Assembly: GCF_964204645.1 (NCBI RefSeq)
Contig: NC_134034.1
Span: forward strand, 4,934,914 to 4,998,913
Source: Tubulanus polymorphus
Lineage: Eukaryota; Animalia; Nemertea
DNA: 64,000 bases
Direction: 5' to 3'
In this document: one piece after another, positions 1 through 64,000 of the stretch
How the letters are laid out: every line of letters begins with the position of its first letter
Position numbering within the stretch: the first letter of the stretch is position 1
Translations under genes and position numbers: made by a program
The notes under the pieces: generated by a model
Databases searched by the model: none
What the model was told of the DNA's origin: nothing
Seen by the model: only the letters and a program-made list of their open reading frames with translations

Positions 1-420
1 TAAAAAGGGATGTAGAAAAACTTGAAAAAGTACAGAGGAGGGCAACAAAGCTCGTTCAGGGCCTAAGTAACATGTCAGACGAAGACAGACTGAGACGCCT
101 TAATTTACCGGCACTTCCATACAATAGAGATCGTGGCGATATGATAATGACCTTCAATTATATCGGTGGCCACTTCAATTTCAACACTGCAGATGTACTC
201 CGCAGGCCCAGTCTTCAACAAATTAGGGGGCACAGTCAGAAAATTAAGAAATTAAGGTCAAGAAAGAACATCAGAAGGATGTTTTCAAGAACGAACATCA
301 GAAGGATGTTTTTACCCAGCGAGTTTTAAATATAAGGAACTCGCTCCCCGAGAAAGTTGGGTCGGCCACCTCCGTAGACTGTTTTCAGTCAAGGCTTGAC
401 AAATTCTGGAAAGAAAAATT
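1..420 (+). mobile_element. 3' end of a CR1/L2-type LINE ORF2 (decayed)
   Basis: Translates to KRDVEKLEKVQRRATKLV...RLRRLNLPALPYNRDRGDMIMTF...GHSQKI, then with frameshifts NSLPEKV...SVDCFQSRLDKFW. This is the typical CR1-clade ORF2 C-terminus. Confidence 0.85.
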
Positions 421-1069
421 GTATTTATATAAGCTTACTTTTCACAGGAATTGAGGTGAAGTATAATTATATATATTCTAGTCATACTAACAAGACTAAC
501 TAATAACGACCGTAGCTGGAATGGTGCATCCAGGGTGCGTGCCGGTGGGGTAGTTAACTACGCTGCGCGCCTAGATCTGGAAAGGCCGATACAAATCAAG
601 CAGGTGTTGCCGAATTAACAGAAGGGTACCACACTGCTTAGGTCGTCAGAAAAGAAAAAAACAGGTTTAGTTCGAATAATTTTTATCAAATTGAATCAAT
701 GATGTAATTAAAAACTTAATTCGCGAGCATAAACTGTTCGTACTAAAGTTGGGATAAAAGTCCCAATGATTATGTACCATAATATATGTAGAACTCAAAT
801 CAAATTGAGCTTATGTTATGTACAATTCAATCTATTCATCGATTATTAAAATAACCGAACTACTTATCAAGTAGCAAGTATGGTAAGCGCAGGTAAAACT
901 CTACCGTGATTCCCACGATGGACAGCAACTGACGAAAAAGTGTTTTTCTCCCGTTTTTAGTAATGCCTGGTTTGAAGCCTCGAAGCCTTCTAATATCATA
1001 AATGGCTTTCGTGCAACCGGTCTATGAAATTCTCTTTGCTTTATGTCAGTAACATACGTAAATAATGAT

Positions 1070-1277
1070 GTTAATGATGTTAATAATTTCGTACCATCAA
1101 TGCGACATCCTCGATCCAGTTTTAACATACATAAAATGTTTATGATGTTAATAATTTCGTACCATCAATGCGACATCCTCGATCTAGTTATAACATACAT
1201 AAAATGTTAATGGTTTTAATGATTTCGTACCATCAATGCGACATCCTCGATCTAGTTTTAACATACATAAAATGTTC
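1070..1277. repeat. Tandem repeat, ~3 copies of a ~70-bp unit
   Basis: tttcgtaccatcaatgcgacatcctcgat(c/t)tagttttaacatacataaaatgtt recurs at ~1087, ~1155 and ~1223. Confidence 0.85.
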
Positions 1278-1306
1278 GATATTTTTTTTTTGTTGAAAAT
1301 CTTAAC

Positions 1307-1872
1307 TTGCTACTCCCGCAACGAACTATAATTAGTTTTACGTTACTTTATTTTAGCCAAAAGAAAAAGGTGAAAGCAGCAATTTTTGGTGATAGCTTTA
1401 TAAGTCGGCTTTCGAATACATGGGATTTCGAACATCCGGAAATTGGTGTTGATTTTTACGGTTATGGTGGCGTGAAGATAGTCGACATACATAGAAAAAT
1501 CATAGACGTCAAATATAACTTTTACGATTTAATCATAATTCTAGTGTGGGGAAACGACTTAGACGGTGTACATACGATTGTATGATTAATAAGAGCACAA
1601 CGCGGCACTACTTAACAGATTTTGTTTGTTTGCCTCTATATAAAAAGAACATCAACTAGAAAAAGTAGAGCGAGTGAATTCAATAAGAAGGTCAATAATT
1701 TTAATGGGTATCTATTTGGGGATGTAGATGGGAATTTAGTTAAGGTGTTGAAGTTTAGTGATCTGGGGTGTAGAAATAATACTTGGCAAACTCGCCTTCT
1801 ATCCGACGGGGTCCATTTCACCGAAAAAGCGAATAATAAATTGAAAAATCACGTGAGTCAAATAATTTTGAA
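1307..1872 (+). pseudogene. SGNH/GDSL hydrolase-like ORF, interrupted by a stop, probably retroelement-derived
   Basis: Block I AIFGDSFISRL, block II GYGG, block III LVWGNDL and block V SDGVHF occur in order across ORFs 1307-1585 and 1622 onward. Confidence 0.7.
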
Positions 1873-3860
1873 GGTGAAATCAGCTGAATCCAAAATGCGA
1901 GAAACAACTGCAGCCATCATTAAACTGACCAGTGAGCTAAAGAATGGTTCAGCGTCAAAGAATCGACTGGAATTAGAGCTACAGGGTTTGAAAGACAGGT
2001 ATAGTAAAGAGGCAGACAAGGTATGTAAATATATGAGTCAATTTCAGACTGCCAAGAAAGAAAATGTGTGTCTCCGCAAGAAAGTCCAGCGTCGAAATGA
2101 GAAGATTACTGTATGCAAGAGCGTCTAAATGAAGAGGCCTGTCAAAGACAGAAAACAGAGTCGCAGCTCCAAGATACTGAGGGTAAGCTAGCTGATTGTT
2201 TCAATTCTCTGAGTCTTTCAGATGAACGTGCACATGCAATGGAAATTGAATGTCGTAAGCTGACGAACAATTTAAGTCAACCACGCTTGCGAAAATCCAA
2301 AAGTGCTATCGACTTGTGCGACATAATTGACCAAAACGCTATCCACATCACCGAACTCGAGAAGACGCTGTTAGACATAAAACGAGAGAATGAACATTTG
2401 AAAGTTCTGATAGCGGTCGAGAATGAGCCGGAAATTACAACCATGCGTAAGGGTAGGTTTACCGATGAGATTCGACACGCTGTAATGGAGCTGCTTACAA
2501 CTCACCATGTAAGTATGAATAATATCCCTGGCGTAATAAAAACTGTTTTACGTCGTTTTCTCTCTGTTGAATGCGAAGACCTCCGATTACCATCAAATGC
2601 TCTGATGAGCCAATTGTTAATTGAAGCCAACTTTCTGGCTAAATCACATATAGCTGAAGAAATGCTCTCAAACATGCCTCAAGATTCCACCTCTGGTCAC
2701 TGCCTCCATGGAGATGGTACCAGTAAATTTCACAATAAGTACCAGAATTTTCAGGTCACTCTCAACTCAAGTGAGTCGCTGTCGATGGCTATGTCCCAAG
2801 TCGGCAGCGGTGATACTGAAACCCTCATGAAAAACTTTTTAGATTCTAATTCAGACTTTGCATCATATGTTGTTTCAGGTTCTGACCAAAATAAAGAAGA
2901 AATAGTTGACAAATTGGTTGGGTCTATCAAAAATACTCTATGTCTGATCAAGGTGCAACCAATCCCTGTTTTAATAAACAATTGCAAGGTTTGCGTCAGC
3001 AAGTACTTGTAAAAGCAGTTGAGAATTGGGACCAATTATCTCAGCCTAACAAGGCAAGCCTTGCATCGATGGGCCATTATTTCTGTAAGATGCACTTTTA
3101 GTCAATTTTGCAACGGAGTGTGACAAAACCCTCTCTTCCTTCGAGAAACTAGCATTAGAAGTGGAACCTACACCAGGAACTGAGTCAGGCGCTGGAAGAT
3201 TGATTCGCACTGCACTCAAGGCATTCCATCCAAGAGGTTCTGAAGAGGCCGGAGTTGCATCTCATTTTAATTCTTATCTTACAGTGGTTCCATCAAAACT
3301 GTGGTTGAAAACTTACAAAGTTAATAGGTTCAGTATCCTATTCTATGATGGTCCTGCATTATATTACCATCGCAAACATATCACAGATTTTCTTCTACAA
3401 TGGCCGAGTCCAAATCTCTTACTCCAGGCAGTTAATAATGATATTAATAATAAAGTCTTTCTAGCCGGCGCCCGTGCGCTGGGGATTATTGACAAGATCA
3501 TTACAGGGCCTTTTTGGAGAATAATCAACAAATTTCAAGCCATATTCGACATGAACCCATATCTACTACAGATGAAAGTGAAATGTAATGAATGGTCAAA
3601 AGATTCTAGTCAGCTCATGCAGGGGGAGGTAATGTTTCATTTCGAAGGTGAGGATTTGAAATAAAGATGTTCTCTTTGAAGCTTTATTTGCAGATTCTGG
3701 AGATGAGGAACTTGATATTCTCGCTCAACAGGCTCTCGATTTTTGTATGCATGCATTACATTTAATTCTTGAGCGTCAAGCCCATGATCAACTTCCAGGC
3801 GGCAAATACGAACATCCGGACGCATCTCTGGTTACCAACAGTTCAAACGTGCCCACTACT
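1873..3860 (+). pseudogene. hAT-type DDE transposase of element O (frameshifted, C-terminally truncated)
   Basis: Coiled coil followed by HGDGTSKFH, LSDQGATN, FCKMH (CxxH), NRFSILFYDG and RALGIIDKIITGPFWR, collinear with the A/B transposase. Breaks at NVPTT just before the SERDF catalytic-Glu motif. Confidence 0.85.
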
Positions 3861-3940
3861 GCCGAGCAGCACGGTGGGAGCCCACCATACTCCTGGTAGT
3901 CTACCTGGAGTATAGTGGGCTCCCACCGTGCTGCTCGGCA
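3860..3940. repeat. 81-bp palindrome at the transposase breakpoint
   Basis: tgccgagcagcacggtgggagcccaccatactcctggtag-t-ctacctggagtatagtgggctcccaccgtgctgctcggca: 40-bp arms with 2 mismatches. Confidence 0.9.
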
Positions 3941-4321
3941 ACCACAATATATATAATTTGCATTTTTAACATCCTGAGGTCTGTGATAAAGTGTAAGGTG
4001 CTCGTTTTCTATTCAAAGTAACCAAAATTGATTTTAAATGAAGGTAATTTATAACATTGAAATTATATTTAATGTAAATTGGGATATCAGTTATTTATAG
4101 TTGTTATTGTTGTTTGTTAACATTTGATAATATTTTATTGTTGTTGGCTCATACTTAATCATTCTTTTAATTAGAATTGGAGTTGATCTAAATTAATAAG
4201 TGTTATGTTCAAATACTTAGCTAGATTTTAAACACAGGTTGTTCAAAATGGACGAAACCTGGCATGTCGGGAGCATAATACATTTATAGAGGGCCTAACC
4301 TCTACCTGCACCACCAGAAAC

Positions 4322-4398
4322 GACATGTTTATGGATGACTGTGAGGCATAATATCTCAGGTAGCCATACTGATGATTGTTGATAAGATGAAACATGTC
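4322..4398 (+). ncRNA. Type III hammerhead ribozyme (variant) in element O
   Basis: Stem III gacatgt/acatgtc; GUU cleavage site after 4329; stem I tatgg...ccata; core CTGATGA at 4369-4375; stem II t-tgtt-gat-aaga-t (one mismatch, U.U closing pair); GAAA. Confidence 0.7.
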
Positions 4399-5454
4399 TT
4401 CAGTTTTAAATGTGAAATCTTTACCCCAAAAACTCATTTATTGAATGAATTTTATCAAAATAGTTAAGAATGGTTTTAATTCTTACCTTAGGAGTAGGAT
4501 CTAGTAAAAAGATGCTCTGAGATCTGAGTTGAGAAGGAAAATACCTTTAATTTAATACCTCACATGGCATACTTCCTCGAACGAGAACTTTTTTACGAAA
4601 AATACGCGTAAAACAAGATGGCCGCCAATACGTGAGCCTCATTCTGAAATGTGTTTCAGGTTGATATTTACAATTGATTGTCACATGTATCGATAAATCT
4701 AGCTCTTCAATATCTTGAATTTTACCACTATTTGATAATACACTTCGGGTTTCTCTTGTCGATAAAAGTTTCAACAATTTCATTGATACCAACTATGGCA
4801 AGCGAGGCTCCTAAGAGTTTACCAAATGATTATTAAGAAATAATATGCATTACATGTAGAAGGTTAGGAATAACATTCAACAACCCTTAAAATGTCTCAT
4901 TTTGGTAACAAACAAATTTGCAAGGCATTTTTGGCATTTTATTCCATGCCAATATGTTGATTAGCTCAAAACGGCTGTTTTCTACTTACCATATGGTTAC
5001 CATGGCAATCAACAATCACTTTAAATGATGGTTAACCTTGGAATTACATTTTAGGATCAAATGGTTGGAAATTCTACTCTCATATTTCATTAGGCACTGT
5101 GATATATGTGATTTACATATTTCTTGGAATTATCAATGAGGTTATCAATATGCAAATTAGGTTAACTTGCATAATTAAGCAAAACAAATTTGGTCCATTA
5201 ATAAGTTTCATATCAGTATCGTACTGACCGAGTTTGGCTTCAATCGGATGAAAATTGTGAAAGATATAGGGGTTTCAATAATAAATTCAGTCCCTTTTCT
5301 AGGCTAAAACTTAAAATAGGGTTTTCAGATCACGTGACCAAAATCGGCCATAGCGCCGGGAAACCTCCACTTCAAATTTGTTTTCCTTTATAAAAACTAT
5401 ATTTTTAATTGAAACTATATGAATTGTGTTTTTAAATAAAGATATTAATGATAA

Positions 5455-7832
5455 ACAAGAGCCCCAAGGGGCACAATGGCCAGCCTGTCAGATTTGCTTT
5501 TTATAAATGATGTAATCTGTGGGTTATATTTATCAATATACACTCCCTGCTCAATGTCATTTACATAGTACAATCGTGTGTTAACACAGACAGCAGGAGC
5601 GAATGTAATATAGAAATACTAAGTTATTGTATTGTTCAACGCCCCTGGTGGCCATATACAAAAACCAATGAGCTTGAAACTCACCAAGATCATAGACCAT
5701 GTCATGAGCTACAACTTTCCAATTGATTGTGGTAGCAAAATATGCATAGGTACGAATGTAATATAGAAATACTAAGTTATTGTATTGTTCAACGCCCCCT
5801 GGTGGCCATAAACAAAAACCAATGAGCTTGAAACTCACCTCAATCATAGAACATGTCATGAGCTACAACTTTCCAATTAATTATGGTAGCAAAATATGCT
5901 TAAGTATCAAAATGATGTGGCTAAACTTTTTTTCCACCTACGAATGAGTACTGATGACCCCAAGATGGCCGCCAATTGCGTCATAATTGCCTGGTCAAAA
6001 ATACCCTCTCGGATATAAAAGATCCTTTTCCAAAGACTACCCATTACAAATTGCTATGAAAAATGGCACACCATTAGAAAGCTACAGGACTCAGAATTCA
6101 GGCCAAAATTAACATTTTTGGGAACAAAAAAGGTCACAGGACGGCCATCTTGAGTCCGATCGACCCAATTTTTCTCATGCCGATGGGCCCTTGGGGGATA
6201 CAAATATATACGAATGATCAAGGTTATTGATAAAAGTGTCTTCAAAATTTCCCTCGAAAACTTCTAAAATGTGTAAAAAGTGCTGATTTTGGCGAACAAC
6301 AATGGCTGCCAGACGGCCATCTTGAATCTGACAGGGCCAGTTTTTGGCACGTATAAACCAAATATCAAGACATTACCTTGAAGCGTCTTCAAAACTTTGG
6401 AACTCTCACGAACTATCTAGATGGTTATCTCTCGACTCAATAGCTTCAAGACCCATCTCAGAACAACTTTGTTCCATGCAGCATACCATTAACTCTCGGA
6501 AAGCGAATTGGATTTAACATTTTTTGGGCAGAATAAAATTTGATTGAATTTGCAATTCGAGCACATGGCTAATTAGCATATCAAGTTCATACACTCGATT
6601 TGGGAAAAGCAATTTTTTGCGAACCTTGCGCAATTGTCAAGGATGAATTTTCTGTAGAGCAAATAAAAATTCCTCCCAAACACCAAATCAACTAAAGATT
6701 TCATAGAAATCGATCTTGAAATACGATTTTAAATCTTAAAATAAAACCCTGAAGTAAAACAATAGACGATACGCGGGTTCACGTGAACACCTGATTTCTG
6801 TAAACGAAATGTTGGTTGTGACAAAATTGTTCAGACGGTTTTAGGTGGTAATTAGTACGGAAACGTAACAACCATGGTCGACTTATTCGATGAAATCAGG
6901 CCTATGTGATATCCAAATTTTGACTTTTTTATTCTCCAGACCTCCCTGATATAGAAATAAAAAATTTTGGTGGTACGTATAGTAATAATAGTAATAATCA
7001 CAGCGCCGACGGCGACAGAGCCGTGTCAGAGATCGGCGGAGTGAAAATTGCGGAGGTGGACGAACACGAAGAAGTAGGCTATTGAGTTACTTGAATCGCG
7101 AAAACTCCTGGCGCGGCCCCGACGCTTTTCGTTGATTAAGTAGTACAAATATCAAGCAATGGGTTTTCACCACAATCTACCGCCGGTGTTTACCCGATTT
7201 CAATATCACTCCAAAATTCAAAGAAACCTCGAAATATCGAACCGCAACACTTTCGGTAGATATCCGCAGCTGCCCAACCGGGAAACTTATTTGTTGATAG
7301 CATCGATAGGATCCATCATCTTCTCCCGTCAAGGGATTCGAACCCACTAAGCTAAAGCCGTGCCAGAATCAGGTCGGGCCAATCACAGCGCTTGTAACAA
7401 ACCACATTAGGCTTCTGTGGAATTTCCCAGTAAATGGGCCAATCAGCGAACACGTAGCGAACGCGGAAGTATTGTCGCGTGTTGATACATGACGTCATGC
7501 GCAAAAGCGCCAGTAATGAAATCACGATAATTCACGTGAACAGCTGCTGATATTTTTAGATAAACCAATCACATGGAAGACACAACTTCCTGATTGGCTG
7601 ATGAAAATTGAAATTTTCCCGATTTTATTTTCGTGAAAAATGCAGAAAACATTTTTATGAAAGCCTATTTCAAAATTCTGCTCGCTACGATTCCGAGAAT
7701 GGATTACGCTTAAATACGTGATTTGTTCGAATATGCCCTCACTTGGCAAGCAAAAGAGCCTTTTGTGTGGAAACCATGTCATTTAAATTCGCTCCATTTG
7801 TATAGTAATAGGCTCAGCCTACGGCTGGCCTA
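5455..7832 (-). mobile_element. Non-autonomous Helentron-associated element (HINE/DINE-like), possibly with internal inserts
   Basis: Absent at the matching site of copy B (gataaaaaacgatg at ~24390) and inserted in a T-run without TSD. On the minus strand it starts ttttaggccagcc and ends caggctggcc-attgt-gccccttggggc(hairpin)-tcttgttt, giving subterminal inverted repeats plus a 3' stem-loop. Internal ~155-bp core repeats at 5600-5900. Confidence 0.8.
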
Positions 7833-10800
7833 AAAACGATGTTGAAAATATTACATTGATCCGAAACATATTCGCCGAGATATTAGCAGCTGAGTCGGGA
7901 GCGCGCTGTAAATTTGAACACTAGCAGGTGCGCGCTCTATATTTCGCCGTATTTAGGTGCGCGGAGACTAAGGCATGCTCCCATAAAAGCCTCCACTGCA
8001 GCGACGGACGCCATACTAGTAAGATGCAAACCCCGTAGCGTTCTTCTCGACCTTCGTAAGTTTTGTCTGCTATGCCGTACTAGTTTTCGGAACGAATATT
8101 CCAGATTTTATGACTATTTAAACTTTTTGGAGCGATAAAAAACACAGATAAGCAATATTTATCAATAAGTTCTCCCCCAGGCCTAAAAATTAGGATATAT
8201 TTCAATAGGAATTTTAGCGATAGAAATTCGATCGGCTCTCGACTTTTGACCTAAACTTGGCTCGTTCCTGGAAATTCCGCCGCTCGGTCGCGCTAATCCA
8301 CTTCCGGTTCACTTCCGGGTTCGCGTGATCTTTGTTTACATTCGTTTTAGCCCCTTGTTTTGTCATTTTTACGCCGTTTTTGTTAGAATACCGCCCTGAA
8401 ATCGTTTGCATATACATGTATCTATTTTATTGTTATTGACTGTTATTATTAACTTATAAGGTAAATAATGGCCACAAATCAGCAAGTTTACGAGCACTTA
8501 GTCCATAACGCCGGTAAGATGAGTATGAATTAGTAGTTGAAGGTTTTTTAGAGCTATATCCGATTTATAAACAGAGCCAAGAGCATTATAAGACATTATA
8601 TCTTAGGTTAAAGAGAGTTCATACAAGAGCCCAGAGTTTTATTCGCAACCGCAAATGGCGTCCAAATGCGACCAAATCATTTTTACAATCGACTTTTCCT
8701 GTCACGCCCGGACCTTCGCGGGTAGAAACCATGCAACAAGCTGCGACCACTTTACGTGAAGAGGCACTCACAGAGCGATGTATCAACATTAATACTGAAA
8801 ATAAGTCTCTGAAGCGTAAACTGTGCAATGTGTAGGTCCAAAACTCATGTCTCGAAGAAAAAATATATTCAATGAGACACATCATCAAAGATTGCAAGAA
8901 TTGACAGATAAAATGGATGAACTAACAAAAAAAAATATCCAATGGGGCTGAACTCTCTGCATCACTGACGTTGTTAAGAGCAGAACATGATACCCTCATA
9001 GAAAAATTTGACACGCTCTGTGCAGAACAACAAGCATCTGAACTGCAGACAACAAAGCGCCAGAAATTAGATAGAGACCTCATGAGTCGAAAAATAAAGA
9101 GGCGCGACGAAAAAATTAGATCACTTGATAGAATAACAAAAGAAAATTTTTTAAAGAAAAAAAGCAACTATCAAGCCAGATGCAAGAAATTGAAAGCGAT
9201 TTGCAAGCGAAAATGGAACAGTTACAACTATCTGAGGTCCGTAACACCAATTTAAAAAGTGAAGTTAACCAGCTTAAGTCAAGAATCAGTCAGCTTAAAT
9301 ATCGTAACACCGTAAAAATACAAGAAGAGCGTAAAGAGACTGATTTGAAAAAAATTGAATCCCTACAACATCAGTCAAAAATAGATTCTCTGATGAAAGA
9401 AAACCTTAGATATGAAAGTTTGTCAACTGACAGAGATGAAATTGCAACTTTCGTTGATGGGAAATTTACAGATGACGTCCGCGAAACATATATGCATTTA
9501 TTAGCCACCAATCACGTCAGCATGAGTCAGGTTGATGACGTTGTAAAAACTATATTGAAAAAAATGGCTAAATGTAATGTTGACTCAATGCGTCTCCCAT
9601 ATAACGCCTTAAAATCTCGTCTGCTTCTCGAAGGTAATTTCATCGTTAAATCCCATGTGGCCGAAGCTATGTTAGCTGATAAAAAAAATCATGATGTCGG
9701 CCACTGTTAACATGGAGACGGCACTGGTAAATTCCACAAACATTACCAGAATTTTTAAGTGACTCTCCAAGATGGTACTTCACTTTCGCTTGCGATGTCA
9801 AAAGTTGGCGGAGGCGATACAGAGCTGCTAATGAAAAATTTTTAAACAAACAATTAGTGATTTTGCTGCGATTATAACTGACTCATCAGATCCAGTTCAA
9901 CAAGAACAAACTGTGGCAAAATTAGTTGCATCTTCAAAAAGTACCATGTCAGACCAAGGGTCAACCAATCCCTGTTTCAATCAACAGCTTCAACTACTAC
10001 GAAAATTTACTACCAAATGTTGTTGAAGATTGGAACACATTGACTCAAGACACCAGGAAATCTCTTGGAACCATGGGTAATTTTTTCTGTAAGATGCACC
10101 TTCTAGTCAACTTTGCTACAGAATGTGATAAAACACTGGCCGGCTTTGAAGAACTTGCCACTGATGAAGAGACAGTCGCCTACACTAAAGTATCCGGTAC
10201 AGCTAGACTGATTTGAACAGCCGTAAAAGCACTCTATCCTCGTGGCTTAGAAGAGTGTGGTGTAGCTTAACACTTCCAAACATTTTTACGGGGAGATGGT
10301 GAAAAATTATTGCTACAAACATATAAAGGTAATAGATTCAACATCTTGTTTTATGATGGCGCAGCACTTTATTACCATCGTGAACACATCAACCGTTTTC
10401 TCAGTTCATGGCCTAATCCGAACAAACTTCTACAAGCGGTTTTCAGTGATGTAAAATACCAAGTCCTTCTCGCTGGGTGCCGTGCATTAGGCATCATTGA
10501 TAAGGTAATCACTGGGCCATTCTGGAGAATCCTAAATGGAGCAAACAACGTCCTCGACATGAATCACCATCTCCTACAAATGAAATCAAAATTAATTGAT
10601 TGGTGTGAAGACAGCCAGCCAATAATGCCGGGTGACATAATCTTTCCAGATGCAGAGATACACAAAGACGCATTGTATGATTTACTTTTCAAGCAAACGA
10701 CAAGTCAGGAATTTGAATGTCTCACCCAACAAGCACTGGAGCTGTTAATGCACGGATTGCTATTAATCCTCGAACGACAAGCGCAGGATCAGCTACCAGT

Positions 10801-13054
10801 TGGAAAATACTTCAATCCTGATGAATCGACGAAGGCGTCATACACGAATGTCCCGACCAGCAATGTGATCTCTGAGCGTGACTTCGCAATCTTGGATTTA
10901 CTAATCCGAATCAAACCAGCAAGCAACCCAGAATCTCTCGAAACGCTGACCCTGTGGATGAACAACAGAACATCAAACTAGCTAGAAAAAAGAATTTAGA
11001 CGATAGGTCAGTATTATTTAAAAAGCCAGATCAAGCGTTGATGTAATGAAAAAAAAATTAAAGAGAGACGGGAAGCCATTCGCAGGAAGTCATCCCTGCT
11101 ACTGGCCAATCAACAAGAAAAAGTGAAAGCCGAGGAGAGAGTGCTAACAAAATAAATTAAGGCTACCAACAACTTAGCCGAATTTGGTGCGGTATGGGTC
11201 AGTTCTAGTATAGTCCGAGAAGAACTCTTCAAACTTGAGCCAGCACTTCGAAAAAAAGCCATCCTGTATCAGATAAATTTCCATAAACAGGTCCTTCACT
11301 CTAAAGGTGACACAGAATTCTGCCCATTTCTGACAAAATGGTGTAGGTCAAAATTTTTCGAAAATCAGGTTTTGATTGATCCTACCTAATTTGGACCTGC
11401 TCTTTCATTTGGTGCGATCCTCAGATCATTATCTCTCACCGTTAGAGAGATAAAAAATGAGAAAAGGAAGTATGTCTTATCATTTTCCTCATATTACCTG
11501 ACAAAATGCAGTAAGTTATTGTTTGAACGACTGATATAAGTATCAAATGACAAAAAGAAGTATGTTTCGCTAAGTAATCTGACTTACTTCGTTTTGTCAG
11601 ATAGATCATGTTATATACTTCTTTTTGTCAGGTAAGTCCTCGCACATACTTCCTTCTGCCAGGTAAGTTGTCTGACCTACTTCCTTTTGTCAATGCATTT
11701 TTTGAAACTGAAACAGTTTTAATTATTGGAATTTGTGTTGTTAGGATTCTTATTTCAATCATCCATGATAGCATTAGGTTAAAAACGAATAAATTTGAAG
11801 TGTCTCGATCTTGAGAATTGCAGGTATGTATCTAAAGTTTTCACCAAATAATAGAAACATTTCCTCTGTTCCAAGCATGGATGTTTCGTCACTGTTTCAT
11901 TATTATCATTATTATTATAAGGCCTATCACTGGATTGAAAACTGGCCTATGCTATGCAATTTCAGAATTTCTATCATTTTCAGCATGGCCTGAGCTATAT
12001 AATGCTTCAAATTTCGATCTCTCATTTTTACTCTTTTCAGGTTGTCCCTCCTTAGCTTTAGTGACGTTTTTAGAACCCTTCGAAGGGCAGGTATTGTGGA
12101 TGACGGAGAGGACATTTTGAATGCGAATTCAACGCAAGCCACTGTACCGGCTGAAATTGAAAGTAGCGCTTCAACGGGTGAAAATGAACCTCAGCATAAC
12201 GACAAAGAAAACGAAATGCCGCCCCCTGAGAAAAAAAGGCTCACTCCAACTGAATAGCACGACAAACTTGTTTCGGACCATCCATTACTTATAAGTTGTG
12301 CATGCAAGCGTTTGAAATGCCATGAAAAATTTACAGAAATCAAAAGACGAAATATTCATGACAGCTTATGGAATATAACTGATTATAGTGAGCGAAAAGC
12401 TTGGGTATTCTATCATGTCAAGTGTTGCGATTCCAAATCTGCAAGCGATAGAAAAGTTCGTAAATTCTATCTGCCAGTGGCTACGGCTGCTCTTGATGTT
12501 GAAGTTTGCCAGACATTCTTCTTACAGACCTTAGGGTATAAGAGCGATCGGATTCTTACGCATACCTAGGCAGCACAACAGGGTCAAAATGTATTTTCGC
12601 CACCAAAAGACAAGAGAGGAAAACATGCTCCTAAACATGCCATGACCACGGAAGTACATGAAAAATTAAAAGCGCATGTTGAGGCCTATAACCCATCGAT
12701 CAGTCATTACAGAAGAGAACACGCCCCTCATACTCGATATCTCACTACAGAAATAAATGCCACAGTAATGCATGATGATTTCAACAAACTCTTTCCAGAT
12801 TCCAATGTCTCCTATGTTACATATAAGGCCCATCTACACGGAGGCACTAAAAAGCCGGCTCCGTTGGAACCGGCTTTTTGGGGTCGGTATTTTGAATAGC
12901 GCGCGTCTACACGAAGGCTTCTCGAGTGCTGGGGAAGCGAGGTTTTCGGTTACACAAACATAGAGCGGGGTTTTCGGTTACAGAAACATTGTGGCGCAGG
13001 GTTCCGTACTTCGATTCAACATTTAAGAATTTCTTAACCGAGTTGTGATAAAAT

Positions 13055-14817
13055 ATGGAGCTTATGTCACTTTGTATGTGGATGCTGTTCCTACAGGTTT
13101 TACATAATCGACAACGTAGGCAGGCTTATCGACTAAGGACTTTGAAAAAACGGAAGAGACGTATTATTCAATTCAGAAGACGGCAACTGCAGCAACGACA
13201 AGAAGTTATTAACTTTTTCATGATGAAATTTGACCAAGCTGACCTAAGGAAAGGGCGAATTTGGAGTTTTCCTAAGAGTTCTGATCTGTGGGATAATATA
13301 ATGGCCTATTGGACAGATGAACGTTGGTTAGAGAACTTTAGAATGACAAGAAATACATTTCAGGTAGGTCTTGCCTGGGGATCATAAAGATGTAAGAAAG
13401 CAATCTCAATCTCAATAGCTGAATACAGTGGCGACGGAACCGCCGTGGCAGTTTTTTCCCTAATAACCATTTTCTTTTAACATCGAATTTACTTTGGCCT
13501 CATCATAGACATATTTATTCCTTACAAATAAAAACTGTTCCAGATACTCGAAAAATGCTTCAAATTTTCTAAATTTTCTTGGGGGAGGACCCCCAAACCT
13601 CCCTCATGGGCCTTCGCACCTTCGGTGCTCGCTCGTCGGGTTAAGAGGCATTGTTTCTGATGAAGTATGTAAATTTGTCTTTAGCACCCCCCGAAGTATA
13701 TGTTTACACCCCCTCCCCCCAAAAAGCGTACATACTATTTGGACACTCCCATACCTTGCTGTCAAAGTGACGGATAGGTGCAGAAAATTGCTCAAATATG
13801 AAGATAGATTTATTGCCTTATTTTTCAATATCACTAAAAGTAACTAATCCTTATATTTTACAGTATATCTGCCAGAGTCTGTCAGGAAAACTACAGAAGA
13901 TGAATACCACTATGAGAGAACCTTTATCAGTTGAAAAGCGAGTAGCTATAACTATCTGGAGACTGGCAACTGGTGCCGATTACCGAACAATTTGTTACAT
14001 TTTTGGTGTAGGTCGGAGTACAGTGGGCGGTGTTGTTCTTGAAGTGACTGAAGCAATTGCAACTAATCTTGGTCATGAGTGGATAAAAATCCCAACGGGT
14101 GATGACTTATTGGAAAACGTTCAAACGTTTGAAGGAGTTATGGGTTTTCCCCAGTGTTTTGGAGCTATCGATGGTACCCATATACCAATAATCGCGCCAA
14201 CTGATACTCCAAAAGATTATTATAATCGCAAGGGATATTTCAGTCTAAACGTGCAAGCTTTGGTTGACAGCAGTTACAGGTTCATTGATGTTGTTATCGG
14301 ATGGCCAGGCAGTGTACATGATGCCAGAATCCTTGGTAACTGTACATTGTATGACAACGCAGAACGTTGCATACTTGTTCCGAATACAAAACGACGCATA
14401 AATGGCATTGATATTCCTCTAATGATCTTAGGTGACCCTGCTTATCCATTACTTCCATGGCTTATGAAGCCCTATTCTGATAACGGATTATTAACAAAAT
14501 CTCAACATAACTTTAACTACCGTCTTAGTCGTGCTAGAATGGTTGTGGAAAATGCATTTGGCAGACTAAAAGGCAGGTGGCGCATTCTCTTGAAACGTCT
14601 GGATAATAAACTTGAATATGTTCCGAATGTTATTTTGTCATGTTGTGTTCTTCACAACATCTGTGAAACCTATAAAGAGTTATTCGACCAGCAATTGCAA
14701 GAAAATTTGGTGGAAATGCGTGAAGAGCCTGTGGCTAGAGTTTGCAATACAAATGTTGAAGAAGCTGGTGATATTCGTCGAGCTCTAGAAAATTATTTTT
14801 ATTTCCGGGGTAATTAA
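13055..14817 (+). CDS. Harbinger/PIF DDE transposase; 2 exons (13055-13363, 13864-14817), 420 aa, open
   Basis: W..NFRMTRNTFQ|YIC joined across a CAG/gtaggt...ttttacag intron. GAIDGTHI, YYNRKG, WPGSVHDARI, LGDPAYPL and VENAFGRLKGRWR motifs. Confidence 0.92.
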
Positions 14818-15558
14818 CTCTGGGTACATGAGCTATTTTAATGCAAGAATTTAAGTTGAAGTTAGTTGCAAGAATTTAAGTTGAAGTTAGTTGTCCATCG
14901 TGCATTTTGTCTAGTTGTAGTTATAGTTTGATATAAAAGTGACAGCTCCTTAATTGCAATTTGAAATCTGCTTTAACTAATTAACAGTTTTTGTGCTCTT
15001 AATCGGACACGGTAGGCTGGTATTGTGTGTTATGATATAGAAATTGAATAGTTTGTGATGCACACGCCTACAAAAAATAATGAAAATTGAAATTTGTTTT
15101 TTTATACATTGTAGTTTTCGTAATTTTTATACTAATGGCTAATCAAACGTGTTAATTACTGGATGATCAATGATTTCTTAGCCAATCGAATTTGGCTAAT
15201 GTTTTTATTACTGAGAGAGTTTTAGGATTTCAAAAGCGTTGTTTCGTATATAGATGAAAAATGATTACAGTATTATTGTTTTAAGTTGTGTAATGGAATC
15301 AAAATTGGATTAATTTCAAATAAAGCTGGTGACTAGAATAAAATTATTGAATAGATTACTTTATTTCCTCCATGAAGGCATAAAATAGAGTGGCTTGGCG
15401 CTTTGATTAATAAATGAGTTTTTACTCTGTGACCATGTGACCAGGGCTCCAAATTGAAAATTATGAGCTATCCCACCCAGATAATAATTTTCGAGTCACT
15501 CAAAAAAGAAAGTAACCAAGCCTACAGAGAATTGACGCACCAGAAGATATACTCTGGT

Positions 15559-16112
15559 CAGGCCTGTACATAGAGGGGGTTCGGACAAACCCCCTTTTGT
15601 GGTGCCCTTTTTCGAATTTTTGACGTCCGAAAATGTTCTCAAATTTTTTCTCAGAAATTTCATCTCCAAAGAAATAAGGGCACATGTTGTCGTCCCTATC
15701 AATCACAAAAGTAGAAAAGAGCATGCACATTTTTACAAGACAAGGAGATAGTTTTCAACAAAAAGGTTTCCATGTTTATTCCCTGGAAACTACATCTCAA
15801 TGCAGTAAATTTCCTACAAAGCAATTTGCATCAGGACTTCATTTGTTGCTTGGAAATTGAACCATAAAGCAGTAATTTTTCTGGGGGAGGACCCACTCAT
15901 AAATGCCCTTCTTTTATAAGTTGTGTTCCCAGTTCCCAGTAGTCCCTGGATCCACCCATTGCAGGAAATTGATCTAAAAACAGGTAAAATATCAAAATTT
16001 TCTCACCTGGTCCGGGTACCGCCACACCATATTGGATGCCTTTTTTGGTGACATTGCCCTTCCTCCTCCCCCCAAGTAGAACCCCCCTAAAATAATCCTG
16101 TCTACGGGCCTG
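15559..16112. mobile_element. Small MITE-like insert with apparent 5-bp TSD
   Basis: Ends caggcctgtaca / tctacgggcctg; ctggt on both flanks. Confidence 0.5.
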
Positions 16113-16745
16113 CTGGTATCCAGTTGGGATATAGAGATGAACCATTCGAGTATCCCCTGGGTCCTTGGACACTGCCTATTTATAGCGGAAAAAAATCGTG
16201 ATGGGTTACTTCAGAGGAATAAGCCAGAAAAATTTGTGTAGGCAGTCGGATCTCTTTGGGCCGAAGGCTCACCAACCCAAAAAGTCAGGTTTTGAGAAAG
16301 TCACAAATATAGGAAAAACAACATAATTTGATAAAAAACTTTTTTTTCAAATCATCTTTGTTACATTACAAAAGATACATTATCAAACAGATACCTGAAT
16401 GAATACAATTTTTTTAAAAATTTTCCAGCAGATAGGAACCTAAACTAGGGGTCCATGGACCTCTTGCCCCATTGAGAGTGTAAGACCCATGAATATTGCA
16501 ATTAGGAAATTAACTGATTTCTACAGTGGTTTACTAGCAGTCTATTTTTGCAACTGCGAAATACAAGTGTGCAAGAAAAAAAAACTTTCAAAGCAGCAAC
16601 ATAAAATTTCAAGTTTCATAACTAATAATAATAATTCTAACTTTTTTTGGTTTGATTGCCATGATAAAATTCATTTAAAAAGTAACATTAATACGCCTAA
16701 ACTGAACTACTTCGACTTTTATTGCTAAACTAACTAATTCCATAT

Positions 16746-17282
16746 GAGTAAAATCCCACAATAAATGAATTAAATGTTTATCTAAAACATATAAGAAATA
16801 TTTCGGGTGGTTACTACCACCCTTCTTCAGTCTAAAATGACTTGCCAAATATACACACAGTATTAATGAAATAGGACGCGAATCGCTGCACATTACGTTA
16901 TGGGGACTAGAGCACTGACATATCTTGAAAGAAGTTTATTATGGGGGCCGAAACCATTATTAAAGAATGATCGGAATGAGTGTTAAATCAAAGCAGATTC
17001 AAATATATGTCGTTTAGTGCGACTATTGTTGGGAAAAATAATATTGGCTCCAGAAAAATCAAAATTATGTCCGGTAACCAATGAATGAGAGACTACCCCA
17101 CTTTCTAATTTAACCCCATTGAATACAACCCGTTTCCCCACCTATTTCATGTATTAATACTGTGTGTGTATTTGGCAAGTCATTTTAGACTGAAGAAGGG
17201 TGGTAGTAACCACCCGAAATATTTCTCATATGTTTTAAATAAACATTTTATCATTTAATCCATTTATTGTGGGATTTTACTC
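16746..17282. mobile_element. MITE with ~120-bp TIRs, GAG...CTC ends and ATAT TSD (Sola2-like)
   Basis: gagtaaaatcccacaataaatg...cacacagtattaat is mirrored at ~17153-17282; atat lies on both flanks. Confidence 0.8.
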
Positions 17283-17328
17283 ATATCGTTTTATCACGGA
17301 TATTGTGATCTCAAATTGACTCATTTAA

Positions 17329-17758
17329 CTAATTCCAGCTGTTAAGGGAGTGTTTTATAAATGAGAAAGCAGAAGGGCGTTCATCATTATTGGATGGAAG
17401 TTCAGGTGCTGCTGTTGTATTCTGTAATAAGGAATCAGTTGTTTCCGGCCTCCATTGTGCCCTTGATGGGCTTGCATACTGACGAGGTTCTAGAATTTGA
17501 TAATTATTCATTGGCGGTTCCATGGCTCCTAACTGTGGTCCAAACGGCTGTTGCATATAATTACTTTGCCCAAACATACCACTCATGAGCTGAAATATTT
17601 TCAGTTCATGAGCCCTATCCTCTCTACGCATGCGTTCCTCTTTTTCACGCTCTTCTTTTCGCATTTGTTCTTCAAAAATTTCTCATCTGACCGCTGTTGA
17701 AACTGAAGAAATGATTCAAACAGTTCACCTTGGCGGGTGAGCTTCTTCTTTGGAGGTG
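17329..17758 (-). pseudogene. Last exon of the Harbinger second (Myb/SANT-type partner) gene
   Basis: Convergent to the transposase; ttttcag acceptor, then PPKKKLTR...MRKEEREKEERMRREDRAHELKIFQLM, a charged coiled coil typical of these partners. Frameshifted; the Myb domain itself is not visible. Confidence 0.6.
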
Positions 17759-20700
17759 CTGAAAAATTGAAAAACTCGTGACATATACTTAAACCACTTA
17801 TAGTACAATGTCCATACAAAATTATAGAATTCGTACAGATATGGACACCCAGAATTCCATGATCCACGCTGATCAATCACAAAGGTGCACCAGGGGCCCT
17901 CCCCCAGAAAATGGATTTTTCCAAACTGTGAGATCGATTAGTGAATCTGGACATGATATATTGTGAGAGGAAATAACATGAATCACCATATTCATCAACT
18001 AAAACAATTGATATAGATTGATATAGATTCAATCATATCCGCATTCTAAAAGAGATGAAAATAAGTTTCACCAAACTCGGGGAAGAGGAATGTGAAATAT
18101 GTATCGAATACAAGAAGCATCGATGCAGTATGGAAGATTGTCAGATATGTCAATTCCATGAAAAGCACCAAGATTGTGTGAAAGAAGCAAGAAGTATGTA
18201 TAAGAATGATGCCAGTTAAATGTATGATGGTGAAACTATGATTGTATCCGCTGATTTAGAAAAGGTTATAATGTTACCCCGGTTACCTGGTGTGAAGACA
18301 GCTCTGTTTACAAGACGACTGGTTGCCTTCAACGAGACTTTTGCACCACTTGGAGCAAATTATTCGAGTATGAAACCTACAGGTGTGATTTGGACAGAGG
18401 CAGTAAGTGGAAGAAATGTCGAAGATATTGCCAGTTGTTTCGTCAAATTCCTGAGATCATCCCCGTGCCGAGATACGGAAAATATTATCATTTACTGTGA
18501 CAACTGTAGTGGTCAGAATAAGAATTGGACCCTATATAGTGCTCTGTGTAGAGAGGTTAATATGAATGACGAAAACAAAACTGTAGTCTTGAAATACCTT
18601 GAGAAAGGTCACACATTTATGAGTACGGATACATTCCACAGTAAAGTTGAGAGAGAAATGAAAAGGCGAAAAAATGTATATGATTTAGACGATTACAAAT
18701 CAGTCATTGAAAAAAATGGCACTGCTATCGTCATGCAACATACCGAATGTCCAGTGGAAGATATACTTTGAAACCACACTTAGCAGCGGTTAAATCGTTA
18801 TGTTTAAAGCTGGATCGACTAAGATTTTCTGGAAAGAATCCTACAACTCAGTAGAATATAATGAGCGAGTTTCTGAAAAAAAAAGGTTGCTGCCATGATC
18901 CTTAACCGCCAAAATATGTATCAGCATCGTGAAAATGACAGGGGTATACCAGGTCCAAAGAAACAGGATATTTGCTCAAAACTATGTCCACTTATACCGA
19001 TGAATAGAAGGTCGTATTGGGAAAACTTAGCCATCAATGATAGTTCTCGCGACTTGATAAGTCAATATGAATAGACTAAAGAGCATGATTAAGCATAGGC
19101 TAATAATTATGAGTTTTGTTTACAAAGTTTGTATTCGTTATATTAGAATAATACATACATTGCAATGTTACTGTTTATTGCACCGTTGTTCGGATCAATC
19201 GAAATATAGGGGATACTGTAGATCCACGAATTTAAAAATGAGATTTTATGTTAAACGTCCTTAGATCGACTTATCTGAAATAGATTGTCATAATTTGTTA
19301 GGTATACTTGGGATAAATTTTTTCATCATTATACATCAATTATGAATAATAATGAAATTTGTTTTTGATATTGAATTTTCAGTCTGATGTGTCCATTAAC
19401 TTCCTTTTGTTAAAGAAAATGGCCCTGTAAAAAGTGTTTTTATGATCGATTATACGACAGAAGGAAGTAAGTTGACGTACTTTGTTAAATATGCCAGATA
19501 TTTAAACGATATTTTCTGACATAAAGAAGTATATCAAAAACTACCAGAATCCTGCATAAATTACGGAAATAACTTCATATATAGGTACTAGGGGGATACT
19601 TAAACACTATGAGGTATAATTCTTAATGTTCTGTGATTTTTTAGTTTGGAGGGGCAATGGTTTTTAACGAAAAATCTTTCACGCCAAATTTCTCAAAACA
19701 GTACACAAGGAACATACACCCTTTTGTCAGAAATGGGCAGAATTGTTCTATCAGTCGGCAATTAATGGCCAAAGAATTATTTTCAGTGAACAACAATTGC
19801 TGAGCAATCTCCTGGAGATTATCCGATTAAATCCAGTACAATTAGAGGACAGTGAAATAAGCCCAGACACCGAAAACCAGGTAAGAATCAAACCAACATC
19901 AGCTCGTCAAGTATCACACGAAGCACAGAAAAAGAAATTAGCCGAGAAACTCATGCAAGCACGTGACAAGCGGAAAATAGCAATAAGCAACAAGCGGAAA
20001 TTGCCTTTTTATTCCGCTGATACCCAGCTTCTTGTCGGCCTAAAAATTCAACATCGCTTCAAAGTGGATAGTGAGCTTGCTTGGTTTGATGGAGTTGTCA
20101 CTCAAATAGCCAGGTATCATGATGACCCCCTTAAAACATTATTTGTGGTCGGATATGATGATGATGACAACGACGATGAGGGTGACTGGGAATTTCCACT
20201 GCTGAAAGACCTAAGTATTGGTGACCTTATTGTACTGGATGGCGACAAAAGAAGTGCTGTCTATTCGTGTACCAATTCACGAATGTTTTGTTTAATGAAA
20301 AATAGTCATTTAATTCTAGTCATATGAATTCTTTCCTTTCTAGTCAAATGAATGCTGGTCATTCTAGTCCATCAAATGCTGGTCATTCTAGTCAAATTAA
20401 TTCTAGTCAAAAGAATTCTATTTACATTCTCACTGTTCATATATTATTTATCACTTTAGTTATTCATGCATTGCTAGTCATATCCATTTGCATGAATTTT
20501 GTTATTTCCTTTAACAATCAATGTTTTAGCAGTAACTTATACATTTTCTTCATTTCAGAACCTAGATATTCTATAAATCAATATTACTTTTTGCATGATT
20601 TAATGTCACTGCTAACAACACATTCAGTTATATTTTATTTTCATATATAGGTTCAACTGTAGTGGCCCGGGTGTAAGTATAAACTACCTAGAGTATGGTG

Positions 20701-21577
20701 GGCTCCCACCGTACTGCTCGGGCAGATTTGAAGAAAAAAAAATCTCTCTTTTAATTCTAGGTTCATTCGTATTCATTTGAAAAAAAGTCGATTTAATTGT
20801 GATTCGATTTCTTTTCTGTATCAATAAACAAATCAATTTTAGCAATTAATCAATTATCAATTTTACTCATTACATTCATTTTTTTGTGTTTACTTGATCC
20901 ATTAACAAAAGGCCTACATTTTTCGATTTAATTGTGATTCGATTTCTTTTATGTCAATAAATTAATTTGTAAGATTATATTTATTCACTTTTTTAAAAAT
21001 ACTTGACTAATTAATCTCTTTCAAATATGGTTCGACCTGTGATACTGTGGTGTCCTGGGTGTGGAGTATAAACTACCTGGAGTATGGTGGGCTCCCACTG
21101 TACTGCTTGGGCCCTAAGTATCTCGATCTGGACCTGTCCTTATTTGATTTCTTAAAAAATACTGTGACTATTTTTGCAATGGGAATTTTTGCTTTTTCTA
21201 TGTTCAGTGGCTGTGATAATAATGTGGATAGTTCTGTGATATATGCTCTAATCAATAATTACCGTGCTCGCTGCTAATGCTATGGCCTTTTTTGATGATT
21301 TTTGTATATCCCTAATTGATGTATATTCCGAATTAAGTTAGATTTGTGTGTTATTGTGTTTAATAGGAACCAAAAAACAAAACAAAATTGATAAAATTAG
21401 AAAAAAAACCCCAAAAATTTTATTTGAATTTAGTTGTTTGATTTTTTTATCGGGAGAACTTACTTGAGAAGCATAGGTTAGGTTAGCTTAGGATAGGTTA
21501 AGTTAGGTGTACAGCGGCATATCCAGCAGCCTGTAATATCAGATGTTGATAATACCATTGGATATTACAGGTTGCTC

Positions 21578-21642
21578 GACATGTCTGCAACCACTCAACT
21601 TAGATAGTTGCACTGATGAGTCCTCGAGGGACGAAACATGTC
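21578..21642 (+). ncRNA. Type III hammerhead ribozyme upstream of TatD (copy A)
   Basis: gacatGTC^tgcaac-loop-gttgca-CTGATGA-gtcc-tcgag-ggac-GAA-acatgtc. Core is canonical and stems I-III are perfect; cleavage predicted after 21585. Confidence 0.93.
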
Positions 21643-21710
21643 AATAGTATTTATAAAAATCCTTCTTTTCTCTTTTAGGTCAGGAGCCCTTAGTTTAGAC
21701 TGTTTGCATC

Positions 21711-22603
21711 ATGTATCGAGTTATCAGATCGGGCTGGTGTGAATCTGCTTTAAACAGCGAAGTGTGTGTTCGTAGGCGGTGTGGAATGAGACACTTGGGC
21801 CGGCAGATGTGTCTATTTGACAGCCATTGTCATTTAGACATTCTGCAGACAAGGCACGGCTTGTCCTTGTCGGGGTGTAGCCTACCAAGCTGTTTCCGGG
21901 GCTGCGTTACTGTGTTCTGCCATCCTTCCAGGTATAAACTACTTGAGAAGTTGGTGAACCAGGACAATGTCTGGGCAGCCGTGGGTTTGCACCCCAAGTG
22001 TGCGGATGGTTACCGTGAGGCGCTTCCTCGCATCAAGCGGATGCTGGAGGCCTCCCCAAAAGTGGTGGCTCTTGGGGAGTGTGGCTTGGACTACAGTGTT
22101 CCAAGCCCTCGGAGGTGTGAACAGCGCGAGGTGTTCACGGAGTTGCGTCGCTTGGCCGTACGGAGGGGGAAGATTTTGGTTGTGCACACGAGGGAGAGAG
22201 ATGCTGTACGTGACTGTTTTGCAATTATGCAACAGGAATTGCCACGCTCTCACCCGGTGCACATGCATTGTTTCCCGGAAGGATGGGTCTCTGCAAAACC
22301 CTACCGAGATTATTTTACTAATTTGTGTTTTGGAGTTACAGGTATGGTAACGGACCCCCGGCAAAACTAAGGGGTTCGTGATCTAATCCGCAATGTTTCT
22401 CTTCACAGGTTATTGCTAGAGACTGATGCACCGTATTTGCCGCCGAAAACAATGCCGGACTACCGACTTACCCATCCTGGTCATGTTTTTACCAGGCTCT
22501 GGCTGTAGCTGACATAAAACAATTGTCAGTTACAGAAGTAGGAGTCCGTACATATGAAAACGCGGTAAAACTCTATGGTTTACCAGCACTTACTGAACAC
22601 TAG
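21711..22603 (+). pseudogene. tatD: TatD-family nuclease, copy A (premature TAA at 22368 and a 1-nt deletion at ~22488)
   Basis: DSHCHLD, AVGLHP, LGECGLDY, VVHTRE, HMHCF, and LLETDAPYL after the stop; near-identical to the intact copy B gene. Confidence 0.92.
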
Positions 22604-22788
22604 TTGAGTGGTGTAATGATGATTGTGTAAGAACATATACTACTTTCAGGCGGCAGATATTTGAGTGTGCTCTATCTCTTAGCAAATGTAATACATTAAA
22701 AATGGCTCAGGAATCAAGACAGGTGATCTCATCTATTAAATGTTTATTTCTGTTCCAGACAAGCCTCCTCCGATGATGGATTGAACCG

Positions 22789-22873
22789 ATGCATGTATGT
22801 AGCTACTAATTTTACACTTTAGTTTTCTATTAGCGAGCTGCACTGATGATTCCTGGATGGATGAAACATGCAT
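22789..22873 (+). ncRNA. Type III hammerhead ribozyme downstream of TatD (copy A), U.U-closed stem II variant
   Basis: atgcatGTA^tgtagct...agctgca-CTGATGA-t-tcc-tggat-gga-t-GAA-acatgcat; 8-bp stem III and 7-bp stem I; cleavage predicted after 22797. Confidence 0.8.
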
Positions 22874-25034
22874 TGGATCATTCCAGTTAACATAAGCTGT
22901 AAAAACCTGAAACGACTAAAAATATACATTAGTATATAAGATATCGTCAAAACACAGGCGTTATGGATTTTGGTCACGTGGTCACATTTCCCAATTTTAA
23001 AGAGGAATCTCAAGGAATGTAAGGTAGACACATTCTTTATTTACCTAAAACCGCCATAAGATTCTACTAGGTAAATTCATGTTAAGGTAATGCCCAGTGA
23101 AAGGAAGATATTCAAATACTGGTCGGTTTGATACCCATCATGACATAATTTGTTACGATCGCATCAAGCACATTGTTACCATGGCAACAATATAGGCGGC
23201 CATTTTACTTTTTCAAAATGGCGGACATCCTTATCGTCGTGGCAACTTTTTATATCCTATCGGTTGTTATTGAATGAATTCTGGTTGATTTGATACCTAT
23301 CATGGCATACTTTGCTACAAGTGGATGGAGGAATTACTGTCATGGCAACAATGTTTTCGGCCATTTTACTTTTTTCAAAATGGCGGACACCATTGTTATC
23401 ATTACAACTTTTTACCTCCCATCGGTTGTTATTGAATCCATTCTTGTCGGTTTGATACCAATCATGGCATACTTCATATCTAATCACGTTATTGCCGCGT
23501 TTGGCAGCCATATTGGATTTCAATATGGCCGCCGTTACTATTATATGGTTTCCACGGCAACTCTTTTCTCTTTTTTGTAAGATGTTATTATTTTTATGTC
23601 AGATCATGTATAATGATACTCTGGATCTGAAAATAACGTTAATATTGTCATTTTTCTCAATATTGCATATAAGCTGCTTAATTAATTATGCGCTTAATTA
23701 ATTATGCAAATTAGACTAATTAACATAATGATTAATTAGTTTTAACATCATCATTTTAAATAAGACTTTGGTCCTTAGGTCCTCTGTGAATTTGGTAACC
23801 ATTGCATCAAAATTCCAAAAGATATAACCATTTACATATGAATATCCTATTTCATTCAGCTCAAAAACAGCCAATTTGGTCACCATTTGACCTCTTGACC
23901 TTTAATTCATTTCTCATGAAGACTTTGAAGGCTGGAAAGTGTACGACTAATTCCTTCATAACTTTTGAACCGCTTGACCGATTTTGGTTCTGTAAATTGC
24001 TATGATCTTATATTCAACCCTTCTTTCACATATGCCTTTGAAATTGTTTCTGTAGTGTTTAGAAAATTTTCACTTGAAAACCCTACTTAAAAGCAGCAAA
24101 ACCTTGACACTTGCTGTCTGACTCTTTAATTGAAAATGAACTAAAGTGTAATGCGCAATCACATGACAAAAATACCCAAATTTTCCGCCCTTCAATTGCT
24201 TATAACTTTTGAACCGCTTGACCGGTTTTGATTCTGTAAATTGCTGTAGGCTATGTAGGGTTTTCAGATCACGTGACCAAAATCGGCCATAGCGCCGGGA
24301 AACCTCCACTTCAAATTTGTTTTGCTCTATAAAAACTATATTTTTAATTGAAAGTATATGAATTGTGTTTTTAAATAAAGATATTAATGATAAAAAACGA
24401 TGTTGAAAATATTACATTGATCCGAAACATATTCGCCGAGATATTAGCAGCTGAGTCGGGAGCGCGCTGTAAATTTGAACACTAGCAGGTGCGCGCTCTA
24501 TATTTCGCCATATTTAGGTGCGCGGAGACTAAGGCATGCTCCCATAAAAGCCTCCACTGCAGCGACGGACGCCATACTAGTAAGATGCAAACCCCGTAGC
24601 GTTCTTCTCGACTTTCGTAAGTTTCGTCTGCTATGCCGTACTAGTTTTCGGAGCGAATATTCCAGATTTTATGACTATTTAAACTTTTTGGAGCGATAAA
24701 AAACACAGATAAGCAATATTTATCAATAAGTTCTCTCCCCCAGGCCTAAAAATTAAGTAGATTTAGGATTTATTTCAATAGGAATTTTAGCGATAGAAAT
24801 TCGATCGGCTCTCGACTTTTGACCTAAACTTGGCTCATTCCTGGAAATTCCGCCGCTCGGTCGCGCTAATCTACTTCCGGTTCACTTCCCGGTTCGCGTA
24901 ATCTTTGTTTACATTCGTTTTAGCCCCTTGTTTTGTCCTTTTTACGTCGTTTTTGTTAGAATATCGCCCTGAAATCGTTTGTATATATCTATTTTATTGT
25001 TATTGACTGTTATTGTTAACTTATAAGGTAAATC

Positions 25035-27348
25035 ATGGCCACAAATCAGCAAGTTTACGAGCACTTAGTCCATAACGCCGGTAAGATGAGTATGAATTTA
25101 GTAGTTGAAGGTTTTTTAGAGCTATATCCGATTTATAAACAGAGCCAAGAGCATTATAAGACATTATATCCTAGGTTAAAGAGAGTTCATACAAGAGCCC
25201 AGAGTTTTATTCGCAACCGCAAATGGCGTCCAAATGCGACCGAATCATTTTTACAATCGACTTTTCCTGTCACGCCCGGACCTTCGCGTGTAGAAACCAT
25301 GCAACAAGCTGCGACCACTTTACGTGAAGAGGCACTCACAGAGCGATGTATCAACATTAATACCGAAAATAAGTCTCTGAAGCGTAAACTGTGCAATGTG
25401 TAGGTCCAAAACTCATGTCTCGAAGAAAAAATATATTCAGTTCAAACCTTAAATGAGACATATCATCTAAGATTGCAAGAATTGACAGGTAAAATGGATG
25501 AACTAACAAAAAAAATATCCAATGGGGCTGAACTCTCTGCATCACTGACGTTGTTAAGAGCAGAACATGATACCCTCATAGAAAAATTTGACACGCTCTG
25601 CGCTGAACAACAAGCATCTGAACTGCAGACAACAAAGCGCCAGAAATTAGATAAAGACCTCATGAGTCGTAAAATAAAGAGGCGCGATGAAAAAATTAGA
25701 TCACTTGATAGAATAACAAAAGAAAATTTTAAAGAAAATAAGCAACTATCAAGCCAGATGCAAGAAATTGAAAGCGATTTGCAAGCGAAAATGGAACAGT
25801 TACAACTATCTGAGGTCCGTAACACCAATTTAAAAAGTGAAGTTAACCAGCTTAAGTCAAGAATCAGCCAGCTTAAATATCGTAACACCGTAAAAATATA
25901 AGAAGAGCGTAAAGAGACTGATTTAAAAAAAATTGAATTTGCAAATCGAACAAGCGGTTTTCAGTGATGTAAAAAACCAAGTCCTTCTCGCTGGGTGCCG
26001 TGCATTAGGCATCATTGATAAGGTAATCACTGGGCCATTCTGGAGAATCCTAAATGAAGCAAACAACGTCCTCGACATGAATCACCATCTCCTACAAATG
26101 AAATCAAAATTAATTGATTGGTGTGAAGACAGGCAGCCAATAATGCAGGGTGACATAATGTTTCCAGATGCAGAGATACACAAAGACGCATTGTATGATT
26201 CACTTTTCAAGCAAACGACAAGTCAGGAATTTGAATGTCTCACCCAACAAGCACTGGAGCTGTTAATGCACGGATTGCTATTAATCCTCGAACGACAAGC
26301 GCAGGATCAGCTTCCAGGTGGAAAATACTTCAATCCTGATGAAACGACGAAGGCGTCATACACGAATGTCCCGACCAGCAATGTGATCTCTGAGCGTGAC
26401 TTCGCAATCTTGGATTTACTAATCCGAATCAAACCAGCAAGCAACCCAGAATCTCTCGAAACGCTGACCCTGTGGATGAACAACAGAACATCAAACTGGC
26501 TAGAAAAAAAAATTTAGACGATAGGTCAGCATTATTTAAAAAAGCCAGATCAAGCGTTGATGTAATGAAAAAAAAATTTAAAGAGAGACGGGAAGCCATT
26601 CGGAGTCATAAGTCATCCCTGCTACTGGCCAAACAACAAGAAAAAGTGAAAGCCGAGGAGAGAGTGCAAACAAAAAAAAATTAAGGCTACCAACAACTTA
26701 GCCGAATTTGGTGCGGTATGGGTCAGTTCTAGTATAGTCCGAGAAGAACTCGACAAACTTGAGCCAGCACTTCGAAAAAAAACCATCCTGTATCAGATAA
26801 ATTTCCATAAACAGGTCCTTCACTCTAAAGGTGACAAAGAATTGTTCTATCAGTCGAGAACAATTAATGGCCAAAGAATTGTTTTCAGTGAACAACAATT
26901 GCTGAGCAATCTCCTGGAAATTATCCGATTAAATCCAGTACAATTAGAGGACAGTGAAATAAGCCCAGACACCGAAAACCAGGTAAGAATCAAACCAACA
27001 TCAGCTCGTCAAGTATCACACGAAGCACAGAAAAAGAAATTAGCCGAGAAACTCATGCAAGCACGTGACAAGCGGAAAATAGCAAACCAAAAAAAGAAAT
27101 TGCCTTTTTATTCCGCTGATCCCCAGCTTCTTGTCGGCCTAAAAATTCAACATCCCTTCAAAGTGGATAGTGAGCTTGCTTGGTTTGATGGAGTTGTCAC
27201 TCAAATAGCCAGGTATCATGATGACCCCCTTAAAACATTATTTGTGGTCGAATATGATGATGATGACAACGACGATGAGGGTGACTGGGAATTTCCACTG
27301 CTGAAAGATCTAAGTATTGGTGACCTTATTGTACTGGATGGCGACTAA
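25035..27348 (+). pseudogene. hAT-type transposase of copy B with a ~1.07-kb internal deletion at ~25940
   Basis: Matches copy A except that the equivalent of A 9361-10431 (both catalytic Asp motifs and CxxH) is replaced by a short filler. SERDFA and the Spin/Ssty-like C-terminus are retained. Confidence 0.88.
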
Positions 27349-27997
27349 AGAAGTGCTGTCTATTTGTGTACCAATTCACGAATGTTTTTTTTTAATGAAA
27401 AATAGTCATTTAATTCTAGTCATATGAATTCTTTCCTTTCTAGTCAAATGAATGCTGGTCATTCTAGTCCATCAAATGCTGGTCATTCTAGTCAAATTAA
27501 TTCTAGTCAAAAGAATTCTATTTACATTCTCACTGTTCATATATATTATTTATCACTTTAGTTATTCATGCATTGCTAGTCATATCCATTTGCATGAATT
27601 TTGTTATTTCCTTTAACAATCAATTTTTTTTGCAGTAACTTATACATTTTCTTCATTTCAGAACCTAGATATTCTATAAATCATTATTATTTTTGCATGA
27701 TTTAATGTCACTGCTAACAACACATTCAGTCATATTTTATTTTCATATATAGGTTCAACTGTAGTGGCCCGGGTGTGGAGTATAAACTACCTAGAGTATG
27801 GTGGGCTCCCACCGTACTGCTCGGGCAGATTTGAAAAAAAATTTCTCTCTTTTAATTCTAGGTTCAACTGTAGTGGCCCGGGTGTGGAGTATAAACTACC
27901 TAGAGTATGGTGGGCTCCCACCGTACTGCTCGGGCAGATTTGAAAAAGAAAATCTCTTTGAATTCTAGGTTCATTTGTATTCATTTGAAAAAAAAAC

Positions 27998-28566
27998 TCG
28001 ATTTAATTGTGATTCGATTTCTTTTCTGTATCAATAAACAAATCAATTTTAGTAATTAATCAATTATCAATTTTACTCATTACATTCATTTTTGTGTTTA
28101 CTTGATCCATTAACAAAAGGCCTACATTTTTCGATTTAATTGTGATTCGATTTCTTTTATGTCAATAAAAAAATCAATATTAGTAATTAATCAATTATCA
28201 ATTCTACTCATTACATTAATTTTTTTGTGTTGACTTGATCCAATAACAAAAGGCCTACATTTTTCGATTTAATTGTGATTCGATTTCTTTTATGTCAATA
28301 AATAAATCAATTTTAGTAATTAATCAATTATCAATTTTATTCATTACATTCATTTTTTGTGTTTACTTGATCCTTTAACAAAAGGCTTACATTTTTCGAT
28401 TTAATTGTGATTCGATTTCTTTTATGTCAATAAATATATCAATTTTAGTAATTAATCAATTATCAATTTTATTCATTACATTCATTTTTTGAGTTTACTT
28501 GATCCTTTAACAAAAGGCCTACATTTTTCGATTTAATTGTGTTTCGATTTCTTTTATGTCAATAAA
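27998..28566. repeat. Internal minisatellite, ~132-bp unit x ~4.3 (x ~1.3 in copy A at 20788-20960)
   Basis: tcgatttaattgtgattcgatttctttt starts at 27998, 28131, 28264, 28396 and 28528. Confidence 0.9.
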
Positions 28567-29185
28567 TTAATTTCTAAGATTATTATTTATTCACTTTTTT
28601 AAAAATACTTGACTAATTAATTTCTTTCAAATATGGTTCGACCTGTGATACTGTGGTGTCCTGGGTGTAGAGTATAAACTACCTGGAGTATGGTGGGCGC
28701 CCACTGTACTGCTTGGGCCCTAAGTATCTTGATCTGGACCTGCCCTTATGTTTTTTCTTAAAAAATTCTGTGACTATTTTTGCAATGGGAATTTTTGCTT
28801 TTTCTATGTTCAGTGGCTGTGATAATAATGGATAGTTCTGTGAAATATGCTCTAATCAATACTTACCGTGCTCGCTGCTAATGCTATGGCCTTTTTTGAT
28901 GATTTTTGTATATCCCTAATTGTTGTATATTCCAAATTAAGTTAGATTTGTGTGTTATTGTTTTTAAAAGGAACCAAAAAACAAAAAAAAAATTGATATA
29001 ATTAGAAAAAACCCTCAAAAAATGTTATTTGAATTTAGTTGTTGTTTGATTATTTTATCGGGAGAACTTATTTGAGAAGCATAGGTTAGGTTAGCTTAGG
29101 ATAGGTTAAGTTAGGTGTACGGCGGCATATCCAGCAGCCTGTAATATCTGATGTTGATAATACCATTGGATATTACAGGTTGCTC

Positions 29186-29250
29186 GACATGTCTGCAACC
29201 ACTCAACTTAGATAGTTGCACTGATGAGTCCTCGAGGGACGAAACATGTC
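29186..29250 (+). ncRNA. Type III hammerhead ribozyme upstream of TatD (copy B)
   Basis: Identical to 21578-21642; GUC cleavage predicted after 29193. Confidence 0.93.
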
Positions 29251-29318
29251 AATAGTATTTATAAAATTCCTTCTTTTCTTTTTTAGGTCAGGAGCCCTTA
29301 GTTTAGACTGTTTGCATC

Positions 29319-30212
29319 ATGTATCGAGTCGTCAAATCGGGCTGGTGTGAATCTGTTTTAAACAGCGAAGAGTGTGTTCGCAGGCGGTGTGGAATGAGAC
29401 ATGTGGGCCGGCAGATGTGTCTATTTGACAGCCATTGTCATTTAGACATTCTGCAGACAAGGCACGGCTTGTCCTTGTCGGGGTGTAGCCTACCAAGCTG
29501 TTTCCGGGGCTGCGTTACTGTGTTCTGCCATCCTTCCAGGTATAAACTACTTGAGAAGTTGGTGGACCAGGACAATGTCTGGGCAGCCGTGGGTTTGCAC
29601 CCCAAGTGTGCGGATGGTTACCGTGAGGCGCTTCCTCGCATCAAGCGGATGCTGGAGGCCTCCCCAAAAGTGGTGGCTCTTGGGGAGTATGGCTTGGACT
29701 ACAGTGTTCCAAGGCCACGGAGGTGTGAACAGCGCGAGGTGTTCACGGAGTTGTGTCGCTTGGCCGTACGGAGGGGGAAGACTTTGGTTGTGCACACGAG
29801 GGAGAGTGATGCTGTACGTGACTGTTTTGCAATTATGCAACAGGAATTGCCACGCTCTCACCCGGTGCACATGCATTGTTTCCCGGAAGGATGGGTCTCT
29901 GCTAAGCCCTACCGAGATTATTTTACTAATTTGTGTTTTGGAGTTACAGGTATGGTAACGGACCCCCGGCGAAACTCAGGGGTTCGTGATCTAATCCGCA
30001 ATGTTTCTCTTCACAGGTTATTGCTAGAGACTGATGCGCCGTATTTGCCGCCGAAAACAATGCCGGACTACCGACTTACCCATCCTGGTCATGTTTTTTA
30101 CCAGGCTCTGGCTGTAGCTGACATAAAACAATTGTCAGTTACAGAAGTAGGAGTCCGTACATATGAAAACGCGGTAAAACTCTATGGTTTACCAGCACTT
30201 ACTGAACACTAG
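29319..30212 (+). CDS. tatD: TatD-family metal-dependent nuclease, 297 aa, intact and intronless ORF
   Basis: All TatD metal-ligand motifs are present: DSHCH, GLHP, GE(Y)GLDY, VHTRE, HCF and LLETDAPY, ending with TYENAVKLY. An in-frame stop upstream fixes the ATG. Confidence 0.95.
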   Translation: MYRVVKSGWCESVLNSEECVRRRCGMRHVGRQMCLFDSHCHLDILQTRHGLSLSGCSLPSCFRGCVTVFCHPSRYKLLEKLVDQDNVWAAVGLHPKCADGYREALPRIKRMLEASPKVVALGEYGLDYSVPRPRRCEQREVFTELCRLAVRRGKTLVVHTRESDAVRDCFAIMQQELPRSHPVHMHCFPEGWVSAKPYRDYFTNLCFGVTGMVTDPRRNSGVRDLIRNVSLHRLLLETDAPYLPPKTMPDYRLTHPGHVFYQALAVADIKQLSVTEVGVRTYENAVKLYGLPALTEH

Positions 30213-30398
30213 TTGAGTGGTGTAATGATGATTGTGCAAGAACAGATACTACTTTCAGGCGGCAGATATTTGAGTGTGCTCTATCTCTTAGCAAATGTAA
30301 TACATTAAAAATGGCTCAGGAATAAAGACAGGTGATCTCATCGATTAACTGTTTATTTCTGTTCCAGACGAGCCTCCTCCGATGATGGATTGAAATGT

Positions 30399-30483
30399 AT
30401 GCATGTATGTAGCTACTAATTTTACACTTTAGTTTTCTATTAGCGAGCTGCACTGATGATTCCTGGATGGATGAAACATGCAT
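30399..30483 (+). ncRNA. Type III hammerhead ribozyme downstream of TatD (copy B), U.U variant
   Basis: Same sequence as 22789-22873; GUA cleavage predicted after 30407. Confidence 0.8.
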
Positions 30484-32533
30484 TAGATCATTCCAGTTAA
30501 CATAAGCTGTAAAACCTGAAACGACTAAAAATATACATTAGTATATTAGATATCGTCAAAACACAGGCGTTATGGATTTTGGTCACGTGGTCACATTTCC
30601 CAATTTTAAAGAGGAATCTCAATGAATGTAAGGTAGACACATTCTTTATTAAACTTTAACTAAAACCGCCATAAGATTCTACTAACTAAATTCATGTTAA
30701 GGTAATGCCCAGTGAAAGGAAGATATTCAAATTCCGGTCGGTTTGATACCCATCATGACATAATTTGTTACGATTGCATCAAGCACATTGTTACCATGGC
30801 AACAATGAAGGCGGCCATTTTACTTTTTCAAAATGGCGGACACCCTTATCGTCCTGGCAACTTTTTATATCCTATCGGTTGTTATTGAATGAATTCTGGT
30901 TGATTTGATACCAATCATGGCATACTTTGCTACAAGTGGATTGAGGAATTATTGTCATGGTTACAATGTTGGCGGCCATTTTACTTTTTTTCAAAATGGC
31001 GGACACCATTGTTATCATGACAACTTTTTACCTCCCATCGGTTGATATTGAATCCATTCTGGTCGGTTTGATACCAATCATGGCAAACTTCATATCTAAT
31101 CACGTTATTGCCGCGTTTGGCAGCCATATTGGATTTCAATGTGGCCGCCGTTACTATTATATGGTTTCCACGGCAACACTTTTCTCTATTTTGTAAGATG
31201 TTATTATTTTTATGTCAGATCATGTATAATGATACTCTGGATCTGAAAATAACGGTAATATTGTCATTTTTCTCAATGTTGCATATTAATTGCTTAATTA
31301 ATTATGCAAATTAGACTAATTAACATAATGATTAATTAGTTTTAACATCATCATTTTAAATAAGACTTTGGTCCTTAGGTCCTCTGTGAATTTGGTAACC
31401 ATCGCATCAAAATTCCAAAAGATATAACCATTTACATATAAATATCCTATTTCATTCAGCTCAAAAACAGCCAATTTGGTCACCATTTGACCTCTTGACC
31501 TTTAGTTCATTTCTCATGAAGACTCTATGGCTGGAAAGTGTAAATTTCAGCCGACTAATTCTTTCATAACTTTTGAACCGCTTGACCGATTTTGGTTCTG
31601 TAAATTGCTATGATCTTATATTAAACCCTTCTTTCACATAGGCCTTTAAAATTGTTTCTGTAGTGTTTAGAAAATTTCCACTTGAAAACCCTAGGCTATG
31701 TTTATTTACCCCCTTCTTTCATTTAAGATATTAAAAAGACATATAGGACACAAGAAATCCCTACCCAAGGATGCCACTCTACCACCTAGTGGCTGATTTG
31801 GACATGTAAGAGCTTTCAATCTGAGAAGGTAGGTAATATTCGTTAAGTGCGTGAAAACCCCCGAACCTACCCTAAATAATATTGGGACAATTTGAATTTT
31901 TTATGGATATACCTACCAAAATCGGCCACCAATTAGTAAGCCTATGTGCGACAACTAAATCGGCCAAGCGTACGTGCGATCCCAAGTCTCAAAACTTCAG
32001 ATTTTAACTGGTTTTTCTTATTCGTCGACCAAAAAACCGCAGCCTCCATGGCCAGTTACAAACACGTGTGTGATCTCCGCGCCGACCCACCAGAAGAGAA
32101 AAAACATTATATCCAGTGTTTGGATGCGTGAACAATACTCACTGTTTGTGATAATTTGGATGGATGGTTCCATCGCAGGTGTGGGCATCCTCGCTTTCCA
32201 GGGGTCCGGTATCGCTCCCCGAACTCGCTTCCACCAGCCCCCTGGCCTCGCGACCCGTGATTTCATTACTGGCGCTGTTGCGCACGATGTCATATATCGA
32301 TTTGCGAAATACTTAATTGTTGGGTAAATCGTTCGCTGTTGGTCCATTTCACGGGAAACCAACAGATATCCGGGCGGCCATCCCCGCCAAAAAGACAAAC
32401 TTCCTGTGTTCGTGAAAATGACATCAATGCGTGATAATGTCAGTAGGTGGCGCTGTTAATCAGAAAGATAAACTCGTGTTTTCGTAAAAAAGACATCGAT
32501 GCATAAAAATATCTGTAGGTGGCGATACTAGGG

Positions 32534-32819
32534 CATAGTTGTAAACCGGAAATTAATTAATTTTAATGGATAAAATAAAATTAATTGAAATTGAATCAAG
32601 GTCGCGTGGAAGTTCGTGCTGCAGTGCACCTGTATCGAATATCGTGCTCACCGAATCTATTCTAGTCCTCAGTATCGTGCTCGCCGAATATAGCAGTATC
32701 TGTATCTGTATCTGATTTTGACTTATTTCATAAGAATTTTTATCCACACGACCTTGATTCAATTTCAATTAATTTTATTTCATCTATTAAAAGTAATTAA
32801 TTTCCGGTTTACAACTATG
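32534..32819. mobile_element. MITE-like element with ~70-bp inverted repeats
   Basis: catagttgtaaaccggaaattaatt...gaatcaaggtcg is mirrored by cgaccttgattc...tttccggtttacaactatg; no clear TSD. Confidence 0.7.
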
Positions 32820-33518
32820 AATTATTAGAATCAAATTGATGACCAATAGTATCCCAAACATGTGTAGCCACAAAACTTTGAGTTTTTGATTGATTAAAAT
32901 TATGTGGTAACCTTGGTTTCTCCCCCCCCCCCCCCCCATAATAAACTTTTGTCCCTATACATTTCTTCTCTGGTCAATATCACCTAGTTTTTATGTGAAA
33001 CAGTGCGTGTCGTTCTTGCTTGTATATATACTGTGTAATGCCATATTTTAGTCACTCTTGAAAATGATTTTAGCATAAAACCAAAAATTCGAGGTTTTAA
33101 TAAATGTTAATAGTTTTGATGTTTGAAAATCTTTTACGGTCCTGTGATCGTGGGACTTACCTTTCAATATCCGATGATAACGAGATATTGATAACGAGAG
33201 AAAGATGATAACGAGAGACGATGATAACGAGAGAAATCCCACAATAAATTCAGCCAAAACGAGCAACTTGAATAGAAGATTATATATATTTGCGCAACGT
33301 TACGGCTAAAGACTGTTAGCTATCATCAAGAGTACTGAGAACAGGAGAATATTACAAGATATTTATACAAGACCAAAACAATAGAAACAGAGTGAATGAT
33401 TAGAATGTTGAAAGGGGAATAGAACTATCAGAACTTTACTATTGTTTCCAGCTGTTATGCCATTTCTTCAATCTATCCCCCTTTCAACATTTTAATCACT
33501 TTGATTTCAACTTTAACG

Positions 33519-34380
33519 TGTGGGAGAACGAACTCTAAAACAGGTATCAGTGGATAATTGCTGCAGTAAATGAAATCACTGAGAGAGAAAATGATATGAT
33601 AGTTAGCGTAAGATGAACTGCGAAATTTGCGTAGCATTATCCAGAAAGAATAAAGCTATTCCAAATGTTCCAAGCAGGAACAAGATAGGCTGAGTGACAA
33701 GTGACACAGCAAGCAAGGTATGTCCCAGACATGTTCCTTACGGACATGAGAACGATGTAACTGTGATATGTTTGACCGATCTGCATCTAAGTAGAATTCA
33801 TGATTCACGATAATAACTGCTGAATATGTGGATTGACTGTGCCAATAGACCGACGTGAATTAAAGGCCATTTCTTATTCAATAAAGCTTACAATTTATTG
33901 TTCGCATCAAATGGAAAAAAATCATTTCTCAGAAAGCTAAAATAATTTCCACAGATTTATTAAAGTTTATTATTGTGGTAATAAATATGAATGTAACTTA
34001 ATCCCAGCAAATAAATGTTCTCTGTATTCGAATCGTAAACTGTGAAAAAATAAATTCTTAGAATTCTTAAACATGAAAGTTTAATGTTGTACCGTATTTG
34101 AAATAAATGTAACTAAATTCAAATTGGATGTTTATTGTATAAGAATTTGTAAAAGGTGAAATATCTTGTACGTTGTAAAACATCTGGCGCAAGTCCAGTA
34201 TAAGACATTATAGTGCGTGTGTAGAGTTACACTGCGTTATTCGGTTAGTGTTCACGCCAGTTGACCGTAGACAGCCGACACCTAAAGTAAACTACGAGAA
34301 CAGGTGGCAACCTGTGAACCCGTAGACAGCCGACACCTTAAGTAAACTACGAGAACAGATGGCAACCTGTGAACCCGTCA
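33519..34380 (+). mobile_element. Possible orphan LTR (TG...CA, 33519-34182) with PBS-like tggcgc and a leader containing a ~55-bp tandem duplication
   Basis: tgtggg...aataaa...aaaaca-tc-tggcgc; ccgtagacagccgacacct...ctgtgaac repeated twice at 34265-34375. No coding support. Confidence 0.35.
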
Positions 34381-36021
34381 ACCAGAACTGACGTATGACA
34401 GTTATTCCACCCCTCCAACTGCCATTTGTCTTCATGATTTTCATTGTCTCTCATAAATTCATTGCGTATTATGAAGTCGCGGATAATTTGGATGATAATG
34501 GCATTTCGAAACACAAAAAGGCACTTATGTATATAACATTCAAATATAATATATCTAGATAGCTTAATGATTATTGGTTGAAGGGTTTTTGGAGGTCAAA
34601 TCACAGTTAATGGGTTGGTTTTTTATGTTGATGTAACAAATCTCTGGTCCTAAATAACCTTATGGGAAACTTTCTAGCACAGTTTAAAGTGTGAATGATT
34701 AGGGTTAGGGTTAGGTTTAGGTTTACAAGCAGACATCAAAACTTAATTAAATAAAAACATTTCGTCCATATTGCTACCATTTGGAAGATGTATGTGCATG
34801 GAAATTAGTGACGAATACTATTGGCAGTTGGGAGAGTATTTCTTCTTTTAGTTCCATATACTACGCTTTTATATTTTAGCTTGCACATTAATTCCCCAAT
34901 TTACTCCAAAAGTATCTCTACACGTTGCACTTTAATGTCGCATATCGGACTTGGGCCAAACATCTGATTTGGTTGGAAAATTTTCAATTCGTGCTACGTT
35001 CTACGAAAGTGAGGTCAGGATAATGTCAAGTCACGATGAATTCCTACGCGTGTGCAGGACGATCACAACTGACCCGTGGATCAATGCGGGTTTGACAACC
35101 ATTCAGATTACGGAGGTCCCGAGTTCGAGCCCAGTGAACACGTGCAGGCTGATTCACTCAGTTCGTTTAAGTTGGTAATACTTTTCTTTAACAATATATT
35201 AATAGGGCTGTTGATTTTTGTCGCGGGGAGTGGGCGGATCCAGACCGGAGTACAAACAGCACGTGCTCCCATCACAATTTCCCCGTGTCCTTTTGAAAAT
35301 ACAATGACAGTATTTTTCAGGGCAATCTTTCCACCCGCTTTTTGTGCAGTCCGCAGTTTAAGATTTAGCTATTATGTACTTAAATATCCCTGGCTCATGT
35401 GCCAAATATTGTATGAGAATGCACTGGAATCTCATCATTTTCTAGACCCCACATTTAATAAGAAAAGGAGTTCCGTTTCATGTTCAGAAAAGATACCGAA
35501 AGGGCACGACTGGATTTCCCGAAGGCTTGTTAATACGTACGTAGCTGCTTTATTCATAAATGTAAGCATACGGCATGCAGTACATCACTTTGTTTTAAAC
35601 AATTACCTGTCGTTTCCCTCGCATTTAATCTGCTCGAATGTTCGATTCAGATACATGCACTCACATCTACCGAAGTTACTGCTCCTACAAAACGGTGGCT
35701 CATATTAGGGGATCTCAGAAAACCAGAGGTGACCACCTCGACCGCCCACTTCTCAACGGCACACTATAGGAAGAGAACACGTAGATCGCCAATGGGATCT
35801 GGAGTAACTCCAAGGTGTGATGTAGCGTAGTTATGGTGAGGTTATCATCACCAAGGTACAAGCTTGAAAGCTCACTCCGTGGCGGAATCAAGCACCGCGT
35901 TCTACGTGGAAAATCCGCCGAGTAATCGCAAAAATACACTAGTGCGGTAACATGAAAAATGGAATCGTGTTAATCTATTAATCATATTTGTGATGCACTC
36001 TACCCTTCTTTGTCAATGTTT

Positions 36022-36894
36022 CTATAGAAGCACCTCGGTGTCAACAGATGTATTTTGGCCATAAACCTCTCTTACAGCGAGCACTCCGATGTTTCTTTTT
36101 AGATTTGTGTTCGCCAACCACAGATCCAGAGCGAAAAACAGATTGTTAAAATCCTCCACCGGTCTCATTAGCTCACGCACAATCCAAACGAGAAATCCCG
36201 ATAACACGAAAAATGTATACAACAGTATGGTGACGTTGAAAATTAAGGCCAGGTACGTGACGTAACCATACGGTGCTAAGCATGTAGTGTTATGATCTAG
36301 TGGGCAAACGAACTGGAAATTAGTTGTATTTATTTTGATGGAACTTACGACCCCAAATGTAGCTACGATCAGCCACTGGACAATACACTTAACGAAATAA
36401 ACATAGCAGACGAATCTATCGAAATGACTCAGCCGAATAATGTTTTTGAGTAAAGTATTCTCGGGGATGCTGTAAAGCATATTGATGAGTGATTGGTGAA
36501 CCACGTGACGCAAAGAGCCGTTTTGATCTTGGATTTTTGACTTCATGGCGTTGAAATCGTGAGCACGCTGCAATGCTAACTCACGGAAAATGTTCATCAG
36601 CGTTTCAACGTTACTGGCTTTTCGACATAGCAGATACCAGGCGTACTGTCCGATGCAAAGTAGCACAGCCTGCAGCAGAAAATAAAAACGATCGATTCGA
36701 TACTCGGATTCGGCGCACATCAATGCGATCCCAGCAGGCACAGCAGCTCCATTTATTCGACTACACGCTGTCGAATGGCCGAAATGGTGTAGTATTAACA
36801 CGAAACAGCCGAATATTAGACAGAACCACCGAAGTAGATTCAATGCGAATTTGAAACTAGGAAATTCTTTCATCTGAGTCCTATCAAAAACCAT
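36022..36894 (-). CDS. Pannexin/innexin/LRRC8-like four-TM channel protein, ~290 aa, no LRRs, single coding exon
   Basis: Four hydrophobic segments; two Cys in each predicted extracellular loop (TAC...LMC; FVC...TTC); YFLLQAVLLCIGQYAW in TM2 and YFVK before TM3. First ATG at 36894; a splice acceptor lies at ~36965. Confidence 0.7.
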   Translation of the reverse strand: MVFDRTQMKEFPSFKFALNLLRWFCLIFGCFVLILHHFGHSTACSRINGAAVPAGIALMCAESEYRIDRFYFLLQAVLLCIGQYAWYLLCRKASNVETLMNIFRELALQRAHDFNAMKSKIQDQNGSLRHVVHQSLINMLYSIPENTLLKNIIRLSHFDRFVCYVYFVKCIVQWLIVATFGVVSSIKINTTNFQFVCPLDHNTTCLAPYGYVTYLALIFNVTILLYTFFVLSGFLVWIVRELMRPVEDFNNLFFALDLWLANTNLKRNIGVLAVREVYGQNTSVDTEVLL

Positions 36895-38685
36895 TATTTT
36901 ATTCAACAGGTCGTACTACTCCAACCAATAAAGAATATTTGTATGGACGATCCGTCCGATGTTACTGAAAATAAATAGCAATTTATATTAGAAGCATTAT
37001 TGAATGGTGAGTCGACCATTAAGAACTTAATCAGCAAAGGTTTCTGCATGCAAATCTGGCCTTTCTAGTCAATTGAAGGTATCAATAAGTCAAACTGTGT
37101 AATTCAATTAGTGCTATTTGATTAAACAAAACAAACCCTGAAAATAGTCATTTGCCTGCAAATAAATCTCAAATCTACTTCGTAGCGGCATAGTTCACAT
37201 AAAATAGCTATAGAAAAAGATAAATATTTGGTACGATGGAAGAAAACAGTTCAAACACTGGTTTCCGCCATGGTTGCCGTTTTCCTGCGCAAAACGTACC
37301 GCATCTTGCCATCATCGATGATTAGGCCTATTACTTCTGTGCCAGCTCGAACTGCTGGAGATTTCGAAAATGAACAATAAAGGATTTTTTAGTCTGGCTG
37401 ATTCAGAGTATTTGAGACAGGGCTATGATAAATTGAATCCCTCAAGGTCTTGACAATATTCTCGGATTGGAAAGACTGTCCCGTCTCTAATGCTCATGCA
37501 TCAATGATGACAAAGTGGCATCGCCATGCTCATAGAGTCATCGTGTCTCTATTTATGACTCGTTGCCCAGTTATAAATTCAACTTAGGCAACTGTAGATA
37601 AGCCTATGCAGGTACACATCAACATTCGTGGACAATGCCAAATCAAGAGAGCCTTGATTCAAGCGAGAAAGTACGTGTACGTAGTCAGTAGGTGAAATCC
37701 AAAATATAACGCTCACCTTTTTGAAAGATCCGGAGTCTCAAAGAATACAGTATTTTTGTAATTGCATGTTCTACTTATAACATACAGGTATACATACGAA
37801 ATAGCCTACTGTTACAATGTTGAACATGATTCGTGCACAGCCGTCACTTTCAATGGGATTATAATGAAATATCAGTTTTACTTTCAGATTTACATTATTT
37901 AGCATTTTATCGTATATATCTGCTATATGTCCTATTTATATTTAATTGCCGTGGTAGCGGATAGATATGCGTCACCGCGCATGTCTCGTCAGTGTTTGAA
38001 AAATCGAAAATATACAGTATTGATAAACAACAGCAAAGAAAACAAAAATACATTAGATGAAAAAAATATATTTGAATTTGTTCTTTATTTTCGTTTTTAG
38101 GTCGTCATAAAATAACATCACATGCATACAATTATTTACAAAAAAATTGTAGAAATACATAAAGTAGCCTATATAAAATACGTATGCAAAAATGCTGCAA
38201 AAATTAGTACAAAACGCGGATAGTTCCGTTAAAACGTGCAAAATATGTTAACAATTTTGAAATTTCATATGTAATTGCATATATTCTTCAAAACATTTAT
38301 TATATGACTTGAAAAACCTCATATACAATGTTTCACGTCCACTAATCATAAATATATGTAAAAATAAAATGTGTCATCAGTTACAAATCAAAGCAAAGAT
38401 ACGTATATCCATAGATATCTATGAACGTAATCTTATAATAAAATTGTATACATTTTCATAAACTTGCCGCTTCCCCAAAAATCGATATCCCATGGCCGTC
38501 ACCGCGTAAGTAACGATATATTCACAAATAAGACAGTGATCTCACTGCTTGAATAAAATATATTGTAAAAGGCACTTAGATATGAAAATAAAATAGTCTG
38601 GGATTTACATGCCAGTCGCTAGTACAATTCACTTCACTTATGCCCGCATGAGTTAATGAAACGATGGTTTTTGTGCTCTTTAGTA

Positions 38686-39156
38686 CTAAACAACAATTTT
38701 TCTTCTATTTAGACACTGACAGCCGACTGATATGTGAATGGTCGTAGGTTTCCACTCGCCATGATTGTTTCGCATGTGCACACGTACTGGCACTTCAACT
38801 GGCTCACAAACCCTATCGCCCGAGAGGGAATTTTGATTGCAACAACGCACTTCTTTTATCCATTTCGGACTTCGATTTGGATCACAATTTGCAACAGTGT
38901 CCCATGGGCAAGGGGAACGGGAACGTCTGTCACCCTTTGGGAATTGCAATCGGCAGAATGTGTCCCATTTGAAATCAAAGACTCTTCGATAACACAACGG
39001 TTCGGTCGAAAGGCTTTCTTTGTTCATCTCCTTTTCGCTTAATTCAACATTCACTAGGTGGAGGGATCGTCGCAGATTGTGATTTCGCCCGGGTATTGCA
39101 AAGGTTGCGCATTCTACTAACAAAGTTACAGCAATTACAACTAGAATAGCTTGCAT
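38686..39156 (-). CDS. IL17: Interleukin-17 family cytokine, 156 aa
   Basis: Signal peptide; RSRSPCPW...DPNRSPKWIKEVRCC...CEPV.VPV.V...ISVGCQC cystine-knot signature. Confidence 0.92.
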   Translation of the reverse strand: MQAILVVIAVTLLVECATFAIPGRNHNLRRSLHLVNVELSEKEMNKESLSTEPLCYRRVFDFKWDTFCRLQFPKGDRRSRSPCPWDTVANCDPNRSPKWIKEVRCCNQNSLSGDRVCEPVEVPVRVHMRNNHGEWKPTTIHISVGCQCLNRRKIVV

Positions 39157-39468
39157 TTCACTTGCTTTCTGGAAAAAGAATCAATTCTATCTCAATGTTT
39201 TTATTCGCAATTCAGCTACAAACATATGTATAATTTTTGAAGCACTCGTTTATTAAGAAAATAGTTATTCATGTACAGAGTAAAGATTATTCAAATTTGA
39301 ATATTGTCGGCCTATTCATTTCTCAAACTACGTGATTAACAACCCATCTACGATTATCATAATGTTCCTAACGTTTTCATTTGTAATTTACGTACGTATA
39401 GTCCTACGCATGCCTACATTTTAAACTGTAACGACAGAATTGTATTCATCATAAAAACAATCACTTAC

Positions 39469-39620
39469 TTTGGCAATGGATCGTCTTTTATTATAGTTGA
39501 TAAAAATGGTTGCCTTGTATCGGTTAGTCGAATGTTTGACTAGTCGAGTTAAAACTTTCAATATTTTAAGTTCATTCGTTTTCTGCCTTATATATATCCC
39601 GAAGATCTCGGGGATTTGCC
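39469..39620 (-). promoter_or_regulatory. Putative IL-17 promoter and non-coding exon 1
   Basis: Minus-strand TATATATAAG at ~39587-39597; kappaB-like GGGGATTTGCC at 39610-39620 (1 mismatch to GGGRNWYYCC); donor aaa/GTAAGT at 39468 and acceptor ttttccag at 39169. Confidence 0.55.
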
Positions 39621-42600
39621 ACGTCTTTTGTCTCATTTTCTAAAAATATAACCATCGAATCCGAGCGGAAAAGTAATTTAATTTTATCAGAGGCGAAAAG
39701 ATTTTACCGTGAAGATATTTACCCCAATGCCCATGATCAAGCTTCGACCAATCAGAGACTTCGCTGCCCAAAAGCGGGTATTGAATGTAAACAACTCGAT
39801 TTATTTCTGATAAAATTTCATTCATATAAAACTTCCTTATTGTATATTTACTATAGTTATAGTCTCGATGAGTAATTGCGCTGGCGTAAAGTCCTGATAA
39901 GTAACTGATAAGGAAACAATGCATTAATGCGGTTTTATAGCTAAAACAAACCATTCACAACCGATTTACTATTTAAAACTACGAATTCCCGATGATCCGT
40001 TAAAATTCATGCCTCTGGTCGCAAATCGTCATACAAAAAAAATTCGATCTCGTGATTTTTTTAATCAGAAATGGAATTGATTTACAGTTATTCTCTTCAA
40101 AATGTCATAGTTACGAAATATCTCATAGGGACAAGTAGTGCAATAACAAGACGGAATTTGGCATTCTGAATGCTACTTGTTCATGAGAAAATAATAATCT
40201 ACAAAACGAATGAATTTCCACGTTTATTTTAGTTAGCGCACGGAGAGTTAATGTTTAGAACCCCGTTTGTGTGTTAAGTCATTCGCTTCCGTAAAAGTTA
40301 TCTCAAGGGGTTCGAAAATATTGATCAAATGTCTTAGCATTAAATTCTGAAACATTAGTTTTATATAGCCAACGTACGTACGATCAATTTTCAGTCGACA
40401 AATTATTTTCTGCCTGTATACATACATTTATACATAGTGAGTTTAGAACGTTGATACAGTAATCACATGCAGCAAAATGTCGCCAGAAACTAAGTTCAAG
40501 AAAACCCATCTGTGGTTTAGTCACAGCTGTGAGGGACTTATCGTTTTAATTGTATAAATTGAACCTAATGGTTCACCTTGTGTGTGAAAAATTGAAAATT
40601 AGAAATAAAATTTTAAATTGAAATTCAAATCAAAAATGAAATTTTTAATGTTCAGAATTAAAAATTAAGCCGCCGCTGATTGCAATTTTAGCCAATATGA
40701 CGCGGTTAACAATATATGTTACGTAGCTAAATACCACTGTAAGGCCTACGCATTCCCAGTCCACAGCCGCCCACGACAGATCTCGGCAATACGGTTCTGC
40801 GTACTTATCTCGCAAGATAACTGTGGATTTCCCAAAGACTGGCTAGGTAGATATTCATAGTACATGTAGTTTGATACAGTAAATTCGATCGGATTCCGTA
40901 AGTTTCCCGAATTATCGACTCCTAAATTATCTTTTCTATTCTGTCGTTGGACTGGTTTCTCACTCCATCTTCCTAATGGATATGTAAAAACAATTTACAA
41001 CAAACAAGTCAATTTTGTGTATCGATAAAATATTTCTGCAAGTTGGCTTAGCTATCATATGCTCTAATATTCTTAAACAATTGTAGGTTTGTCGAAGAGA
41101 TGCAACTAATATTCCTATTTGTGTAATCATTATTTCGGCCCTATCGCTCAGAATATGAACTGATAGATCGTTGATAGCTACTTCATTTAAGGTACCAAGT
41201 TTAACGAAAACGGTTGCATCCTATCCGTGTATGTAGTAGATAATCATCCCAATTTGTTCTGTAGATGGCACGTAGTTTTTCTAGAAATGAATCTTTCCTA
41301 AGGTTGTGTGGAAGAAAAACAATAAACATAAGAAATACTATAGAATTTCTGCAGAAATGCAGACTAAATATTCGAGCTTTTGGCTTTTGGGTCGAAGTCT
41401 TACTGGCTTTCTTGGTAGCTGGTGTCCTGAACTTATATTCATGCTTACGTGGTTAATGTGCCTGTTGAATCAAGGGAATCAGGAATGGCGTCATGTGATT
41501 TTATTTTGCTTTAATTTTGGGAGATGATCCACACAGTCCGTAAAATCATCGGGAATAAAAATAACACCGTATCTGAAGAAATTTATAGTCTATAAGAAAA
41601 CTTCAACCTAGAATATCAAGTCTATGAACGGCGACAAACCTGATCCCGAACTTATACGACAGCATCCAGGGGAAAATCAATGCATATGTCATTTACTTAC
41701 TGCATTTTCAACCTTTTATCTGCTAGGCGTTTAGAAAGACAGTGAACATAGAGCCAGTTTGTATGTGCTTAATTAGAAAGGGTTAAATTCAGAAATCTAC
41801 ATAAAATGTGTCTAAATTCCAGCATGGAACCGCGACGATTGGCAGCAGCATAGTGTACTCTTCTAGGATAGAATGGAGGCAAGTCACTATGTATATTCAT
41901 ATGCGGAGATAAAATATATAGGCCTATAGAGATATGTTTCATTTTTCGATTGGTGTGCCTACGTACGTTACCTAAATTATGAACGGTGAAGCTCTACGTA
42001 TGTGGATATCGTATCAAAGTTCTCAACTAATCAGGGGAATTTTTTAATACGCTACGAAAAAGTAAAATGAATGTCGTTTAAGGACTTCCCCCAATAAGTA
42101 CCGAGGAAACTGATTTTCAACAAGCACGGACCAAATATAGACCATGTATACATATCGGCGTTGGCAGGAAAAACCTTAATCTGGGAAAAGGAAGATATGG
42201 TACGACCCCCATATCGGGAACAAAGAAACTCTTATTAGAACCAGTCTCGAAACGTTCGTACAAACACCTAACCAACGAACCATGTCCCAATGAAAGCTTC
42301 GAAAGCCAGCAAACTAAATCTAAATCACAAAGTTGCTAAGTTACAAAAATATATATTTGTACCTAACGTATAACAACCATAACTCTAATAAACTGCTCCA
42401 TCGAGTGATCTTTTTAGCATTTCATAGTACGCCATCCTTAGGCCTATACATGTGACGTACGTAATTCAGCATCTCAACTTATTCCTTAATTTTTACAACT
42501 TGCTGATAGTTGCATACAACAGGGGCCATCGGATTTCGCTTAAATCTACACACTGTCTTTCAATTGATATATCGTAATACAGCCGGTATCAAATGATGAT

Positions 42601-42627
42601 AGAACACATAACTAGAAAGAACCTTTC

Positions 42628-43523
42628 GGTTCAACTCCAGAATAGGTCGAAATAGTTCCATCGTGGAGGTGAGTATTTCGGTTTTAAATTGCCGTCAGAA
42701 ACCTGCAATCAGCGATCAGAACCCTGATTGCCGATTGTCGACCTGCTCTCGAGTCGACAATCGGCAATCAAAAACCTGATTGCCGATTGTCGGCCTGTTT
42801 TCGAGTCGACAATCGGCAATCGGCAATCAGAAACATCGGCCACAGCATGTATATCATCCTCACAATCGCAGTATCTATATCACCCTCACAATCACAGCAT
42901 CTATTTCACCCTTACAATCGCGGCATCTATATCGCCCTCACAATCACAACATCTATATCCCCCCTCACAAGCACAACATCTATATCACCCTCACAATCAA
43001 TCATCGCCCTCACAATCGTAGCATCTATTTCACCCTCACAATCACAGCATCTATATCACCCTCACAATCGCAGTATCTATAACACCCTCACAATCACAGC
43101 ATCTATATCACCCTCACAATCGCAGTATCAATAACACCCTCACAAACATAGCATCTATATCACCCTCACAATCACAGCATCTATATCACCCTCACAATCG
43201 CAGCACAATCACAGCATCTATTTCACCCTCACAATCACAGCATCTATATCACCCTCACAATCAGAGTATTAAGCCTATATCACCCTCACAAACACAGCAC
43301 CTATATAGCCTTCACAATCACAGCGACTATCAGGTTTCTGATTGTCGATTGCCGATTGTCGACCCGAGAAATGGCCGACTATCAGGTTACTGATTGCCGA
43401 TTGCTGATTCTCGACTTCTGAAAATTACTTCACGTGCCTCCTTCTGTCGATCTGGCGTATTAATACTTCTCAGTGAAAATGTTGGACCCGCAGATCTAGT
43501 TTTACCTGTTCTGGAGTTGAGCC
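42628..43523. mobile_element. Foldback/MITE-like element with an internal 26-bp satellite
   Basis: TIRs ggttcaactccagaataggt / acctgttctggagttgagcc; inner inverted gattgccgattgtcg motifs; (tcaccctcacaatcacagcatctata)n at ~42840-43324. Confidence 0.7.
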
Positions 43524-46500
43524 AAACTTTTTAATAGGACGACGACTGAGAATAGAAATTAAAACTCGAACTCAGACGAGTTAGGTTGGTTGGTAAGGCT
43601 TACTCACTGTTAGTGCTTTTCAAACACGCTTGCGAGTCAGGTCCAACGAAGTTCCACTGTTAGAGGTCACTCCCACCTCCCTGATTAGACAGAGTTGAGA
43701 TTATAGCCAACATACAATGCATGTCTAAGGTATTACAGAGATATAAGGCAAAACTGAGCAGTTGGCATCCCTGCAAGTTTGAAAACTAGAGGACCAAAGG
43801 TCCAAGGCTCGAAATACGTGTCACAAGTTCCAATCTAAATTTCCTTGTCTCGAAAATGAATTTTTTCGACTGATCTGTAGATGCTACATTCTGTATTCTC
43901 AACTCTCATTTCTAATTTTCAAATAACAATACAATCTGATATCCCATGGTTACAATATCACCCATACAAAAGGTGTCCGTATAATTCATTACCAGCCATA
44001 ATTTGCATTTTCAGATTATTTCACTAACATATGATGGAATGACTTTAAATGAGAAAAAGATGTTTGGAATCATCGGTAATTACTTATTGGCTGTTGTTTC
44101 AATAGTAACTGGCTATATATAACAGATAACTAATTAATCGAAATATTAATTCAAAGGGTTTTAAACCATATGTTTTCAATTACTGACTAATATTGATAAT
44201 TTTATTAAGAAAAAAGTCTTTAGAAAATAATTCAAACCCTTAATGGCAATAAAATACAAGAATGTTGCCATAGCAACATTCAAATTGCTCTAAAATGGTT
44301 GTCCGTATTACAAGTCAGAGAGTCTGTTGTAAAAATACCCCAAATCCATTTTACACACGAGTTTATTCCAGTTAAGTCAATAAAAGGTTTAACCAGTTAT
44401 AGATATATGAAAAATCATGGTTTTCCCTACGCATCCTGTCACCATGGCGGCAGTTTGGAGTACCCCGGAATGTTGTTACAACTAGAAAGCCATTGATCCC
44501 GGCTAACATGGCATGCATAAATTTGTAGAATATTCCATCATACCTAGCAGCATTAAGAACTTATTTGAGCTGCTTACTGCAAAAAAGAGGTTATATTGAG
44601 TAAAAATTCGAAAATCGGTGGGCAATGGGATAGCATTCTTGAGTTGTTCATTGTTGCTTTTATCGGAAAGGTCATAGCCAATAATATAGGTAGGTCAAAA
44701 CATTTTCCGTATATCTGCAATACTTTTTGAGTAATGAACCATTTAAAAAGCCATTCTAAAAGCATTTGATTAAATCAAACGCTTACCTTTGCAACGCAAT
44801 ATCTCGGCCCGGCTCATGTTACCAGGGTTAAAAATCTACCAAAATAAACTTCAGAACCCTATCTTTCTTCATGGAAAATTTGGGCTTTGAGGTATTCCAG
44901 GTAAGCGAAATCATATTATTCCTAGAGTGTTTTTGAGATTCAGAGCCTGGACTAGTAAGCTTGATCAACAAAATCGTCGTCGGTATGGATTGATATTGCC
45001 TTAGATATCACCGTAAAAAAACATTCCGCGAACAAACGGAAAATCACCGGCAGCTGGCGTTATCCCGTCGTATATCCGATTTTTTGCGGAATTAAATGTT
45101 TCTTGAAGAAAAGTTAAAAAAACGTTGGTTTAAACGATTTATAGGGGAAATTAACAGGACTTTCCAACCGTCAGCAATGACGTTCAGTTGACGATTTATC
45201 ACGGTACATTCACGATGAAAATCGTTTTTCCTGCGAATACCCCGTAACAGTCCGATCTTTGAATTCCACTAGATCCAAATGAAACCATAGCCGAAAAGTT
45301 ATAATAAGAAAATGTTTAAATCTATCTTAAAATCCGAATTTTCGGTTTTAAGTGGTAAACCAAAAATTCGAATTTTTAAAGATAAATTTTAACATTATCA
45401 TATTTCAATTTTTCGGTTTTCTGATTGTGGCACTTGGATTTATTATTCATTCACGACACAGTGTGAATCTCTATCTCGTCAATAAATTTCAATATTCTTC
45501 CGAGAGATTCGAACCTCGGCTGACAAGTAAATGAGGCATGAATGAAGAAGTCCCACAATATAGTTCTAAACGATAATATGACTTCAAATGAAACCAAAAC
45601 GTTTTGGCTGTTGACTAACACCCAACATCAGACTTCTTCATTCATCTAGTTGCCACGGCTTAGTGTTTTATTGGCCTTACAAGATACTATTTATTTTCTT
45701 AGTTAAAACTTAGAAGATCAGAACAATCAAAAATACAATAATTCAATCCTTGTACCAGTTGAAATGGATTGGTGGTCTTGACCATCAACATCTCGAATTC
45801 TTAGCCATAGGTTTACGACGAAGTCATTGCCGATTTGCAGATGAACCGGTACTTGATATTTTAGTAGACGTTCCTGTAAAAATAAAGGACACTACTTGAG
45901 GTGGGGTTTCATAATGAAATGGGTAAGTATTGTGGTTAATTCAATTGCTTTCATATCGATGCCAGAAGTTGCAGCCTTGAATCCATAGTTGTGAGAGTTA
46001 ACTGTACATTGAAATCAGTTCATTTTCAATGGGTTAACTCTAAGTAAAGTCTTAACTCATATATAAAACTGTGAAACCGGATCCTGGGCCCCATTCCACC
46101 GATACAATTATCTGACCTATGCATTCATGGGTACACAAAACAGAAGTGTGTACACATTTGACCCGTAGAAATGATTTGTTAAATGGAAACTTACCTCAAT
46201 TTCAAGGAAATTTACCTTCAATCTCCGCCATCTTGATGCTTTTTGTGGAAATACCGGTAGTTTACGTCATCCATCGGTATCTCAACAAGTTAACGTCATC
46301 CTTTTTAACGACAATTGTCGTTTTCTGACGATTTAAAACAGTGACAATGAATATGACGTTCCGGGGCGCGTATTATGAAATAGTAAGCCAACATCGAAAT
46401 CGTATGACCCATTGGGGTTTCTTACTCCGATATCCACTAGGTCTAAACTTCTTATTCAGTGGAAGAATGGCATTGACTGGGGACGAACAGGTTAATCCAA

Positions 46501-48012
46501 CACATAAGGGATGAATGGTAGACATCGCAGCAGATCTTGTGATTTCAAGCAATGAATTTGATGAGTTTCGTGAATTTTTTCCGGGTAGAAATATTGATAA
46601 TTCTATTAAGTTGCATGTTTTCCGTGACGCTAGCACTGAAGCATATGGTGCAGTCGCGTACAATGAATCAAAATTTCGGAGCAGAGTTATTCCGATTGAA
46701 GGGTATACCATACCTCAATTAGAATGATTAGCAGCCGAACTTGGTGCTAATCTCAACCACTTTATTATGAACAGTTTGAGAATCGAATGTTCGTCTTACT
46801 TCTTGTGGTCTGATAGCAAGATTGTGTTGTCGTGGATTAAATGTGACAATTTGGGCAAATGAGTCAGTTTTTAGCAACACTAATCTGACAGCTAAGCTCT
46901 AAAATAGATATTGAAAAATGGGTATCAAAATAATCGACAGAATCTTGCGATTCTGAATTTTGTATTTATATTCAAGTATTATAAGTTTTATAAATCAATA
47001 TGTTTGTGTTTTTTTTTTTATTAACTAAAATATTGTCTGAACCTATTGGAGTATTAACATGTTCATGCAAGCTGTTACCTTCCTGGCAAGTATGACCAGT
47101 CAAGGGTATCGCAAACAAGCGAACTTGTCATTTCTTGAGATCGACAATCTGTCGTTCTGAGTAATTATTTATAATTTATAACAATGTGTAATTAACAAGT
47201 TTGTACCAACAATTAGCAGGTTTGGCATTGGTTACCACCAACAAGGGTGATCCAAACCTTAGTTACCGTGGGCAAAGTCACGGAACAGACCAATCAGGGT
47301 TATGGTATTTTTGAGGTATAAATAGTGGACGAAGGGCAGCTGAGGTCACTTTATGATGAACCTCGCTTTAAGGAATAAATCTGTGTATATTTTAATCGTC
47401 TGCTCTTCGTCAAATTACAGGTATGTGTAATAAGTTTTATAATATTTTATTAAGTCATATTCTATGGAAATATTGACTAGGCCTAGGATGTACTTTATTT
47501 AATAATATTACTTATTAAGTATGGCCGAATACATGGTGTTTTAATATAATAGTTGAAATAATATTAATCAATTATACTAGAGCAATAGTATGTGTTTAAA
47601 TAGGTTAGATGTTCTTGAGCAGTTATGTTCTATTTTAATTAACTTGGCCGCCATTTTTGGCAAGTAATAAATGAGAATTACGGCCAGAATATGCTCGATA
47701 TCAGAGAACATTAGTTTCGTATTTAAGTATTATGAAATAAGTCGACAGTATACTAATCATTAAGATAAACACGTTTTATATTTAATCTGTATCATTTATA
47801 CTCATATATCATCACATATCTATTAATGTCACTTTATGATGAACCTCGCTTTAAGGAATAAATCTGTGTATATTTTAATCGTCTGCTCTTCGTCAAATTA
47901 CAGGGTCTTGCGTTTGTAGTTGTCTTAGCTAGAACTACCGAAAGTTACTGAGGAATACATCTATCCAAACTTTCTATTATTAAAATGGTGGAGAACCCAG
48001 CTTCGAATACCG

Positions 48013-48877
48013 ATGCCACAACCATCTAACTACCGTACGATCGTAACAAGACAACAAACGAACCAAGTTCGGCAAAACGTTGAAAACCCAGTATTGATTC
48101 CGCTATACGAGCCGCCGAGAGATATTCGACAAATTGAAGTTCCCGAGGAGGACGAGGAGGTACATCTGGCAGAAATCGACCAGGTGGATAACGGTATAGA
48201 CATTAACGAAAACCTAGAGGGTAACATGCCTTATAAACTCGACCTTCCGGGTTACGACCACAGTCGGCCTATCAAAAGTTGGCTGAATGACTTTGACCGT
48301 TGGGTCCAAGCGACAAATATACCGCTCGAGCAGCAAACCACAGCCCTAATACTGCGTTTATCTGGTTCCTCCAGATCCGCCATAGATACATTGACTCTCG
48401 AACAACAGAACGATTTGGAGAAAAAAAAAATGCTTGGAAAATAAATTTAAACCTATAAGAGACCCAATGAGAGGTCTAGATAAACAACAAGCAGGCGAGT
48501 CCGTACAGGCGTACATGGACTGAGTAGAAAGGGCAGCTAGCCAGTCAGAATTTACGTTGACATGTGCTATCGAACAGGCCATAGATTGCCTAAACGACTC
48601 TATTAAACCTTTAGTCGCAACTCATTGCCCTGATACATTTGATAAATTAAGGAAAATTGCAATGAACGCAGAATCAGCAGCAGGGGGTAAAATTACCGCG
48701 ACTTGTAGTCTCACCACAGCGGTCGACAAACTAACTAGTCATTTGGAAAATGTACAATTGCGACCGGACAATAAGGTGTGTGCATGTCAAGTAAACGCGA
48801 TAACCGATAGTAAAAGTGACAATGGATTTAATTATGCGAATAGACAGAATTATCAAACGCAGCAACAACAACAACAG
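48013..48877 (+). pseudogene. gag-like ORF (frameshifted)
   Basis: Follows the PBS; LPGYD...IKSWLNDFDRW...LILRLSGSSR and QQAGESVQAY (QxxxESVxxY gag motif). The Q-rich tail lies inverted at ~49180-49500. Confidence 0.75.
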
Positions 48878-49302
48878 TCCTGGTCTATTTTAATAATAGA
48901 AAGTTTGGATAGATGTATTCCTCAGTAACTTTCGGTAGTTCTAGCTAAGACAACTACAAACGCAAGACCCTGTAATTTGACGAAGAGCAGACGATTAAAA
49001 TATACACAGATTTATTCCTTAAAGCGAGGTTCATCATAAAGTGACATTAATAGATATGTGATGATATATGAGTATAAATGATACAGATTAAATAAAAAAC
49101 GTGTTTATCTTAATGATTAGTATACTGTCGACTTATTTCATAATACTTAAATACGAAACTAATGTTCTCTGATATCTTGGCTGCGACCATTGATTTCTCC
49201 TATTGCTGTTCCCTCTATGCCGCTGGTGTCCCCTGTAGTGCTGTTGCCGGAACTGCTGCTGTTGGAACTGCTGCTGCTGCTGCTGGAACTGCGGCTGTTG
49301 GA

Positions 49303-49356
<54 letters not shown>

Positions 49357-49673
49357 ACTGCGGCTGCTGGAATTGCTGCTGCTGCTGCTGCTGCTGCTGG
49401 AACTGCGGCTGCTGGAAATGCGGTTGCTGGAACTGCGGCTGATGTTGTGGCGCCCAAAACTGCTGCTGCGGCCAAAACTGTTGTGGCTGTGGCACGAATT
49501 GACTTACTGTGCCCACTTTTCCGAAAGTTACACCATAATTGATGGGCTGATTCAAAGCGGCGGCTGCGGGTATTAATGAAAACACCGTTAACAAAGCAAC
49601 TATTATGAGGCAGTGCCCAACTTGAGAAGATTCGCCTACAGGAGAAAAGAAGAAGAGAGGCCAAAATTTAGTA

Positions 49674-50498
49674 TTGATAAGTTTGAAGCGCGTAACTTCT
49701 GCAATTAAAAATGATAGTCGTATATTTAGAACTCTTTCTGAATCTGTAATGGCAGGAGAAGTAGCCATTAACGAGTCATGGCCCAGCAACAGGGACTTAG
49801 TTTCGTTACTGGCCCTTATTTTAGCGAGTACCTTGTTAGCTTTAATAATTATTCAGCAGTACCGTATCACTAAGTTAGCGGGTCTAGTTGCAATTTTACA
49901 AAATATTCACTCTGCTTCGGCAGCTACTATACCACCGGAATTTCGTTACGTGGGTCCTACCTTGGCAACCAAGACTGTGCCACTCGGATGGGAACCTCTT
50001 ATTAGCTACATAACGTCATCTCTTGTCGTAACCTTTACGTTATTAGGCATTTGCACCTTAATCTATTTATTGTATCGACGCTTCCGCTTTACTCCTCATT
50101 CTACTTTAGTCATTGAGCTCTCTGATTCTGTTAGTTGCGTGCAAATTCCCTTAATGAATTTTCAATTGTGCCCAGTGCATTTGTTGGTTTCGATACCTAG
50201 TAAAGTTGATGATGTAGATGTTGAAGGTCACTGCTTTCCCAAATTGATAGGAAAATGGGACAATTTTAGAGTAACCAATAGGTTAAGCCAACAATCCTGG
50301 CTAGTACCGACTTCTGTTAACTTATCGCTGGCACAAGCAAGGGCAGCACGATGTGCATTAAACTGTCCCTTGTCATTTACCATACATTTTGCTTTAGTTC
50401 ACCATGATCGATTTTATATTTTGGAGAGCCCAGCTATAGCGCCAGGTCCGCGTGTTACTTCCAATCATGGACAACTACTCCCTATTACCAACGAATAA
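49674..50498 (+). pseudogene. env-like membrane protein, C-terminal part
   Basis: Sits just before the 3' LTR and has two hydrophobic TM segments. A signal peptide plus INYGVTF N-terminus is present inverted at ~49503-49615. Confidence 0.6.
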
Positions 50499-52327
50499 TT
50501 CGTTGTTTTCCTTTTTATATGCTACGATTTTGTACATTATGAATATTATGTAACTTTAAGATATCGTACATTAAAAAAGTACGTTTTAAATGTATGTAAC
50601 TTTTGCATGTTTACGAATGTTGTGTAACTATAAGCTATCACGGAACATTATACATGTATGTAACTATATTTCTTTATATTTGATTGTATCACCAACTATA
50701 TTTGTGTAGGTAATTACGTTTTGCTGGTATTATTTTATATCTCTTACCCATAAGGTAGGGTTTCATTTTGCTTTTGAGGACAAAAGCCAACCATAGTGTG
50801 TGAGGATTTAGCAACACTAATCTGACAGCTAAGCTCTAAAATAGATATTGAAAAATGGGTATCAAAATAATCGACAGAATCTTGCGATTCTGAATTTTGT
50901 ATTTATATTCAAGTATTATAAGTTTTATAAATCAATATGTTTGTGTTTTTTTTTATTAACTAAAATATTGTCTGAACCTATTGGAGTATTAACATGTTCA
51001 TGCAAGCTGTTACCTTCCTGGCAGGTATGACCAGTCAAGGGTATCGCAAACAAGCGAACTTGTCATTTCTTGAGATCGACAATCTGTCGTTCTGAGTAAT
51101 TATTTATAATTTATAACAATGTGTAATTAACAAGTTTGTACCAACAATTAGCAGGTTTGGCATTGGTTACCACCAACAAGGGTGATCCAAACCTTAGTTA
51201 CCGTGGGCAAAGTCACGGAACAGACCAATCAGGGTTATGGTATTTTTGAGGTATAAATAGTGGACGAAGGGCAGCTGAGGTCACTTTATGATGAACCTCG
51301 CTTTAAGGAATAAATCTGTGTATATTTTAATCGTCTGCTCTTCGTCAAATTACAGGTATGTGTAATAAGTTTTATAATATTTTATTAAGTCATATTCTAT
51401 GGAAATATTGACTAGGCCTAGGATGTACTTTATTTAATAATATTACTTATTAAGTATGGCCGAATACATGGTGTTTTAATATGATAGTTGAAATAATATT
51501 AATCAATTATACTAGAGCAATAGTATGTGTTTAAATAGGTTAGATGTTCTTGAGCAGTTATGTTCTATTTTAATTAACTTGGCCGCCATTTTTGGCAAGT
51601 AATCAATGAGAATTACGGCCAGAATATGCTCGATATCAGAGAACATTAGTTTCGTATTTAAGTATTATGAAATAAGTCGACAGTATACTAATCATTAAGA
51701 TAAACACGTTTTATATTTAATCTGTATCATTTATACTCATATATCATCACATATCTATTAATGTCACTTTATGATGAACCTCGCTTTAAGGAATAAATCT
51801 GTGTATATTTTAATCGTCTGCTCTTCGTCAAATTACAGGGTCTTGCGTTTGTAGTTGTCTTAGCTAGAACTACCGAAAGTTACTGAGGAATACATCTATC
51901 CAAACTTTCTATTATTAAAAGTTTGTACATAATCGTGTGAAAAAAAAATCAAATCTCTGTCAGATCCAGGAAATTGGAACCATTGTCCAGGAATAGACAA
52001 TCCTGCAGACCTTATAACTCGTCCGATTTCGTATTGTAATCTAACTAACAATTCGTAGTGGTGGAACGGTCCTGCATGGTTGTGCATTCCTGAAAACTGG
52101 CCTGGTGCTGAAATTACTGAAAATGAAATTAGTAATCAAACAAATACTGATGTTTTACTTTTTTCAGCTGCGAGCATGAATCCACGCCAATATTGACAAA
52201 GATTCTAAGCAATGATGACTATTCGAGTTTTCGAAATGGTATCGTTAGAATCTTGGCTTGGGTTCGTTGGTTTGTAAATAATTGCTGAAAATGTGACGTT
52301 GAAAATTGGGTGTTACTGAAACTATGC

Positions 52328-52820
52328 ATTACTAAAATGAAGACCGAAGACCTATGCACTTTGCGAGACTAAAACTGTGCATGACTAAAACGGAGACCGA
52401 AGACCTATGCACTCATTAGAAATCATAAATAGGGGCGCTATCTGTATATTCAACCACCTCTGTCGATGAGTATAGGCAATAGGGACCTACTAGATATAAA
52501 CATACATAAGGAAACGTAAAATGTTCGGTTATTTTTCTCGGCTGCGTAGGTCTTCGTTTTAGTAGAATTTCATTTTGGCACCCTCGCCAAAACAACAAAA
52601 AACGTCGAACTTTCTCTCGAAATAACCGCGATTTTTATGAGAAAATCTCGACGTTTCTCGTTGTTTTGGCGGGGGCGCCAAAACGGCTTTTTGGAGAAAT
52701 TTCGAGGTTTTTCGTTGTTTTGGCGGGGGCGCCAAAACGGAAATATCCCGGTTTTGGCGCTAAAATGGACTTTCAGAGAAAATTGGAAGTTTTCTTCGTC
52801 TTGGCGTTCTGGCGCCCTCA
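52328..52820. repeat. MITE-like fragments inside the BEL element
   Basis: tactaaaatgaagacc / ggtcttcgttttagta inverted pair at 52330-52565; repeated palindromic gttttggcgggggcgccaaaac at 52570-52760. Confidence 0.55.
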
Positions 52821-55779
52821 TTTGCATACCGTGAATTTTACGCTATGGCCCTTATCAGCCACCATACAAGTGTGATCATCAGTTACAACGCGAAAACGTA
52901 TCTGAAAGCTTCCGAAGAACTGCGAACACTATTCGAGTCATTTAGCGTAATACGACGTTAATGCGACAGCCACGACATGGAATGGCGGATCATCTCGAAC
53001 CGAACCGGGCCCCCTGGTACGGGGGGGGGGGGTTCTGGGAGCGTCTCATCGGTATCATGAAATCATCGCTCCGAGTCGTTCTCGGCAAACGGAAACTTTC
53101 GCTTATCGAAATGCAGACTGTCGTTACCGATATGGAAGCAGTAATGAATGATCGACCGTTACGTATTTATCGAGTAACGGAGATGACGCTGATCCTATTA
53201 CACTCTCCGATATTCTCATAGGGCACCGCCGTAAATGTTTACCGCAGGAGAACGTCGACTTGGATGAAGTCAATGATGCGGGATTTGTGTCACGCAATAC
53301 GCTGAATTAGACTATGCAAAATCGTAGTCGTCTAATTCGACGCTTTCGTAAACGCTAGAAACGAGAATATCTCATTGGACTTCGTGAGTTCCACAAATCG
53401 TCCAGTGATAATAGTGACATAATAAAAATCGGGGACATAGTCCAAGTTCACGATGATAAACCTCGTGTATCGTGGAAATTATCGAGAGCAACAAATCTTC
53501 GCAGTGCTGACGGTCGTGTTTGCGCTGCAGAAATTATAACAGCACCCGTCCGATTGCGAAACTCCACCCTCAAGAGGTTTGTGGTCCACGAGCGATCTTT
53601 GCTCCGGATGACCGTACGACATCAGCGGTTAAGGCTAAAATATTTGACTAGTGCCTATTTCCCGGATTCCGATGATGAATCCGACGTTCTGTGATCGTGG
53701 TTGTATGCGGTGTTCTGTTCGAATCTAAATGTTACGTGATTATTAGTTGATGCGTGAACATGACGTTTTTTTCAAATCTAGAAACTGGAGGACGACCAAA
53801 TTAACATTTGACATTTGAACCGTATCATGAACGTTTCGAATTTCATATGTTTATTGTTAGCGTTGTTTTCAGGTAAATTATTGAAGTAAGTAAAAGCCAC
53901 GATGTTGATTAGTGCCTTTTCATTGCGGAAAGCCACTTAAATATAACCTTTATGGTGTTTTATCCGAATTTTCTTTTGCTTAGCGCCCTTGCGATGAACA
54001 ATAGCTTAAGTTGCCGGTCTCTAATCATAACTGGCGTTTTCATGATTTGTTTCGTCTAACTTCACCAAAAAATGTATCCTCAATGCTCGCCGAGAAAATA
54101 ACATTGAAAATATTGCCGAGAATCTATTTTCTATTGCCATCGGCGAGGGCGCTGAAACATTTGGAAGATCACAAAGAGAAATTTATAGTGATTTTGCAAT
54201 AGCGATTTTACATCCGTTCTTCGAAAAGAAGTTCTAAATGGCAGCTGATTATGAAAGCATTACCTTCACCTTATATGTTGCTAAAATTGTCACCTAGACG
54301 GACCAGGCCATGCTTTGATATTCAACGCCTGATGTCATCTTCTGCTATTTTGATTGTGCTATGAGCTAAAGTTTTGCAATTCATTGTGGTTGGAATGTAC
54401 CGATACCAAGTTATTCCCATACGGTAGTCAATACCTTGAAACTAGCTACATTCTGGGCGATAAGCATGGAACACGTCACAAGCTCCAGCAGGCAAAAACT
54501 TTCCAATTGATCGTAGTTACAAATTATGCACAGACAAATTGTTTATACATGTACATGTAATTCAATATTGAACTCCTCAGGTGGCAGGAACAAATACAAG
54601 CGAGGTCATCCGATTCAGGGGCGGATTTCGGGGGATGGTCTAGACCCCTACTTTCTCATAGAGGTGACCCTTTTCGTCAAGACAGACATCGAAAATCAAA
54701 AATATTTAAAACCGAGGGCGGAACCCCAATCTTCGACTTTGCTGCTTTTTTCCGAGAAATGCCTTTTCCTTTCTTCTGGACATCGGCCATCCAATTATCC
54801 TTGATCTACCCCTGCGATTCCATGTATATTTCTAATAAGGATGTAAACCAATTATTTAAGAAATATCCTGCCCCAATGAGAGGCACAACTTTTTCTAAAG
54901 GGATCATTCATTTATTACGTACGCATTAGGGGAGGGGTGAGGGGAAAGCATACTGTAATGCTTAATGTATATGAACAAATGGCAGATTTTGCGTACAGAA
55001 GGGGAGCGGGAGGGGGGGGGGTCGAAAAATGTAATGCATACGTAAAAAATGAATGATCCCAAAACAGGTTTCCATTGAATTAATTATAGAATTAATTATA
55101 GCTTTCAACTTGTGTGTGCCGGTCAAATTTAGCTGTTTTATATAAGGAAATTTTGAAGAACTAGATAACAAACACCATACATAAGGGCCAACGTGATATC
55201 AAATTGTTAGGCAAGGTACTGAATATTACTGCATGAACACACCAGATTGATCTGAAACTTTCCGAAAGATAATCAAATTCAGAGCGGGAAATTACTTTTA
55301 CAAAACAATTCTTAGGGAAGTTTATTTTCTATCTATATTACAGTTGGTCTGAATTTGTTAGCATCATATCTTCTTAAAGATGTTTTTATGAACCCAGGAG
55401 CGAACACAATCATGTTTAAATGCATCATTAAGATTAAATTAAGTAAATGCAATAATGTACAGGGACTGAATCAATCCGCGATCCGAATTGTTTATTCACT
55501 ACGCGGCGGCCCTACAGTTACTCCATCCACCCCACGTATACATTTACAGAATGATTCATTCTTCCACAAGACACCTGGATAGTGAAATCTACCATGTTGT
55601 TCTTCAATAAGAAATGGACAGAGTGGCGTTTTGTCTAAAGGTTCACCAAGAGGCTTACAAGAAAACCATTCCTCAATATTGCACCAGCTCTTAAGACCGC
55701 GGACTGATGGAGTAAGTCTTCAAGACGATCTCATAATAGCCGACTGACAGTAGTTCCTCAATGACCCACCGGGTGGCTC

Positions 55780-58700
55780 TCATGATAGCAGGCGTTTATT
55801 CAATATCTCGTATATCATTCGGCGACGGAAATATGGCATATGAGCCTAAAAGCAGAATCAGAGACAATAAAACGACGAGTTCGGAAGCAGGAAGATCGGC
55901 GATGGCAATCGCTTCAATTTAACTGACCTGTGTAAAATTTATCGCTTTATCACGTACGACGTAATCAGCAAATTTACACGAAAACATTCCACAATCACTT
56001 CCATTCATCTGCTGCGGTATTCCCTACAACAGACAAAACAGCAGATTATAGTCAAACCCAATCCAGATTTCGGTGTGATCCAGATCAGTTATATCTGGAT
56101 ATAGCTTACATGTAGGAATAACCACGCGTTAAACGTGTTTAACCCAGTAGAACGATAACCACACTCAAAAGTGGTGAACGGATAATATGCTGATAATATA
56201 GTGGGATTTTATCTTATTATGCTTAACCCAGATTTCATCCAAATTCCATTGGGGGTTCCAAATGATTCGGATTGTTCTGTATATACACAAATTACTGGAC
56301 GTATACTTTTGAGCAGAAAAATCGATTTGTTCCCGGATTTGCAATAATATATTGACAGCTGATAAAGATGAAATCATGGTACGGTGTGTAGTAAGTATGT
56401 TCAAGTTGGATGATATACATGTAAATGGGTTTTCCAAACTAGCTTATGGTGGAACAATCAATACAATGTTCTTGATAAGGATCAAGAAACAAGGTCAAGC
56501 ATCGATTAGTAGAATGAGGAAAATTCATTGAAATTTTGCACAATTTCTCCCAGTAAGGCTTGGAGCTGATGGACGAAACTTGCCATGTCAATTCCGACAC
56601 CTATTTCAATCGTAACGACAAAATATCAGCCGTGTATATCCAAGGGATGAAAACAGAGGCGTTTGAAATATGCAAAAATATAAGTATTAGGCTTACTCGT
56701 GCTGGCTAAGCCAGCAGCCGCGAGTACCAAAGGTGCAAAGCCCCTAAAGGGAGTTTGGGGGAGAATTTTGAAATTTCAAGGAGATTTTGGCGCATCCGAG
56801 GCCCATTTTCCAATGACAAAGTAAGATTGCTGCCACGCGGTTGGTTGTTCATGTCTATTAGTATATTGAAAGGATGGCTCCGGCAATATCCAAATCACTA
56901 GAACATGTTCATACATAAATGCACTTGTCAATGAATAGTTGAATCCCAAGAGAAGCCTCTATCTATAATCTTCTAATCTAACACTCAAGACAAGCGCACT
57001 GTGCCTGAATTAAAACAATGACTACTTTTTTTGAGCATGTAGGCTATGCTTTGTTGAATGACCGCAGATTCTAAATATAGATTTCCCGCCCAGCGCTATT
57101 ACACGTATATATATTATTGATCTGTACAGTGGGTCTAGACAACGGCGATGTTTCTCAATGATGTCATAGCACCGGTTATGAAGGACACTTTACCGTCTGT
57201 TCTACAATTGCGCTACAATCTAACTCTGAACTTTTCCCTAAGACCCTACCTCCCCCCATCATTTTTCCAACGGATCTACATCTATCTCAAGAATGATAAA
57301 AATGGACCTCCAACCGCAGAAATCCGTGATTCCGTGGAGGATTACCATCCCTGATATCCAGTGGCAGTGCTTCATCTAGCATTAAAAAAGGGCAAGGTGC
57401 TGATTTCAAATAAGGGCATTTTTGTGCGTGATTCCATTGGAGCAAGGGCACATAATATCGCACTCACGTCTGTTTTAGGGGCAAACTGCAATGTTCCCTA
57501 TTGCATAGAATCGAGGTACCCCCTACTACGATTGAGGACTAGAAATTATGTTTAACTCTGATTTTGCCATGAGTGACACACTTGACCACAGTACATCCTT
57601 ACACCTATGCCTGTCAATGAACAAAACCAGTTGCACACAAAAAAATAGCAGAAAAAAGCAATCTCAAAAACCAAATGATACAGCGAAAAAGAGCCAGCAA
57701 TAGTGTATAGGCCTACATGAAATTGCATATTTTTTATCTTAGAAATATCAAATTAATTGATTTAAATTGATAGTGTTAGTGATTGGCGAGTAACTGTTGA
57801 TAATTGGTAATGAGCCAGCTTAAGAACACATTATTGATATTAGGCTACTCAAACTAATTGTCTCTGCGAGTCTCTCTATGAGTTCACCGAACAAAGTTTT
57901 TCACCTTGTATATATAAAATTTGTCTAATAGTCTAGATAAAAAGATCCAGAGCATCACGATGTGTTCAAAACGAATCGAATATACACTACCAGCTTTACA
58001 ATGGCAGTCGCTAGAATGATTGGCAGTAGTTTGGAAATCAGCCAATTTCCTGGAAACTTTAACATCTGAAGGGCACAAGGGCGGCTATTTTCGGGGGCGG
58101 GGCGGACTGCCCCTCTATTTTTGGCTAGATGAAGCACTGAGTGGTTACAATTTGTGCCACCAAGGGCTAACAGAAAGTTACCCTCAAGGCCATTCTTTAA
58201 GGATCAACTCAGTCCTAACATAGATCTGTTTACCGCACTGAGTAGTTTTTCCTATGAATGCAAAAAATGGATCTGCATAGAGGTAAGCAGGATAGCTACT
58301 ACACATACACATAGCTACTAATCTATCCTGAGCATGGTTTATAAGTCAACATAGACAATAGTTATGACTAACCTTCACATTCATAAGTTTCCAATCTGAG
58401 GTATCATAGTCAATCTTCTTTTTATTTCTTATTTCTTCACTGATATATCTCCTGTAAATAAACATATTCCTCTGTTTTAAGACTACTAAACTAGCCTTCA
58501 TACAGCCATCCCTCTGACCACCTCTCCCGCCCCTACCTCTTCACCCAACAATAGCCCATCAACATTTACCATCCAGAGCTTTTCTTCAGTCAAATAAGCC
58601 TCCCACCAGTCTTGCCACTTCAGCAACCAACTTACTACCATAACCTACCACCACTGTACAGTCTTCATCCCACTATGCTTTTCACCGACCCACCTAATTC

Positions 58701-61700
58701 CACCTGTTTTAAAGTTGACACCTTGTCCCCCAGATTTTTTAAAAATATAGTCAATCTGAGCTATCTTTCAACAAGACCTTTATCATCGCTGTATCCACCT
58801 TCGAAAACTTTGAATTTAATGAATTTTATATGGTATCTATCATGTTCTGATAAAAATAAATAGACTATTGAAATAATTAATAGACTGCCTAACGAAACAG
58901 ATATTTCAACTTCGGTATCAATGTTGTATCTCTGTACTGATGGAACATTGATGAAATTGAACAAACGTCGAATAAATGTCGAACTCTCAACGAACCAAAA
59001 TTCCATTGCTAGGATTCAATCGGATGCATGATGATGTTGTATCTCAATCTGTATGTGTAATAGACTGGTTGCCTGTCTCATCTGCCAAGGCAGATAGAGA
59101 CCGTTAACCAGTCTTGGATACGACCATATAATTGAAAGTTTTATGGAATTGAATTATCGCGCCCTGTGGACATTGCCAAATCTTTATTCTTAAAATCTGT
59201 AATCTAAAATGCTTGTATGAAGTGCCGCTTTTTGATGCAACGGACCCGTTGATGCTTATTGACGCTTGTCGGTTGTTGACGCTAATTAGTGAGACCCGTC
59301 GATGGCGATTCTGTTCGTACCACGACTGACTGACTGTGAGAGCATCGTCGAATGCCTCTATGTCTCTCTATGTTGGCAGTTGACACATAGATGTTGAATG
59401 CCTCGTAGCACAAAACTGACCGAAGTCTTATTGTGATAGTATGCCCGTATGACCAGTAAGCCCTGTCCTTGTCATATGCCTGTTGTATTGAAAATCGAAA
59501 TAATCAAATGCTTCACCCAGGGAGGGGAGCGGTTCAGGTCATTCATTGACACCTGCGTTAGTGAACACCTCTCTATAGCAGAAATATGTATAGTTCAGAA
59601 ATATCTATTAGTTCAGAAATAAGCCTCGCCACTGAAAAATCCCTTCCGACGGCTCTGTATAGTGAACAGTGATCCCATTCCGGAATGTCTAGACATTCAA
59701 ATTTTCTAGTAGACACATTGTTATCAGTATCTAGGTGTTCATCATATACCATATGTACATAACTCATGGACCTCACCCAAATATAGCCCCACAAACCTCT
59801 ACTGATCAACCTGCTTCACCCCCAACTCATCTCATACCTCCCAATAGGTCTACGTGTGGCAACACATCTTCCCTCAAGCACAATTCTCAAGCTAACCTCA
59901 GGCAGACCTCATAAGGGAATCCATCACTACATACCTAACTGCCTGTAAACAAGCATTATTTTCTCCACCCATTGAATCATAGTATTTGATAGACTTTTGC
60001 TTAAATGACGCCACCTGCAAAAAATAGGAAATATATAAATAAATCCCCGAAACGGTGTTAAAGATCATTTCTATCTAACAGCGTGTATCAAGACAATGAA
60101 CTAGCACTTACACAGACACACCAATGAACTCCTAAATGAACTGGTATAACAATATAATCCATTGATGATATATCTACATTCTTAGTCCATCTGGCAAGAA
60201 TTGTACTGTAACCGGACCCCATGTATTTAGGGTAGAAAAACGTGTTAAACGCGTGAACTGTGGGATAGTTGTCTAGTTTACCCCGCTCTATTAATAGATT
60301 CATGTAGAAGTTTATCACCTACAAAAAAAGAAAAACCAAGAAATTACTGAATTAAGTCATCATATAACCCTAAACAGTAGATGATGTCATATGACAGCAC
60401 ACACTAGCAGTAACTAACGTTTCATACTGCATTGGGTTTGTGTGCAACAAAAAAATCATGCGGCAAAGTCTTCCATCCGAACACTCAAACCAGGGGTTCC
60501 TGTAAATCCTTTGAAATCCTATGAGGAGTCGAGGTCTGGACAACACCCCTTCTTGAATTCAAGACCTGTATTATCTAAGTTCCAAATTCAGATTTTACAC
60601 ATTCCAGAAATTTCTGAAATATTTCGCCTCAAAAAATCCTGAAAACATCACTCAAGCTTTGAATTTCAAAAATTACAACAATCTAAGAACATTCAAGCAA
60701 TTTTAAGGATTCAAAAATGCTTGTTTGCCCTCAGCGCTCATCAGATACAGCGCACAGTATGTCATATAGTGCTCTTGTATTAATTCTGACCCCCATTAAA
60801 CGAATCCTTGTGACGCCCCTGTTCTGTGCTGGAAGTTTCACTGCTCCATTCAGACAAATTTATTATTCAGGGTACAGGGTACTATTATATGGTGTTATGG
60901 CTATATATTTCTACCAAAATTACTTGTTAGTGACCTATGGAGACTTTTTTTCTAGGGTCTCTTACATACCTCATCATTCAACCAGTTAAGACCTTTTAAC
61001 GTTTGTATATCTACACGTCTAATACCGATACGGAACGCTCGAACCAATTCCTCGTCACTTGGTTTTGCCCTTAAAGCTAGATCTATTACATCGTCCATTT
61101 CACTTGTTAACTCTGTAAAATATGATGAATATGATTAAATTCATGATAACCAGTAAAAATGCATTATCAAAGTCTGGAGTTCAAGTATGGATGATAAATC
61201 AAAATTTTCATAACGACTGCATCACTGAATCCATAGATCAATGAAGACAGACCCGGAATCATATCAACCTACAACTAAGGAACCCAAAAGTGCTTAATGC
61301 CACGTATATCTCCCTGGGATATGCCGACAGAATCATCTCATTACTCTGTCAGAGAAATTCCAAATCATTTATGTATATTCATCGAACTGACAAGCCGAGT
61401 TTCGAAAAAAGATCCACGAGTATAAATGAGAAATTCGGGATGTCACTGTGGCCGCCATATAAGACAGAAGATAATCATTGTTTTAAAAAGCCAAAACTCA
61501 TAAACTACATGGCATCATGGTGCCAACAAGAAACTCACAACGGCAACTATGGCGGCCATATTGGACATGTTTTTTTACAGTGTATACATGGTATACTGAT
61601 TTTAAACTTGACCATAATTTTTGCTAGACTTCAATCCATTCAATTGTATGCTGGATTAAATACTAATCGTTACCTATATAAATATATCTAAAACTGACTT

Positions 61701-64000
61701 TAGTCAGTCCCATGTGAGCCTTAGTAATGAATAAGCGTATGTTGAGTATTACTGTATGTTTGACATTGTCGCCTGTGGGAGTTGTATACGAAAAGGAATT
61801 GGGTATTTTGGCCCTGGAGTTCCAATCTGTTTGAACAGAATGGCCAACAAGAAACTTACGGTATCCACGGCAGCCATATTTGACATCAGATAACTACCAT
61901 TTTAATACTGGTGGACCTCTCATCCGCCATAACTCACAAAGGTTCAAGAATATCTCATTAGATTAAGGCTATAGCCTGAACAGGCCTATATCCCATCATA
62001 CCCCAACCCAGCCTGACCTTGGGTTAACCACCAAGGAGACATAAATGGGTCCTGAAGTCAGTCAAATTGGACCTAGAGCTTTGGAACTGTACCCAGAACT
62101 GTTTAACTCAATGCCCCTTAGCCTGATGAAGATGTTTTAATTACATGTACGTATACTAAATTTTCCTAATTCCCCTCAATATACATGTAATTGATCCAGT
62201 GCCTATCTCACTCCAACAGTAATTAGTAACCTAAACATCTCCTTACCAATGAAATCAACATCATCTTCCTCTTCATCTTCAGAAGATGATTCAACCGTTT
62301 CCACGACGAGGACATCTTCGATTGATAATTTGTCTCGCAACTGATGGTGAAGTCCTTTCAATTGTTCCTTCCTCTGAAAGCATTAAAACTTCAAATTCAC
62401 ACTACTCTACACAGGGTTCATTGTGTCACTGCTGACAAAAATTCACTGCTATTCACTGCCAATGAAAAGTCAAATTCACTGCCATTTGGCTACCTAGTAA
62501 AGACATGTTACCAAAAGACCAAGGATAGAGCCAAAACAAATCATATCATCTAATCGAACCACCAGATAGGTGTAGGGTACTTTTCATGTGAGACTTCAAA
62601 GCTCCCAAACCACCGGCTCCAAGTTCGTTCGATTTCATCCAAATTCTACATCTAAACTTATGAATACAATTCGGAACACATTCAATCCAGCTACGGTACC
62701 CCGGATGATGAAGCCACGAATCTTGAAATGTACATTTTTCCACAGTGTAACGGGCCAGAGATTTTTTGAAAATCCGAACGCAAACCACCGCCATTTGCAA
62801 TTTTGTGAAACCGGTGCCTGGACCTGGTAGCCATGGCAACCATGAAAATGAAAACTCGTGAATAAAATTGAATTGAATTGGTTGGCACGTCGATGGTCAC
62901 AACACCAATGAATAAAATGAAATTGAATTGCTGTTGGCATGAAATGGTCGGTATATTTTTTTGTTCGAAACTCAACGAAATTTCTCGTGACATTTTAAAA
63001 TTGCCAATCTCAGACAAAATTGAACACATTTCCGAATTCACTGCCCCCTTTCCCATTTCCACTGCCTTTCTAAAAAATTCACTGCTATTAACAGCCGTGA
63101 ATAGATTTTTTTCAATTCGCTGCTATTCACTGCTTTCACTGCCCGCGACAAACCCTGTCTACAACTTAGGAATTGACTCGATTGTTATGAATGCCTGCCC
63201 AAGTCGACAATGCCATGTACCTGCCTCAACAAGTATTTGAACTTGATGACATCACGAGACCCTGTCACATCCCTTCCCCCTTGACAGGGCTTGGAACCTG
63301 ATGGCATAATGAGATTGTGCCAAGTTCCTCCATTGGCAGGCATTTCATTTCAATCGGATAGCATTTGAAACTGCAACATTCCTCCATCAAATGATTGGAT
63401 AATGATAGCAATCAGAAGACCTGCCATAGTACGAAACCCTGCCCCAGAAGACCCATGAGGCAGAATAATGCAAATGACAACATACCTTCTCATTCGCTAC
63501 TGAACTTTTAAATTCTATTATTCTTTCCTGTTCTTCACAGTTTTTGTCAATATCTGATCGTTCTTGCCTGGAAAACAAAAATTTTATTTAATGTAACTTT
63601 TATTTAGTATTTTACTTACTTTGAGTCTTCACTTAAAGCCCAAGTGAAAAACTTACATGTGAGTGAAATAACTTAAAGATTTTGATTTTGACGCATCCAA
63701 TAATCTTCGAAAAAAAGCTTGGTGCTGTGATCTGAAATGCAATTAAGAAGCAAAAATAACAGGGTTTCTGCATAGTTGCATTCTTCTCATTCAAACTGAA
63801 TAACAGAATAATATAATTCAGAAAGAACTTTCATCGTCTGGCATTCGAACCTGATATGACTTCAACATATCATATGCCCCCAAACACTACTTCAAAATCA
63901 TACTCAGAGTGCGATCAGAACTTACTCTATTTTCGTTCCATGTAAAAAAGCGGAAGATGTTTTGAGCTCCTTGATCTCATCATCATCATCAACATCATCA
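55780..64000 (-). CDS. SENP1: SENP1/2-like SUMO protease (Ulp1/C48), 3' part. Exons >64000-63926, 63731-63657, 63567-63486, 62373-62247, 61112-60970, 60318-60112, 60014-59935, 58451-58373, 56023-55928, 55845-55780
   Basis: All introns are GT-AG with consistent phases. The spliced product reads [11 protein letters not shown]|[62 protein letters not shown], with the His-Asp-Cys triad intact. Exact orthology is not resolved. Confidence 0.93.
62412..63157 (-). mobile_element. Non-autonomous hAT-type element with 6-bp TSD in a SENP intron
   Basis: cagggtt...aaccctg ends; tctaca on both flanks; subterminal ttcactgc repeats; remnant zinc finger KCTFQDSW...FRCRI...[12 protein letters not shown]. Confidence 0.75.

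What the first reader, a model, noticed from the sequence alone, without database searches (positions are those of the whole stretch)
29186..30483. TatD nuclease gene bracketed by two hammerhead ribozymes inside a hAT DNA transposon: candidate retrozyme-like, self-excising or circular coding RNA
Seen: in both copy B (29186-29250 and 30399-30483) and copy A (21578-21642 and 22789-22873), a type III hammerhead lies ~70 nt before the TatD ATG and another ~190 nt after its stop, all on the sense strand. Established: hammerhead cleavage leaves 5'-OH and 2',3'-cyclic phosphate ends, the substrates of RtcB-type ligases, and tandem hammerheads are how retrozymes and viroid-like RNAs make circles. Those RNAs are typically non-coding or retroelement-linked rather than cargo of cut-and-paste transposons. 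Inference: double cleavage releases 29194-30407 (1214 nt; 1212 nt in A) holding the whole TatD ORF. The two ribozymes differ in stems I and II but share the stem III core catgt/acatg, so the ligated junction gcatGUA^ugcaac...CUGAUGA...GAAacaug rebuilds a complete hammerhead, as in retrozyme circles. I know of no described transposase + ribozyme-TatD-ribozyme system, but cannot verify novelty without a search.
Basis: partly seen in the sequence, partly recalled or inferred. Interest (0 to 1): 0.95.

Follow-up and report, generated by a model that had tools for sequence, protein, structure and literature searches.

The report
Ribozyme pair flanking a TatD gene
In a ribbon-worm genome, a TatD-type nuclease gene sits between two self-cleaving hammerhead RNA motifs that are also kept in other invertebrates; I found no published description of this arrangement, but whether it makes a circular coding RNA or just trims an ordinary messenger is untested.

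Summary
A canonical type III hammerhead (29186-29250; Rfam 43.5 bits, E 6e-7, below the 48.5 gathering score) lies 68 nt before an intact 297-aa TatD ORF. A complete variant hammerhead (30399-30483, U.U instead of G10.1-C11.1, missed by Rfam) lies 186 nt after the stop, on the same strand.

Both motifs look selected:
- There are 0 differences in 150 nt between copies A and B, against 4.6% overall.
- The 5' motif recurs before a 59%-identical TatD in another species, and the 3' variant after a 47%-identical TatD in a third. Both show compensatory stem changes.

- The upstream gene is an uncharacterised Spin/Ssty-domain protein. No hAT domain was found.
- The TatD unit has four copies, all in one local tandem array, so it is not a dispersed transposon.
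- No RNA data exist, so cleavage and circles are untested.
- Two signals suggest an ordinary linear mRNA with the ribozymes just outside it: a polypyrimidine-AG (and TATA-like) signal between the 5' ribozyme and the ATG, and an AATAAA 84-89 nt before the 3' cleavage site in three lineages.
- The variant ribozyme also occurs without TatD at two other loci.

Verdict: real and unusual. It is most likely a transcript-processing device; a coding circle remains possible.

The parts
29107..29185 (+). Long imperfect hairpin directly upstream of the 5' ribozyme. Its 3' arm runs into the stem III 5' strand.
   Evidence: Inverted repeat with arms 29107-29153 and 29164-29210. The MFE fold of 29100-29260 forms the hairpin at the expense of stem III. 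A hairpin of different sequence sits at the same place in L006.
29186..29250 (+). Canonical type III hammerhead (copy B). Predicted cleavage is between 29193 and 29194.
   Evidence: Rfam RF00008 43.5 bits, E 6.1e-7. The MFE fold is the three-way junction. There are 0/65 differences from copy A. An orthologous motif in L006 shows compensatory changes in stem I.
29260..29286 (+). TATAAAA box (29260-29266), followed by a polypyrimidine tract ending in AG (29270-29286). This is either a core promoter or a 3' splice site. An in-frame stop at 29304-29306 makes 29319 the true start.
   Evidence: Read from the sequence. PPT-AG lies 2-32 nt before the ATG in L005, L007, L028/L029 and L031 as well.
29319..30212 (+). 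Intact intronless TatD ORF, 297 aa, with an N-terminal C-x8-C-x4-C-x3-H motif.
   Evidence: PF01026 full length, E 3.5e-48. Catalytic motifs and three Cys are invariant in the alignment of 7 homologues.
30321..30326 (+). AATAAA poly(A) signal, 86 nt before the 3' cleavage site.
   Evidence: The same hexamer lies 84 nt before the site in the old paralogue L003 and 89 nt before it in L005. It is mutated in the pseudogene copy A.
30399..30483 (+). Variant type III hammerhead (copy B) with U10.1.U11.1. Predicted cleavage is between 30407 and 30408.
   Evidence: Parser. MFE is the hammerhead fold, z -2.6. There are 0/85 differences from copy A, while 30395, 30396, 30398 and 30485 differ. It is conserved after the TatD of L005 with compensatory changes.
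21578..21642 (+). Copy A 5' hammerhead, identical to copy B.
21711..22603 (+). Copy A TatD pseudogene (premature stop at 22368-22370 and a 1-nt deletion).
22787..22875 (+). Copy A variant 3' hammerhead, with a core identical to copy B.
25035..27348 (+). Upstream gene of unit B. It is a member of an uncharacterised Spin/Ssty-domain family, seen here as four ORF pieces.
   Evidence: No hAT domain was found.
4240..4398 (+). Unit O: remnant of the canonical ribozyme (GGACGAAAC...) followed about 85 nt later by a decayed U.U variant hammerhead. There is no TatD between them.
   Evidence: The fold does not form stem II, z -0.29. Better-preserved copies lie on C2 and C4.
24267..24284 (.). 18-nt inverted-repeat partner of 30575-30592 (17/18 complementary, around a CACGTG palindrome). 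The pair encloses the Spin-like gene, TatD and both ribozymes.
   Evidence: It may be a promoter motif rather than a terminal repeat: a similar palindrome lies upstream of the L021 ORF.

Best explanation
The two hammerheads are conserved RNA-processing elements. They delimit the TatD transcription unit inside a tandem array of [Spin/Ssty-protein gene + TatD] units in a nemertean genome.

The canonical upstream ribozyme is preceded by a long hairpin. It would cut precursor or read-through RNA coming from the upstream gene just before the TatD leader. That leaves a hairpin-capped 3' end upstream.

The downstream U.U variant would cut the nascent RNA about 86 nt after the AATAAA, which is beyond the likely poly(A) site. 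That severs read-through into the next unit.

The translated TatD message would then be an ordinary linear mRNA. It would start either at a TATA-driven site or at the acceptor at 29287, and it would be polyadenylated near 30340-30350. The doubly cleaved 1214-nt RNA would be a by-product or a minor alternative product.

Shown: the motifs, their conservation and their positions relative to the signals. Inferred: cleavage in vivo, the mRNA ends and the insulating role.
For: - Both motifs are real and constrained.
- AATAAA lies 86, 84 and 89 nt before the 3' cleavage site in B, L003 and L005.
- A PPT-AG lies directly before the ATG in all TatD homologues examined, including those with no ribozyme. 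TATAAAA is at 29260-29266.
- The same ribozyme type lies downstream of other ORFs with no TatD present: 145 nt after a Harbinger-type DDE ORF in L013 (44.2 bits), and after Spin-like genes at O and C4, plus a further TatD-free copy on C2.
- L005 has the 3' ribozyme but no 5' one within 663 nt. This fits 'each ribozyme belongs to the 3' side of a gene'.
- Inserted hammerheads cleave Pol II transcripts co-transcriptionally and efficiently in human cells (PMC2288634).
Against: - There are no RNA data at all.
- Hammerhead cleavage leaves a 5'-OH, which is a poor substrate for the 5'-3' exonuclease thought to drive termination (own knowledge). The terminator role is therefore not straightforward.
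- If the PPT-AG is a real acceptor, the 5' ribozyme lies inside TatD's own 5'-UTR intron and would cut its own precursor.
- No AATAAA precedes the 5' ribozyme.
- The 5' ribozyme keeps the same short distance to the ATG in L006 (47 nt). This suggests a link to TatD rather than to the upstream gene.
- The compatible palindromic stem III strands are what a circle-forming system would need.
Confidence: 0.4

Rival explanations
1. Double self-cleavage releases the 1214-nt TatD RNA. An RtcB-type ligase or the ribozyme itself closes it into a circle, and the junction rebuilds a full hammerhead. The circle is translated cap-independently. This would be a cellular coding analogue of retrozyme or deltavirus-like circles.
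For: - Two sense-strand type III ribozymes bracket the whole ORF in both copies.
- The stem III strands of the two motifs are interchangeable (ACAUGU palindrome), so both the circle junction and the ligated flanks would re-form hammerheads.
- In L006 a GUC^UGCAG site at the contig end, about 470 nt after the stop, is also compatible with the 5' ribozyme body.
- Tandem canonical-plus-variant modules about 85-180 nt apart (O, C2, L005 loop I) look like small retrozyme-type units.
- Type III hammerheads are typical of circular RNA agents (PMC13725137).
Against: - No RNA evidence exists.
- The AATAAA and the acceptor/TATA signals suggest a normal linear mRNA.
- The 3' motif lacks the highly conserved G10.1-C11.1 pair (PMC4209133), so it may be slow.
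- The upstream hairpin competes with stem III.
- No IRES has been identified, and the ORF has a stop, so there is no endless frame.
- No species has yet been shown to have both complete ribozymes apart from the two recent copies in this genome.
Confidence: 0.2
2. A self-destruct or conditional switch. The ribozymes remove the cap and the tail from TatD transcripts to keep a potentially harmful nuclease silent. The upstream hairpin (and perhaps a factor bound at the U.U pair) decides whether cleavage happens.
For: - A hairpin overlaps or abuts the stem III 5' strand in both the window and L006. The two hairpins differ in sequence, and in the MFE fold the hairpin displaces the ribozyme fold in the window.
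- The non-canonical U.U pair is conserved in three lineages while the stem II pairs beside it covary.
- A 3'-UTR hammerhead that lowers expression is known in mammalian Clec2 genes (cited in PMC7761336).
Against: - The 3' ribozyme lies after the AATAAA, so it would not remove a tail added at the normal site.
- The variant ribozyme is kept at loci without TatD.
- No ligand or protein partner is known.
Confidence: 0.12
3. Ribozyme-dependent translation of a linear downstream cistron. The Spin-like gene and TatD are co-transcribed. Cleavage at 29193/29194 frees a 5'-OH TatD RNA whose compact hammerhead leader promotes cap-independent initiation. This would resemble what is reported for HDV-like ribozymes of non-LTR retrotransposons and for hammerheads in RNA-virus 5' UTRs.
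For: - The ribozyme body stays on the 5' end of the TatD fragment, 68 nt before the ATG. The distance is similar in L006 (47 nt).
- Both genes are on the same strand in every unit.
- Self-cleavage alone can induce low-level cap-independent translation (PMC13725137).
Against: - Reported efficiencies are low (below 1% for ribozyme-only constructs).
- A TATA-like box and a PPT-AG lie between the ribozyme and the ATG.
- L005 and L007 have no 5' ribozyme within 268-663 nt but keep the ORF.
Confidence: 0.1
4. The ribozymes are relics of a small mobile tandem-hammerhead module that landed around or next to TatD and has no present function for the gene.
For: - The genome is full of hammerhead-bearing repeats, according to other readers' notes. 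One fold-back example was read here.
- The module occurs without TatD on C2, C4 and at O.
- The copies in L003, L004 and O are decayed.
Against: - There are 0/150 differences between A and B inside the motifs against 4.6% overall, with substitutions abutting the 3' motif on both sides.
- The cores are near-identical across species whose TatD proteins are only 47-59% identical, and the changes in the stems are compensatory.
- This ribozyme type is found only at these few loci in 268 Mb.
Confidence: 0.1

Closest known systems
Plant LTR retrozymes (type III hammerhead pair, circRNA intermediates; PMC4918200, PMC7761336)
   Same: Two sense-strand type III hammerheads enclose about 0.6-1.2 kb. Double cleavage would give 5'-OH and cyclic-phosphate ends, and the rejoined junction restores a ribozyme.
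   Different: - The ribozymes here do not sit in long direct repeats.
- The enclosed segment codes for an enzyme.
- There are four copies in one local array rather than dispersed insertions.
- The host is an animal.
- The two ribozymes have been kept different from each other (G-C versus U.U) across species.
Metazoan non-LTR retrozymes and Penelope-like-element hammerheads (PMC7229834, PMC4209133)
   Same: Animal genomic hammerheads in tandem, with a palindromic stem III. The O, C2 and L005 modules, with two ribozymes 85-180 nt apart, resemble small retrozyme units.
   Different: Those are type I or minimal motifs in short, high-copy, non-coding repeats of 150-450 bp. These are type III, low copy and gene-linked.
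Gene-associated vertebrate hammerheads: intronic HH9/HH10 and the Clec2 3'-UTR ribozyme (cited in PMC7229834, PMC7761336)
   Same: Single-locus ribozymes conserved across species within or beside an mRNA, presumably acting on its biogenesis.
   Different: Those are single motifs. Here a pair brackets a whole ORF, and the second lies after the poly(A) signal rather than before it.
Deltavirus-like circular RNAs with type III hammerheads and one ORF (PMC7936874)
   Same: About 1.2-1.7 kb of RNA carrying one ORF plus type III hammerheads.
   Different: Those are replicating RNA agents with a ribozyme in each polarity and a rod-like fold. This is a chromosomal locus with both ribozymes on one strand, and Rfam finds no ribozyme on the antisense strand.
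HDV-like ribozymes at the 5' ends of non-LTR retrotransposons and hammerheads in RNA-virus 5' UTRs (PMC13725137)
   Same: A self-cleaving motif a short distance upstream of an ORF that processes a co-transcript and may permit cap-independent translation.
   Different: Different ribozyme class or topology and different genetic context. Nothing has been shown for this locus.
TATDN2-type TatD nucleases of animals
   Same: The best named relatives are arachnid TATDN2 proteins (36-37% identity). The catalytic motifs are intact.
   Different: This is a short (about 300 aa) single-coding-exon form with an N-terminal CCCH-like motif. It belongs to a small clade seen so far only in this genome, one NCBI assembly and a few metagenome or Logan contigs.

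Membership tests
Hammerhead ribozyme, type III (Rfam RF00008) | Score at or above the curated gathering threshold (48.5 bits) | tested here: not met
   The 5' motif scores 43.5 bits (E 6.1e-7). The 3' motif is not reported at E<=10. Nothing appears at gathering.
Hammerhead ribozyme, type III (Rfam RF00008) | Conserved core CUGAUGA ... GAAA with an N-U-H cleavage triplet, and three helices with helix III open | tested here: met
   Both motifs meet this: GUC^ for the 5' motif and GUA^ for the 3' motif. Stems are III 7-10 bp, I 6-7 bp, II 3-5 bp.
Hammerhead ribozyme, type III (Rfam RF00008) | G10.1-C11.1 pair closing helix II (highly conserved in canonical hammerheads, PMC4209133) | tested here: inconclusive
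   Met by the 5' motif. The 3' motif has U.U, and this is conserved in B, L005 and the C2/C4 copies.
Hammerhead ribozyme, type III (Rfam RF00008) | Helices supported by covariation among relatives | tested here: met
   Six sequences: 93% of cells paired, 5 pairs with changes on both sides, score 0.325 against 0.192 in shuffles (0/500). Slid controls give 18-51% paired.
Hammerhead ribozyme, type III (Rfam RF00008) | Self-cleavage | not testable with these tools
   No RNA runs are available. An in vitro transcription assay is needed.
Retrozyme | Ribozymes embedded in direct terminal repeats (LTR type) or in identical tandem units (non-LTR type) | tested here: not met
   A self-comparison of the window shows no repeat joining the two ribozyme regions. 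They share only the motif itself.
Retrozyme | Many dispersed copies | tested here: not met
   There are four TatD-bearing copies, all on C10 within about 65 kb. This ribozyme type is found only there, plus two TatD-free loci.
Retrozyme | Non-coding insert; circular RNA intermediates | tested here: not met
   The insert encodes an intact TatD. Circles cannot be tested.
hAT DNA transposon | Transposase with hAT dimerisation, BED or RNase-H-like DDE domains | tested here: not met
   There are no such Pfam hits at E<=10 in the unit's ORFs, nor at E<=0.01 in intact 829- and 856-aa paralogues. Only Spin/Ssty is found. The Atlas names nothing. A remote fold-level relationship was not tested.
hAT DNA transposon | Terminal inverted repeats with 8-bp target duplications; dispersed insertions | tested here: inconclusive
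   One 18-nt inverted pair (24267/30575) is built on a CACGTG palindrome, and no target duplication was examined. The TatD unit is not dispersed. The O-type unit has a 96% copy on C4.
TatD DNase family (PF01026) | Full-length domain match above the cut-off, with the metal-binding motifs | tested here: met
   164.7 bits against a cut-off of 27, profile positions 1-253 of 253. The alignment of 7 homologues keeps these positions invariant: D37-S38-H39-C40-H41, G122-E123, G125-D127, H159 and C187.

The most novel reading that the evidence does not exclude
A chromosomal animal gene is expressed through a ribozyme-excised RNA. The two hammerheads cut out the TatD message. It is ligated into a 1.2-kb circle that carries a regenerated hammerhead and is translated without a cap. 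This would be a cellular, protein-coding counterpart of retrozyme and deltavirus-like circles, and a possible model for how coding circular RNA agents arise. The conserved U10.1.U11.1 motif would then be a deliberately tuned second ribozyme.
Probability: 0.17. Interest if true: 0.92.

Novelty: new variant of a known kind. Interest (0 to 1): 0.62.

Why it matters
Type III hammerheads are regarded as typical of plants and circular RNA agents, while animal genomes mostly carry type I motifs in repeats (PMC7229834, PMC7761336).

Here a pair of type III ribozymes is kept around a functional-looking enzyme gene in at least three invertebrate lineages. One of the two is a conserved variant that breaks the G10.1-C11.1 rule. 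Either main reading would be useful:
- If the ribozymes define mRNA ends or insulate neighbouring genes, this is a natural example of ribozyme-based transcript processing in an animal.
- If they release a circle, it is the first cellular coding circular RNA made by hammerheads.

The U.U variant is also a ready test case for what the 10.1/11.1 pair does in vivo.

Tried and rejected
- Rfam at gathering threshold gave nothing.
- A whole-genome RF00008 search was uninformative: only 68 of 44,313 candidates were scored.
- RNA evidence: no RNA run holds the locus. The two holders, X1 and X2, are DNA contigs of even depth with no joints at the ribozyme sites, so they say nothing about expression.
- More distant short TatD homologues have no hammerhead core in the DNA available: L008 at 34% identity with 6-kb flanks, and L028-L031 at 33-35%.
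- The metagenome pattern scan gave six loci. Four are closed-stem-III motifs with no TatD nearby, which look like the phage or bacterial kind. Only L012 and L013 belong to the same subtype, and none has TatD.
- hAT identity is not supported. No fold-level test was run.
- Retrocopy or terminal-redundancy idea: the flanks of the two ribozymes share nothing beyond the motif.
- Spliced-leader trans-splicing as the source of a cap: one full-text paper search for nemerteans found only a chaetognath transcriptome paper, which I did not open, and there were no earlier notes. This is left open, not rejected.
- A COX1 search for species identification found no mitochondrial contig. HSP70 was used instead.
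- Unit O as a precise RNA-level excision product is rejected, because a remnant of the canonical ribozyme body is still present.
- Complex prediction and structure prediction were not used, because no binding or fold claim is made.
Full report
WHAT IS THERE

The window comes from a 268-Mb animal genome. An intronless HSP70 from the same assembly is 94% identical to a Tubulanus polymorphus protein and at most 81% identical to everything else. The host is therefore most likely a nemertean close to Tubulanus. This rests on that one protein.

At 29186-29250, and identically at 21578-21642, cmscan finds Hammerhead_3 over the full model. The score is 43.5 bits with E 6.1e-7. That is 5 bits below Rfam's gathering score, which is why the default scan is empty.

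The downstream motif is not reported by Rfam at all. A rule-based parse and free-energy folding both give a complete type III hammerhead at 30399-30483 and 22787-22875:
- stem III of 8-10 bp;
- a GUA^ cleavage triplet;
- a 7-bp stem I closing a 31-nt loop;
- the CUGAUGA core;
- a short stem II (UUCC/GGAU) whose first pair is U.U instead of G10.1-C11.1;
- GAAA.

The same parser found nothing in 300 simulated 64-kb windows.

Between the two motifs lies a 297-aa ORF that matches the whole TatD_DNase profile (E 3.5e-48) and keeps the catalytic motifs. Copy A's ORF is broken.

ARE THE MOTIFS UNDER SELECTION?

Within the genome: copies A and B differ at 154 of 3321 aligned columns (4.6%; 6% in the flanks, 2.3% in the ORF). 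They differ at none of the 65 + 85 ribozyme positions. Substitutions sit immediately outside the 3' motif at 30395, 30396, 30398 and 30485.

Between species:
- L006 is a contig of NCBI assembly GCA_044232415.1 whose TatD is 59% identical. It has a canonical type III hammerhead ending 47 nt before the ATG. Stem II is the same, and there are two double compensatory changes in stem I.
- L005 is an ENA metagenome scaffold whose TatD is 47% identical. It has the U.U variant about 555 nt after the stop. Its core is nearly identical, and there are double compensatory changes in stems I and III. A 204-nt structured insertion sits in loop I, and the hammerhead is still the MFE fold.

A formal count on six family members gives:
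- 93% of cells paired;
- five pairs changed on both sides;
- a covariation score of 0.325 against 0.192 in shuffles (0 of 500 reach it);
- 18-51% pairing when the partners are slid.

The U.U pair itself is kept in three lineages (B-type, L005, and the C2/C4 copies), while a neighbouring stem II pair changes from C-G to U-A. This departure from the highly conserved G10.1-C11.1 pair (PMC4209133) therefore looks selected rather than decayed.

THE CONTEXT IS NOT A hAT TRANSPOSON

The repeated unit (about 24256-31693 for B) consists of an upstream multi-ORF gene, a spacer with 133-bp tandem repeats, a hairpin, the 5' ribozyme, TatD and the 3' ribozyme.

The upstream gene belongs to a family with intact 829-856-aa ORFs elsewhere in the genome. 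It has hundreds of uncharacterised relatives, the named ones mostly in bivalves and sea urchins. The only Pfam hit is a C-terminal Spin/Ssty domain. No hAT, BED or DDE domain appears even at E<=10.

TatD-bearing units occur four times, all on contig C10 within about 65 kb and in one orientation. Two are the recent copies A and B, and two are 78-80% identical wrecks in which both ribozymes are broken. This is a local tandem array, not a dispersed cut-and-paste family.

An 18-nt inverted pair (24267/30575) does enclose the unit, but it is built on a CACGTG palindrome and may be a promoter motif.

(a) Signals between the 5' ribozyme and the ATG. There is a TATAAAA box at 29260-29266, then an 18-nt pyrimidine tract ending in AG at 29286. 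An in-frame stop follows before the ATG. A PPT-AG lies 2-32 nt before the ATG in every homologue read, including those without any ribozyme (L005, L007, L028/29, L031). The coding exon is therefore probably either spliced to an upstream non-coding exon or transcribed from a promoter just downstream of the ribozyme.

(b) A poly(A) signal before the 3' ribozyme. AATAAA lies 86 nt before the 3' cleavage site in B, 84 nt in the old paralogue L003 and 89 nt in L005. It is the only AATAAA in L005's 564-nt 3' region. A normal poly(A) site would thus fall 55-70 nt before the ribozyme cut.

(c) A long hairpin abuts the 5' ribozyme in both the window and L006, with different sequences. It overlaps or reaches the stem III 5' strand, and in the MFE fold of the larger window segment it displaces the ribozyme.

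(d) The variant ribozyme exists without TatD.
- At unit O (window 4240-4398), a remnant of the canonical ribozyme is followed about 85 nt later by the variant, with no TatD between.
- A 96% copy of the O Spin-like gene on C4 carries the variant's core and 3' half; its stem III 5' strand is missing.
- A 290-nt copy of the module is on C2.
- The C2 copy folds well. The O copy has lost stem II.
- L005's loop I also contains a decayed canonical ribozyme body directly before the variant.
- The ancestral object therefore looks like a tandem canonical-plus-variant module.

(e) The same ribozyme subtype lies 145 nt after a Harbinger-type transposase ORF in metagenome contig L013 (44.2 bits).

INTERPRETATION

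There are no RNA data. No RNA run holds the locus, and the two holders are DNA contigs. Every mechanism below is therefore inferred.

I rank first (0.4) the reading that these are transcript-processing elements at the borders of the TatD transcription unit. The upstream ribozyme would sever precursor or read-through RNA from the Spin-like gene and leave a hairpin-ended 3' terminus. The downstream one would cut the nascent RNA beyond the poly(A) site. The mature mRNA would be linear and conventional. Hammerheads placed in Pol II transcripts are known to cleave co-transcriptionally and efficiently (PMC2288634).

The two stem III strands are interchangeable, so both the circle and the rejoined flanks would regenerate hammerheads. 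The tandem modules also resemble small retrozyme units.

Other options are:
- a self-destruct or conditional switch on a nuclease gene (0.12);
- ribozyme-dependent cap-independent translation of a downstream cistron, as reported for viral and retrotransposon ribozymes (PMC13725137; 0.1);
- functionless relics (0.1), which the conservation data argue against.

COMPARISON WITH THE LITERATURE

Full-text searches found no paper that connects the two: the two papers holding both 'hammerhead ribozyme' and 'TatD' do not link them. No paper reports a ribozyme-bracketed coding gene in an animal genome. None concerns hammerheads in nemerteans beyond one unrelated mention.

Reviews state that animal genomes mostly carry type I motifs in short repeats, and that type III motifs belong to plants and circular RNA agents (PMC7229834, PMC7761336).

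The locus fails the retrozyme criteria that could be tested: direct repeats, dispersal and a non-coding insert. It shares with retrozymes the paired type III geometry.

I therefore class it as a new variant of a known kind (gene-associated genomic hammerheads).

OTHER READERS' NOTES ON THIS GENOME

Other first-stage readers had noted the same stretch and many other hammerhead repeats in this genome. Those notes were used only as leads.

Noticed in passing
G000:C2:18751822-18751849 (-), G000:C4:10206960-10206987 (+); window 4240-4398: TatD-free copies of the hammerhead module. On C2 and at unit O it is a decayed canonical ribozyme plus a U.U variant about 85 nt apart; the C4 copy keeps the variant's core but lacks its stem III 5' strand. 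The C4 locus is a 96% copy of unit O's Spin-like gene, so this unit has moved or been duplicated between chromosomes.
   Followed up: partly
L013:1211-1935 (JGI metagenome contig Ga0256846_1005309): A type III hammerhead of the same subtype (44.2 bits) lies 145 nt after a Harbinger-type DDE_Tnp_4 ORF. The stem III/cleavage-site sequence is duplicated just upstream of it.
   Followed up: partly
L012:1758-1899: A hammerhead core of the same subtype is embedded in a roughly 38-bp inverted repeat. A GUC site follows GAAAC directly (a permuted, minimal-stem-III arrangement). It lies between inverted acyl-CoA-synthetase-like exons.
   Followed up: no
window 29319-29423 and homologues (alignment A4): The short TatD clade has a conserved N-terminal C-x8-C-x4-C-x3-H motif (three Cys invariant in 7 sequences). 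It resembles a CCCH zinc knuckle and is not recognised by Pfam.
   Followed up: partly
window 3862-3938, 27783-27933, 28675-28716: A palindromic element of about 80 nt is repeated in the spacers of units O and B, and many times on C2. It is probably a small fold-back repeat.
   Followed up: no
window 27998-28571: Tandem array of 132-133-bp repeats between the Spin-like gene and the 5' ribozyme. Copy A has a single unit (20814-20966).
   Followed up: no
window 11320-19738: Copy A of the unit is split by an insertion of about 8.4 kb. The insertion carries a PIF/Harbinger transposase ORF (13798-14817, DDE_Tnp_4 E 1.6e-40) and a DUF7869 ORF (18220-18771).
   Followed up: no
window 38686-39156 (-): An ORF with an interleukin-17 domain (PF06083, E 4.3e-7).
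   Followed up: no
window 47697-47986, 48887-49176, 51632-51920: Three 290-nt segments in perfect inverted or direct relation, plus a 99.6% direct repeat (46870-47985 and 50807-51920). This is a recent rearranged duplication.
   Followed up: no
window 32032-32400: Contig depth jumps from about 60 to 16,000-53,000 in both DNA runs, which indicates a very high-copy repeat.
   Followed up: no
L023:380-560 (G000:C10:11923779-11923959): A fold-back element with a different minimal hammerhead (CUGAUGA ... GAAAC in each arm), as other readers noted. It is a different family from the TatD ribozymes.
   Followed up: partly
L028:1-3873 (Logan ERR14368249): A 33%-identical short TatD follows a NADAR-domain ORF and a >1200-aa ORF on the same strand, tightly packed. 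The context was not examined.
   Followed up: no
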